Positions 1 to 45,979 of a stretch of 45,979 nt of DNA are shown one piece after another. The notes under the pieces are model-generated. The model ran no database searches. It had not been told where the DNA came from and was given only the letters and a program-made list of their open reading frames with translations. Numbering within the stretch: the first letter of the stretch is position 1; each line of letters begins with the position of its first letter. The position numbers were made by a program, and so were the translations under genes. The stretch is from Candidatus Eiseniibacteriota bacterium (GTDB lineage: Bacteria > Eisenbacteria > RBG-16-71-46): NCBI GenBank assembly GCA_041492985.1, contig JBGPXY010000003.1, forward strand, positions 1 to 45,979, in the 5' to 3' direction.

Positions 1-1
1 C

Positions 2-2116
2 GGCGGTGTTGCCCGCCGTGTCGGTCGCCCGCACCGAGACCGTGTGCTCGCCCGGCTCCACATCGGGCACCCGCGCGTGGAACCCGAGTGTGCGCTCGTC
101 CGCGAAGCCGCCGTCCGGCGTGACGGTCCGCCAGTCGCCGTTGTCGAGGGACACCTCGACCCTGGTCACCGTGCTGCTCGCATCCTCGACGCGGCCCGAG
201 ACCGCCACCGCTCCCGGCTGGGGCGAGGCCGCCAGCTCCGTCACGCTCGGCGGGGTGTTGTCGACGGTGAAGGGCGGGCTCACCGCTTCGCCGGTCAGCC
301 CTTCGCTCACGGCGTTCACACCGGCGTCCGTGGCGGTCACCTTCACCCGGTAGCGGCCGTCGGGGAGGGCGTTCGTGTCCCAAGTGAAGCCGCTCGCCTC
401 GAGATCGTCATCCACCTTGATCCAGGCCTGGGCGCCTTCGAGCTTCACCTGCACGGTGTAGCGGAGCGCGTCGCCATTGGGGTCGACGCCGCGCCACTGA
501 AGCGTGCGCAGGCCGCGCGCGTACGTCGGCAGGTCGCGCAGGGCCTTAGGTGTGGTGGCCGACGGCAACGAGTACTCGACCTTCTGCCCGCCCGGCAGGA
601 CCTGCGTCACCGCCTCGGACCGCGGCGTCATCTCGCCTTCCTTGAACCCCTGCCCCTGTGGCGCCACCACGAGGTCCTCGATCCTGGGCGGCAGGTTCTG
701 CTCGCGCCATGCCGCCTCCACGGTCTCGACATGCGGGGCGCCACCGGCCGCCGTCAGGCGCCACTGAAAGTAGCGCGCGGCCGGCGCGCCGCTGCGCGGG
801 CGCTGGTCGGTGCCGCCGCGGCTCCAGCGGCTCCACGTCGAATCCAGCGGATCGGTGTTGCCGCTGCGGGTCCAGAGCTCGAGGGCGCTCCCTCCCGCCT
901 CGCCGCGCCAGCGCACCGCGCCGAAGCGGGCGAAACGGCGGGCATCGAAGACCGGCGAGATCAACTCCCCATCCCTGGCTTTCTCGGGCCCGACCCGCCA
1001 CAGGCCGGCCGGATTCGACGTGCCGGCGATCACGCGCCCGGCGTCGTCGGCCGCCAGCGCCGTGATCTGTCCCTGCGGTCCCTGCAGCCACTGCGTGCCG
1101 CCGATCCCGCGTTCCACCAGGTAGAGCCCGGCGCGGTTCCCGGTCGCCGCGACCACGCCCGCCGGCACCCGGGCGAGCCCGTACACGAACGGCTGCGGTG
1201 ACGTCCAGACCGACGCCGCGACGCTGTCGGGCACGATGCGGTAGATCACCGCGCGGCCGCCGCTCACGGCGCTGCGGGCGGGGGCCGGCCGATCGCCCGG
1301 CTCGCCCGCGTCGTCCTCCACCGCCGAAGCGCTGAGTGCCGCGGCATAGAGCGCCCCGTCGGGTCCGATCGCGAGCGCGCGCACCTCGTCTTCGCTGGCG
1401 TCGAAGACCGTCCGCAGCTCGTGATCGTCGCCCACGCGGTAGATGCGGCCTTTCGAGTCGCCACCGGCGTAGACCGCGCCGTGTCCGTCCGCGACCAGCG
1501 AGACCAGATTGCTCTCCTCGGTGTCGAGCACCACCCGCACCTCCCCGCCGCGGATCCGCAGCAGGCGTCCCTTGGTCCCGGTCGCCGCGTACCATCCGCC
1601 GCCGGGCGCCGGCGCCAACCCCCACACGTAGCGCTCGCCGGTGCGCGCGACCAGTGCGGTATCCCCTCGGGCGCCGATGCGGTAGATCAACCCTTCGGGA
1701 CCGGTTCCGGCCAGCACGCCATCCCCGTCGACGGCGAGCGCGAGCACCTGACCCACCGGCAGACGCGCGAGGACGCGGAATCCTCCGCTCTCGCTGAAGC
1801 TCAGGATCGTCCCGCGATCCCCTCCCACCGCCACCGTCCCGTCCTTCATCACCACCACGGACCAGAGGATGCTCAGGCTCTCGGGGGCGGCGGTGAAGCG
1901 GGCGGCCGGTCCCAGCTCGAGCGCCCCGTCCGGGCGCACCACCATCCCGTGCGCTTCCGACTTCGCGTAGTCATCGGGGCCGTCGCTGATCCACCACTGG
2001 GTCTCCGCCGAATGCGCCGGGGCCGAGGCGAGGACGAGCGCGATGGCGAGCGTGGCGGCGCGCGCGCTGCGTGCGATGGCGCGCTGGGGGCATGCGATCG
2101 GTCGGCGAAGTCTCAA
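2..2116 (-). CDS. Secreted beta-propeller (WD40/NHL-like repeat) protein with C-terminal FN3/Ig-like domains; 3' end beyond window
   Basis: Not in the ORF track because it runs off the edge. Read manually: TTG at 2116 after a GGGGAGG RBS, signal peptide ...AATLAIALVLASAPAHSA|ETQWW, blade repeats ALAVDGDGVLAGTGPEGLIY and YVWGLAPAPGGGWYAATGTKGRLL, ending ...TVSVRATDTAGNTA (Ig/FN3 last strand) in the same frame. Confidence 0.8.
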   Translation of the reverse strand, partial: MRLRRPIACPQRAIARSARAATLAIALVLASAPAHSAETQWWISDGPDDYAKSEAHGMVVRPDGALELGPAARFTAAPESLSILWSVVVMKDGTVAVGGDRGTILSFSESGGFRVLARLPVGQVLALAVDGDGVLAGTGPEGLIYRIGARGDTALVARTGERYVWGLAPAPGGGWYAATGTKGRLLRIRGGEVRVVLDTEESNLVSLVADGHGAVYAGGDSKGRIYRVGDDHELRTVFDASEDEVRALAIGPDGALYAAALSASAVEDDAGEPGDRPAPARSAVSGGRAVIYRIVPDSVAASVWTSPQPFVYGLARVPAGVVAATGNRAGLYLVERGIGGTQWLQGPQGQITALAADDAGRVIAGTSNPAGLWRVGPEKARDGELISPVFDARRFARFGAVRWRGEAGGSALELWTRSGNTDPLDSTWSRWSRGGTDQRPRSGAPAARYFQWRLTAAGGAPHVETVEAAWREQNLPPRIEDLVVAPQGQGFKEGEMTPRSEAVTQVLPGGQKVEYSLPSATTPKALRDLPTYARGLRTLQWRGVDPNGDALRYTVQVKLEGAQAWIKVDDDLEASGFTWDTNALPDGRYRVKVTATDAGVNAVSEGLTGEAVSPPFTVDNTPPSVTELAASPQPGAVAVSGRVEDASSTVTRVEVSLDNGDWRTVTPDGGFADERTLGFHARVPDVEPGEHTVSVRATDTAGNTA

Positions 2117-2153
2117 GAGCCCTCCCCTGTGGTCGGGCCGCCGCGGCGCGCGA

Positions 2154-3974
2154 TCACGGCGCCTTGGCGTCCACCTGGATCGACAGCAACAACTCGCCGC
2201 GGACCGGGCCGGCGAACGCGACACGACGCTCCTCGAGACGCGCGGCGTCGCCGCGACGGCCGACGTCGCCGGCACCCTGGGCACCCGCCAGCACGGCCAG
2301 CGCCGAGACCGGCAGCTCCGGGTAGTCACGCCCCTCGCGCGTCACTTCCGGCGCGTTCGCGAACAGCGCCGCGTAGAGCGCGTCGTTCGACCGGTTGTCG
2401 CCGATGCGCCGCCAGGCATCCTCGAGCGACGTCGGACGGTACCGCCCCGGGAGGCGCGCGGCCTCGTACCTTGAGAGTTCTGCTCCGCCTCCGAGCCACA
2501 GTACGTAGCGGCCGTCCGGCAACTCCTCGGGCGCGGTGACGCTCATCGTCACCCTCGAACGCCGGCCATGCCAGCGCTCGACCTCGCATTCGATCCGCAC
2601 CGCGCTACCCGGCCGCACCGCAGCGTCCAGCACGCGCGCGGAACGCAGCGTCCACTGCTCGCGCGTCGGCGCGGCCTCGATGGCCACGGTGACGCTGTCC
2701 AGCCGCAGCGCGGCGAAGGGGTTGTTGAACAGGAAGCGCAGGGGTGCCGCGAGCGCGCCCAGGAGGTCCCCGGGCGGCGAGTCGCCCGCCACCACGTCGC
2801 GGAGCGTCAGCGTCGGCGCCCCGTGGCGCACCAGGCGCAGGGTCCAGCGCAGCGTCTGGTTCCCCGCGACGCCTCCCGATTCCAGGAGGCTGTTGAGCGC
2901 GGCGATGCCCACCAGCTGCGGCGCCATGGCGCGGTCTTCGATGCTGGCGAAATGGAAGCTCTGACGCGGATGGCCGACGCCATCGATCTCGACCGAGACC
3001 GGCAGGAGTCGCGGCGTGCTCCCCACGCGACCCGACATCGCCGCGCGGCGGTCCTGGGTGAGTGTGCCCACCGCCCGCCCGCGCACGCCGAGCTTGAACG
3101 AGGTGAGATCGCTGGCGACGATGGTCGCGATCTCGGCCGTGGCGAGCGGCAGTCGCACGTCGCCCGACTGGAAGAGCGGATGGCCGAAGATGAGCACCCG
3201 GTCGCCTTCACGCCAGGTGAGGGTGCCGATGGCGGCGAGCTGGAGGTCGCCGGTCATGATGTCGACCGCGACCGCGCCCCCGGGACGGAGCGAATCGGCC
3301 GGCGGGCCGCCCCCGGGCGCACGCCCCCCGGGCGTCACGGCGAGGCCGAGCGGCCCGAACAGCCGGCGCGCCTCGATCAGCGCCGCCGGATGGAGACCCC
3401 CGCAGATCAAGGGCAACGCGTTCGGCGTCGGTGCGGTCGAGAGCTCCGGAGACGGCGCGGGCTCACCGGAGGGCGCGGGAGGATCCTCCCAGCGGAACTC
3501 GCCGAAGCGCACCGCGCCACCTGGAGTCTCGACCCCGGTCGGGCCAGCGCTGCCGGCCGAATCGGGCCGCGAGGGCAGGTCGAGCACCGCGAGCATCTCC
3601 CCGATCGGCGTCACCCCGAACAGGGGCTCACGCGTGAACGACCATCCGCTCGAGAGCGCGCCGATCAGCCGGCCGTCGACATAGACCGGCGATCCGCTCA
3701 TGCCCTGCGCCACGCCGGTCTTGATGACCCGCTCGCTGGTGGCCCGGGCGAGGATCAGGTCGCCCTCGGCGCGACCACCCTTGAGCACGCCGACGATCTC
3801 GGCCTCGAACTCTTCCACGCGGTCGCCGACGAATACGGTCTTCACCACCGCCTTCTGTCCGGGGCGGAGCTGGTCGGGAGCGAGGGTCGGGATGCCTGCG
3901 GGAGCGGCCGCGGCCGCCGATGCGGCCAGCAGGAGCAGCAGGGACAATCCAATCCGGCGGAGGCGCGGAGTCAC
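2154..3974 (-). CDS. Secreted SpoIVB-like peptidase S55 domain protein
   Basis: Signal peptide (LSLLLLLAASAAAAA), GVAQGMSGSPVYVDGRLIGA catalytic Ser motif, IGTLT...IFGHP His motif. Confidence 0.88.
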   Translation of the reverse strand: MTPRLRRIGLSLLLLLAASAAAAAPAGIPTLAPDQLRPGQKAVVKTVFVGDRVEEFEAEIVGVLKGGRAEGDLILARATSERVIKTGVAQGMSGSPVYVDGRLIGALSSGWSFTREPLFGVTPIGEMLAVLDLPSRPDSAGSAGPTGVETPGGAVRFGEFRWEDPPAPSGEPAPSPELSTAPTPNALPLICGGLHPAALIEARRLFGPLGLAVTPGGRAPGGGPPADSLRPGGAVAVDIMTGDLQLAAIGTLTWREGDRVLIFGHPLFQSGDVRLPLATAEIATIVASDLTSFKLGVRGRAVGTLTQDRRAAMSGRVGSTPRLLPVSVEIDGVGHPRQSFHFASIEDRAMAPQLVGIAALNSLLESGGVAGNQTLRWTLRLVRHGAPTLTLRDVVAGDSPPGDLLGALAAPLRFLFNNPFAALRLDSVTVAIEAAPTREQWTLRSARVLDAAVRPGSAVRIECEVERWHGRRSRVTMSVTAPEELPDGRYVLWLGGGAELSRYEAARLPGRYRPTSLEDAWRRIGDNRSNDALYAALFANAPEVTREGRDYPELPVSALAVLAGAQGAGDVGRRGDAARLEERRVAFAGPVRGELLLSIQVDAKAP

Positions 3975-3982
3975 GGGCGCGC

Positions 3983-4011
3983 ACTATAGCAGCGCGGTTG
4001 GAGCCGGCCAA
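3983..4011 (-). promoter_or_regulatory. sigma70-type promoter for the S55 gene
   Basis: TTGGCC-17 nt-TATAGT with TGn extension, 8 nt before GTG 3974. Confidence 0.55.
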
Positions 4012-4029
4012 TCGTCGCGACGGCCCGCC

Positions 4030-4059
4030 TTGCACGGCGCGCGCCGGAGGACCTACAGT
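4030..4059 (+). promoter_or_regulatory. sigma70-type promoter for yitJ
   Basis: TTGCAC-18 nt-TACAGT, 9 nt before ATG 4069. Confidence 0.5.
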
Positions 4060-4068
4060 GCCGCGCCT

Positions 4069-5922
4069 ATGCCATCCCCTTTCCTGGACCGGCTCGCACA
4101 GGGTCCGCTGGTCGCCGACGGCGCCATGGGCACGTTGCTCTACCAGCGCGGCGTGCAGTTCTCCGAGTCCTTCGACGCGCTCAACCTCTCCAAGCCGACG
4201 CTGATCGAGTCGGTGCACCGCGACTACCTGGCCGCCGGGGCGGAGCTGGTCGAGACCAACACGTTCGGCGCCAACGCGGTACGCCTTGCCTCTCATGGAC
4301 TGGAGGAGCAGGTGCGGGTGATCGCCCGGCAGGGCGTCAAGATCGCCCGCGCGGCGCGCGAGATCGTCGGCGTCAACGCGTTCGTGGCCGGCTCCATCGG
4401 CCCGCTCGGCAAACCGCTCGAGCCATTCGGCCACGTCACGGTGGCCGAGGCCGAGGCCTTCTACCGCGCCAGCGCCGAGGGACTGCTCGAGGGCGGCTGC
4501 GACTGCTTCATCCTCGAGACCTTTCAGGACCTCAACGAGATCCTCGCGGCGATGCGGGCGGTGCGCCGCGTGACACTCGACGTCCCGATCATCGCCCAGA
4601 TGACCTACGGCACCGACGGCAAGACGCTCTACGGGCAGACGCCGACGCTGGCGGTGACGATGCTCAAGCAGGCGGGGGCGGCGGTGGTCGGGATCAACTG
4701 CGGCGTCGGGCCGCAGCCGACGCTCGAGGTGCTCGAGGAGATCGTCGCGGCGGCCGGGGGCACGCCGGTCTCGGCGATGCCCAACGCGGGACTCCCCCAG
4801 GTGGTCGACGGGCGGTATCTCTACCTGTCGAGCCCGGACTACTTCGCCGACTTCGCCGCCCGCGCCGTGGGCCTCGGCGTCCGCATCGTCGGCGGCTGCT
4901 GCGGCACGACCCCCGCGCACATCCAGGCCATGCGCGATCGACTGGCCTCGCACCTGCCGGCCGAGAAGCTGGCTCCGGGCGCGGAGGTGCGGGTGCTCGA
5001 GCACGCGCCGGCGCCGGTGGCTCCGCCTCGTGAGGCGACCGAGCCCTCCCTGCTGCGCAAGCTGCGCGAGAAGTTCGTGGTCAGCGTCGAGATCGACCCT
5101 CCGCGCGGCATCAACACCCAGAAGGTGATGGAGGCCGCGCGCATGATGGCGCAGCGGGGCGTGGACGCCATCAATATCGCCGACTCGCCGCTGGCGCGCA
5201 TCCGCATGAGCGCGATGGCGCTCGCGTTCCAGATCCATCAGCACTTCCCGCGCGTGGAGGTCATCCTCCACTACACCACGCGCGACCGGAATCTCATGGG
5301 GCTCCAGAGCGACCTGCTCGGCGCGCACGCGCTGGGCCTGCGGAACATCCTCTGCCTCACCGGTGACCCGCCGAGCCTCGGCGACTATCCGAACGCGACC
5401 GCCGTGTTCGACACCGACGCGCCCGGACTCATGCGCATCGTCCACCGCATGAACCAGGGCACCGACCTGGCGGGGACCTCGATCGGAGCCGCGACCGGGT
5501 TCGCCATCGGCTGCGGCGTCAATCCCACCGCCGAGGACCTGGACGCCGAATTCGAGTACGTGAAGCGCAAGCTCGACGCCGGGCCGCAGTTCGTCATGAC
5601 GCAGCCCGTCTACGAGCTGGACTGCTGGAAGCGCTTCATCGAACGCCTGGGCGGGCTCACGAAGATCCCGATCCTGATCGGCATCCTGCCGCTCCAGTCC
5701 TTCCGCCACGCCGAGTTCCTCCACAACGAGGTGCCGGGGATCCATGTGCCGGACTGGATCCGCGCCCGCATGCACGAGGCGGGCAACGAGGGTCAGAAGG
5801 TGGGCGTGGAGCTGGCGCGTGACCTGCTCGTGGCGTGCCGCGGGATGGCCAACGGGGTCTACCTCATGCCCTCGTTCGGCCGTTACGAGAACTGTCTCGA
5901 CGTGCTCCAGGGCTCCCTGTGA
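4069..5922 (+). CDS. yitJ: Bifunctional homocysteine S-methyltransferase / 5,10-methylenetetrahydrofolate reductase
   Basis: DGAMGT, ETNTFGAN, GINCG and GGCCGT Zn ligands, then an MTHFR domain (SVEIDPPRG, RDRN, TGDPP, TQPVY). Start trimmed to MPSPFLDRL. Confidence 0.93.
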   Translation: MPSPFLDRLAQGPLVADGAMGTLLYQRGVQFSESFDALNLSKPTLIESVHRDYLAAGAELVETNTFGANAVRLASHGLEEQVRVIARQGVKIARAAREIVGVNAFVAGSIGPLGKPLEPFGHVTVAEAEAFYRASAEGLLEGGCDCFILETFQDLNEILAAMRAVRRVTLDVPIIAQMTYGTDGKTLYGQTPTLAVTMLKQAGAAVVGINCGVGPQPTLEVLEEIVAAAGGTPVSAMPNAGLPQVVDGRYLYLSSPDYFADFAARAVGLGVRIVGGCCGTTPAHIQAMRDRLASHLPAEKLAPGAEVRVLEHAPAPVAPPREATEPSLLRKLREKFVVSVEIDPPRGINTQKVMEAARMMAQRGVDAINIADSPLARIRMSAMALAFQIHQHFPRVEVILHYTTRDRNLMGLQSDLLGAHALGLRNILCLTGDPPSLGDYPNATAVFDTDAPGLMRIVHRMNQGTDLAGTSIGAATGFAIGCGVNPTAEDLDAEFEYVKRKLDAGPQFVMTQPVYELDCWKRFIERLGGLTKIPILIGILPLQSFRHAEFLHNEVPGIHVPDWIRARMHEAGNEGQKVGVELARDLLVACRGMANGVYLMPSFGRYENCLDVLQGSL

Positions 5923-5947
5923 GATCGCGGCGCCGCGACCGGGCGCG

Positions 5948-6826
5948 GTGGCGCCCACGCCGGTGAGCGACGGAAGCGGGGACACGGTCCCGCATCGGCT
6001 GACGGGCGCGATGCTGGCCGGAGCGCTGCTGGTCCCGCTGCTGACCGTCGGCCTCGCCGCGGCCCTCGCGTTCCCGGGCCTCTCCTCGAGCACGTCGCTG
6101 ACGCGCCTGCTGCTCGCGCGCGCGCTCACCCCGACCGGATGGATCGGACTCCCGGTGATGGGCGCCGGCCTCGGGGCGCTGGCCTCGCTGGCCTGGGCGG
6201 GCTCGACCTCCCGCACGCTGCGCGTCCTGCTCCTGGCGATCGGCCTGTGCCTGGCGGGGGCGGCACTCGTCTCCCGCACACCCGGCATCCCTCCCACGCG
6301 CGGCGCTCCGCCGCGCAGCGCGCGGGGCAAGGCGCAGGAGATCCGCCGTGCCGCGTTCCGCTCGCCCTCGGCGATCGCCGGTATCCTCCACTACACGCGC
6401 GATCCCGACGCCGTGGTGCGCGAGCAGGCGGTGCTGGCACTGGGCGTCAACCTGGTGGTGGCCGGCATCGAGCACGCGACCACGGATCGTCCGTCCCCCT
6501 ACCAGGGCCTGGCGCTGCGCGACAGCATCGGCGCCCGCCTGGACGCGGCGCTGCAGGATACCGACCAGGGCGTGCGGGCGGAAGCCGCCCGGGCGCTCTG
6601 GAATGCGCCGCGCAGCTTCGGCGCCAGGCCGGCCGCGGCGGAAACACTCGCGAACATCCTCGACCGCGGGCTTCGTCCGGGGGCGGTCGAGCGGCTCGCG
6701 TGGCTCGCGCTGGACGCGGCCGCGGGCGCACCCGACCCGGGATTGAAGGCCGCGGCGGCCCGCTTCGCGGCGGCGACCCCCGACAGCGATCTGGCCCGCG
6801 CCGCCCGTCTCGCCGCCCGACCCTGA
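5948..6826 (+). CDS. Membrane protein (about 3 TM) with C-terminal HEAT repeats; start uncertain (5948, 5963 or 6011)
   Basis: Three hydrophobic segments, then DPDAVVREQAVLALG and DTDQGVRAEAARALW HEAT-like repeats. Confidence 0.7.
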   Translation: MAPTPVSDGSGDTVPHRLTGAMLAGALLVPLLTVGLAAALAFPGLSSSTSLTRLLLARALTPTGWIGLPVMGAGLGALASLAWAGSTSRTLRVLLLAIGLCLAGAALVSRTPGIPPTRGAPPRSARGKAQEIRRAAFRSPSAIAGILHYTRDPDAVVREQAVLALGVNLVVAGIEHATTDRPSPYQGLALRDSIGARLDAALQDTDQGVRAEAARALWNAPRSFGARPAAAETLANILDRGLRPGAVERLAWLALDAAAGAPDPGLKAAAARFAAATPDSDLARAARLAARP

Positions 6827-6927
6827 CGTCCCGTGGCCGGCGCCCTCGATCATCGAGGTGGCGCCGCGCTCCCCTTGGGGATATGAATTGGCGGGGCGAG
6901 TGCAGCCCCGAGGGAAGAGGAGGAGCC

Positions 6928-7284
6928 ATGGGAGTCCGACGGAGCATCAGCGGAAACGTCACCGTGCTGAGAGTCGGTGGCGAGTTCTTCGGCGGCGACG
7001 AGACCGAACGGCTGAGGAAGGCGATCCTCGACGAGTCGGCGGGCGGCAACATGCGCCTGCTGCTCGATCTGTCCGAGTGCAGCAACATGAACTCGAGCGG
7101 GCTCGCCGTGATGGTGGAGGCGCACAAGCTCTATTCCGCCCGCCAGGGGGAGATCAAGCTGTGCGGTCTCCAGAAGAAGATGACCAGCCTGCTGGTGATG
7201 ACCCGGCTGATCAACGTCTTCGGTCACTACCCGACCGAGGTCGAAGCGCTGGCCGCGTTCGCGGGCACACCGGCCGGCGCGTAG
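6928..7284 (+). CDS. STAS-domain anti-sigma factor antagonist
   Basis: AGGAGGAG RBS; 118 aa; VTVLRVGGEF...LLLDLSECSNMNSSGL...IKLCGL...TRL. Confidence 0.88.
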   Translation: MGVRRSISGNVTVLRVGGEFFGGDETERLRKAILDESAGGNMRLLLDLSECSNMNSSGLAVMVEAHKLYSARQGEIKLCGLQKKMTSLLVMTRLINVFGHYPTEVEALAAFAGTPAGA

Positions 7285-7293
7285 GGCCGCGCC

Positions 7294-10005
7294 TCAAGCG
7301 CGCGGAGCGCCCCACTCCCGCTTCCAGGCGGCGAGGAGGTTCAGCGCCTCGAGCGGCGTGAGCGTCTCGACCTCGAGCCCGCTCAGGCGCTCGGCGAGCG
7401 GATGCGTCGCCGCCGGGACCGGGAGTCCGGTCCCCGGCGCGACCGTCCTGCCGCCCGTGCTCGCTCCCGGGCGCCCATCGAGGTGCTCCACGGTGCGCTC
7501 GGCTTCGAGCTCGACCAGCACCTCGCGGGCACGCGCCAGCACCGGCTCCGGCAGCCCGGCCAGCCGGGCCACGTGGATCCCGTACGACCGGTCGGCCGCC
7601 CCCTCACCGATGCGGTGCAGGAACACCACCCCGTCTCCCCACTCCTTCACGGTCGCCTGCACGTTGGCGAGGCGCGGCAGGCGCTCGGCCAGCTGGGTGA
7701 GCTCGTGGTAGTGCGTGGCGAAGATGGTTCGAGGCCGAGGGCCGCCATCCTCGTGCAGGAACTCGGTCACGGCCCACGCCAGCGCCAGCCCATCGTAGGT
7801 CGCGGTCCCCCGCCCGACCTCGTCGAGCATCACGAGCGAGCGCGGGCTCGCCGAGCGCAGGATCTCGGCGGTCTCGCGCATCTCGACCATGAACGTGCTC
7901 TCCCCCGCGCCGAGCCGATCCGAGGCCCCGACGCGCGTGAACAGACGGTCGACCAGGCCCACCTCGGCGCGGGCCGCCGGCACCGATGAGCCCAACTGGG
8001 CGAGCAGCACGCACAGCGCCACCTGGCGGAGATAGGTGCTCTTGCCACCCATGTTGGGACCGGTGAGCAGCAGGATCTGCCGGCGGCTGCCGTCCAGCAC
8101 GCAGTCGTTGGGCACGAACTCGCCCGGCGGCAGGAGGCGCTCCACCACCGGATGCCGCGCGCCATCCAGCGCCAGCCGGTCCGACTCGCCGAGTATCGGA
8201 GCGACCCAGCCGTAGCGGGCGGCGACCTCCGCGAGCGTCGCTTCGGCATCGAGCTGGCCCAGCGTCTCGGCGGCCCGCTGGAGCGCCGGCACCGAGCGTG
8301 CCGCCTCGGCGCGCAGCGCCACGAACAGCTCGTGCTCGCGCGCCTGGAGCTTGTCCTCGGCGCTCAGCACCTCGCTCTCCTTGGCCTTGAGCTCCGGCGT
8401 GACGAAGCGTTCGGCGCCGGTCAGCGTCTGGCGCCTCTCATAGTCGCTCGGCACCTTGTCGAGGTGGGTGCGCGTCACCTCGAGGTAGTAGCCGAACACC
8501 CGGTTGTAGCCGATCTTGAGGCTGTGGATCCCGGTGCGCGCCCGTTCCGAGGACTCGAGATCCGCGATCCAGCGCTTGCCCGAATGCGCGAGCTCGTGCA
8601 GCCGGTCGCGATGGGCATCGTGACCCGGGCGGATGATGCCGCCCTCGCGCGCGAGCGGCGGGGGCTCATCGACCAGGGCTTCCGCGAGTGATCGGTGCAA
8701 CTCGGGCAGCCCGGCGAGCGCCGTGCCCACGGCCGGGCGGTTGGGTCCGCCCACCTCGCGCGATCGCGCGGCCAAGCCCGGCAGCCGTGCCAGGGCATCA
8801 CGGAGAGCCCCCAGATCGCGGGGCGTGGCCCGCTCGCAGGCGAGCCGGCTCGCCAGGCGTTCGAGGTCGGGAAAACCCCGCAACGCCTCGCGGAACCCCC
8901 CACGCAAGGCGCCCGCCGCGCGCCATGCCTCGACCGCGGCCTGACGCGCGACCAGAGGCGGCAGATCCGCGAGCGGCCGCTCGAGCCAGGCCCGCAGTCG
9001 GCGCGAGCCGAGGGTGGTGGCACACAGGTTCAGGTGATGCCAGAGGGTATGGCGCACGTCCCCGCCGGGCTGCGGCTGGAACAGCTCGAGGTGGCGAGCG
9101 GTCGCGGCGTCGTAGCGCAGCGTGCGGTCCTCCACCCAGCGCTCCACGCGGCTGAGCTGGCGCGCCGGGCCTCCCTGCACACGGTCGAGATAGGCGATCG
9201 CGCCGGCGGCGGCCGCGCGCGCGGCAGGAAGGTCCCCGAGCCCGCGGGTGACGTCGGCGCCGAAACGGGCCGCGAGCGGTGCCTCGTCGAGGAAGGACGC
9301 GACGGGCACCGGGCTGGAGGCACCCGCGAGGCCCTGCACCACGAACGCCAGCCGGGCGCGGGTGGCGTCGTCGAGCGCGGCGGGCTCCGGGGTCACCCAC
9401 TCGGCCACGCGTGTGCGTGAAAGGAACGCCGGGGCGTCGCTCCACGCGGGCTCGGCCAGCTTGACCTCGCCGGTGGACACATCGGCCAGGCACACGCCGA
9501 GGCGCTCAGGGGTCGGCCAGAGCGCGGCCAGGAAGTTGTTCGCGGCGGGCTCGAGGAACCCCTCGCCCACGACCGAGCCCGGGGTCAGCACCTCGGTCAC
9601 GCCGCGCTGCACCAGGCCGCGGGTCTCGGCCGCGTCCTCGAGCTGGTCGCAGATCGCCACCTTGTGACCCAGCCGCAACAGCCGCGCCACGTAGGCGTCG
9701 CGCTGGTGCCACGGGATGCCGCACATCGGGATCGGTTCCGGGTCCTGCTTGTTGCGCGAGGTGAGCGTGAGGCCCAGCAGTGCGGCCCCCCGGACCGCGT
9801 CGTCGAAGAACATCTCGTAGAAGTCGCCGAGGCGGAAGAACAGGAACGCGTCGGGATGTTCCCGCTTGACTCGGGTGTACTGGTCCATCAACGGGGTGCG
9901 CGTCTCGGAGCGGCGCGTGGACCGGGATCGGGGCGCCGCCTCGGCGGGGTCTGTCGGCTCGCCGAACGGAAGCGACGATTGGGAGGCGCGCGTCGATCGG
10001 GGCAA
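7294..10005 (-). CDS. mutS: DNA mismatch repair protein MutS (start approximate)
   Basis: TPLMDQY, FFRLGDFYEMFFDDA (Phe-X-Glu), Walker A GPNMGGKST, GESTFMVEM, DEVGRGT, ATHYHEL. Confidence 0.96.
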   Translation of the reverse strand: MPRSTRASQSSLPFGEPTDPAEAAPRSRSTRRSETRTPLMDQYTRVKREHPDAFLFFRLGDFYEMFFDDAVRGAALLGLTLTSRNKQDPEPIPMCGIPWHQRDAYVARLLRLGHKVAICDQLEDAAETRGLVQRGVTEVLTPGSVVGEGFLEPAANNFLAALWPTPERLGVCLADVSTGEVKLAEPAWSDAPAFLSRTRVAEWVTPEPAALDDATRARLAFVVQGLAGASSPVPVASFLDEAPLAARFGADVTRGLGDLPAARAAAAGAIAYLDRVQGGPARQLSRVERWVEDRTLRYDAATARHLELFQPQPGGDVRHTLWHHLNLCATTLGSRRLRAWLERPLADLPPLVARQAAVEAWRAAGALRGGFREALRGFPDLERLASRLACERATPRDLGALRDALARLPGLAARSREVGGPNRPAVGTALAGLPELHRSLAEALVDEPPPLAREGGIIRPGHDAHRDRLHELAHSGKRWIADLESSERARTGIHSLKIGYNRVFGYYLEVTRTHLDKVPSDYERRQTLTGAERFVTPELKAKESEVLSAEDKLQAREHELFVALRAEAARSVPALQRAAETLGQLDAEATLAEVAARYGWVAPILGESDRLALDGARHPVVERLLPPGEFVPNDCVLDGSRRQILLLTGPNMGGKSTYLRQVALCVLLAQLGSSVPAARAEVGLVDRLFTRVGASDRLGAGESTFMVEMRETAEILRSASPRSLVMLDEVGRGTATYDGLALAWAVTEFLHEDGGPRPRTIFATHYHELTQLAERLPRLANVQATVKEWGDGVVFLHRIGEGAADRSYGIHVARLAGLPEPVLARAREVLVELEAERTVEHLDGRPGASTGGRTVAPGTGLPVPAATHPLAERLSGLEVETLTPLEALNLLAAWKREWGAPRA

Positions 10006-10136
10006 GGCGCTATCGCGCGCGGATGGAGGCCGGAGCGGCGGTGGGGGGTCGCATGAGGTCCGCAAGGATACGGCCTGCTCACGGGCGTTGCCAGCCCGCG
10101 GGCGGACGGCCGAGCCCGGGGTCTCCCGGGTGTTCG

Positions 10137-11099
10137 CTAGCGGGTGTGGGTGAGCTCGAAGGCGACGCCCAGTGCCTGCGCCGCCTGCTCGCCCGCCTTG
10201 CGCGCTTCCGAGGAGCGTGGGTAGATCCCCAGCCGCACCGTGTGCACCGCGGCCAGGCCCTCACCGTGACTCACCACACGCGCGTCGACAAACCCCGCGG
10301 CGCGCGCCGCTGCCGCGAGCGAACGCGCCCGGCCCGGGTCCACGAACGAGCCGATCACCACCGCCACGGCGCCCGGGCGTGGCTCGACGGCCGTCCGGGC
10401 GTTGGCCGGCGCGAACACCGCGAGGCGGGCGGACGCCGCCTCCATGCTGCGCGGATAGCCGGCCAGCAGGCGTTCACGCATCCTGCGGGCCTGCTCCTCG
10501 CGGCCGTCGCGTTCCGCGAGTGCCGAGGCCCGCTCGAGCGCCGCCGCGCCGGCCTCGCCCGGGTCACCGGCGAGCAGAGCGGCGAGCGTCTCCGCGGCGC
10601 GATCCGGACGTCGCGCGACCTCCCAGGCCTGCGCCACGGCCAGCATCGCCGCGCCCCGACGCGGGCCCGCTCCATTCGCGACCTCTTCGAGTGCCGCGCG
10701 CGCCTGGTCGGGCTCCCCCAGGGCGAGCCATGAGAGTCCGGCGTTGTAGCGTGCGGCGGGCTTGCGGGCCGGGTCGAGCCGCGCCGCGGCGCGGGCGAAT
10801 GTCTCCGCCGCGCGCCGGTATTCCCCGCGCGCGTACTCGAGCTCTCCCAGGAGCAGCGCGGCCTCGGCCGCCTCCGGGGATCGCGCGTGATCGGCTTCGT
10901 AGCGCCGCAGCGGGCGCGCGAGGCTGTCGGCCGGGGTCGTGGCGAGCAGGGCCCGCAGCTCCGGCGGCTGGACCTCGGCGCGCGCCTCACGCGGCAGGGC
11001 GGCGATCAGGGCGGCGACCGTGAGCGCGGCCCCGAGGAGCGAGGCTCCTCGGGGGCGGGATGGACCCGGTCGCGCGATTTGGTCGGTGGCGATCTCCAT
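10137..11099 (-). CDS. Exported TPR-repeat + SPOR-domain protein
   Basis: N-terminal hydrophobic signal, TPR helices (AALLLGELEYARGEYRRAAETF), C-terminal SPOR (VVIGSFVDPGRA...VRLGIY). Confidence 0.8.
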   Translation of the reverse strand: MEIATDQIARPGPSRPRGASLLGAALTVAALIAALPREARAEVQPPELRALLATTPADSLARPLRRYEADHARSPEAAEAALLLGELEYARGEYRRAAETFARAAARLDPARKPAARYNAGLSWLALGEPDQARAALEEVANGAGPRRGAAMLAVAQAWEVARRPDRAAETLAALLAGDPGEAGAAALERASALAERDGREEQARRMRERLLAGYPRSMEAASARLAVFAPANARTAVEPRPGAVAVVIGSFVDPGRARSLAAAARAAGFVDARVVSHGEGLAAVHTVRLGIYPRSSEARKAGEQAAQALGVAFELTHTR

Positions 11100-11238
11100 G
11101 CGGCGGGACCTTAGCACGGGGCTCAGGCGAGGCGTGCCAATCGGCGAAATGGATGGAGCCGGGCGGGAACGATCCCGCCCGGCTCCAGGATCACGTCCGG
11201 CGGGCACCCGCCCCGCCGGCGCCGCGGAGGTCCCGACG

Positions 11239-13047
11239 CTACTCCTCCGGAACCACCTCGGCCTTCTCCTTCATCTTGGGCTCGGCCGGCTCCTCGACCG
11301 GAGGATTGGCCGCGATCTTGGCCCGCACCTGATTACGGCGCGAGGTCCACTCGGCGAGCGCGATGTCGTCCTGGTCCGCCAGCCACGCCTTCACGCTCAG
11401 GATCAGGCGGTGGTTGGGGACGTCGACCCGCGTCACCTTCATGGTCAGCTGCTCGGCCGTCTCGAACGCGTCGTTCGGCCGCTTGAGATCGTCGATGCCC
11501 AGCTGCGAGAGGGGGACGAACCCCTCGATGCCGTTGCCGAGGTCCACGATCGCGCCCCGGTCGAACAGCCGGTTGATCGTGCCCGAGAGCTCCATGCCGG
11601 GCGGGAACTGCTCGGCGAGCTGCGGCCACGGATCCTCACTCACCTGCTTGAGACCGAGGCTGATGCGCCGGTGTTCCTTGTCGATCGACAGGATCACCAC
11701 CTCGACCGTCTCGCCCTTCTTCAGCACCTCGCTGGGATGAGCGACCCGCTTGGTCCACGACATGTCCGACACGTGGACCAGTCCGTCGATGCCCTCCTCC
11801 AGCTCGACGAACGCGCCGAAGTTGGTCAGGTTGCGGACCTTGCCCTTGACCTTCATGCCGGGCGGGTACTTCTCGTCCAGCGTCAGCCACGGATCGGGCT
11901 CGATCTGCTTGAGGCCGAGCGAGATCTTCTCGTTGGCCTTGTCGACCTTGAGCACCACCGCCTCGATGATGTCGCCGATGTTGACCACCTTGGAGGGGTG
12001 GCGTACGTGCCGTGTCCAGGACATCTCGGAGACGTGGATCAGGCCCTCGACCCCGCGCTCGAGTTCGACGAACGCGCCGTAATCGGTGATCGAGACCACG
12101 CGGCCCTTGATGCGGTCGCCGATCTTGTACTTCTGGTCGACGCCCTCCCACGGGTAGGCATCGAGCTGCTTCAAGCCGAGCGAGATGCGCTCCTTCTCGG
12201 GGTCGAAGTTCAGCACCTTGACCCGCACCTTGTCGCCGATCTTCACCAGCTCCGAGGGGTGCGCCACGCGTCCCCACGACATGTCGGTGATGTGGAGGAG
12301 GCCATCGATGCCTCCGAGGTCGACGAACGCGCCGAAGTCGGTGATGTTCTTCACCACGCCCTCGCGGATCTGATCCTTCGCCAGGTCCTTGAGGATGGTC
12401 GCCTTCATGCGGTCGCGCTCCTGCTCGAGGACGGCGCGGCGCGAGACGACGATGTTCCGACGGCGCTTGTTGAGCTTGATGATCTTGACCGAGACGTTCT
12501 GGCCGAGCAGGTTGTCGACGTTCTGCACCTGGCGGAGCGCGATCTGCGAACCGGGCAGGAAGGCCTCCACCCCGTAGAGATCGACGACCACCCCGCCCTT
12601 GATCTTGCGGACCAGCCGTCCTTCGACCACCTCGCCGTTGTCGTGGGCTTCCTTCACCTTGTCCCAGACGCGCACGAAATCCGCGCGCTGCTTGGACAGC
12701 ACGACCAGGCCGTCCTGGTTCTCCATCTTCTCGAGGAAGACGTCGATGACCAGGCCGACCTTGATGCTGCTGGGGTCCGGGAATTCCGAGAGCGCGATGA
12801 CGCCTTCGCTCTTGAAGCCGACATCGACGAGCACTTCCTTGTCGTCCACGGCGAGCACCGTGCCGCGTACGATCTCGCCTTCGCCGAGCGAACGCAGCGA
12901 CTCCTCGTAGTGGCCGAACATCTCGGCCCGTCGCTCGGGGGTGAGCTCCTCCTCCTCGTCGTAGTTGAGGGGGACGGCGGGGAAGCCCATGGCCCGTGGC
13001 GGCGCATCCGGCACGGGGTTGAGGGTCTGTTCAGACGTGTCCAGCAT
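11239..13047 (-). CDS. rpsA: 30S ribosomal protein S1
   Basis: Six S1 repeats (VDVGFKSEG, AFLPGSQ, DFGAFVDLGGIDGLLHITDMSW, etc.). Confidence 0.97.
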   Translation of the reverse strand: MLDTSEQTLNPVPDAPPRAMGFPAVPLNYDEEEELTPERRAEMFGHYEESLRSLGEGEIVRGTVLAVDDKEVLVDVGFKSEGVIALSEFPDPSSIKVGLVIDVFLEKMENQDGLVVLSKQRADFVRVWDKVKEAHDNGEVVEGRLVRKIKGGVVVDLYGVEAFLPGSQIALRQVQNVDNLLGQNVSVKIIKLNKRRRNIVVSRRAVLEQERDRMKATILKDLAKDQIREGVVKNITDFGAFVDLGGIDGLLHITDMSWGRVAHPSELVKIGDKVRVKVLNFDPEKERISLGLKQLDAYPWEGVDQKYKIGDRIKGRVVSITDYGAFVELERGVEGLIHVSEMSWTRHVRHPSKVVNIGDIIEAVVLKVDKANEKISLGLKQIEPDPWLTLDEKYPPGMKVKGKVRNLTNFGAFVELEEGIDGLVHVSDMSWTKRVAHPSEVLKKGETVEVVILSIDKEHRRISLGLKQVSEDPWPQLAEQFPPGMELSGTINRLFDRGAIVDLGNGIEGFVPLSQLGIDDLKRPNDAFETAEQLTMKVTRVDVPNHRLILSVKAWLADQDDIALAEWTSRRNQVRAKIAANPPVEEPAEPKMKEKAEVVPEE

Positions 13048-13090
13048 GAACGGGGTGCCTCCTTGTGTGTATCGAGATAGGGGACGCCGT

Positions 13091-13738
13091 CTAGGCCGCC
13101 CCGCGTGATGCCTCGGTGCGCTGACCGGTGCGGAGGATCGCGATCTCCTGCATCACCGCCTCGCCGACGCGCTGGTAGAGCGCGCGGCCCGGCGTGAGAT
13201 CGGTCTCCCCTCCGGCCAGTTCCTGCCACGACCGCGCGGGGCCGAACCACAGCCGTACGCGCGTGCCGCGATACCACCACTCTCGCTGGCGATCGCTCCC
13301 CGAGATGAAGCACGGGACGATGGGGACGTCGGCGTGCACCGCCATCAGCCCCACCCCCGGACGCGCCGGGTGCAATGCCCCGTCCTGCATGCGGCCCCCT
13401 TCCGGGAACATCAGCAGGGCGGCACCAGCTTTCAGCCGTTCCACGGCCCGCGACAATCCGCTCAGGTCCGCCACTCCCCGACGGATCGGGATGGCGTTGA
13501 CCGAACGCAGCAGCGGCCCCAGCACCGGCGAACGCAGGAGGTCTTCCCGGGTCAGGAAGCACAGCTCGCGCGGCACGGCGGCGCCGATCAGCGGAGGGTC
13601 TAAGAACGAGATGTGATTCGAGGCCACGATCACCCCGCCACTGCGGGGGATGTGATGACGGCCCCGTACCTCCCATCCCGTCAGGATCCGGCTGCAACCG
13701 CTGGCGAAAAGCCGGGCAGCACTATAATACGGACCCAC
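13091..13738 (-). CDS. plsC: 1-acyl-sn-glycerol-3-phosphate acyltransferase
   Basis: SNHISFLD (HX4D) and FPEGGR motifs; typical cmk-plsC-rpsA context. Confidence 0.9.
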   Translation of the reverse strand: MGPYYSAARLFASGCSRILTGWEVRGRHHIPRSGGVIVASNHISFLDPPLIGAAVPRELCFLTREDLLRSPVLGPLLRSVNAIPIRRGVADLSGLSRAVERLKAGAALLMFPEGGRMQDGALHPARPGVGLMAVHADVPIVPCFISGSDRQREWWYRGTRVRLWFGPARSWQELAGGETDLTPGRALYQRVGEAVMQEIAILRTGQRTEASRGAA

Positions 13739-13746
13739 GAAATCTC

Positions 13747-14496
13747 CTAGCCGGGACCGGCGCCGGCACCGGGGGTCCCGGACGCCCGGGGCGCCCCACC
13801 GACCGGACCGTGCGCGACACCGGCCGGGCAGGCCGGGTGCGCTCGGACCACGGCCAGCACCACCTGGATCTGCTCCTCGATGGTGAGCACCGAGGTGTTC
13901 ACCACCCGGGCCCCCGCCGGGATCTGGAGCGGGCTGTCGGCGCGCCCGCGATCGCGCTCGTCCCGCCGGGCGAGTTCCTCGCGCACCTGATCGATCGCCA
14001 CGGGGATGCCGAGGCGCCCCAGCTCGTCCGCCCGGCGGCTCGCGCGCGTGTCGAGGTCGGCATCCAGGTAAACCTTCACCTCCGCGTCCGGGAACACCAC
14101 GGTGCCGAGATCCCGCCCCTCGGCCACCAGGGAGCCGCGCTCGCTCAGCGCACGCTGGATCTCCACCAGCCGTCGCCGGACCGGTGACTGCGCCGCCAGC
14201 CGCGAGGCCAGCTCGCTCACTTCGGGGGTGCGGATCGCCTCGCTCACCTCCGTGCCGTCGAGCCAGACGTGGGCGTGCTCCGGCGAGCCGGAGAGGGCCA
14301 CCTGGGTCTCACGGGCGCAGCGCTCGACCGCGGCCGGATCGTCGGGGGGCACACCGCCGTTGCGCACCTTGAGGGCGAGCGCCCGGTAGAGTGCGCCGGT
14401 ATCTACGTAGAGGAAGCCCAGCCGCGAGGCGACCGCGCGCGCGGTGGTGCTCTTCCCCGCCCCCGCCGGACCGTCGATGGTGACCACGAAGCTCAT
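13747..14496 (-). CDS. cmk: Cytidylate kinase
   Basis: TIDGPAGAGKST, DTGALYRA, EGRDLGTVVFPDA, RDERD; ATG overlaps the aroA stop. Confidence 0.95.
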   Translation of the reverse strand: MSFVVTIDGPAGAGKSTTARAVASRLGFLYVDTGALYRALALKVRNGGVPPDDPAAVERCARETQVALSGSPEHAHVWLDGTEVSEAIRTPEVSELASRLAAQSPVRRRLVEIQRALSERGSLVAEGRDLGTVVFPDAEVKVYLDADLDTRASRRADELGRLGIPVAIDQVREELARRDERDRGRADSPLQIPAGARVVNTSVLTIEEQIQVVLAVVRAHPACPAGVAHGPVGGAPRASGTPGAGAGPG

Positions 14497-15854
14497 GGGA
14501 TGCGCACCGTTGTTGCGCTCTCGATGTCGCCACCCAGCGCCGCGAGGTGGAGGACGAAGTCGGGATAGGAGGTCGGGATGCCCCCCGCGCCCGCCACCGT
14601 GATCGGTGCCGAGGCGCGCGCGCCCAGCGTGGCGAAGGCCATGGCGATGCGATGATCGTCGTCGGCCTCGACCGTGCCCCCGCCGACCGGTCCCCCGGTG
14701 ATGGCGAGCCCCTCGGGGGCTTCCTCGACCCGTACACCCAGGCGGGCGAGATTCCCGACCAGGAGCGACAGCCGGTCGCTCTCCTTCACGCGGAGCTCGG
14801 CGGCGCCGCGGAGGTGCGAGGTGCCCCCCGCGACGCTGGCGGCGATCATCCAGGCCGGCACCTCGTCGATCAGGGACGGCACCTCGGCGGGCTCGATGTC
14901 GCAGGCGGCGAGTCGTGCCGGGCCGGTCACGGTGACATCGCCGACCGGCTCGCCGCCCTCCTCGCGCAGCCGCGAGCGTTCGATCCCGGCGCCCATCCGC
15001 TCGAGCACGGCGAGCAGACCGGTGCGGGTCGGGTTGAGATTCACATCGCGTGCCGTCACCCGGGCGTGCGGGGTCGCGGCCGCCGCGGCCAGGAAGAACG
15101 CGGCGGCGGAGAAGTCCCCGGGGATCCGCAGCCGGGTGCCGGTCGGCCGCGCCGGTCCCTCGACGGCGATCGCCACGCCGCCCGACCGGTCGGATCCGGG
15201 ACGACCGGGGGTCACCGTCACCGGGATGCCGAACGCTCGCAGCATCCGCTCGGTGTGGTCGCGTGCCGGCGCCGGCAGCTCCACGACCGTGCGGCCGGAC
15301 GCGAACAGGCCGGCGAGGAGTACGCACGAGGCGACCTGCGCGCTGGCGATCGGGAGTCGGTAGTCGATCGCCCGCAGCCGGGCGCCGCGGATGGCGAGCG
15401 GCGGCAGTCGGTCGCCGTCCCGTGCCCAGAGCTGGGCCCCCATGCGGCGCAAGGGCTCGATCACGCGCGCCACCGGGCGACGCCTCAGGGAGGCGTCGCC
15501 GGTCAGCACCGAGAAGAAGTCCTGTCCCGCCAGAGGGCCCGAGAGCAACCGCAGGGTGGTGCCGGAATTCCCACAGTCGAGCACGCGATCCGGCTCGCGC
15601 AGCTCCATGTCGCGGCCGGCGATGGTGACGGTGCCGTCGCGACGCGCGACCTGGGCTCCCAGGTGTTCCACGCAGGCGAGGGTCGCCTCCGCATCGGCGC
15701 CCGGGTTCGCGTTCTCCACCACCGTCTCCCCACGGGCCAGCAGCCCGAGCAGGTAGGCTCGATGGGTGATGGACTTGTCGCCCGGCGGGACGAAGGTCCC
15801 CGCGATCGGTCGGCCCGGCCGCACGGTGAGACGCGCGCCCGGCAGCGGCGCCAT
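14493..15854 (-). CDS. aroA: 3-phosphoshikimate 1-carboxyvinyltransferase (EPSP synthase)
   Basis: PGDKSITHR, CGNSGTT, SAQV, RDHTERML, LRVKESDRL, DHRIAM. Confidence 0.96.
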   Translation of the reverse strand: MAPLPGARLTVRPGRPIAGTFVPPGDKSITHRAYLLGLLARGETVVENANPGADAEATLACVEHLGAQVARRDGTVTIAGRDMELREPDRVLDCGNSGTTLRLLSGPLAGQDFFSVLTGDASLRRRPVARVIEPLRRMGAQLWARDGDRLPPLAIRGARLRAIDYRLPIASAQVASCVLLAGLFASGRTVVELPAPARDHTERMLRAFGIPVTVTPGRPGSDRSGGVAIAVEGPARPTGTRLRIPGDFSAAAFFLAAAAATPHARVTARDVNLNPTRTGLLAVLERMGAGIERSRLREEGGEPVGDVTVTGPARLAACDIEPAEVPSLIDEVPAWMIAASVAGGTSHLRGAAELRVKESDRLSLLVGNLARLGVRVEEAPEGLAITGGPVGGGTVEADDDHRIAMAFATLGARASAPITVAGAGGIPTSYPDFVLHLAALGGDIESATTVRIP

Positions 15855-15856
15855 GG

Positions 15857-16399
15857 CTAGTGGACGGTGCGGCGCTTCCGCGTGCCGGCGCGGCGGGTCG
15901 CCGCGGACCCGGTCGCCGTGCCGGTGCGCGGGGTCCGCGTGGTGCGCGTCGTGCGGGCGGAGGGCGTGCGCCGTCTTGCGGACGGGCGCGCGGTGGTCCG
16001 CAGGGCCTGCAGATTGCGCCACACGACGTAGTCGTCGAGGATCTCCCGCGCCTGGGATTCCAGCCCGAGGAAGCTGCAGGCGAGCTCGTAGGCGCGGTCC
16101 CGCTTGGGCCCTTCACCCCCCTGGCAGCGCACCACCACGCCCTCGCACTTGACCAGCCGCTGCCGGGCGTTCCGGCCGGGGACCTCGGGAAGCACGATCG
16201 TCAACGCCACCTTGGAGAGCGGGGCGAGGTAGTGCGGCGAGAAGCAATACACGCCGCTCCCCGAGATGTTGCGGCTCTCGGTCACGATCGGCGTCAGCGC
16301 GCCGTCCGAGCTTCCGCCCTCGACCCGCATGCTCAGCTGCGCGTCGGCGCGTGACATCCGGCGCCGTTCCCTCCTGCGCACCGTCTTCTTCGGCGGCAT
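15857..16399 (-). CDS. PilZ-domain (c-di-GMP-binding) protein with a basic low-complexity tail
   Basis: ERRRMSR (RxxxR) and NISGSG ([D/N]xSxxG), beta-barrel pattern CEGVVVRC; TGATG overlap with the rnr stop. Confidence 0.75.
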   Translation of the reverse strand: MPPKKTVRRRERRRMSRADAQLSMRVEGGSSDGALTPIVTESRNISGSGVYCFSPHYLAPLSKVALTIVLPEVPGRNARQRLVKCEGVVVRCQGGEGPKRDRAYELACSFLGLESQAREILDDYVVWRNLQALRTTARPSARRRTPSARTTRTTRTPRTGTATGSAATRRAGTRKRRTVH

Positions 16400-17940
16400 C
16401 AACCCCTCCCGTGATGGCGGCGACGGCGTCGCCGCTCCGGAACCCAGAGCGCAAGGTCGCATTCCCGCGCCAGGACGTCCACCCGGGCGATGATCACCCG
16501 CACGGCATCGCCCAGGCTGAATCGGCGGCGCGTGTGGCGCCCCGTCATCCGGACCCCGGCGGGGTCCAGCATGAAACGGTCGTCGAGATACTCCGCGACC
16601 CTCACGAACCCTTCCGCCGGATCATCGTCGAGCTCGACGAAGAACCCCGCCGGAACGAACCCGGTGATGATACCCGATGCCTCCTCCCCGAGTCGCCCCT
16701 CGAGAAGTCTCAGGCTCTTCACCTTCACCGCCTCGCGCTCCGCCTCCGTTGCGTTCTGCTCGTTCCCGGTGCAACGCTCGGCGAGACCCTGCAGCGCGTG
16801 CGGATCCCAGGCGGCGTTTCGTCGCGCGCGGATCCACTCGCGCACACGGCGGTGGTTGTGGAGGTCGGGATAGCGGCGGATCGGCGAGGTGAAGTGACAG
16901 TACTCGCGGGTGGCGAGGCCGAAATGACCGCTGTCCCGTTCCAGGTAGCAGGCACGCATGAGCGTGCGCAGCACCAGGCGATGCAGCAACCGTCGCCGCG
17001 CCGGATCGAGAGGGGTGCGCAGCACGGCCTGCAGCGCCCGCGCCGGGTCCGAGAGGTCGCCGGGACGCGGGAGCCCCAGCGTCTTCAGCATGAGGTCCAG
17101 CTCGGAGAGCTTGCGCGCCGAGGGTGGCTCGTGGATCCGATAGAGCAGGCCGCTCCGCCGCTTCGCCCCTTCACCGCCGACGCAACGGTTGGCGAGCAGC
17201 ATGAATTCCTCGATCAGCTCGTGGCTCTCGAGATGGGGCCGTCGTTCGAGCCGGACCACGCGTCCGTGCTCGTCCACCCACGCCTTCACCTCCGGGACGT
17301 CGAGATCGAGCGCGCCCGCCGCGAGCCGGCGTGAGCGCAGCGCCCGGGCGATCGTCACGAGCCGCTCCAGGGCCCGTTGGAGTTCGTCCGGCAGGATCAC
17401 CCGCCCCTCGATCGCCTCCTGCACTTGCCCGTAGTGCAGGCGGTGACGGCTGCGGATGACGCTCTCCTCGAAGCGACACCCGTGCAAACCGCCGTGTCCA
17501 TCGAGCGTGACGATGACCGAGAGGGCGAGCCGGTCGAGGTCGGGCCGCAGGGAGCACAGGTCGGCCGAGAGCCGCTCCGGCAGCATCGGTACCACTCCAC
17601 CCGGCAGGTAGACGCTGGTGCCGCGCCGTTCCGCCTCGTGGTCGAGCGCCGAGCCGGCGGTGACGTAGTGCGAGACGTCGGCGATGTGGATGCCGACCTC
17701 CCACCGGTCACCACCCAGGCCGCGCACCGAGAGCGCGTCATCGTGGTCGCGGGCATCCTCGGGGTCGATCGTGAAGGCGAGCTGCTCGCGCAGGTCCAGT
17801 CGCCCGCGACGCTCCGCCGCCCCGGGCGGGCCGAACGCCGCGGCCTCGGCTTCGGCCGCGCGCGGGAATCGCGTCGGCAGCCGGTACTGGGACATGATGG
17901 TGTGATCGTCCCATTCCGGGCGGGCCTCCGCGCCCAGCAC
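16399..17940 (-). CDS. rnr: RNase R / RNB-family 3'-5' exoribonuclease (frame stays open and looks coding to about 18114)
   Basis: FTIDPEDARDHDDAL, HIADV, RGTSVY, LIEEFMLLAN, HFTSPIRRYPDL, C-terminal S1 domain and basic tail. Confidence 0.9.
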   Translation of the reverse strand: MLGAEARPEWDDHTIMSQYRLPTRFPRAAEAEAAAFGPPGAAERRGRLDLREQLAFTIDPEDARDHDDALSVRGLGGDRWEVGIHIADVSHYVTAGSALDHEAERRGTSVYLPGGVVPMLPERLSADLCSLRPDLDRLALSVIVTLDGHGGLHGCRFEESVIRSRHRLHYGQVQEAIEGRVILPDELQRALERLVTIARALRSRRLAAGALDLDVPEVKAWVDEHGRVVRLERRPHLESHELIEEFMLLANRCVGGEGAKRRSGLLYRIHEPPSARKLSELDLMLKTLGLPRPGDLSDPARALQAVLRTPLDPARRRLLHRLVLRTLMRACYLERDSGHFGLATREYCHFTSPIRRYPDLHNHRRVREWIRARRNAAWDPHALQGLAERCTGNEQNATEAEREAVKVKSLRLLEGRLGEEASGIITGFVPAGFFVELDDDPAEGFVRVAEYLDDRFMLDPAGVRMTGRHTRRRFSLGDAVRVIIARVDVLARECDLALWVPERRRRRRHHGRG

Positions 17941-18142
17941 CTCGATCAGGTGCGCGGGCCCATCGTCGGGGACCTCGGCGATGCAGTAGTCGCCGTCCTC
18001 GGGCGCGTGCCGCCCGTGCCAGACCAGCTCGCGGCGCCCGCCTCGCCAGCGGCGCGCCGGGTCGAATGTCCAGCGGCCGCGCGCCAGGTGCGCGCGGCCG
18101 AGGAGACGCCTGACCGGTGGTTCGGATTCCCGGGGCGCCGGG

Positions 18143-18238
18143 TTAGCGGATGCGCTTCTTATGGCGATTCTTCCGGAGACGCTTCTTCCGTTTGTGGGTG
18201 GCGATCTTCTTCCGCTTCCGCTTCTTTCCGGAACCCAT
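18143..18238 (-). CDS. Small basic protein, bS22 / AURKAIP1-COX24 (mS38-like) family
   Basis: Read manually: MGSGKKRKRKKIATHKRKKRLRKNRHKKRIR* (31 aa), GAGGAG RBS; matches the family pattern MxSGKKRKRxKxATHKRKKRxRxNRHKK. Confidence 0.85.
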   Translation of the reverse strand: MGSGKKRKRKKIATHKRKKRLRKNRHKKRIR

Positions 18239-18262
18239 GGATTCTCCTCGTGGTGTCGGTCG

Positions 18263-18580
18263 CTACGACGCGACCGGCTCGGGGGTCGGCGTTTGGACCT
18301 CCGCCTCCCCCATGACCTGGGCCTTCAGCTCCTTGCTGGGCTTGTAGACCGGTACGAGCTTGGCGGGCACCATGACCTCGGAGCCGCTGCGCGGATTGCG
18401 CGCGCGCCGCGCCCGCCGCTCCCGCACCTTGAAGGTGCCGAAGCCGCGGATCTCGAGATGCTTGCCGTCGCTGAGCGCGCGGCAGACGGCATCCAGCATG
18501 CCGTCGACGATCACCGCCGTGTGATTCTTCGATACCCCCGTCTGAGCCGCGATCTCCTCCACCAGATCCGCTTTGGTCAT
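18263..18580 (-). CDS. HU / IHF-beta family DNA-binding protein
   Basis: MTKADLVEEIA...LEIRGFGTF...ARNPRSG...VYKPSKELK; GGAGG RBS. Confidence 0.93.
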   Translation of the reverse strand: MTKADLVEEIAAQTGVSKNHTAVIVDGMLDAVCRALSDGKHLEIRGFGTFKVRERRARRARNPRSGSEVMVPAKLVPVYKPSKELKAQVMGEAEVQTPTPEPVAS

Positions 18581-18599
18581 GGTGACGCCTCCCGGTTGG

Positions 18600-18824
18600 A
18601 GCGTTGACAGGACCTCGATCCGCGCGGCTCGCGCACTCGGCGGAGCCGCTCCGCCGTGGCGTCGATACCTCGACCTGCGGCCTCTCCACGACCCGCGTGG
18701 AGGGCGGCCGTTCGGCCCGCGCGGCACCGCACCGGGGGACGTGCGGAGTCGCGCGATCGGCACGCGAGACCAGGGCCTCGAAACGTCCGCCGCCCGCTGC
18801 GCGGCGGAACGCGAACATCGGCAT
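18600..18824 (-). pseudogene. Degenerate FmdB-family zinc-ribbon ORF remnant (end approximate)
   Basis: MPMFAFRRAAGGGRFEALV...TPHVPRCGAARAERPPST follows the FmdB pattern MPxYEYxCxxCGxxFE...CPxCGS..xxRxxS with 3 of 4 Cys lost; no stop before the HU gene. Confidence 0.4.
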
Positions 18825-18854
18825 CGTTCAACATCGGATACGACGACCACCGGT

Positions 18855-18863
18855 AATCTAGCA
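18855..18863 (-). promoter_or_regulatory. Extended -10 promoter upstream of the HU/bS22/rnr block
   Basis: TGcTAGATT on the minus strand; no clear -35. Confidence 0.35.
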
Positions 18864-18907
18864 TGGGGCGGCCGAGTTCGTCGCCTGCTTCACGCCCGGA
18901 CCCTCCC

Positions 18908-19177
18908 TCATCCCTTCGCCACCTCGTCCACCACCCCCACCACCACCGTCCGCACCGGCCCGCGCGGCCGTTCGAGCGCCTGCGCGGCGCCATTGCCTTC
19001 ATCGATCACCAGCACGTGATCGCCGACGCCGGCGTCCACCACGTCGACCGCGATGGTCACGCGGCCGGTCGGGACACCTTCGCCGGTGAGGGGTTGCACC
19101 AGGAGCAGCTTGCGATTCTCCAGCGCCGGGTGCTTGACGGTCGCGACCACGTCCCCCACCACTCGGCCGAGGAACAT
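18908..19177 (-). CDS. BMC vertex protein (BMC-P, EutN/CcmL family)
   Basis: MFLGRVVGDVVATVKH...KLLLVQP...AVDVVDAGVGD...VVGVVD. Confidence 0.93.
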   Translation of the reverse strand: MFLGRVVGDVVATVKHPALENRKLLLVQPLTGEGVPTGRVTIAVDVVDAGVGDHVLVIDEGNGAAQALERPRGPVRTVVVGVVDEVAKG

Positions 19178-19461
19178 CACTCGCTCCGGCCAGGCGCGGG
19201 TGCGCGCACGTCGTCGACGATCCCGACGATCGCGGCATCGGCGGGATTGTCCGGGTCGGGCAGCGCGTTCGCGGCCTCGCGGCCACGCACGTAGAAGACC
19301 CGCTGTCCGGGCGCGGCCGAGACCAGATCCACCGCCACGAGCGTGCGCCCCTGCGGCTCGCCATGCGGGTCGGTGGGCTGCATGAGCAGCAGCCGGTGAC
19401 CACGCCACGACGGCACCTTGACCGTGCACACCACCGTGCCGATGACGCGCGCGAAGTGCAC
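19177..19461 (-). CDS. BMC vertex protein (BMC-P, EutN/CcmL family)
   Basis: MHFARVIGTVVCTVK...LLLMQP...AVDLVSAAPGQ...DAAIVGIVD. Confidence 0.92.
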   Translation of the reverse strand: MHFARVIGTVVCTVKVPSWRGHRLLLMQPTDPHGEPQGRTLVAVDLVSAAPGQRVFYVRGREAANALPDPDNPADAAIVGIVDDVRAPAPGRSE

Positions 19462-20009
19462 TAGAACACCCGATCCTTCATCTGCGGGTGGAGCCGTGGC
19501 ACCACCACCGAGCGCACCAGCAATCCCTTCTGCAGCGCCTCTGCCCGACCCGCATCGACCGCCGCCTGCACGTCGCCGACCTCGCCCGAGAGGAAGACGA
19601 AGCCTTTGCCTCCGAGCCCATTGGCCAGCCGCACATCGCGCAGCGTGATCGCCGCCGCCTTGGCGGCGTGGTCGGCGGCGATGATCGCCGACGCCGCGGT
19701 CAGCGTCTCGATGACGCCCAGGGCGTCCTCATCGCGCGCCGGCACGGTGCCGCGCAGCGCCGGGATCACCATCGCGTGGATCTGCGGGATGAAGAGCGAG
19801 TCGAGCAGCGTGTCGGCCGCCACCTCGACGCCTCGTCCGAAGGCCGAGCGGACCGGTCCGACCTCGCCGCCGATCAGGACCCAGTACTTACCGGGCGAGA
19901 GCGTGCAGGCCTCGACCAGCGTCACCTCGGCCTGCTTCATCATGGCGTCGCCGACCACCGTGCCCTGCGCGATGCTGCTGGTCTCGACGGCGGCGATGGC
20001 GACGTGCAT
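19461..20009 (-). CDS. Tandem-domain BMC shell protein (BMC-T, PduT-like)
   Basis: 182 aa with two BMC domains (ETSSIAQG..GDAMMK..SPGKY; ALGVIET..ADHAAKAA..GLGGKG..GEVGDV..VVPRLH). Confidence 0.9.
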   Translation of the reverse strand: MHVAIAAVETSSIAQGTVVGDAMMKQAEVTLVEACTLSPGKYWVLIGGEVGPVRSAFGRGVEVAADTLLDSLFIPQIHAMVIPALRGTVPARDEDALGVIETLTAASAIIAADHAAKAAAITLRDVRLANGLGGKGFVFLSGEVGDVQAAVDAGRAEALQKGLLVRSVVVPRLHPQMKDRVF

Positions 20010-21430
20010 CACACGATCCGGAAGTAGTCGACGAGCGTGCAGCGCCGGAGCCGGGTGAAGCTGCGCGCCGTCGTCATGCCCTCGCCGGTCGGGCTGGCGA
20101 TGGTGAAGCTGGTCGGACCCTCGCCGCCGTAGCCGAGCCCGGCGAAATTGGGGCCGTTCTTGACGAAGATCGAGCAGTCGCACAGCCGCGCCATGCGCGA
20201 GAGCTTCTCGATGTTGCGCGAGTGCATCGAGGCGGTGTGGTGGAAGCCGTGCTCGACCAGCAGCGCGTAGTCGATCGCCTCGTCCACGGTGCGCACGCGC
20301 ACCATCGGCAGGATCGGCATCATCATCTCGGTCCAGACGAACGGATGATCCGCGTCCACCTCGCACAGGGCGAGCCGCTGGGTCGGGTCGCACGGGATGC
20401 CCGCCTCGCGCAGGATGACATCCACGTTCTTCCCCACGAACTTCCGGTTGATGATCGCGTACTTCCTCGGGCCCCGCTCCTCCTCGAGCACCAGCTTGCG
20501 CAGCTTCTCGATCTGGTGCGGAGGCAGGACGATGGCGCCCGAGCGGGCGAAGGCCTCCTTGAGGCGGTCGGCGATCACCGAGACGGCGATCACTTCCTTC
20601 TCGTCGGTGCAGACGATGTTGTTGTCGAGCGAGGCGCCGGCGACGATGTCGCGCGCGGCCTTCTCGAGATCGGCGGTCTCGTCGACGACCGATGGCGGGT
20701 TCCCCGGGCCCGCGGTGATCGCCTTCTTTCCGGCATCCAGCGCTTCGCGCACCACGCCCGGACCGCCGGTCACCACGTTCAGCCGCACGCCCGGATAGCG
20801 GAGCAGCCCCTTCGCCACCTCGAGCGTCGGCTGCTCGACCGAGTGGAGCAGCGGCAGCGGCGCCCCCGCGCGGCGGGCGGCGCGGTTGATCAGGTCGATG
20901 ACGAGGTTCGAGACCTTGCGCGCGTTCGGATGGGGGCAGAACACGACCGTGTTCCCGCCGGCGATCATGGAGATGCCGTTGTTGATGATGGTCTCGGTGG
21001 GGTTCGTGACCGGCGTGATCGTGGCGATGACGCCGTACGGCGCGCGCTCGGCGAGCGTCAAGCCGTGGTCGCCCGTCCACGCCAGCGGCTGGAGGTCCTC
21101 GGTCCCGGGCGTGCGCTCGGTGACGATCCGGTTCTTGAGGATCTTGTCCTCGACCCGGCCGAGCCCGGTTTCCTCGACCGCCACCTCGGCGAGCGTGCGG
21201 TACTGCCCCGCGAGCGTCTCGCGGATGGAGGCGATGATGGCCTCGCGCGTCGCCAAAGTGACCTGGTCGTACGCCGCGAACGAGGCGCGGGCCGCCGCCA
21301 CCGCCGCATCGAGGTCCGCGTGGACGCCGAGCGGCGCCGACGTGCCACCGGGCCGCGCGGGGGATTCGGCTTCCAGCCGCTCGAGCACCTCCGCGACGAT
21401 GCCGCTGATGCGCCCCGGGTCGATCGCCAT
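20009..21430 (-). CDS. CoA-acylating aldehyde dehydrogenase (EutE/PduP family) with an N-terminal encapsulation peptide
   Basis: TPGTEDL, TPVTNPTET, GPGNPP, catalytic Cys in DNNIVCTDEKE, SFTIASPTGEG; amphipathic leader ISGIVAEVLERL followed by a Pro/Gly linker. Confidence 0.93.
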   Translation of the reverse strand: MAIDPGRISGIVAEVLERLEAESPARPGGTSAPLGVHADLDAAVAAARASFAAYDQVTLATREAIIASIRETLAGQYRTLAEVAVEETGLGRVEDKILKNRIVTERTPGTEDLQPLAWTGDHGLTLAERAPYGVIATITPVTNPTETIINNGISMIAGGNTVVFCPHPNARKVSNLVIDLINRAARRAGAPLPLLHSVEQPTLEVAKGLLRYPGVRLNVVTGGPGVVREALDAGKKAITAGPGNPPSVVDETADLEKAARDIVAGASLDNNIVCTDEKEVIAVSVIADRLKEAFARSGAIVLPPHQIEKLRKLVLEEERGPRKYAIINRKFVGKNVDVILREAGIPCDPTQRLALCEVDADHPFVWTEMMMPILPMVRVRTVDEAIDYALLVEHGFHHTASMHSRNIEKLSRMARLCDCSIFVKNGPNFAGLGYGGEGPTSFTIASPTGEGMTTARSFTRLRRCTLVDYFRIV

Positions 21431-21453
21431 GCCGGTTCCGTCCCCCGGCGCGC

Positions 21454-21759
21454 TCAGCGCGCCGCCTCGGCCCGCTTCAGGTAGACGTCCTTGCCGCCGA
21501 TCTCGACCGCATCGACGATGCCGACGATCACGGCATCGACCGGCTTGTCGCGCGAGACCTCCGTCATGCGCGCCGAGGACCCCTGCGCCAGGAGCACGAC
21601 CTCGTCGGCGCCGGCGCCGACGGAGTCGGCGGCCACCACGTAGTTCCCGGTGGGCTTGAACGCCCCGTCGACCTCTCGCGTGAGCAGCAGCTTGAGGCCG
21701 AGCAAACCCCGGTCCTTGCGCGTCGCGACCACGGTCCCGAGGACCTGCGCGAGGAGCAC
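21454..21759 (-). CDS. BMC vertex protein (BMC-P, EutN/CcmL family)
   Basis: (V)LLAQVLGTVVATRKD...AADSVGAGADE...GSSAR...DAVIVGIVD. Confidence 0.93.
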   Translation of the reverse strand: MLLAQVLGTVVATRKDRGLLGLKLLLTREVDGAFKPTGNYVVAADSVGAGADEVVLLAQGSSARMTEVSRDKPVDAVIVGIVDAVEIGGKDVYLKRAEAAR

Positions 21760-21766
21760 GGGCAGC

Positions 21767-22066
21767 CTACTTCTTGGCGGCGGTTTCGGGACGGGTGATC
21801 GGCAGCACTTCTTCGAGCATGCCGTGCGGACGCGGGATGACGTGGACCGACACCACCTCACCGACCTTCGCGGCCGCCGCCGCGCCGGCCTCGGTGGCCG
21901 CGCGCACCGCGGCGACGTCGCCCCGCACGATGGTGGTCACATAGCCGCCACCGATCTTCTCGTAGTGGACCAGGCTCACGCGCGCGGCCTTCACCATGGC
22001 ATCGGACGCCTCGACCATGGCGACGAAGCCGCGCGTCTCGATCAATCCCAGGGCTTCTTCCAGCAT
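21767..22066 (-). CDS. BMC hexamer shell protein (BMC-H, EutM/PduA-like)
   Basis: ALGLIETRG...DAMVKAA...KIGGGYV...RGDVAAV...HVIPRPH. Confidence 0.96.
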
Positions 22067-22099
22067 GGAGCCACCTCTCGGAATGAAGGTCAGAACGGA

Positions 22100-22390
22100 T
22101 CAGGGGTCTGCGCTCGCCGGCCCCGCGATCGACTTCTCGAGTTGCGCTTCCGGTGCCGGGATCACGTGGGACGCGAGCACTTCACCGACCCGGGCAGCGG
22201 CCCCGACGCCCGCCGCGACCGCGGCTTCCACATCGGCGACCGGTCCCCGGACCAGCACCGTCACCAGCGCACCCTGGATCGACTCGTACCGCACCAGGCG
22301 GACGCGGGCGGTCTTGCACATCGCGTCGGCGGCCTCCACGGCCCCCACGAAGCCACGCGTCTCGACCAGGCCCAGCGCTTCTTTCGCCAC
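22100..22390 (-). CDS. BMC hexamer shell protein (BMC-H), divergent pore
   Basis: ALGLVETRG...DAMCKTA...ESIQGALV...RGPVADV...HVIPAP. Confidence 0.92.
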
Positions 22391-22461
22391 CCTGTGGCCG
22401 GCTCTCCCAGTGCCTCGAAGGTCCTTGCGGCCACGGCGTTTGCCGAGTCGACCGCGGGCGG

Positions 22462-22490
22462 ACGCTAACAGGGTTGCCGTGCAGGGTCAA
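22462..22490 (-). promoter_or_regulatory. sigma70-type promoter of the BMC operon
   Basis: TTGACC-17 nt-TAGCGT with TGn extension, about 70 nt before the first BMC-H start. Confidence 0.65.
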
Positions 22491-22515
22491 CGCGAACCGG
22501 GGGATCGCGAACCGG
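22491..22515. repeat. Direct repeat CGCGAACCGG x2 (15-bp period) next to the -35
   Basis: Exact 10-mers at 22491-22500 and 22506-22515. Confidence 0.6.
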
Positions 22516-22649
22516 AGGTTCGAGCTGCGTGCGCTCGGAGAGGGCGATGTGGTCGCCGGAGCGCGTGCGTATCGGGATCAGAGGGGGCGTCGGACGGGGC
22601 TGCGCGGCGGGCAGCATCAAGGGCCCCGCCCGCGGATGGGGTATGCGGA

Positions 22650-22832
22650 GCAGTGTGGAGGTGCGCCGCGGAACGAGGCCCGAAAGAAGTTCCCCGTCTC
22701 GGCCGTGTACCGGTCCGTAAGACTCCTTCGCTCGCGATAGGGGGATCAGCCCACAGCCGGCCAATCACGAGCCGTACAGGGAACACATTGGATATTCGGT
22801 TTTGGTCCCGGACAACGGTGCCGGGCTCTGGT
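22650..22832 (-). ncRNA. Candidate structured ncRNA (long irregular rod); ends approximate
   Basis: Minus-strand arms GUUCCCUGUACGGC/GCCGAGACGGGGAAC, CGUG/CACG, CCGG/CCGG, CUGUGGGCU/AGUCUUACGG (G-U pairs work only on minus); no credible ORF; downstream of a sigma54 motif. Confidence 0.45.
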
Positions 22833-22842
22833 GGAGGGGTAT

Positions 22843-22858
22843 CGCAACCCCGGTGCCG
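22843..22858 (-). promoter_or_regulatory. sigma54 (-24/-12) promoter
   Basis: CGGCACCGGGGTTGCG, i.e. GG-N10-GC with GGCAC and TTGC cores at consensus spacing. Confidence 0.6.
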
Positions 22859-22959
22859 GGAGGCAGACGGGGGGCGGAAACGCCATGTCCCGGGGCCTCA
22901 ATCGGAAGCCAGCGCCGGTCTTGTGGGCGCGGGGAGGCGAGGGTCGGACGGGATGCTCT

Positions 22960-22986
22960 CCCCCATGCAGCTCCCACGCATGGGGG
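22960..22986. repeat. Inverted repeat CCCCCATGC-N9-GCATGGGGG (enhancer site or opp-operon hairpin)
   Basis: Perfect 9-bp arms; a third ATGGGGG half-site at 23011. Confidence 0.55.
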
Positions 22987-23058
22987 GTTTGCCCCCGCCG
23001 GGCCGGGTCGATGGGGGAAAGGCCGCGAGGTCGCGCTCGGCGGGGCGGCCGCCGGGCC

Positions 23059-25083
<2,025 letters not shown>

Positions 25084-25087
<4 letters not shown>

Positions 25088-26241
25088 CCGGTCCTCCCTC
25101 CCATCACCTTGCGCGGGTCGAGCGCGTCACGCAGGCCGTCGCCGAGGAAGTTGAACGCCATCACCGTCACGAAGATCGCCGCACCGGGCGCGAACAGCAG
25201 CCACGGGAAGGAGGTGAGCACGCGCACGCTCCGGGCCAGGTTTAGCATGTTGCCCCAGGAGGCCGCCGGTTCCTGCACGCCCAGGCCGAGGAAGGAGAGC
25301 ACCACCTCGCCGAGGATGAATCCGGGGATCGAGACCGTGGCGGCGACGATCACGAACGACATGGTGTTGGGCAGGATGTGGCGCGTGATGATGCGAAGGC
25401 GCCCCGCCCCGAGCGCCTCGGCCGCCGCCACGTACTCCTGGCGGCGGATGGACAGCACCATGCCGCGGATGACCCGCGCGAGGCCGGCCCAGCCGATGAA
25501 CGAGAGCACGACGATGATCGCGAGATAGACCTGCTGGCTCGGCAGGTCGGCCGGGAAGACCCCGCGCAGGGTGATGAGCAGGTAGAGGCCCGGGATGGTG
25601 AGCAGCAGCTCGGTGGTGCGCATGATGAGCGAGTCCACCCATCCGCCGAAGTATCCCGAGATGCCACCCATCAGCAGCCCGATGCTGAACGAGATGGCGA
25701 TGCCGAGCAGTCCCACGGTCAACGACACCTGGGCGCCAAACAGGAGCCGCGCCAGCACGTCGCGACCCGAGGGATCTGCCCCCAGCACGAAGAAGCGCGC
25801 GGGCGGGTCGACACCGAACAGGTGCCGGTCGCTCGCGACCACGCCGAACATCCGGTATGGGGCGCCATGCACGAACAGACGCAGCGGGACCACCTGAGTC
25901 CGATCCTCGTCGTAGCGGAACGACTCGCCGGCCACGGGCCGCGTCGGATGGATGAATGGCCACGGATGGAATCGCCCAGCCGCGTCCACCCAGCGGAGCC
26001 TCTGCGGCTGGTGGAAGAAACGGAAGCGGTCCATCTCCTCGGGCGGATAGGGCGCGATGAAGGGCGCGAGGAGCGCCAGGGTGTAGAGCACGATCAGGAT
26101 CGCGCCGCCGCCGACCGCGATCTGGCTCCGGCGGAACTGGCGCCAGAAGAGCTGCGCGGGAGTGAGCGGGGTGCCGGCGATCTCCGAGCCACTGTCGTCG
26201 GGGACGACGCCGCGCCCGGTGTTCGCCGCGGCGTCAGTCAT
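25084..26241 (-). CDS. Peptide ABC transporter permease (OppC/DppC-like)
   Basis: [31 protein letters not shown] loop, LSFLGLG..P..SWG. Confidence 0.94.
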
Positions 26242-27202
26242 AGGCGATCCGTGGATCCGCCACCGCCAGCAGGATGTCGGCGAAGAGGTTGCCGGCGATG
26301 AGCATCAGCGACGCCACGAGCACCGCTCCCATCACCAGGTACTGGTCCTGTCCCAGGATCGCGTCCAGGGTGATCCGGCCGAGCCCCGGCCACGAGAAGA
26401 TGATCTCGGCGACGAAGGCCCCCGAGAGCAGCGCGCCCAGTGTGAATCCGAACAGGGTGATGAGCGGGTTGACGGCGTTGCGCACCGCGTGCTTGAAGAT
26501 CACCGTGCGCTCGTCGAGCCCCTTGGCCCGGGCCGTGATCACGTAGTCCAGCCGCAGCACGTCGAGCAGGTTGCCGCGCATCTGCCGCATGCGGCTCGCG
26601 AGCGGGATGAGACCCACCACCAGCGCGGGAAGGGCCAGATGGCGGAGCAGATCCCCCGCCTTCCCCCAGAAGTCCATGTACTCCCAGTCGAGCGAGTGCA
26701 TCCCCCCGACCGGGAGGAGACCGGTCCGCGCCGCCACGAACAGGAGCAGCAGGCCCGAGAGCACCTCGGGGATGGAGAGCCACAGGAACGCCAGCAGCGA
26801 GAGCACCTTGTCCACCCAGGAGTACTGCCGCACCGCGGCCCACACGCCGAGCGGGATCGCGAGGCCCCAGGTGACGACCGCCGCGGCACCGGCGAGCAGC
26901 AGCGTGTTGAGCATCCCCTCGCGCAACACCGTGAACACCGGCTGATGGCGCGAGAACGACTGACCGAAGTTGAAGTGGAGGAAGATGTTCTTCAGATACA
27001 GGCCGTACTGCACCCACCACGGCCGGTCGAGGCCGAACTGGCGGGCCATCGCCTCGAGCGCCTCCTGCGAGACGTTCGGGTTCGCGCGCATGATGTTCAG
27101 GAAATCGCCCGGCGCCAGCTGGAGCAGGACAAACGTAAGCGCGGAGATCCCGAACAGCAGCGGGATGCTCTGCAGCACCCGCCGCAGGATGTAGGTGCGC
27201 AT
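26234..27202 (-). CDS. Peptide ABC transporter permease (OppB/DppB-like)
   Basis: MRTYILRR, FGLDRP, DYVITARAKGL, FSWPGLG, ADPRI. Confidence 0.94.
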   Translation of the reverse strand: MRTYILRRVLQSIPLLFGISALTFVLLQLAPGDFLNIMRANPNVSQEALEAMARQFGLDRPWWVQYGLYLKNIFLHFNFGQSFSRHQPVFTVLREGMLNTLLLAGAAAVVTWGLAIPLGVWAAVRQYSWVDKVLSLLAFLWLSIPEVLSGLLLLFVAARTGLLPVGGMHSLDWEYMDFWGKAGDLLRHLALPALVVGLIPLASRMRQMRGNLLDVLRLDYVITARAKGLDERTVIFKHAVRNAVNPLITLFGFTLGALLSGAFVAEIIFSWPGLGRITLDAILGQDQYLVMGAVLVASLMLIAGNLFADILLAVADPRIAYD

Positions 27203-27219
27203 CGATCGGTCGGCGCCCG

Positions 27220-29058
27220 TCAGGCCCGGGCCGCTTTGGCTTTCTTCTGGTAGACCCGATCGATGTTCCAGAGGAGCCGGTGTGGAATCACGCTCGGCTG
27301 GACGTTGCCGAACCGGTTGCTGACCGGGAGCCGCATGATCTGCGTCGGCAGCCAGATGAAGTAACACTCCTTGTTGACGAGATCCTGCATCTCCCGGGAG
27401 ACCCGCTTGCGCTCGACCATGTCGAGGGCGCGCAAGTTCGCGTCCATCAGCCGGTCGAGCGCCGCATCGCTCGCGCTCTCCGGGTGCTCCTGACGGATGT
27501 TCCAGTAGTGGGTAGGCCCACTCGATCGCCAGACGTTCTGCGACATGCCCGGGTCGGGCGGCACGCCGCTCTGGAGACCGCCCAGGATGCTCTCGTACTG
27601 AAAGTCCTCGCGGATGTTCGTGATCAGGGTGTTGAAGTCCATCCCGGTCGGGATGCACTTGATGCCGACCTTGGCGAGGTCGTCGCGGATGAAGTTGACC
27701 ATCGCCATGCGCAGCGCATTGTCACCGTTCGTCTTCATGGTGAAGCTGACCGTGTGGCCCCGCGGGTCCTCGAGGATGCCGTCGCCGTCGCGATCCTTGT
27801 AGCCGAGGCTGGCGAGCAGCCGCTTCGCCCCCTCGGGATCGTAGTCGGCGCCGGTGACCTCGGGCGTGTACCAGACCTTGTTGCCCACCGTCATGGTGGA
27901 CCAGTTCTTGACCCCGTCCCCGTAGAACGGCCCGCGGATGAGTCCCTCGCGGTCGATCGCCATCGAAACGGCGCGGCGGAACTCGCGGTCGCTGAACCAG
28001 GCGTACTTGACCTTGTCGAGCACCGGCTCTCCGACCCGCTTCCCCTTGACCGGTCGCTTCGCCTTGACGGTGTTGAGGTTGAACCAGAAGAAGCTCGAGC
28101 TCAGCGACGGACCGACGTCGTAGAGGGTGAAATCATCCGCCTTCGCCCGGTCCATGTAGGTCTTGTAGTCCTCCGGTTTCACGTTGTCGAGCCCGTCCAG
28201 GTCGCCGGCCAGGAACTGGAGCGCGGCGGTGTTCTGATCGGGCACGATCCGGAACACCAGCTCGTCGAGATAAGGCAGCCGGCGGCCCTTGGGATCGACG
28301 CCGAACCAGTACGGGTTGCGCTCGAGGACGGTCTTCTCCCCCGGGACGTACTGCTTCAGACGCCAGGGTCCACTGGTGACGAGGCTCTCCGGTGGCGTGC
28401 TCACGCTGTAGGCCGAGCCGAAGCTGCCGTTGAGGAAGGCGCCCTCGAGGATGTGCTTCGGCATGATGCGGATCGAGCCGATGATCTGCCGCAACATCGC
28501 TGAAGGGACCGCCGTCTTCACCACGATGGTGTAGGAGTCGGGGGCCGAGAACTCGAACGGCTTGCCTTCGGCCTTCAATAGATCCTGCATCGAGGGGTGC
28601 AGCGCCGGGTCGTTGATCACCCGCACCGCGAACATGAAGTCGTCGGCGGTCATCGGGTGACCGTCCGAGAAGCAGGCGCCGCGGCGCAGGTGAAAGGTCG
28701 TCGTCAGCCCATCCGGGGTCTGCTCCCAGGATTTCGCGAACACGGCGATGTCCTGCTGCGTCCCGTTGTCGTAGTCGACCACGCTGGTGAAGAGCCTGCC
28801 GTCGGTGAGGTCGGTGGACGAACTCTCGTTGGCGAGGAGGGCGTTGAACGTCCGTGGCGGAGTGGTCTGCCCGAGGACGAAGCGGCCGCCGTAGCGGCCC
28901 ACCTCTGGCATATCGACCGTCATGGTGTCCACCGGCAGCGGATTCTTGTCCACGAAGGCGGAACCGGCGAGCCCGGCACTTCCGCCGCATCCTGCCAATG
29001 TCCACGCGGCCCCGAGCAACGCCGCGACCAGCCCGAACCACTCCCTGCGACTCGACAT
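27220..29058 (-). CDS. Peptide ABC transporter substrate-binding lipoprotein (SBP family 5)
   Basis: Lipobox LAGC, FSDGHPMTADD, SGPW, LERNPYW, FRRAVSMAIDR. Confidence 0.93.
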   Translation of the reverse strand: MSSRREWFGLVAALLGAAWTLAGCGGSAGLAGSAFVDKNPLPVDTMTVDMPEVGRYGGRFVLGQTTPPRTFNALLANESSSTDLTDGRLFTSVVDYDNGTQQDIAVFAKSWEQTPDGLTTTFHLRRGACFSDGHPMTADDFMFAVRVINDPALHPSMQDLLKAEGKPFEFSAPDSYTIVVKTAVPSAMLRQIIGSIRIMPKHILEGAFLNGSFGSAYSVSTPPESLVTSGPWRLKQYVPGEKTVLERNPYWFGVDPKGRRLPYLDELVFRIVPDQNTAALQFLAGDLDGLDNVKPEDYKTYMDRAKADDFTLYDVGPSLSSSFFWFNLNTVKAKRPVKGKRVGEPVLDKVKYAWFSDREFRRAVSMAIDREGLIRGPFYGDGVKNWSTMTVGNKVWYTPEVTGADYDPEGAKRLLASLGYKDRDGDGILEDPRGHTVSFTMKTNGDNALRMAMVNFIRDDLAKVGIKCIPTGMDFNTLITNIREDFQYESILGGLQSGVPPDPGMSQNVWRSSGPTHYWNIRQEHPESASDAALDRLMDANLRALDMVERKRVSREMQDLVNKECYFIWLPTQIMRLPVSNRFGNVQPSVIPHRLLWNIDRVYQKKAKAARA

Positions 29059-29093
29059 GGACCTCTCCCCCCGACGCGTTGTCAGCGTGCGAT

Positions 29094-29894
29094 TTAGACC
29101 GCGGGCGCAGTATAGGAATCGCTTGTCGGACCGGTCAACAGAAAGGCTCCCGCCGCGGCATCCACCCGCCGCGACCGCGGGCCCAGCTCGGCGGCGAGTG
29201 AATCGGCCCAGCGTTCGAGCGCCGGCTCGAGTCCGATCCAGGGCGCCGCACCCGCCGTGGCGGACGCGAGCGCCCCTCGCACGCGCTCACGGCGGGACTC
29301 GCTCAACGGGAGGTAGTCGGCCAGCCGCAGGTGCCCGGCCCCCAACAGCACGCTTCCCTGCTGGAGCAGGGCCCGGGCGGTCCGCCGCTGGGCGCTGCCG
29401 ACCAGCTTGCGACCGCCGAGCACCACCTCGTGGCGCGCCGTGGAGGCGAAGCAGGGCGCGGCCGGGGCGATCCGGCCGCGTCCGCCCGGAGCGTCGGAGC
29501 TTTCCGATCCGTCACGCGGCGCGAACGCCGCCGGCACGCCGAGGCGCAGGAGCGAGCGGACGATCAGCGCACTGGCGCGGGCATACGCCTCGCTCAGGCC
29601 GCCTCCCCAGTCCCGGTCGTCGAGCGACGCCGCCAGCGAGTACGTCCACTCCTCGGCGTGGAAGATGGCCCGTCCGCCAGTGGGGCGCGACGCCCAGGAA
29701 ATATCGTCCGATGCGCAGCGCGCGAGATCCAGCTCGCGCGCGGGCTCCTGGTTGAGCCCCAGGGTGATGCCGTGCGGCACGAATCGGAACAGGCGCAGAA
29801 CCGGCTCGGCCCCCGCCTCGGCGGCCGCGAGGAGTGCCGTGTCGCGGCGCATGTTCTCGCCCGGATCATGGGCACCGTCGCACCAGAGGATCAC
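29094..29894 (-). CDS. Lipoate-protein ligase / octanoyltransferase (LplA/LipM-like catalytic domain only)
   Basis: NMRRDTALL, LRLF, RPTGGRAIFH, PCF, KLVGSAQRR, LLQQGS; GTG start after GAGG. Confidence 0.88.
   Translation of the reverse strand: MILWCDGAHDPGENMRRDTALLAAAEAGAEPVLRLFRFVPHGITLGLNQEPARELDLARCASDDISWASRPTGGRAIFHAEEWTYSLAASLDDRDWGGGLSEAYARASALIVRSLLRLGVPAAFAPRDGSESSDAPGGRGRIAPAAPCFASTARHEVVLGGRKLVGSAQRRTARALLQQGSVLLGAGHLRLADYLPLSESRRERVRGALASATAGAAPWIGLEPALERWADSLAAELGPRSRRVDAAAGAFLLTGPTSDSYTAPAV
29109..29138 (-). promoter_or_regulatory. sigma70-type promoter of the peptide ABC operon (inside the ligase 3' end)
   Basis: TTGACC-18 nt-TATACT, about 50 nt upstream of the SBP ATG. Confidence 0.6.
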
Positions 29895-29968
29895 GACCGC
29901 CTCGAGACTCCGGAGACCGCGAACCCCCGGCTGCGTGTCGCCGGGGGCGGGAGCCGCGACATGGGTCC

Positions 29969-30661
29969 TTACCGAAGTCCGAGCCAGTCCTCGAGCAGGA
30001 ACTGGAACCGGCCGATCAGGAGCGAGATGCGCGACATCACCGTGTACCCGTAGCCGGCGCCGAAAGACACCATCAGGAAGAAGATGCCCAGCTTGGAGGC
30101 CACCGCAAGCCCACCCTTGTGCTCGCGGCTGTAGAAGAAGTAGAGCAGCGAGGTGATGAGGCCGACCGCGAACACCATGGCATTGAGGCTGGCGCCCAGG
30201 TCGCCGGAGATCCACAGCGGCTGCAGGCTCCCCTGGACCTGAGCCACGAAGTCGGCCTGCGCCGCTCCGGTGGTGCGGATGCCGGCGTAGACGCCGATGA
30301 TGACGGCGAGCGCCCAGCGCGAAAGCCAGCCGATCTTCCCGAACAGGCGGGTGAAGAGCAGCAGTCCGAGGATGCCGGGCACCACCAGGAAGATGCGGTA
30401 GTCGCCGAGACGTGGCAGGAAGAGCGATTGCAGGCCGGCCGGACCGGACGTGTTCACGAACGTATGGCTCAGGGGCTCCAGGAGATTCGGGACGATGACC
30501 GTCCAGAAGTTGAGGACGATGTAGTAGCCGGCCGAGACGCCGACGAACAGGTGTTCGGCGAACCGGTAGAACGGGTTGTCCTTGTACAGGAAGCTGAAGA
30601 TGCAGAGCGTGAGGAAGGCCCCCAGCCAGACGCTCAGATCGGGGCTCACATGGAAGCTCAC
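29969..30661 (-). CDS. Uncharacterised polytopic membrane protein (about 6 TM)
   Basis: 230 aa hydrophobic; motif-like SFLYKDNPFYRFAEHLFVGVSAGY and FGAGYGYTVMSR; GTGA overlap with the upstream gene. Confidence 0.85.
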   Translation of the reverse strand: MSFHVSPDLSVWLGAFLTLCIFSFLYKDNPFYRFAEHLFVGVSAGYYIVLNFWTVIVPNLLEPLSHTFVNTSGPAGLQSLFLPRLGDYRIFLVVPGILGLLLFTRLFGKIGWLSRWALAVIIGVYAGIRTTGAAQADFVAQVQGSLQPLWISGDLGASLNAMVFAVGLITSLLYFFYSREHKGGLAVASKLGIFFLMVSFGAGYGYTVMSRISLLIGRFQFLLEDWLGLR

Positions 30662-31485
30662 GCCGGCTCCCGCTTCTTCACCCGTTGGATGATGTTGCCG
30701 AGGACGATACAGAACGCCACGAAGATGTGGGCGAGCGACTGGGCATCCATGCCCTTGGTCGCCGTGCCCTTCTCGCCGCGCGCCTTCTCGTACTCCGCCG
30801 CCCCCGCCATGCCACCCAGCAGCCCGCGCAGCTGCCCCGACTGGAGATAGGGGTAGTATTCGGGCGCGCTCACCGCGGTGACCCCCGCGACCATGGGAAG
30901 ATGGAACCGCGAGTTCACCTGCTGGACCCATTCCTTGGTGCCGGGGAATCCGGCCGAGATGTTCACGAGCAGCGGGAAGCTCGAGTAGTCACGCACCCCC
31001 ATCATCAGCGGCAGCGTGTTGGTCTCGTTGCCGCGGTAGTCGCGCGGGAACGCGTTCTTGATCCCCTGCCCCATCAGCACCATGACCGCGTCATCCCCGG
31101 CCTTGTAGCCGAGATTGACCCAGTCCACGCCATAGCGCTTGTTCGGAAACTCGCGCGCGACGTCGTTGAGCGTCGCCTCGACCAGCCCCGGCCCGGCGTT
31201 CCACAGCACCGTCACCACCACCTTGCAGTCCTTGCGCAGGAGCTGGCGGAACGCGGTGCGATTCATCGGCACCATCTCGGGCCTGGCACTCGGGTCGTAG
31301 TCGCACGACATGAGCACGGTCGAGCCGTTGGGGAGGGCCTCGATCGCGTCGTTGAAGGCCTGGACCGGCGGCGAGACCTTGAGCGGCAGGCCGGCCGGGA
31401 AGATGAGCGGACCGGCGACCAGGAGTCCCATGACCAGGAACAGCCAGCGCCGGTCGAGCGTTTCGAGCCCGGTGGTCCACGACAT
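30658..31485 (-). CDS. Uncharacterised membrane-anchored alpha/beta protein (TM-domain-TM)
   Basis: N-terminal TM after DRR, alpha/beta core (YGVDWVNLGYKAG, GLLGGMAGAAEYE), C-terminal TM followed by QRVKKR. Confidence 0.85.
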   Translation of the reverse strand: MSWTTGLETLDRRWLFLVMGLLVAGPLIFPAGLPLKVSPPVQAFNDAIEALPNGSTVLMSCDYDPSARPEMVPMNRTAFRQLLRKDCKVVVTVLWNAGPGLVEATLNDVAREFPNKRYGVDWVNLGYKAGDDAVMVLMGQGIKNAFPRDYRGNETNTLPLMMGVRDYSSFPLLVNISAGFPGTKEWVQQVNSRFHLPMVAGVTAVSAPEYYPYLQSGQLRGLLGGMAGAAEYEKARGEKGTATKGMDAQSLAHIFVAFCIVLGNIIQRVKKREPA

Positions 31486-31488
31486 CGT

Positions 31489-32166
31489 CTAGTCCTCCCC
31501 GCTCAGGTAGGAACGCTCGATGCCGAGGATGACCCGCAGGCCGGTGGCCATCACCCCGAGTGCGGCGCCGATCAGGATGGCGCGCTTCGCGGTGTTCTGC
31601 GGGACCGACATGATCCACTCCTGGATGGTGCTCAGATGCAGCGTGTGCGGCACGCCGGGCAGCCACTTGGCCTGGAACAGCCAGTCGCTCAGCAGGTCGC
31701 CGAGCGGCACACGGCCCAGCATGACGATCAGCGCCGCGACCGCCAGCAACCCTGCCTCGACGGTCCGGATGCGGAAGGCGCGGAACGCCGCGGAGGCGAT
31801 GAAGAAGGCGAGCAGCGCGAACATGGTGGACGACATCGGCGAGTACACCCAGTCGTAGATCCACTTCGAGCGCATGGTCGGATTGAGGAACCCCTTCCCC
31901 TCGATCAGGCCGATGACCACCGTCGCCAGCAGCGAGACCACCAGGACGATCTTGTACGGCCAGCCCGGCTTCTTCTTGTAGATCGCGTCGAAGTTCACCC
32001 GCAGCGCGTTCGCCCCGCCCAGCACGTAGCCGAACCCCACCAGGATGACCGCGCTCGCCTGCAGGAAGTCCGCCGGGACGCTCACCCACTCGTGCGGCAC
32101 GAAGAACGACAGGATCATGAACAGCCCGATCACCGCCGTGATGAAGAGAGGGACTTCGCGTTTCAC
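31489..32166 (-). CDS. Uncharacterised polytopic membrane protein (5-6 TM)
   Basis: AGGAGG RBS; PMSSTMFALLAFFIASAAFRAFRIR, AKRAILIGAALG...LRVILGIER. Confidence 0.87.
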   Translation of the reverse strand: MKREVPLFITAVIGLFMILSFFVPHEWVSVPADFLQASAVILVGFGYVLGGANALRVNFDAIYKKKPGWPYKIVLVVSLLATVVIGLIEGKGFLNPTMRSKWIYDWVYSPMSSTMFALLAFFIASAAFRAFRIRTVEAGLLAVAALIVMLGRVPLGDLLSDWLFQAKWLPGVPHTLHLSTIQEWIMSVPQNTAKRAILIGAALGVMATGLRVILGIERSYLSGED

Positions 32167-32176
32167 CGACCGCCTC

Positions 32177-33391
32177 CTACTGGGTCATCATCCACTTCGT
32201 GAAGCCGTGCAGGTTGAGGGTCTCGAGGATGCACCCCACGATCACCGAGGCGATGATGATGATCTTCATGAGGTCGGTGCCCTTGAGCCCGCCCACCAGC
32301 TTGGGCTCACCGGACAAGTAGGCGCTCGCTGCGTATAGCTCTTCGCCGATGAGCGTGTAGTCGCAGGCGACCACGAAGAACGGCAGCTGGTGCACGTTCG
32401 CCGTGCCGGCCACCTGGATCGCCCCGGTCGCGAACCCGGTCTCGGCGAGCAGCAGCGACTCGGCGAAGAACGACCCCATGAAGATGTGGGCCGCCGGCCG
32501 ATCGCGGAGCATGATGCCGGTGACCGCCGCCACGTAGGCGAACTGCTCCGGCGAAACGAAGCGCACGCTGTCCGGGTCGTACGCCTCGGGCCGGCCGGCG
32601 TGCAGATAGCCGGCCTTCACCATCTCCTCGGCGATGGTGAACGGGATCGGATAGGTCACCGGGACGGTGATCGGCGTCTCGTAGCGCGCGGTCAGCTTGG
32701 CGACGCTCTCGAGGATCACCAGCGAGGCCACGGTCTGGATGTCGCTGATGTCCTGGATGCCGGGCACGTAGAGCACCGAGCGGCCCATCTCGGTGGCGCG
32801 GCCGATCGCTTCCTCGATCGCGTCGATGCCCGGGATGCGGCGGACGAACGGCTTCTTCCCCGCCTGCGCGCTGGCGATGTAGTAGAGGACGAAACCGAAG
32901 AACAGGATCGTGCCCACCAGGACGCTGCCGCGGGTCTGGTTGACCCACTGCGAGGTCGCCCGCACCGGGCCGGTCACGCTGCCGGCCAGCGTCAGCCCCC
33001 CGGGCCCCTGGGCGTCGATGCGGTAGAAGTACTCGGCGCCACGCGCCACGCCCTGGTCCATCTTGGAGATGGTGCCGGCCGCGACCGAATCCACCACGAC
33101 CCACGGACCGCCCGGGCTCTCGGCGCGCGCCACGTAGTACTGGGTGACGACGAGGCTCTTGGGGACGTCGTCGGGGGACGCTTTCCAGTCGAGCTGGATG
33201 CCGCGTCCCGCGTCGTTGGCGACATCGAGGGCGACCAGCCCCGAGGCGGGTCGGGGCGTGGGCATGGTTGTGGCCGCGATCGAATCCCGGTGGGTGGTCT
33301 GGGCCGCGGCGCTGGCGGCGAGGAGGAAGGCGGACGCGAGCGCGATGGCCCAGCCGGTGCCCGGCGCATCGCAGCGTGGCCTTCGTGGCAC
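32177..33391 (-). CDS. Signal peptide + FN3 domain + TM + DUF6754-like alpha/beta domain + TM
   Basis: AAGGAGG RBS 5 nt before GTG 33391 (ATG 33454 is an alternative); FN3 pattern (LDW...YYVAR...YFYRI); RRIPGIDAIEEAIGRATEMG, FFAESLLLAE, DYTLIGEELYAASAYL. The DUF name is from memory and not verified. Confidence 0.82.
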   Translation of the reverse strand: MPRRPRCDAPGTGWAIALASAFLLAASAAAQTTHRDSIAATTMPTPRPASGLVALDVANDAGRGIQLDWKASPDDVPKSLVVTQYYVARAESPGGPWVVVDSVAAGTISKMDQGVARGAEYFYRIDAQGPGGLTLAGSVTGPVRATSQWVNQTRGSVLVGTILFFGFVLYYIASAQAGKKPFVRRIPGIDAIEEAIGRATEMGRSVLYVPGIQDISDIQTVASLVILESVAKLTARYETPITVPVTYPIPFTIAEEMVKAGYLHAGRPEAYDPDSVRFVSPEQFAYVAAVTGIMLRDRPAAHIFMGSFFAESLLLAETGFATGAIQVAGTANVHQLPFFVVACDYTLIGEELYAASAYLSGEPKLVGGLKGTDLMKIIIIASVIVGCILETLNLHGFTKWMMTQ

Positions 33392-33470
33392 CGGTACCTC
33401 CTTGCCCTGGACACCGCGGGTCCGGCCAGCGGTCGGCGTCGCCCCCTCGTCCATCGCGTGAACCGGCGCG

Positions 33471-33500
33471 AACCTAGCAACCGGCCGCGAACGGTGTCAA
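33471..33500 (-). promoter_or_regulatory. sigma70-type promoter before the four membrane genes
   Basis: TTGACA-18 nt-TAGGTT with TGn extension. Confidence 0.62.
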
Positions 33501-33538
33501 CGCAAATGGGCGGGATGGCGTGGGTCCCCGAGCGGTCC

Positions 33539-34666
33539 TCAGTCCTCGATCAGCTCCACGTTCGCGCGCGGCACCACCGCCCGCGAGCGGTCGTCGGCGA
33601 ACTCGACCGTCATGACCCGGACCCGCGCTTCGGTCTCCAGCGGCTGGAGCTCCGGCGGCAGCTCGACCACGCGCGCGATGCGACCGAAGTACGGTTCGCG
33701 GATGACGCGCAGCACCGAGCCGATCTCCAGTCCCAGGGTCGCCGCCACGGCGCGCTGTCCGCCGGGCTGGCCGACGGCGCGCGGGATCACGATCTCGGGA
33801 CGCATGACGCCGGCCCGGATCTGCGTCGCGCCGCTCACCGACGCCTGATGCCCTTCGTGGGATCCCAGGAGCTTCCACGTGCGCTCGGCCATCCGGATGC
33901 GGCCGAAGCCCTCGGTGAGCACGAGCGTGAAGCCCAGATCCTCCGCGCCGGTGATCGCGACGCCGAGATCGCGACCCAGCAGCTGGCGCAGGTCGCGGTC
34001 GTCGAATCCTCCCACGACCACCGCCGCGATCTCGAGCTCGCGCGCGCGCATGAGCGTGGCGTGCGAGACGTAGGAGCCGCCCACGACCACACAGCCCTTG
34101 TGGGCGCTGGTGAGCTTCGCGGCGGACAGCTCCTCGTCGGGCGAGCCGGCCACCACGCGCAGCGCGCCGAAGGTCTCGCCGCCGACGCCGAAGATGCCCT
34201 GCATCAAGGCACCCTCGGCCTCGACGATGACGCCCTCCTCGGGGAGCACTTCGGCCACGCGCCCCTGCACGTACGCCTCGATCTGCACGGGGATGGGCGG
34301 CTCGCGCAGGATGAGCTGCCCGGTGATGGGCGAGACGCTCTCGATCGTGCCGTCGGCGGGAGCCGTGGCCTTCTGACGGACCAGCCCGAACAGGCTCTTG
34401 CCCTCGGCGATCACCGCGCTCTTGCGGATGGGCGCGCCGACCGGCACGGTGAGCGCGTCGGGCACGCGCGCGGGATCGATCGCCAGCTTGGCGGCGATGT
34501 TGACCGTCTGGACGTTGCCGGGCAGCTGGGTGCGTGCGACCACGGTGTCGGCCGACACCTGGTCGCCGACCGCGACCAGCACCTCGCCCTTGAGCGGCAG
34601 CCGGCGTTCGCGTCGCAGCACCGCGTGGTCGGTGACCCGGAGACCCGGCGTGTAGGCGTGCGCCAT
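33539..34666 (-). CDS. Uncharacterised soluble protein with repeated barrel-sandwich hybrid (lipoyl/RnfC-N-like) motifs and a C-terminal KOW/SH3-like domain
   Basis: 375 aa; GEVLVAVGDQV, PVGAPIRKSAVIA, APADGTI, AYVQGRV; IGSVLRVIREPYFGRIARV; TGATG overlap with the glmL-like stop. Confidence 0.8.
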   Translation of the reverse strand: MAHAYTPGLRVTDHAVLRRERRLPLKGEVLVAVGDQVSADTVVARTQLPGNVQTVNIAAKLAIDPARVPDALTVPVGAPIRKSAVIAEGKSLFGLVRQKATAPADGTIESVSPITGQLILREPPIPVQIEAYVQGRVAEVLPEEGVIVEAEGALMQGIFGVGGETFGALRVVAGSPDEELSAAKLTSAHKGCVVVGGSYVSHATLMRARELEIAAVVVGGFDDRDLRQLLGRDLGVAITGAEDLGFTLVLTEGFGRIRMAERTWKLLGSHEGHQASVSGATQIRAGVMRPEIVIPRAVGQPGGQRAVAATLGLEIGSVLRVIREPYFGRIARVVELPPELQPLETEARVRVMTVEFADDRSRAVVPRANVELIED

Positions 34667-36501
34667 CACACCTCCCGCGGGTAGAGGTCGAGCGCCTGGT
34701 TCCACGCCCGCAGCCGCGCGATGCGCTCGTGCGGAACGGCGGGCAGCGTGAACGGCCGCCGTCCGCGCGCATCGACGATGAGCCCCACCACACCCCCGGT
34801 GACATCCGCCTCGAGCGGCTTCCCCTTGCCGGCGCCGAGATCAAAGCCGCGCTCGGGGAAGGCGGTGAGGCGCACGAGCCCCTGCTCGGGCAGCGGGAGC
34901 AGCGCCAGGTCCCCGAACGCCACGCGCTTCGCCACCGGCGGACCGCCCTGCGGGGTCAGCTCGATGGTCATGCACGGCTGCCCGACCTTGGCGCTGCCGA
35001 TCGGCGCCAGCACCGCGCCCAGCCGGACCAGGCAATCGCGTTCGAACACCTGGGTCGCGGCTTCCTCGTGCACGGTCGAGAGCACGCCGAGTTGGGGGGC
35101 CATGAAGATGCTGTCGACCGCGAGGTGGGTGAGCCCTTCGGGCAGGAACGCGTCCACCATCATGAGCGCGGCCTGGACGCGCCGTGGCGCGTGCGAGAGC
35201 ACGCCTCCCGATCCGACCAGGAGCCCCAGGTCGCCCAGATTCACCAGGGTGGCGCCGCTCTCGGTCTGCGACATGATGTCCGAGATGGTGCGCTCGGTCT
35301 GCACACCCTTGAGCCCGACGGCCAGCGCCTTGTGCTGCTCGAAGGCGAGCCGGAGCGCTTCGCGGGCGATCGCCTGCTCGATGACCAGATCCTCGAGACT
35401 CTGGGGGATGGTCGTCGGCCGGATCATCTTGTTCTTCACCCGGTTCCTCAGGTCGACCTCGTCCACCGCGAAGGGCACCCAGCGGAGGATGTTCTCGATG
35501 CCGGCCTCGGCCATGACGTTCGAGACCGAGTAGCTCATGCCGAGGTTGGCGGAGACCGTGCGGTTGAAGACGCCCTGAAACACCGAGAACACGTCGGTGG
35601 TCGCCCCGCCGATGTCCACGCCCACCACCGCGAGCTGGTCGCGTTTGGCGATCGCCTCGATGATGATGCCGACCGCCCCCGGCGTCGGCATGATCGGCAC
35701 CGGCGACCAGGTCATGAGCTTCTTGTATCCGGGCGCATGCGCCATGACGTGCTCCATGAAGAGCTCGTGGATGGCGTCGCGCGCGGGCCCGAGGTTCTCG
35801 CGCTCCATCGCCGGGCGCAGGTTCGGCACCACGCTCAGCGCGGTGCGTTCGCCGAGCGTCTCGCGCACCACGCCGGCGGCGTCCTTGTTGCCGGCGTAGA
35901 TGACCGGCAGCCGGTAGCCGGCGCCCAGCCGCGCCTTGGGATCGGCGGCGAGCAGGATCTCGGCCATCTCGGCGACACGGCGCACGTCCCCGCCGTCCGT
36001 GCCCCCGGAGAGCAGGATCATGTCGGGCCGCAGCTGGCGCAGTCGGCGGATCTTCTCGTGCGGACGCCGTCCGTCGTTGAGGGCGATGACGTCCATCACG
36101 ATCGCCCCCGCCCCCAGCGCCGCGCGTTGCGCGCTCTCGCCCGTCATCTGCAGCACCAGCCCCGAGACCATCATCTGCAGCCCGCCGCCGGCACTCGAGG
36201 TGGATACGTAGAGATCGACGCCCTCCTCGCCCGCCTGCGGGGTGATGATGCGCTCGCCGTCGAGGATGCGGCGTCCGGCCAGTTCCTCCACCTCGCGCAC
36301 CGCGTTCAGCACGCCGCGCGTGACGTCTTCGAAGGGCGCCTCGACGGTGGTCGGCGCCTCGCCACGCACGATCAGGCGGTAGCCGTCGCCGCGCTTCTCG
36401 ATCAGGATCGCCTTGGTGGTCGTGGACCCGCAATCGGTGGCGAGGATGGAACGGATGGATGCGGGGTCGATCGGGCTGGCCTCCATGGTCTCCGGCGTCA
36501 C
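34666..36501 (-). CDS. GlmL-like (glutamate mutase accessory 'L' family) ASKHA-fold ATPase with a C-terminal extension
   Basis: DCGSTTTK (phosphate 1), SSAGGGL, GGTDGG, IYAGN, PTPGAV, DIGGATTDVFS (phosphate 2), RTVSANLGMSYS, GSGG. Confidence 0.85.
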   Translation of the reverse strand: MTPETMEASPIDPASIRSILATDCGSTTTKAILIEKRGDGYRLIVRGEAPTTVEAPFEDVTRGVLNAVREVEELAGRRILDGERIITPQAGEEGVDLYVSTSSAGGGLQMMVSGLVLQMTGESAQRAALGAGAIVMDVIALNDGRRPHEKIRRLRQLRPDMILLSGGTDGGDVRRVAEMAEILLAADPKARLGAGYRLPVIYAGNKDAAGVVRETLGERTALSVVPNLRPAMERENLGPARDAIHELFMEHVMAHAPGYKKLMTWSPVPIMPTPGAVGIIIEAIAKRDQLAVVGVDIGGATTDVFSVFQGVFNRTVSANLGMSYSVSNVMAEAGIENILRWVPFAVDEVDLRNRVKNKMIRPTTIPQSLEDLVIEQAIAREALRLAFEQHKALAVGLKGVQTERTISDIMSQTESGATLVNLGDLGLLVGSGGVLSHAPRRVQAALMMVDAFLPEGLTHLAVDSIFMAPQLGVLSTVHEEAATQVFERDCLVRLGAVLAPIGSAKVGQPCMTIELTPQGGPPVAKRVAFGDLALLPLPEQGLVRLTAFPERGFDLGAGKGKPLEADVTGGVVGLIVDARGRRPFTLPAVPHERIARLRAWNQALDLYPREV

Positions 36502-36809
36502 CCCTTGCCGCGGGCCGCGCGCTTGAGACGCGCCGCGTCCTCCCCCGCCTCGATGCGGAGGATGAGCGCTTCGATCGCGTCCCGTCGCTCGAGCAGGGCG
36601 GTGACGCGCTGGTAGTCGGTGAAGCGGAACAGGGACTGGATCATCGGCTCGAAGAAGATGAGCGCCTGGCTGGCGATCACCGACAGCGGCTTGGCGGTCT
36701 CGAGGGTGAGGATCGCCGGCACCGACATGTGCAGCTCGACCACGCGGGTGGCGACCCGCTCGATCAACGCCTGGTCGGCGGCGGACAGCGACGGGGCGTC
36801 AGAGGCCAT
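36498..36809 (-). CDS. Small uncharacterised helical protein (103 aa)
   Basis: VPAILTLETAKPLSVIASQALIFFEP...LLERRDAIEALILRIE; overlaps both neighbours. Confidence 0.75.
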   Translation of the reverse strand: MASDAPSLSAADQALIERVATRVVELHMSVPAILTLETAKPLSVIASQALIFFEPMIQSLFRFTDYQRVTALLERRDAIEALILRIEAGEDAARLKRAARGKG

Positions 36810-37218
36810 GGTCGTGGAGTCGCGCCGCGAGATCGGCGAGCAGGGCGTCACGGTCGCGCGAGGGCAATGGCAGGAGCAGGCCGCGGTAGGGATCGAGCCA
36901 GTGCGGTCGCGCGTAGGGCGAGACCAGCACGCCCGCGGGGCGGGTCGCCGCCCGTCGCAGCGTCGCCCACGGCCGGCGGACGGTGCCGAGCGGGCCGCGT
37001 CGCTCGACGCCTTCCTCGTCCACCCGGCAGCGCGCCGGCGAGAGCACCGGCGACAGGGTCCCCAGCACCGCCAGGCCGAGCACCACCCGGACCGCCAGCG
37101 GTTCGCTCAGGCTGGCCACCACCAGGCAGATCCCCAGCGTCATGAGCGCGCCCGCGCCCGCCGCCAGCGGCCGGTCGCGCCACGGGTTGAAGGACCATTC
37201 GAGCGCGGCCGCGCTCAT
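36799..37218 (-). CDS. Small membrane protein (2 TM + short beta, PH-like domain)
   Basis: Two hydrophobic segments then CRVDEEGVE...RRPW...GVLVSPY; ATGA overlap with the gcvPB stop. Confidence 0.72.
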   Translation of the reverse strand: MSAAALEWSFNPWRDRPLAAGAGALMTLGICLVVASLSEPLAVRVVLGLAVLGTLSPVLSPARCRVDEEGVERRGPLGTVRRPWATLRRAATRPAGVLVSPYARPHWLDPYRGLLLPLPSRDRDALLADLAARLHDHGL

Positions 37219-38717
37219 GCGGGACTCGGGGTCTCGGGGACCGGGGCCGGGCTCACCCGTCCCGGGCTGCGCCAGTGCAGCACCAGCTCGCGGGCGGCGC
37301 GGCCCTCGTCGAGGCGGCTGACCGGCGTGGTGAGCGGGGCCTCGAGCAGGAGCTTCGGGTTCTCGCGCGCCTCCTGGGCGATGCGCTCCATCGCCGCCGC
37401 GAAGTGGTCGAGACGGTCGAGGGTCTCGGTCTCGGTGGGCTCGATCATGAGGGCCTCTTCGACGATGAGCGGGAAGTAGACCGTCGGCGCGTGCACGCCG
37501 AAGTCCAGCAGCCGCTTCGCCACGTCGAGCGTCTTGACGCCGTGCTTGCGCAGCGCGCGCCCGGAGAGCACGAACTCGTGCATGCAGTGCTCGGGGTGCG
37601 GAAGCTCGTAGGTCTTCGCCAGCCGCCGCATGAGGTAGTTCGCGTTGAGGATCGCGGTGCGGCTGGTCTCGCGCAGCCCCTCGGGGCCGAGCGTCGAGAG
37701 ATAGACGAGCGCGCGCACGAGCATGCCGAAGTTGCCGTGGAACGAATGCACCCGCCCGATCGAGTGCGGGCGGTCGTGGCTGAGACGGAGCATGCCCTCC
37801 CGTTCCACCACCACCGGCACCGGGAGGAAGGGCTCGAGGTGGGCGGCGACCGCGACCGGTCCGGCCCCCGGGCCGCCGCCTCCGTGCGGGGTCGAGAAGG
37901 TCTTGTGCAGGTTGATGTGCATGACGTCGAAGCCGAGGTCCCCGGGTCGGACCAGCCCGATCAGCGCGTTCAGGTTCGCGCCGTCCATGTAGACCTGCGC
38001 GCCGGCCTCGTGCGCGATCCTCGTGATCTCCCGCACCCGGGACTCGAACAGCCCGAGCGTGTTGGGAACCGTCAGCATCACCGCGGCGGTCCGGTCATCG
38101 AGGGCCTTGCGCAGCACCTCGAGGTCGACGGTGGCGTGCTCCTCCGAGGCGATCGTGACCGCCTCGTAGCCCACCAGGTTCACGCTCGCGGGATTGGTCC
38201 CGTGGGCCGAGTCGGGAACGATCACCCGTCGGCGGCGGTCCCCCTCGCCGCGCGAGCGGTGCCACGCGCGGATCATGAGCAGGCCGGTGATCTCGCCCTG
38301 GGCGCCCGCGGCCGGCTGCGTGCCAACCGCCGCGAACCCGGTGATCTCGGCGAGGGCCAATTGCAGATCTCGGATCACCCGCAGCGCTCCCTGGTTCGCT
38401 TCGTCGGGCGCCAGGGGATGCGCGAGTGCCAGACCCGCGAGGGCGGCAATCTCGTCGTTGATCTTGGGATTGTGCTTCATGGTGCAGGAGCCCAGCGGGT
38501 AGAAGCCGCGGTCGATGTGGTGGTTGAGGGTCGAGAGCTCGACGAAATGGCGCACCACCTCGGGCTCGCTCACCTGGGGCAGCCGAAGCTCCGCGCGCAG
38601 GCGGGCGCCGGGCAGGCGATCGGCGAGCGGCCGCACCGGGACGTCGCACGCCGGCAGCGCCGGGCCCCGGTGCCCGGGGCCACCCTGCTCGATGAGGAGA
38701 CGGCGCGGCATCGTCAT
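37215..38717 (-). CDS. gcvPB: Glycine dehydrogenase (decarboxylating) subunit 2
   Basis: YPLGSCTMKHNPK, QPAAGAQGE, SAHGTNPAS, PLP Lys in HINLHKTFSTPHGGGGPG, EPTETE. Confidence 0.96.
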   Translation of the reverse strand: MTMPRRLLIEQGGPGHRGPALPACDVPVRPLADRLPGARLRAELRLPQVSEPEVVRHFVELSTLNHHIDRGFYPLGSCTMKHNPKINDEIAALAGLALAHPLAPDEANQGALRVIRDLQLALAEITGFAAVGTQPAAGAQGEITGLLMIRAWHRSRGEGDRRRRVIVPDSAHGTNPASVNLVGYEAVTIASEEHATVDLEVLRKALDDRTAAVMLTVPNTLGLFESRVREITRIAHEAGAQVYMDGANLNALIGLVRPGDLGFDVMHINLHKTFSTPHGGGGPGAGPVAVAAHLEPFLPVPVVVEREGMLRLSHDRPHSIGRVHSFHGNFGMLVRALVYLSTLGPEGLRETSRTAILNANYLMRRLAKTYELPHPEHCMHEFVLSGRALRKHGVKTLDVAKRLLDFGVHAPTVYFPLIVEEALMIEPTETETLDRLDHFAAAMERIAQEARENPKLLLEAPLTTPVSRLDEGRAARELVLHWRSPGRVSPAPVPETPSPA

Positions 38718-40051
38718 CGCCCGCCCCCGGCTCGCTTCAACACGTCGATCCATCGCTCGATCTCGGCCAGGCTGCGTTGCTCGGTGACCGCGACCAGCAG
38801 CCACCGCCGCCATTCGGGGCGGAACTGCCCGAGGGCGACCCCCGGGAGCACGCCGACCTGCCGGCCCACCCGCACGACCTCGTCGGCATCGACCGGGCAC
38901 TCGAGCACGAACTCCCGGAAGAACGTGCCTGCGTGCGCCTGGGCGTAGCCCGGCAGCGCCGCGGCGAGCGCGGCCGCATGGTGCGTCTTCTGCACGCACG
39001 ACTCCGCCACCTCGGTGAGCCCGAGCTTCCCCAGCAGGCCGAGATAGATGGTGGCGCGCAGGGCGAGCAGGCCCTGGTTGGTGCAGATGTTCGAGGTCGC
39101 CTTCTCGCGCCGGATGTGCTGCTCGCGGGTCTGGAGCGTCAGCACGAAGCCGCGCCGGCCATGACGATCGACGGTCTGCGCCGCGATCCGCCCCGGCATG
39201 CGCCGGACCAGCCCCTGGGCGCACGCGAAGAAGCCGAGCAGTGGACCACCGAAGGAGGGCGGGTTCCCGAGGCACTGCCCCTCGCCGACGACGATGTCGG
39301 CGCCCGTAGCGCCCGGCGGCTCCAGCAGCGCGAGCGCGATCGGATCGCAGACCGCGATCGCGAGGGCTCCCGCCTGATGGGCGAGCGCGTGGATCGCCTG
39401 CGGGTTCTCGAGCAGGCCGAAGAAGTTCGGGTGCTGGTAGAGGACGGCCGCCACGTCGGGCCCGACGGCGGCGGTGAGATCCTCGAGGGCACAGATCCCC
39501 GCACGATCCGCCACCACGACGACGTCGCGCTCCAGATAGGTGCGCAGGACCTCGAGATAGTTCGGGTGGAGGGCTCCGGCGACGACGATACGCGCGCGCC
39601 CGGTCTGGTGTCGGGCCAGCAGGGCCGCTTCCACCGCCGCGGTGGCGCCATCGTAGAGCGAGGCGTTCGCGACGTCGGTCCCGGTCAGCTCGACGATCAT
39701 GCTCTGGAACTCGAACATCGCCGTGAGCGACCCCTGCGCCACCTCGGGCTGGTAGGGCGTGTAGGCGGTCGCGAACTCCGAGCGCATGGCGATGGCGTTC
39801 AGCGCGGCGGGGATGTAGTGGTCGTACAGCCCCCCACCCATGAAGGACGCCGTGTGGTCGGCATCGTTCATGCGCGCCCAGGCGCCGAAGCGGCGTCGGA
39901 CCTCGATCTCCGAGAGCGGTCCCGGCACCTCGAGCGCGCGCTTCAGGCGCACCTCTTCGGGCACCGAGGCGATGAGGTCCTCGAAGCGCGGCACGCCGAT
40001 GGCGGCCAGCATACGCTCCTCCTCGCCGCGCGAGAGGCCGATGAAGCTCAC
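38714..40051 (-). CDS. gcvPA: Glycine dehydrogenase (decarboxylating) subunit 1
   Basis: TAYTPYQPEVAQG, NASLYDG, LTLQTREQHIRREKATSNICTNQ. Confidence 0.96.
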   Translation of the reverse strand: MSFIGLSRGEEERMLAAIGVPRFEDLIASVPEEVRLKRALEVPGPLSEIEVRRRFGAWARMNDADHTASFMGGGLYDHYIPAALNAIAMRSEFATAYTPYQPEVAQGSLTAMFEFQSMIVELTGTDVANASLYDGATAAVEAALLARHQTGRARIVVAGALHPNYLEVLRTYLERDVVVVADRAGICALEDLTAAVGPDVAAVLYQHPNFFGLLENPQAIHALAHQAGALAIAVCDPIALALLEPPGATGADIVVGEGQCLGNPPSFGGPLLGFFACAQGLVRRMPGRIAAQTVDRHGRRGFVLTLQTREQHIRREKATSNICTNQGLLALRATIYLGLLGKLGLTEVAESCVQKTHHAAALAAALPGYAQAHAGTFFREFVLECPVDADEVVRVGRQVGVLPGVALGQFRPEWRRWLLVAVTEQRSLAEIERWIDVLKRAGGGR

Positions 40052-40437
40052 GCGTGGTCCTGATCGACGAGCTGATCGTATTCGTCGGCGTCGAGGAGCT
40101 TCTTGATGTCGTCGGCGTGATCCGGCCTGATCCGGATTATCCAGCCCTCGGCGAACGGCGACTCGTTGACGAGCCCCGGGTTGTCCGCCAGCGCGTCGTT
40201 GACCGCCACCACCTGGCCGGCGACCGGGGCGTACAGGTCGCTCACCGTCTTCACCGCCTCGACCACGCCGAAGGGCTTCTTGGCGTCGAGCCGACGGCCG
40301 ATCTCCGGAAGCTCCACGAACACCACGTCCCCCAGCTGGTCGGTGGCATAGCTGGTGATGCCGACGGTGATCACGCCGCCCTCCAACCGCGCCCACTCGT
40401 GCTCGGCGGTGTATCGCACATCCTCTGGGTACGACAC
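40048..40437 (-). CDS. gcvH: Glycine cleavage system H protein
   Basis: YTAEHEW, GITSYATDQLGDVVFVELP, lipoyl Lys in VEAVKT, APVAG, GWI. Confidence 0.96.
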   Translation of the reverse strand: MSYPEDVRYTAEHEWARLEGGVITVGITSYATDQLGDVVFVELPEIGRRLDAKKPFGVVEAVKTVSDLYAPVAGQVVAVNDALADNPGLVNESPFAEGWIIRIRPDHADDIKKLLDADEYDQLVDQDHA

Positions 40438-40460
40438 GGATCCTCCCTGGTCACGCCGCC

Positions 40461-41564
40461 TCAGCGGCGCGAGCCCCGCGTGTAGAACGGCCGCTTCACG
40501 ACGCGTGTGGCGATGCGACTGGGACCGGCGAGCACGTCGAGCGGCGTGTCGAGCGCGCTCACGCCGGTCTCGACGTAGGCCATGGCGATGGCGCACTCGA
40601 GGCTGGGACTGAACGTCCCACTCGTGACCCGCCCCACCGGACGCCCTCCGGACTCGACCGTCATCCCGTGCCGCGGGACGCGACGGCCTTCCGCCTCCAA
40701 CCCGACCAGCTTCCGGGTCAGACCCTGCTCCTTCTGCTTCGCGAGCGCGTCGCGCCCGGAAAAGGCGCCCTTGCTCAGCTTCACCGTCCAGCCGAGCCCC
40801 GCCTCGAGCGGCGTGGTCGTCTCGTCGATGTCGTTCCCGTAGAGCATGTAGGCCATCTCGAGGCGCAGGGTATCGCGGGCGCCCAGCCCGACCGGCTCGA
40901 TCCCCAGCGGCTGTCCCGCGCCCATCGCCCCGGCCCAGACGGCCGCCGCGTCGCCGCCCTTCATGTAGAGCTCGAAGCCGTCCTCTCCCGTGTACCCGGT
41001 CCGGGCGATCACCGCCGGGACCCCGAACAAGGGTCCCTCGACGAACCGGTTCGAAGGCATGAGGAGTGCCTCGTCGGGGACGTGGCCCCGGAGCACCTCG
41101 GCGGCCTTCGGCCCCTGGATGGCGAGCAGGGCGGTCTCCTCCGAGCGATCGGTCAGCTCGACCCCGGCCGGGCACTGCGCCTTCAGCCAGGCGAGATCCT
41201 TGGCGATGTTGGATGCGTTCACAACCAGCATGAACTCATCGGCGGAACGGTAGACGTAGAGGTCGTCGACGATGCCCCCGTCGGGCCGGCACATGACGCT
41301 GTACATGGCCTGCCCGACCTCCATCCCCGCCACGTCATTGGCGAGCGCCCCGTCGAGGAACCGCGTCGCCCCGGCACCCCGTACCTTGAACTCGCCCATG
41401 TGGGAGATGTCGAACAGCCCGACACCGGTCCGAACCACCTGATGCTCGCGCACGTCGCCCGTGTACCGCAGGGGCATCTCGAAGCCCGCGAAGTCCACGA
41501 GCCTGGCGCCGGCGGCCTTGTGAAATGCATGGAACGGCGTGTGTTTGAGGGTGGAAACGGACAC
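40461..41564 (-). CDS. gcvT: Glycine cleavage system aminomethyltransferase
   Basis: GLFDISHMGE, GIVDD, QGP, RTGYTGEDGFE, GLGARDTLRLE. Confidence 0.96.
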   Translation of the reverse strand: MSVSTLKHTPFHAFHKAAGARLVDFAGFEMPLRYTGDVREHQVVRTGVGLFDISHMGEFKVRGAGATRFLDGALANDVAGMEVGQAMYSVMCRPDGGIVDDLYVYRSADEFMLVVNASNIAKDLAWLKAQCPAGVELTDRSEETALLAIQGPKAAEVLRGHVPDEALLMPSNRFVEGPLFGVPAVIARTGYTGEDGFELYMKGGDAAAVWAGAMGAGQPLGIEPVGLGARDTLRLEMAYMLYGNDIDETTTPLEAGLGWTVKLSKGAFSGRDALAKQKEQGLTRKLVGLEAEGRRVPRHGMTVESGGRPVGRVTSGTFSPSLECAIAMAYVETGVSALDTPLDVLAGPSRIATRVVKRPFYTRGSRR

Positions 41565-41596
41565 GAGGGAAGACTCCGGGGTGGCGAAACGGACGG

Positions 41597-41625
41597 AAGT
41601 TATCGGAAGGCGTGGGGGCGGTCAA
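41597..41625 (-). promoter_or_regulatory. sigma70-type promoter of the gcv operon
   Basis: TTGACC-17 nt-TAACTT, about 30 nt before the gcvT GTG. Confidence 0.6.
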
Positions 41626-41676
41626 GGCGAGCGGACCCGCGAGCGTCCCCGCGGAGTGACGCCGGCGAGCGATGGG

Positions 41677-42885
41677 CTACCGGGCGGCTCCCTTCAGCAC
41701 CCCCAGCTCCTGTCCCACGCGGGTGAACGCATCCACCGCGCGGTCGATGTGCTGCGGCTCGTGCGCCGCGGAGAGCTGCACACGGATCCGCGCCTGGCCC
41801 TTCGCCACCACCGGGAACGAGAAGCCGATGACGTAGATCCCGTGCTCGAGGAGACGACGGGCCATCTCGTGCGCGAGACGCTCGTCGTAGAGCATGATGG
41901 GCACGATCGGGTGCCCCCCGGGCTTGATCTCGAAGCCCGCCGCCGTCATCCCGTCTCGGAACCGCCTGGTGTTCGCTTCGAGCCGGTCGCGCAGCGCGGT
42001 CGAGCGCGAGAGCAGGTCGAACACCGCGATGCTCGCGCCGACCACTGCCGGCGGGAGCGAGTTCGAGAACAGGTACGGCCGCGACCGCTGGCGCAACAGC
42101 TCGATGATCTCGCGCCGACCGGTGGTGAACCCGCCCAGCGCGCCACCCAGCGCCTTCCCGAGCGTCCCGGTGATGATGTCGACCCGGCCCATCACGCCCC
42201 GGTATTCGGTGCTCCCGCGTCCGGTCGCGCCCAGGAAACCGGTGCCGTGGCAGTCGTCCACCATCACCAGCGCCCGGTAGCGGTCGGCGAGATCGCAGAT
42301 GGCCTTCAGATCGGCGACCGTCCCGTCCATGCTGAACGCGCCGTCGGTGACGATGAGCTTGTGGCGGCAGCCCTTCGCCTCGGCCTCCTTGAGGCAGCGC
42401 TCGAGGTCTCCCATCTCGTCGTTCGCGTAGCGCCAGCGCTGCGCCTTGCACAGCCGCACCCCATCGATGATCGAGGCGTGGTTGAGCGCGTCCGAGATGA
42501 CCGCGTCCTCCTCACCCAGCAGGGGCTCGAACACGCCGCCGTTGGCGTCGAAGCAGGCCGCGTAGAGGAGGGTGTCGTCGGTGTGGAGGAACTCGGCGAT
42601 CTTCCGCTCGAGGGTCTTGTGCAGGTCCTGGGTCCCGCAGATGAACCGGACCGAGGAGAGCCCGAACCCGCGCTCGTCGAGTGCCTTGTGGGCGGCGGCG
42701 ATCACCTCCGGATGGCTCGACAGCCCGAGGTAATTATTGGCGCAGAACACCAGCACCTCGCGCCCATCCGCGAGCCGGACCGCCGGGCCCTGCGCCGAGA
42801 TCAGCACGCGCTCGTCCTTCCACAGCCCCGCGTCGCGGATCGCCTTCAGCTCGGCCTGCAGTTGCGGTCGCAGCGTCTCGTACAC
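41677..42885 (-). CDS. kbl: 2-amino-3-ketobutyrate CoA ligase (glycine C-acetyltransferase)
   Basis: [45 protein letters not shown]. Confidence 0.96.
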
Positions 42886-42898
42886 GCTCGATCCTCCC

Positions 42899-44008
42899 CT
42901 ATGCGTTCTCGCCCCAGGGCACCAGGACCACCTTGCCCGCCTGGCCCGACCGCAGGAGCGCGATCGCGGCGTCGAACTCCCGCATCGGCATGACGTGCGT
43001 GATGGCCGGGCGGACGTCCAGTCGGCCGGAGCCGAGGAGGTTGTCCATCTGGTACCAGGTCTCGTACATCCGTCGTCCGATGATCCCGTGGATGGTGATG
43101 CCCTTGAAGATGACGAGCCGGTTCCAGTCCAGCTCGAAGGACTCCTTGGGCAGCCCCAGCAGCGAGAGCCGCCCGCCGTTGCGCAGCGCCGCGAGCCCGT
43201 CTCGCACCGCGCTCGGATTGCCCGACATCTCGAGCACGCCGTCGAGCCCGCGGCCGCCCGTGAGCTGCTGGATGCGGGCGACGAAATCCTCCTTCGTCGG
43301 GTCGATCACGGCGTCGGCCTGCATGCGGCGGGCGAGATCCAGCCGGTAGGGCGACACGTCGCTCGCGAACACGCGCGCCGCGCCGGCCGCGCGCGCGACA
43401 CCGACGGCGAACAGGCCGATGGGCCCGCAGCCGGTGACGGCGATGTTGCATCCCGAGAGCGGTCCCGAGAACGCGGTGTGCACCGCGTTGCCGAGCGGCT
43501 CCATCACGGCCGCCACGTCGATGGTGATGTTGGCCGGTGTGCGCCAGGCGTTGACCGCGGGCACCGCGACGAACTCCGCGAAGCCCCCGTTCACGTCGAC
43601 GCCGAGGATGCGCGTGTTCTCGCACACGTGCCCGTTGCCGGTGCGGCAGGCGAGACACGCGCCGCAGACGACGTGGCTCTCGCACGAGACCCGATCCCCG
43701 GGCTGGTAGCGGGTGACGCCCGCGCCCACCTCGATCACGTCGCCGACGAACTCGTGGCCGAGGGTGACCGGGGGCTTGAGGCGCCCCTGGGACCAGCGGT
43801 CCCACTCGTAGATGTGCAGGTCGGTGCCGCAGACCCCGGCGCGCCGGACGCGCAGCAGCAGCTCGCCGGGTCCGCAGGCCGGCACCGCGACCTCGCGGAT
43901 CTCGGCCCCCGGACCGGCCTGCGCCTTGACGACCGCGTGCATGGTCGCGGCGCGCGGTCGGGAGGTCGTTCGCGGGCTCCCGCTCGCCGCCGGGGTCGTC
44001 GAGGTCAT
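42899..44008 (-). CDS. tdh: L-threonine 3-dehydrogenase (Zn-dependent); alternative start 43942
   Basis: [52 protein letters not shown]; adjacent to kbl. Confidence 0.94.
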
Positions 44009-44265
44009 GACGGGCGTCCTTCCGCTGAGGGAGCCAGACTGGTCGAGGATGACCCGGGAGGTTCCGCGGACGTGCGGGCGTCGACGCCCCCGGTGCGCGT
44101 CACAGGATGCCGTTTCCCACGACGGAAGTCACGGGCGCGCGCTTCGCGCCGGATGGCGCCCCCGATCACCTGTCGAACGTAGACATACACGATCACCGGC
44201 GCGACCAGGACGAGCTGCAGCACGACGAGCCCGACGTCGCGCGGGCGAGGCGGTCGGCGGCTCAT
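44005..44265 (-). CDS. Small hypothetical single-TM protein (86 aa)
   Basis: Hydrophobic [20 protein letters not shown]; ATGA overlaps with both the uvrA stop and the tdh start. Confidence 0.55.
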
Positions 44266-45977
44266 GATCGCAGCACGTCGCGCAGCGCCCGTCCGGTGTA
44301 CGAACCGCGCACGCGTGCCACCGCCTCGGGAGTGCCGGTAGCGACGATGGTGCCCCCCTGATCGCCACCCTCCGGACCCAGGTCGAGCAGCCAGTCGGCG
44401 CTCTTGATGACGTCGAGCTGGTGCTCGATGACGATCACGGTGTTCCCACGGTCCACCAGGGCCTGCAGCACCTCCAGCAGGACCCGCACGTCCTCGAAGT
44501 GAAGCCCCGTGGTGGGCTCATCCAGGACATAGAGGGTTCGCCCGGTCGCCACCCGGGACAGCTCGGTGGCGAGCTTGACCCGTTGCGCCTCGCCCCCCGA
44601 GAGCGTGGTCGCGGACTGGCCGACGTGGATGTAACCGAGACCCACCTCGAACAGCGTATCGAGCTTGCGGCGCAGCGGCGGGATCGCGCCCAGGAAATCC
44701 CGCGCCTCCTCCACCGTCATCTCGAGCACGTCGGCGATCGAGCGTCCCTTGTGCATGACCTCGAGGGTCTCCCGGTTGTAGCGCCTTCCGTGACACACAT
44801 CGCAGCGCACGAAGACATCGGGCAGGAAATGCATCTCGATCTTCATCAGACCATCGCCCTGACAGTTCTCGCAGCGGCCTCCCTTGACGTTGAACGAGAA
44901 CCGGCCGGGACCATAGCCGCGCACCTTGGCCTCGGGAAGCTTCGCGAACAGGTCCCGCACGAAGCCGAACGCCCCCGTGTAGGTGGCGGGATTGGACCGC
45001 GGGGTGCGGCCGATCGGACTCTGGTCGATGTCCACCACCTTGTCGATGTGCTCGAGTCCGCGCAGGGCGCGGTGCGCTCCCGGAAGCGCGCCGGCGCCTC
45101 CGAAGTGGCGCTGGAGTGCGGCCAGCAGGATGTCGTTGACGAGGGTGCTCTTCCCCGAGCCCGAGACCCCCGTGACGCACACCAGGCACCCGAGCGGGAA
45201 GCGCGCGTCCAGCTCACGCAGGTTGTGAGCCCGTGCGCCCATCACCTCCAGCGCCAGGCCGTTGCCCGGACGACGCCGCTCCGGCACCGGGATGGACCGC
45301 TCGCCGGCGAGGTAGCGCCCGGTGAGCGAGGCGGGATTCGCCGCCACTTCGGCCGGCGTGCCGGCGGCCACCAGACGACCCCCATGGCGGCCCGCCGCCG
45401 GGCCCAGGTCCACCAGGTAGTCGGCGGCGGCCATCGTGTCCCGGTCGTGCTCGACCACCACCACCGTGTTGCCGAGATCGCGCAGGCGCAGCAGGGTCGC
45501 GAGCAGCCGGCGGTTGTCGCGATGATGGAGGCCGATCGAGGGCTCATCGAGGATGTAGAGCACCCCGGTGAGCTGGGAGCCGATCTGCGTGGCGAGCCGG
45601 ATGCGCTACGCCTCGCCCCCCGCCAGGGTCGCCGCGGAGCGGTCGAGCGTCAGGTAGCCCAGCCCCACGTCGTCGAGGAAGCCGAGCCGGTTCGCGATCT
45701 CCTTGACGATCGGGCTCGCGATCGTGGCCCGCGCCCCGCTGAACTCGAGGGCCGCGACCGCCGCCCGCGCCCCACTCACCGGCATCGCGACCCACTGGGC
45801 GATGTCGCGCCCCTCGAGACGCACCGCCAGGCTCTCGGGCCGGAGCCGCCGGCCGCCGCAGTCCGGGCACGGCGTCGGATTCATGAGCGCATGGATGTTG
45901 CGCCGCGCCGCCTCGCTGCTGGTGGTGCGATAGCGGCGCTCGAGGCTCGGGATCACGCCCTCGTAGGAGGCGTGCTG
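44262..45977 (-). pseudogene. uvrA: Excinuclease ABC subunit A, 5' end beyond the window, interrupted by an in-frame TAG at 45606-45608
   Basis: [71 protein letters not shown] zinc finger, LSGGEAQR; both track ORFs are in the same frame. Gene identity is certain; pseudogene versus sequence error is not. Confidence 0.85.
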
Positions 45978-45979
45978 GA

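Follow-up and report, generated by a model that had tools for sequence, protein, structure and literature searches.

The stretch of DNA analysed here (the window: 45,979 nucleotides from an uncultured Candidatus Eiseniibacteriota bacterium) carries, between gcvPB and a lipoate-protein ligase gene, eight genes that belong to a widespread and undescribed system, of which we found no description in the literature searched. We tentatively read them as one copy of a conserved three-part system in which one ATP-driven complex would power membrane modules. The first part would be an ASKHA ATPase of the GlmL family, encoded by a single-copy gene and with its nucleotide-binding motifs intact; the second, a likewise single-copy 375-aa partner (D375) that is its predicted binder and in some phyla forms one fused protein with it; and the third, a fixed membrane cassette, E-F-G-H, of which a genome has 1 to 9 copies. 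The ATPase is accompanied by two small proteins, A139 (a membrane protein with a bPH domain) and B103.

Gene layout of the locus

The eight ORFs are real genes (Table 1), and their order is preserved in other genomes. They lie on the minus strand and, as the original prediction had it, between gcvPB and the ligase gene, and reading the junctions from the sequence bore out an unbroken chain of overlaps from gcvH to the D375 gene: GTGA at gcvH/gcvPA, ATGA at gcvPA/gcvPB and again where the A139 start overlaps the gcvPB stop (37218–37215), an 11-nt overlap of A139 and B103 (ATG 36809, stop 36801–36799), GTGA at B103/ATPase (36501–36498) and TGATG at ATPase/D375 (34668–34664). The four gcv genes, gcvT included, form a chain of stop/start codon overlaps (37215–41564), with homologues in identical order at related loci. 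The membrane-gene gaps also agree with those expected (10, 3 and −4 nt): the first two are short spacers, and the third is a GTGA overlap in which the H start, GTG 30661, overlaps the stop of G. The most likely start of the DUF6754 gene is GTG 33391, downstream of AAGGAGG, which gives 404 aa.

An internal TTGACA promoter had been proposed ahead of the membrane genes. The hexamer is present (33500–33495), followed after 18 nt by TAGGTT (33476–33471), but this putative −10 element agrees with TATAAT at just three of six positions, and a sigma-70 scan of 28900–44300 did not call TTGACA-N18-TAGGTT; the scan returned one site, located elsewhere, against 0.7 expected.

Table 1. Features of the locus, in the order in which they are transcribed
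Feature	Coordinates	Strand	Description and basis
gcvT	40461–41564	−	translation
gcvH	40048 to about 40440	−	translation
gcvPA	38714–40051	−	translation
gcvPB	37215–38717	−	translation
Eight-gene block	29969–37218	−	between gcvPB and LplA-like ligase
A139	36799–37218	−	139-aa small membrane protein; two predicted TM helices and bPH_6 domain
B103	36498–36809	−	103 aa; no known family
GlmL-like ATPase	34666–36501	−	611 aa, ASKHA fold; PF13941, E 7.8e-123
D375	33539–34666	−	375-aa partner; AF2 model, fold matches, predicted ATPase binding
Spacer	33455–33538	−	84 nt, D375 to membrane cassette; contains TTGACA-N18-TAGGTT
E	32177–33391	−	404-aa membrane protein; PF20539 (DUF6754), E 4.9e-113
F	31489–32166	−	225-aa polytopic membrane protein, ~6 TM helices; no known family
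G	30658–31485	−	275 aa; TM helix, ~214-aa domain, second TM helix; no known family
H	29969–30661	−	230-aa polytopic membrane protein, 5–6 TM helices; no known family
Lipoate-protein ligase	29094–29800	−	LplA/LipB type, downstream of cassette; PF21948, E 3e-23; PF03099, E 1.1e-10

The ATPase, its partner and the membrane cassette

The PF13941 core of the ATPase (residues 19–490) spans the full 450-position model and is followed by a conserved C-terminal extension of ~120 aa. In 24 ATPase sequences with 57–73% identity across phyla, three motifs stay largely invariant (TDCGSTTTK, VDIGGATTD and GSGGVLSHAP). Beyond PF13941 only weak Pfam matches (Hydantoinase_A and BcrAD_BadFG) were seen. Judged by its sequence, the protein is a PF13941 member but not a true GlmL: its NCBIfam GlmL score is 215.5 bits (cut-off 475) and its Or-4 score 197.9 (cut-off 600). 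The gene has one copy in the window's genome. Its expected independence of B12 mutases was supported: glmE rose above the cut-off in 0 of 101 Eisenbacteria (five weak matches, all below), and a search of the window's own genome (70% complete) did not find it.

D375 matches no Pfam family over the cut-off; 1,207 representatives match it at E ≤ 1e-30, and its N-terminus, MAHAYTPGL, is nearly invariant. The AF2 model (pLDDT 85.2) contains the barrel-sandwich hybrid domain originally noticed (residues ~49–123), but that label was incomplete, because a swivelling beta/beta/alpha domain (~152–298) and a KOW/SH3-like domain (~310–375) are present besides. Modelling predicts that the ATPase binds D375. 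For this pair, the one covered by complex prediction, the median score was 0.79 and the best of three controls 0.00; at least 95% of contacts agreed between runs, with partner pLDDT of at least 84. Of 80 solved complexes, 58 attain the mark applied to such predictions, as do 2 of 110 mismatched pairs. The predicted interface is built from blocks that are mostly invariant in both proteins. In other phyla the two are fused in-frame into proteins of ~990–1005 aa (junctions inspected in P0288 and in the 223-member cluster P0275), and PF13941 is present in 62 of 64 long matches. The complex prediction and the natural fusions thus back the proposed soluble ATPase subcomplex.

The two small proteins accompany this pair. 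B103 has no matches in Pfam, NCBIfam or PADLOC. Its gene is the neighbour most constantly seen upstream of the ATPase gene, preceding it in all 20 Eisenbacteria loci, in six of six WOR-3 loci and in L068, L084, L085, L120 and L162. A139 was detected before B103 in 16 of the 20 Eisenbacteria loci; Pfam assigns it to bPH_6 with 25.1 bits (cut-off 22; E 1.8e-5). Because hydropathy predicts two TM helices in A139, the half of the system presumed soluble is not entirely so.

In the cassette, hydropathy divides E into a signal/anchor helix, an outside Fn3 domain, a TM helix, the ~200-aa DUF6754 domain and a further TM helix. The Fn3 assignment is supported by a PDB profile (titin, E 1e-23) and by the model (Z 11–12.7), whose pLDDT is below 50 across residues ~286–373. 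In 21 of the 22 cases seen in Eisenbacteria, F follows E and the whole order E-F-G-H is preserved, as it is in other phyla too (searches with H used residues 4–230 as the query). The prediction that none of the eight proteins would match ABC, ECF, TRAP, Rnf or Na+-decarboxylase families held in Pfam and NCBIfam, and family searches gave no transporter signature in any subunit.

ATPase, partner and cassette are kept or lost jointly in three bacterial phyla, as expected if the genes co-occur across genomes. In counts that take in related, non-independent genomes, all three parts, none, or a partial set were found in 179, 15 and 7 of 201 Eisenbacteria, in 27, 31 and 3 of 61 genomes of the phylum of G204, where the genes are unlinked, and in 55, 3 and 3 of 61 WOR-3 genomes. 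Five genomes with a solitary partner gene each have one ATPase gene and 1–3 DUF6754 genes. In the window's gene order, where a genome has one cassette, joint loss may be a single deletion; the 15 Eisenbacteria triple absences include lineages whose relatives bear at least two cassettes.

Proposed mechanism and alternatives

We propose that the ATPase–partner complex would act as an ATP-driven conformational motor, its layout being likened to that of the alpha subunit of diol/glycerol-dehydratase reactivases. One such complex would dock on the cytoplasmic DUF6754 domain of every E-F-G-H module and power or gate a membrane process, of which transport is the likeliest. The copy that sits between gcvPB and lplA would support glycine cleavage, for instance through glycine uptake, and paralogous cassettes would handle other substrates. 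In this reading glycine cleavage would not require the system, and B12 mutases would have no relation to it. The order gcvPB-B103-ATPase-partner-cassette, which recurs in 14 of the 20 Eisenbacteria ATPase loci and in six of six loci of a WOR-3 subclade, speaks for this reading. Against it, the cassette is absent downstream of the partner gene in five of the 20 loci (in a sixth, L135, the sequence stops ~900 bp past that gene), and most cassettes are found on their own, among unrelated neighbours.

A minor but distinct possibility is that the system is a glycine-cleavage accessory, in which the ATPase and partner, with B103, would serve as chaperone or reactivase, either of the PLP-dependent P protein or in maturing the H protein, and the cassette would bring in or remove a glycine-cleavage substrate; the gcv link would then be primary and scattered arrangements secondary. 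Gene order argues for this. In Eisenbacteria, each of the 20 ATPase loci immediately follows gcv genes, and gcvPB-B103-ATPase is also seen in six of six WOR-3 loci and in L175, L068, L084, L085 and L120. An LplA-type ligase gene closes the cluster in many related loci. In addition, NCBIfam names GlmL relatives accessory proteins of cofactor-dependent mutases, and the pairing of an ATPase with a swivelling domain resembles reactivases. However, the parts are dispersed, away from gcv, in Poribacteria, Calditrichaeota, Hydrothermus and further WOR-3 genomes. Of the 61 genomes in the phylum of G204, 60 have gcvP and just 27 the system; gcvH was retained in each of ten Eisenbacteria that lack the system, and Lpd and LipA exceed their cut-offs (in 60 of 61 and 10 of 10 genomes, respectively) irrespective of the module. 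An accessory role also leaves unexplained the tight co-occurrence with a membrane module and the genomes with up to nine cassettes. The predicted tie to Gly/Thr catabolism stands as a recurrent gene order in Eisenbacteria, WOR-3 and some other lineages.

It is unlikely that the system is an envelope scaffold instead of a transporter. PilM, FtsA and MreB are examples of nucleotide-dependent cytoplasmic scaffolds, and an ASKHA protein of this kind would organize bitopic and polytopic membrane partners into an envelope machine involved in secretion, surface display or maintenance of the cell envelope. Consistent with this, the ATPase is more conserved than gcvPB in the same loci (64–74% versus 49–61% identity), the outside Fn3-fold domain of E is variable, and in one Calditrichaeota clade the cassette adjoins DUF3108, lepA and signal peptidase I. 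Yet actin-like families lie farther from PF13941 than the hydantoinase/GlmL branch does, and the conservation of neighbours may reflect kinship alone.

Less probable still are two unrelated neighbouring modules, with E-F-G-H an autonomous secondary transporter and the ATPase–partner pair a separate soluble enzyme or chaperone. Most cassettes do stand apart from the ATPase, among unrelated neighbours, four loci (L068, L084, L096 and L120) have ATPase-partner-lplA without a cassette, and partial sets exist in all three phyla. Against this count the 27 complete sets versus 31 absences among genomes with unlinked genes, the triple absences in lineages whose relatives have multiple cassettes, and a partner-to-cassette adjacency that recurs in two phyla. 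An ordinary GlmL/MutL accessory of a B12-dependent mutase encoded elsewhere, suggested by PF13941 membership and by relatives annotated 'glutamate mutase L' in their sources, is rejected as highly improbable, being already contradicted by the family scores and the glmE searches.

Comparison with known systems

The ATPase shares PF13941 and the ASKHA fold with GlmL/MutL, the accessory of clostridial glutamate mutase, and with Or-4 of ornithine degradation. It differs from them in scoring below half of the NCBIfam equivalog cut-offs, in its additional C-terminal extension, in being invariably paired with or fused to D375 and in co-occurring with a membrane cassette; in the glmE searches, no mutase was found alongside it.

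The alpha subunit of diol/glycerol-dehydratase reactivases is described in a passage of PMC7674605 as combining an Hsp70-like ATPase and a swivelling domain in one chain. The likeness to DdrAB/GdrAB is one of layout only, an ASKHA ATPase being predicted to bind a partner that bears a swivelling domain. Compared with the chain so described, the domains here lie on separate chains or are fused in reverse order, and the system has neither a B12 enzyme nor a beta subunit; no reactivase matched by sequence or fold in the result lists.

The best fold matches of D375 residues 152–298 include PTS Enzyme I (107 residues superposed at rmsd 2.7, Z 9.3), RraA (Z 9.0) and rifampin phosphotransferase (Z 8.6), values barely over the tool's described background of 7–8. 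Pfam PEP-utilizers gave one weak match (E 0.05), in 1 of 29 D375 family members. Unlike PEP-utilising enzymes, D375 has no PEP- or ATP-grasp domain, and His203, which we take to be the equivalent of the catalytic His of the PEP-utilising mobile domain, is replaced by R, Y or K in relatives. The N-terminal domain of D375 recalls RnfC and NqrA, matching RnfC_N in 15, NQRA_N in 8 and Biotin_lipoyl in 20 of 29 members (fold Z 7.3–7.5). This small barrel-sandwich domain alone is held in common with Rnf and Nqr; family searches of the eight proteins turned up neither further Rnf/Nqr subunits nor parts that bind Fe-S, flavin or NADH.

ECF transporters, MsiK-type shared ABC ATPases and TonB-ExbBD are transport systems with one shared energiser. 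With no P-loop ATPase and no homology to these in Pfam or NCBIfam, the system described here would resemble them by analogy of logic only, pairing a single-copy energising unit with several paralogous membrane modules per genome.

Gene order at the locus and its relation to glycine cleavage

The window has a G+C content of about 70% and comes from a 70%-complete source genome of 2.54 Mb; the nearest relatives of its proteins carry the label Candidatus Eisenbacteria. We refer to its eight system genes, in order, as A139 and B103 (139 and 103 aa), ATPase (611 aa, GlmL-like), D375 (its 375-aa partner) and a membrane cassette of four genes, E, F, G and H. Because tdh and kbl directly precede gcvT, the operon encodes a route from threonine through glycine to C1 units. 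Re-reading every junction from the sequence reproduced the unbroken chain of overlapping stop and start codons and the tight packing of the membrane genes described in the original prediction. The internal promoter proposed there fared less evenly: the spacer does contain TTGACA, followed after 18 nt by TAGGTT, but this second hexamer is weak and a consensus scan did not call the site. No glycine riboswitch or other Rfam family reached its gathering score in the window, and none of the eight proteins matched an anti-phage defence model (PADLOC, E <= 0.01). A139 is predicted to cross the membrane with two helices and matches bPH_6 (PF10756) marginally, at 25.1 bits against a gathering score of 22 (E 1.8e-5), and B103 belongs to no known family in Pfam or NCBIfam.

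Genes, junctions and spacer of the window locus
Feature	Window position	Strand	Basis
tdh, kbl, gcvT, gcvH, gcvPA, gcvPB, then 8 ORFs, then LplA/LipB-type ligase		minus	translations and Pfam
tdh (369-aa ORF) and kbl (402-aa ORF), directly before gcvT	41677-44008	minus	translations and conserved order in relatives only
gcvH/gcvPA junction, GTGA		minus	sequence read
gcvPA/gcvPB junction, ATGA		minus	sequence read
gcvPB/139-aa ORF junction, ATGA		minus	sequence read
139-aa/103-aa ORF junction, 11-nt overlap		minus	sequence read
103-aa ORF/GlmL-like gene junction, GTGA		minus	sequence read
GlmL-like gene/375-aa gene junction, TGATG		minus	sequence read
375-aa gene to E spacer, 84 nt		minus	sequence read
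Four membrane genes, gaps of 10 nt and 3 nt, then GTGA overlap		minus	sequence read

All 20 Eisenbacteria ATPase loci contain gcv genes, B103, ATPase and D375 in this order (with A139 in 16), and in 14 of them the order runs gcvPB-B103-ATPase-D375-cassette(-lplA). The same arrangement recurs in 6/6 loci of a WOR-3 subclade, where two cassettes stand in tandem, and gcvPB-B103-ATPase is also found at loci L068, L084, L085, L120 and L175. This recurrent order speaks for a link to glycine cleavage, and it is what would be expected if the system were a dedicated accessory of glycine cleavage. Strict dependence did not hold, however: gcvH is kept in all ten Eisenbacteria that lack the system, three of which have kbl-gcvT-gcvH-lplA directly joined, and gcvP is present in 60 of 61 genomes sampled from the phylum of genome G204 (labelled Calditrichaeota in its record), a sample in which 27 carry the system. 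Parts of the system are scattered among unrelated genes in Poribacteria, Hydrothermus, Calditrichaeota and other WOR-3 genomes, and the neighbours of a lone partner, ATPase or cassette are unrelated housekeeping genes. We consider a dedicated accessory role in glycine cleavage somewhat unlikely. Two further ideas were rejected. Replacement of the L-protein was discarded on finding lipoamide dehydrogenase above cut-off in 60/61 Eisenbacteria, and lipoate scavenging or uptake on finding LipA above cut-off in five of five genomes with the module and five of five without it; both enzymes are thus present whether or not the module is.

Two loci bear separate mention. L155 (contig G046:C7), in a genome otherwise devoid of the whole system, has at 2040-2321, between gcvH and lplA, a remnant of about 94 aa of a DUF6754 gene, 49% identical to the E of the window, which looks like a deletion scar of the cluster. 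L175, from the low-GC WOR-3 genome G205, has a 64-aa cysteine-rich ORF (5599-5793) between gcvPA and gcvPB.

Membrane cassettes and co-occurrence of the three parts

E matches PF20539 (DUF6754) over model positions 2-256 of 257 (376.9 bits against a cut-off of 27, E 4.9e-113). By hydropathy it begins with a signal or anchor helix, and two further membrane helices flank a domain of about 200 aa; ahead of these lies an outside Fn3 domain, recognised by PDB profile and by model. F and H are polytopic, and G has a 214-aa domain between two helices. F, G and H have no Pfam family and no solved relative detectable by sequence. Profile searches of the PDB returned nothing for the DUF6754 part of E or for H, with best E values of 0.81 for G and 0.22 for F; the ESM Atlas gave no usable match for E residues 150-404 or for G, and a fold search with the E model, in which the DUF6754 part is poorly modelled, returned a list filled by Fn3 domains. 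The outside domains of ten E paralogues matched no Pfam family, apart from one weak fn3 match. Kinship between E and G, or between F and H, was rejected (hhalign probability below 1% for both pairs). A rival reading, to which the outside domain of E would lend itself, is that the system is an envelope scaffold; we find this quite unlikely.

The membrane cassette is autonomous and multi-copy. Up to nine DUF6754 matches occur per Eisenbacteria genome, and the majority of cassettes are distant from the ATPase gene and share no recurrent neighbours. Of the 22 DUF6754 genes in 20 loci, 21 precede F, G and H on the same strand; the remaining one is an extra E after an H. The order E-F-G(-H) is also kept in other phyla. 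Extra E genes lacking their own F, G and H adjoin complete cassettes at L040, L191-L193 and L196, which hints that E is an exchangeable subunit. At L192 and L193 (G219:C17 and G245:C6) the cassette is split: three to four additional ORFs separate E from F, and an NYN-domain protein lies between G and H; these extra genes look like operon insertions. The F gene of one stand-alone cassette (L050:10375-10998, G013:C23) has an in-frame stop codon and may be a pseudogene or reflect a sequencing error.

We then counted the three parts (ATPase, D375 and cassette) across genomes, as the original prediction had called for, and found them jointly present or jointly absent in most genomes of the three phyla sampled. 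Among 201 Eisenbacteria, 183 have PF20539, 184 have PF13941 and 182 match the D375 profile; 179 have all three, 15 none and 7 some. Completeness reaches 93-96% in some of the 15, and four of the seven partial cases are at most 81% complete. The Eisenbacteria samples (201 for co-occurrence, 61 for lipoamide dehydrogenase) include one unpublished genome, G015, on which no other claim rests. In the WOR-3 phylum (61 genomes) the counts were 57, 56 and 57, with all three parts in 55, none in 3 and some in 3. In the phylum of G204 (61 genomes) they were 30, 27 and 28, with all three in 27, none in 31 and some in 3. Because related genomes are not independent, we regard these counts as strong evidence, though not of a statistical kind. 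In the phylum of G204 the genes are unlinked; in genome G212, for example, the ATPase gene and D375 lie at 0.10 and 0.44 Mb, and DUF6754 genes at 1.97, 3.58 and 3.68 Mb. Likewise, five genomes with a stand-alone D375 each encode a single ATPase (424-445 bits) and carry one to three DUF6754 genes elsewhere. The dispersal of the parts could suggest unrelated modules that merely happen to be neighbours at some loci, an explanation that we regard as distinctly improbable beside their joint presence in genomes where they are unlinked.

The ATPase and its D375 partner

The 611-aa protein is a full-length match to PF13941 (MutL, ASKHA fold; model positions 1-450, 411 bits against a cut-off of 27, E 7.8e-123) and extends beyond it at the C-terminus by a part that is also conserved. 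Across 24 sequences drawn from several phyla, with 57-73% identity to the window ATPase, the nucleotide-binding blocks (phosphate and adenosine motifs) are largely invariant; identity across phyla is 64-73% in the alignment, the 57% belonging to one divergent paralogue, and is 64-67% to the ATPases of five genomes from other phyla. A profile search of the PDB gave no match at E <= 0.01. To our knowledge, GlmL-type proteins are known only as helpers of B12 mutases, and poorly understood ones. Here, the most conserved branch of the family stands without a mutase: the window contains no mutase gene (translations, Pfam), glmE (PF06368) was not found in its 70%-complete genome, and glmE was above cut-off in 0/101 Eisenbacteria, which agrees with the predicted independence from glmS/glmE. 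The window ATPase also falls short of the cut-offs of the GlmL equivalog NF040745 (215.5 bits against 475), Or-4 (NF040744; 197.9 against 600) and TIGR01319 (161.3 against 204). Given the sub-cut-off GlmL and Or-4 scores and the lack of an above-cut-off glmE in the 101 Eisenbacteria searched, we rejected a true B12-mutase helper, which is scarcely credible despite the family name. Separately, the WOR-3 genome G287 encodes an extra 476-aa PF13941 protein (G287:C3:27095-28480; 546 bits, against about 425-445 for system ATPases), possibly a canonical GlmL.

No Pfam family reaches its cut-off with D375. Relatives of the protein show weak matches to Biotin_lipoyl (20/29), RnfC_N (15/29), NQRA_N (8/29) and KOW (3/29), and a library clustered at 50% identity contains 1207 representatives of the family at E <= 1e-30. 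The model (pLDDT 85.2) divides into three domains. The first is a barrel-sandwich hybrid, matching RnfC (Z 7.5) and NqrA (Z 7.3). The second, a swivelling beta/beta/alpha domain, matches Enzyme I (Z 9.3; rmsd 2.7 over 107 residues), RraA (Z 9.0), rifampin phosphotransferase (Z 8.6) and aconitase X (Z 7.9), and the last is KOW/SH3-like (Z 7-8.3). All these values are only modestly above the background stated for the tool, so we take from them the fold class and not the function. Foldseek found no global match to the model, and the PDB profile search returned a KOW-type match alone (E 0.004).

The proposed soluble ATPase subcomplex gained support from several directions. Among the best 80 D375 loci in a species-level genome collection, the ATPase gene is directly upstream in 50, a DUF6754 gene downstream in 41, and neither in 30. 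Complex prediction for ATPase and D375 scored 0.81, 0.79 and 0.79 in three runs, against 0.00 for the best of three controls, with contact agreement of at least 95% and a partner pLDDT of at least 84; 58 of 80 solved complexes reach the mark set for the tool, as do 2 of 110 mismatched pairs, counts that hold only roughly with alignments of our own. The predicted interface falls on blocks that are largely invariant in both proteins and includes residues beside the phosphate and adenosine loops of the ATPase. Natural fusions also occur: 62 of 64 long D375 relatives (about 660-1020 aa) carry PF13941 as well, and the junctions read in P0275 (a cluster of 223 sequences) and P0288 are in frame, joining a full ATPase through a short linker to D375 minus its first Met. 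We relied on these two because the linker of a third, P0242, looks frameshifted. The labels of fused forms are Neomarinimicrobiota, Planctomycetota, Cloacimonadota and Fermentibacteria, and divergent fusions lacking the KOW end are also found (P0296). P0241, a 707-aa read-through from partner into E, was not counted as a true fusion; it looks like a lost stop codon, because it is a single sequence that keeps the E signal peptide and ends inside DUF6754.

Beside the main pair, some genomes carry a second, divergent ATPase-partner pair, as at L124:4323-7557 (a Bacillota MAG) and at G270:C15, G299:C48, G315:C4, G319:C14 and G287:C101 (WOR-3). Their ATPases are 550-640 aa long and their partner-like proteins 38-40% identical or weaker, and three of the five WOR-3 partner-like genes have internal stops.

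Proposed mechanism and comparison with known systems

We propose that the ATPase-D375 complex is an ATP-driven conformational device, one such complex serving the cytoplasmic DUF6754 domain of each cassette and thereby energising or gating work at the membrane, probably transport; the gcv-linked cassette would be dedicated to glycine cleavage. We hold this reading tentatively, as plausible yet short of probable, and the existence of the three-part system is far surer than its role in transport. A bolder version, which we consider unlikely, is that the system represents a hitherto undescribed class of membrane machine driven by ATP and spread widely among uncultured phyla of the FCB group and neighbouring ones, in which a motor made of an ASKHA-fold ATPase and a swivelling-domain adaptor, and not a P-loop motor, is present once per cell and common to up to nine paralogous four-subunit modules, one of them feeding glycine cleavage.

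The ATPase family and DUF6754 are already catalogued; the partner family has no Pfam model and three of the four cassette subunits are in no family. Searches with PDB profiles found no solved relative for five system proteins and, for D375, F and G, weak matches only, above E 0.001. Literature searches found no paper on the system, although supplementary files could hold mentions. The system is present in most sampled Eisenbacteria and WOR-3 genomes and in about half of those of a third phylum. Knowing its function would account for a trait central to several uncultured phyla, and could uncover either a new way in which ATP is coupled to work at the membrane or a hitherto unknown glycine-cleavage accessory.

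As originally predicted, the eight proteins fall outside the ABC, ECF and Rnf families. None contains an ABC_tran or permease family of ABC or ECF transporters, the nearest being a weak TMD0_ABC match in 6/26 F members (best E 1.7e-4). Rnf and Nqr complexes combine RnfC/NqrA, with their cofactor domains, and RnfD/E/A/G-type membrane subunits, whereas D375 has in common with them the N-terminal barrel-sandwich domain only, and 1/26 F members matched Rnf-Nqr (E 0.066). The PEP-utilising mobile domain (PF00391) is the source of the Z 9.3 fold match and of a weak Pfam match in 1/29 D375 members (E 0.05), but H203 of the window D375, the presumed counterpart of its phospho-accepting catalytic histidine, is not conserved and is replaced by R, Y or K in relatives. 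The layout of the ATPase-D375 complex would recall the alpha subunit of diol/glycerol-dehydratase reactivases, in which an Hsp70-like ATPase domain is combined with a swivelling domain (PMC7674605). A reactivase comprises an alpha subunit (ATPase, insert, linker and swivelling domains), a beta subunit and a B12 dehydratase client; here, no client enzyme was identified, reactivase was not among the fold or Pfam matches shown for D375, and the ATPase and the swivelling-type fold are on two chains. The likeness is one of layout. Judged by sequence, the make-up of the system matches no known kind of transporter or complex and appears to set it apart as one of a new kind.
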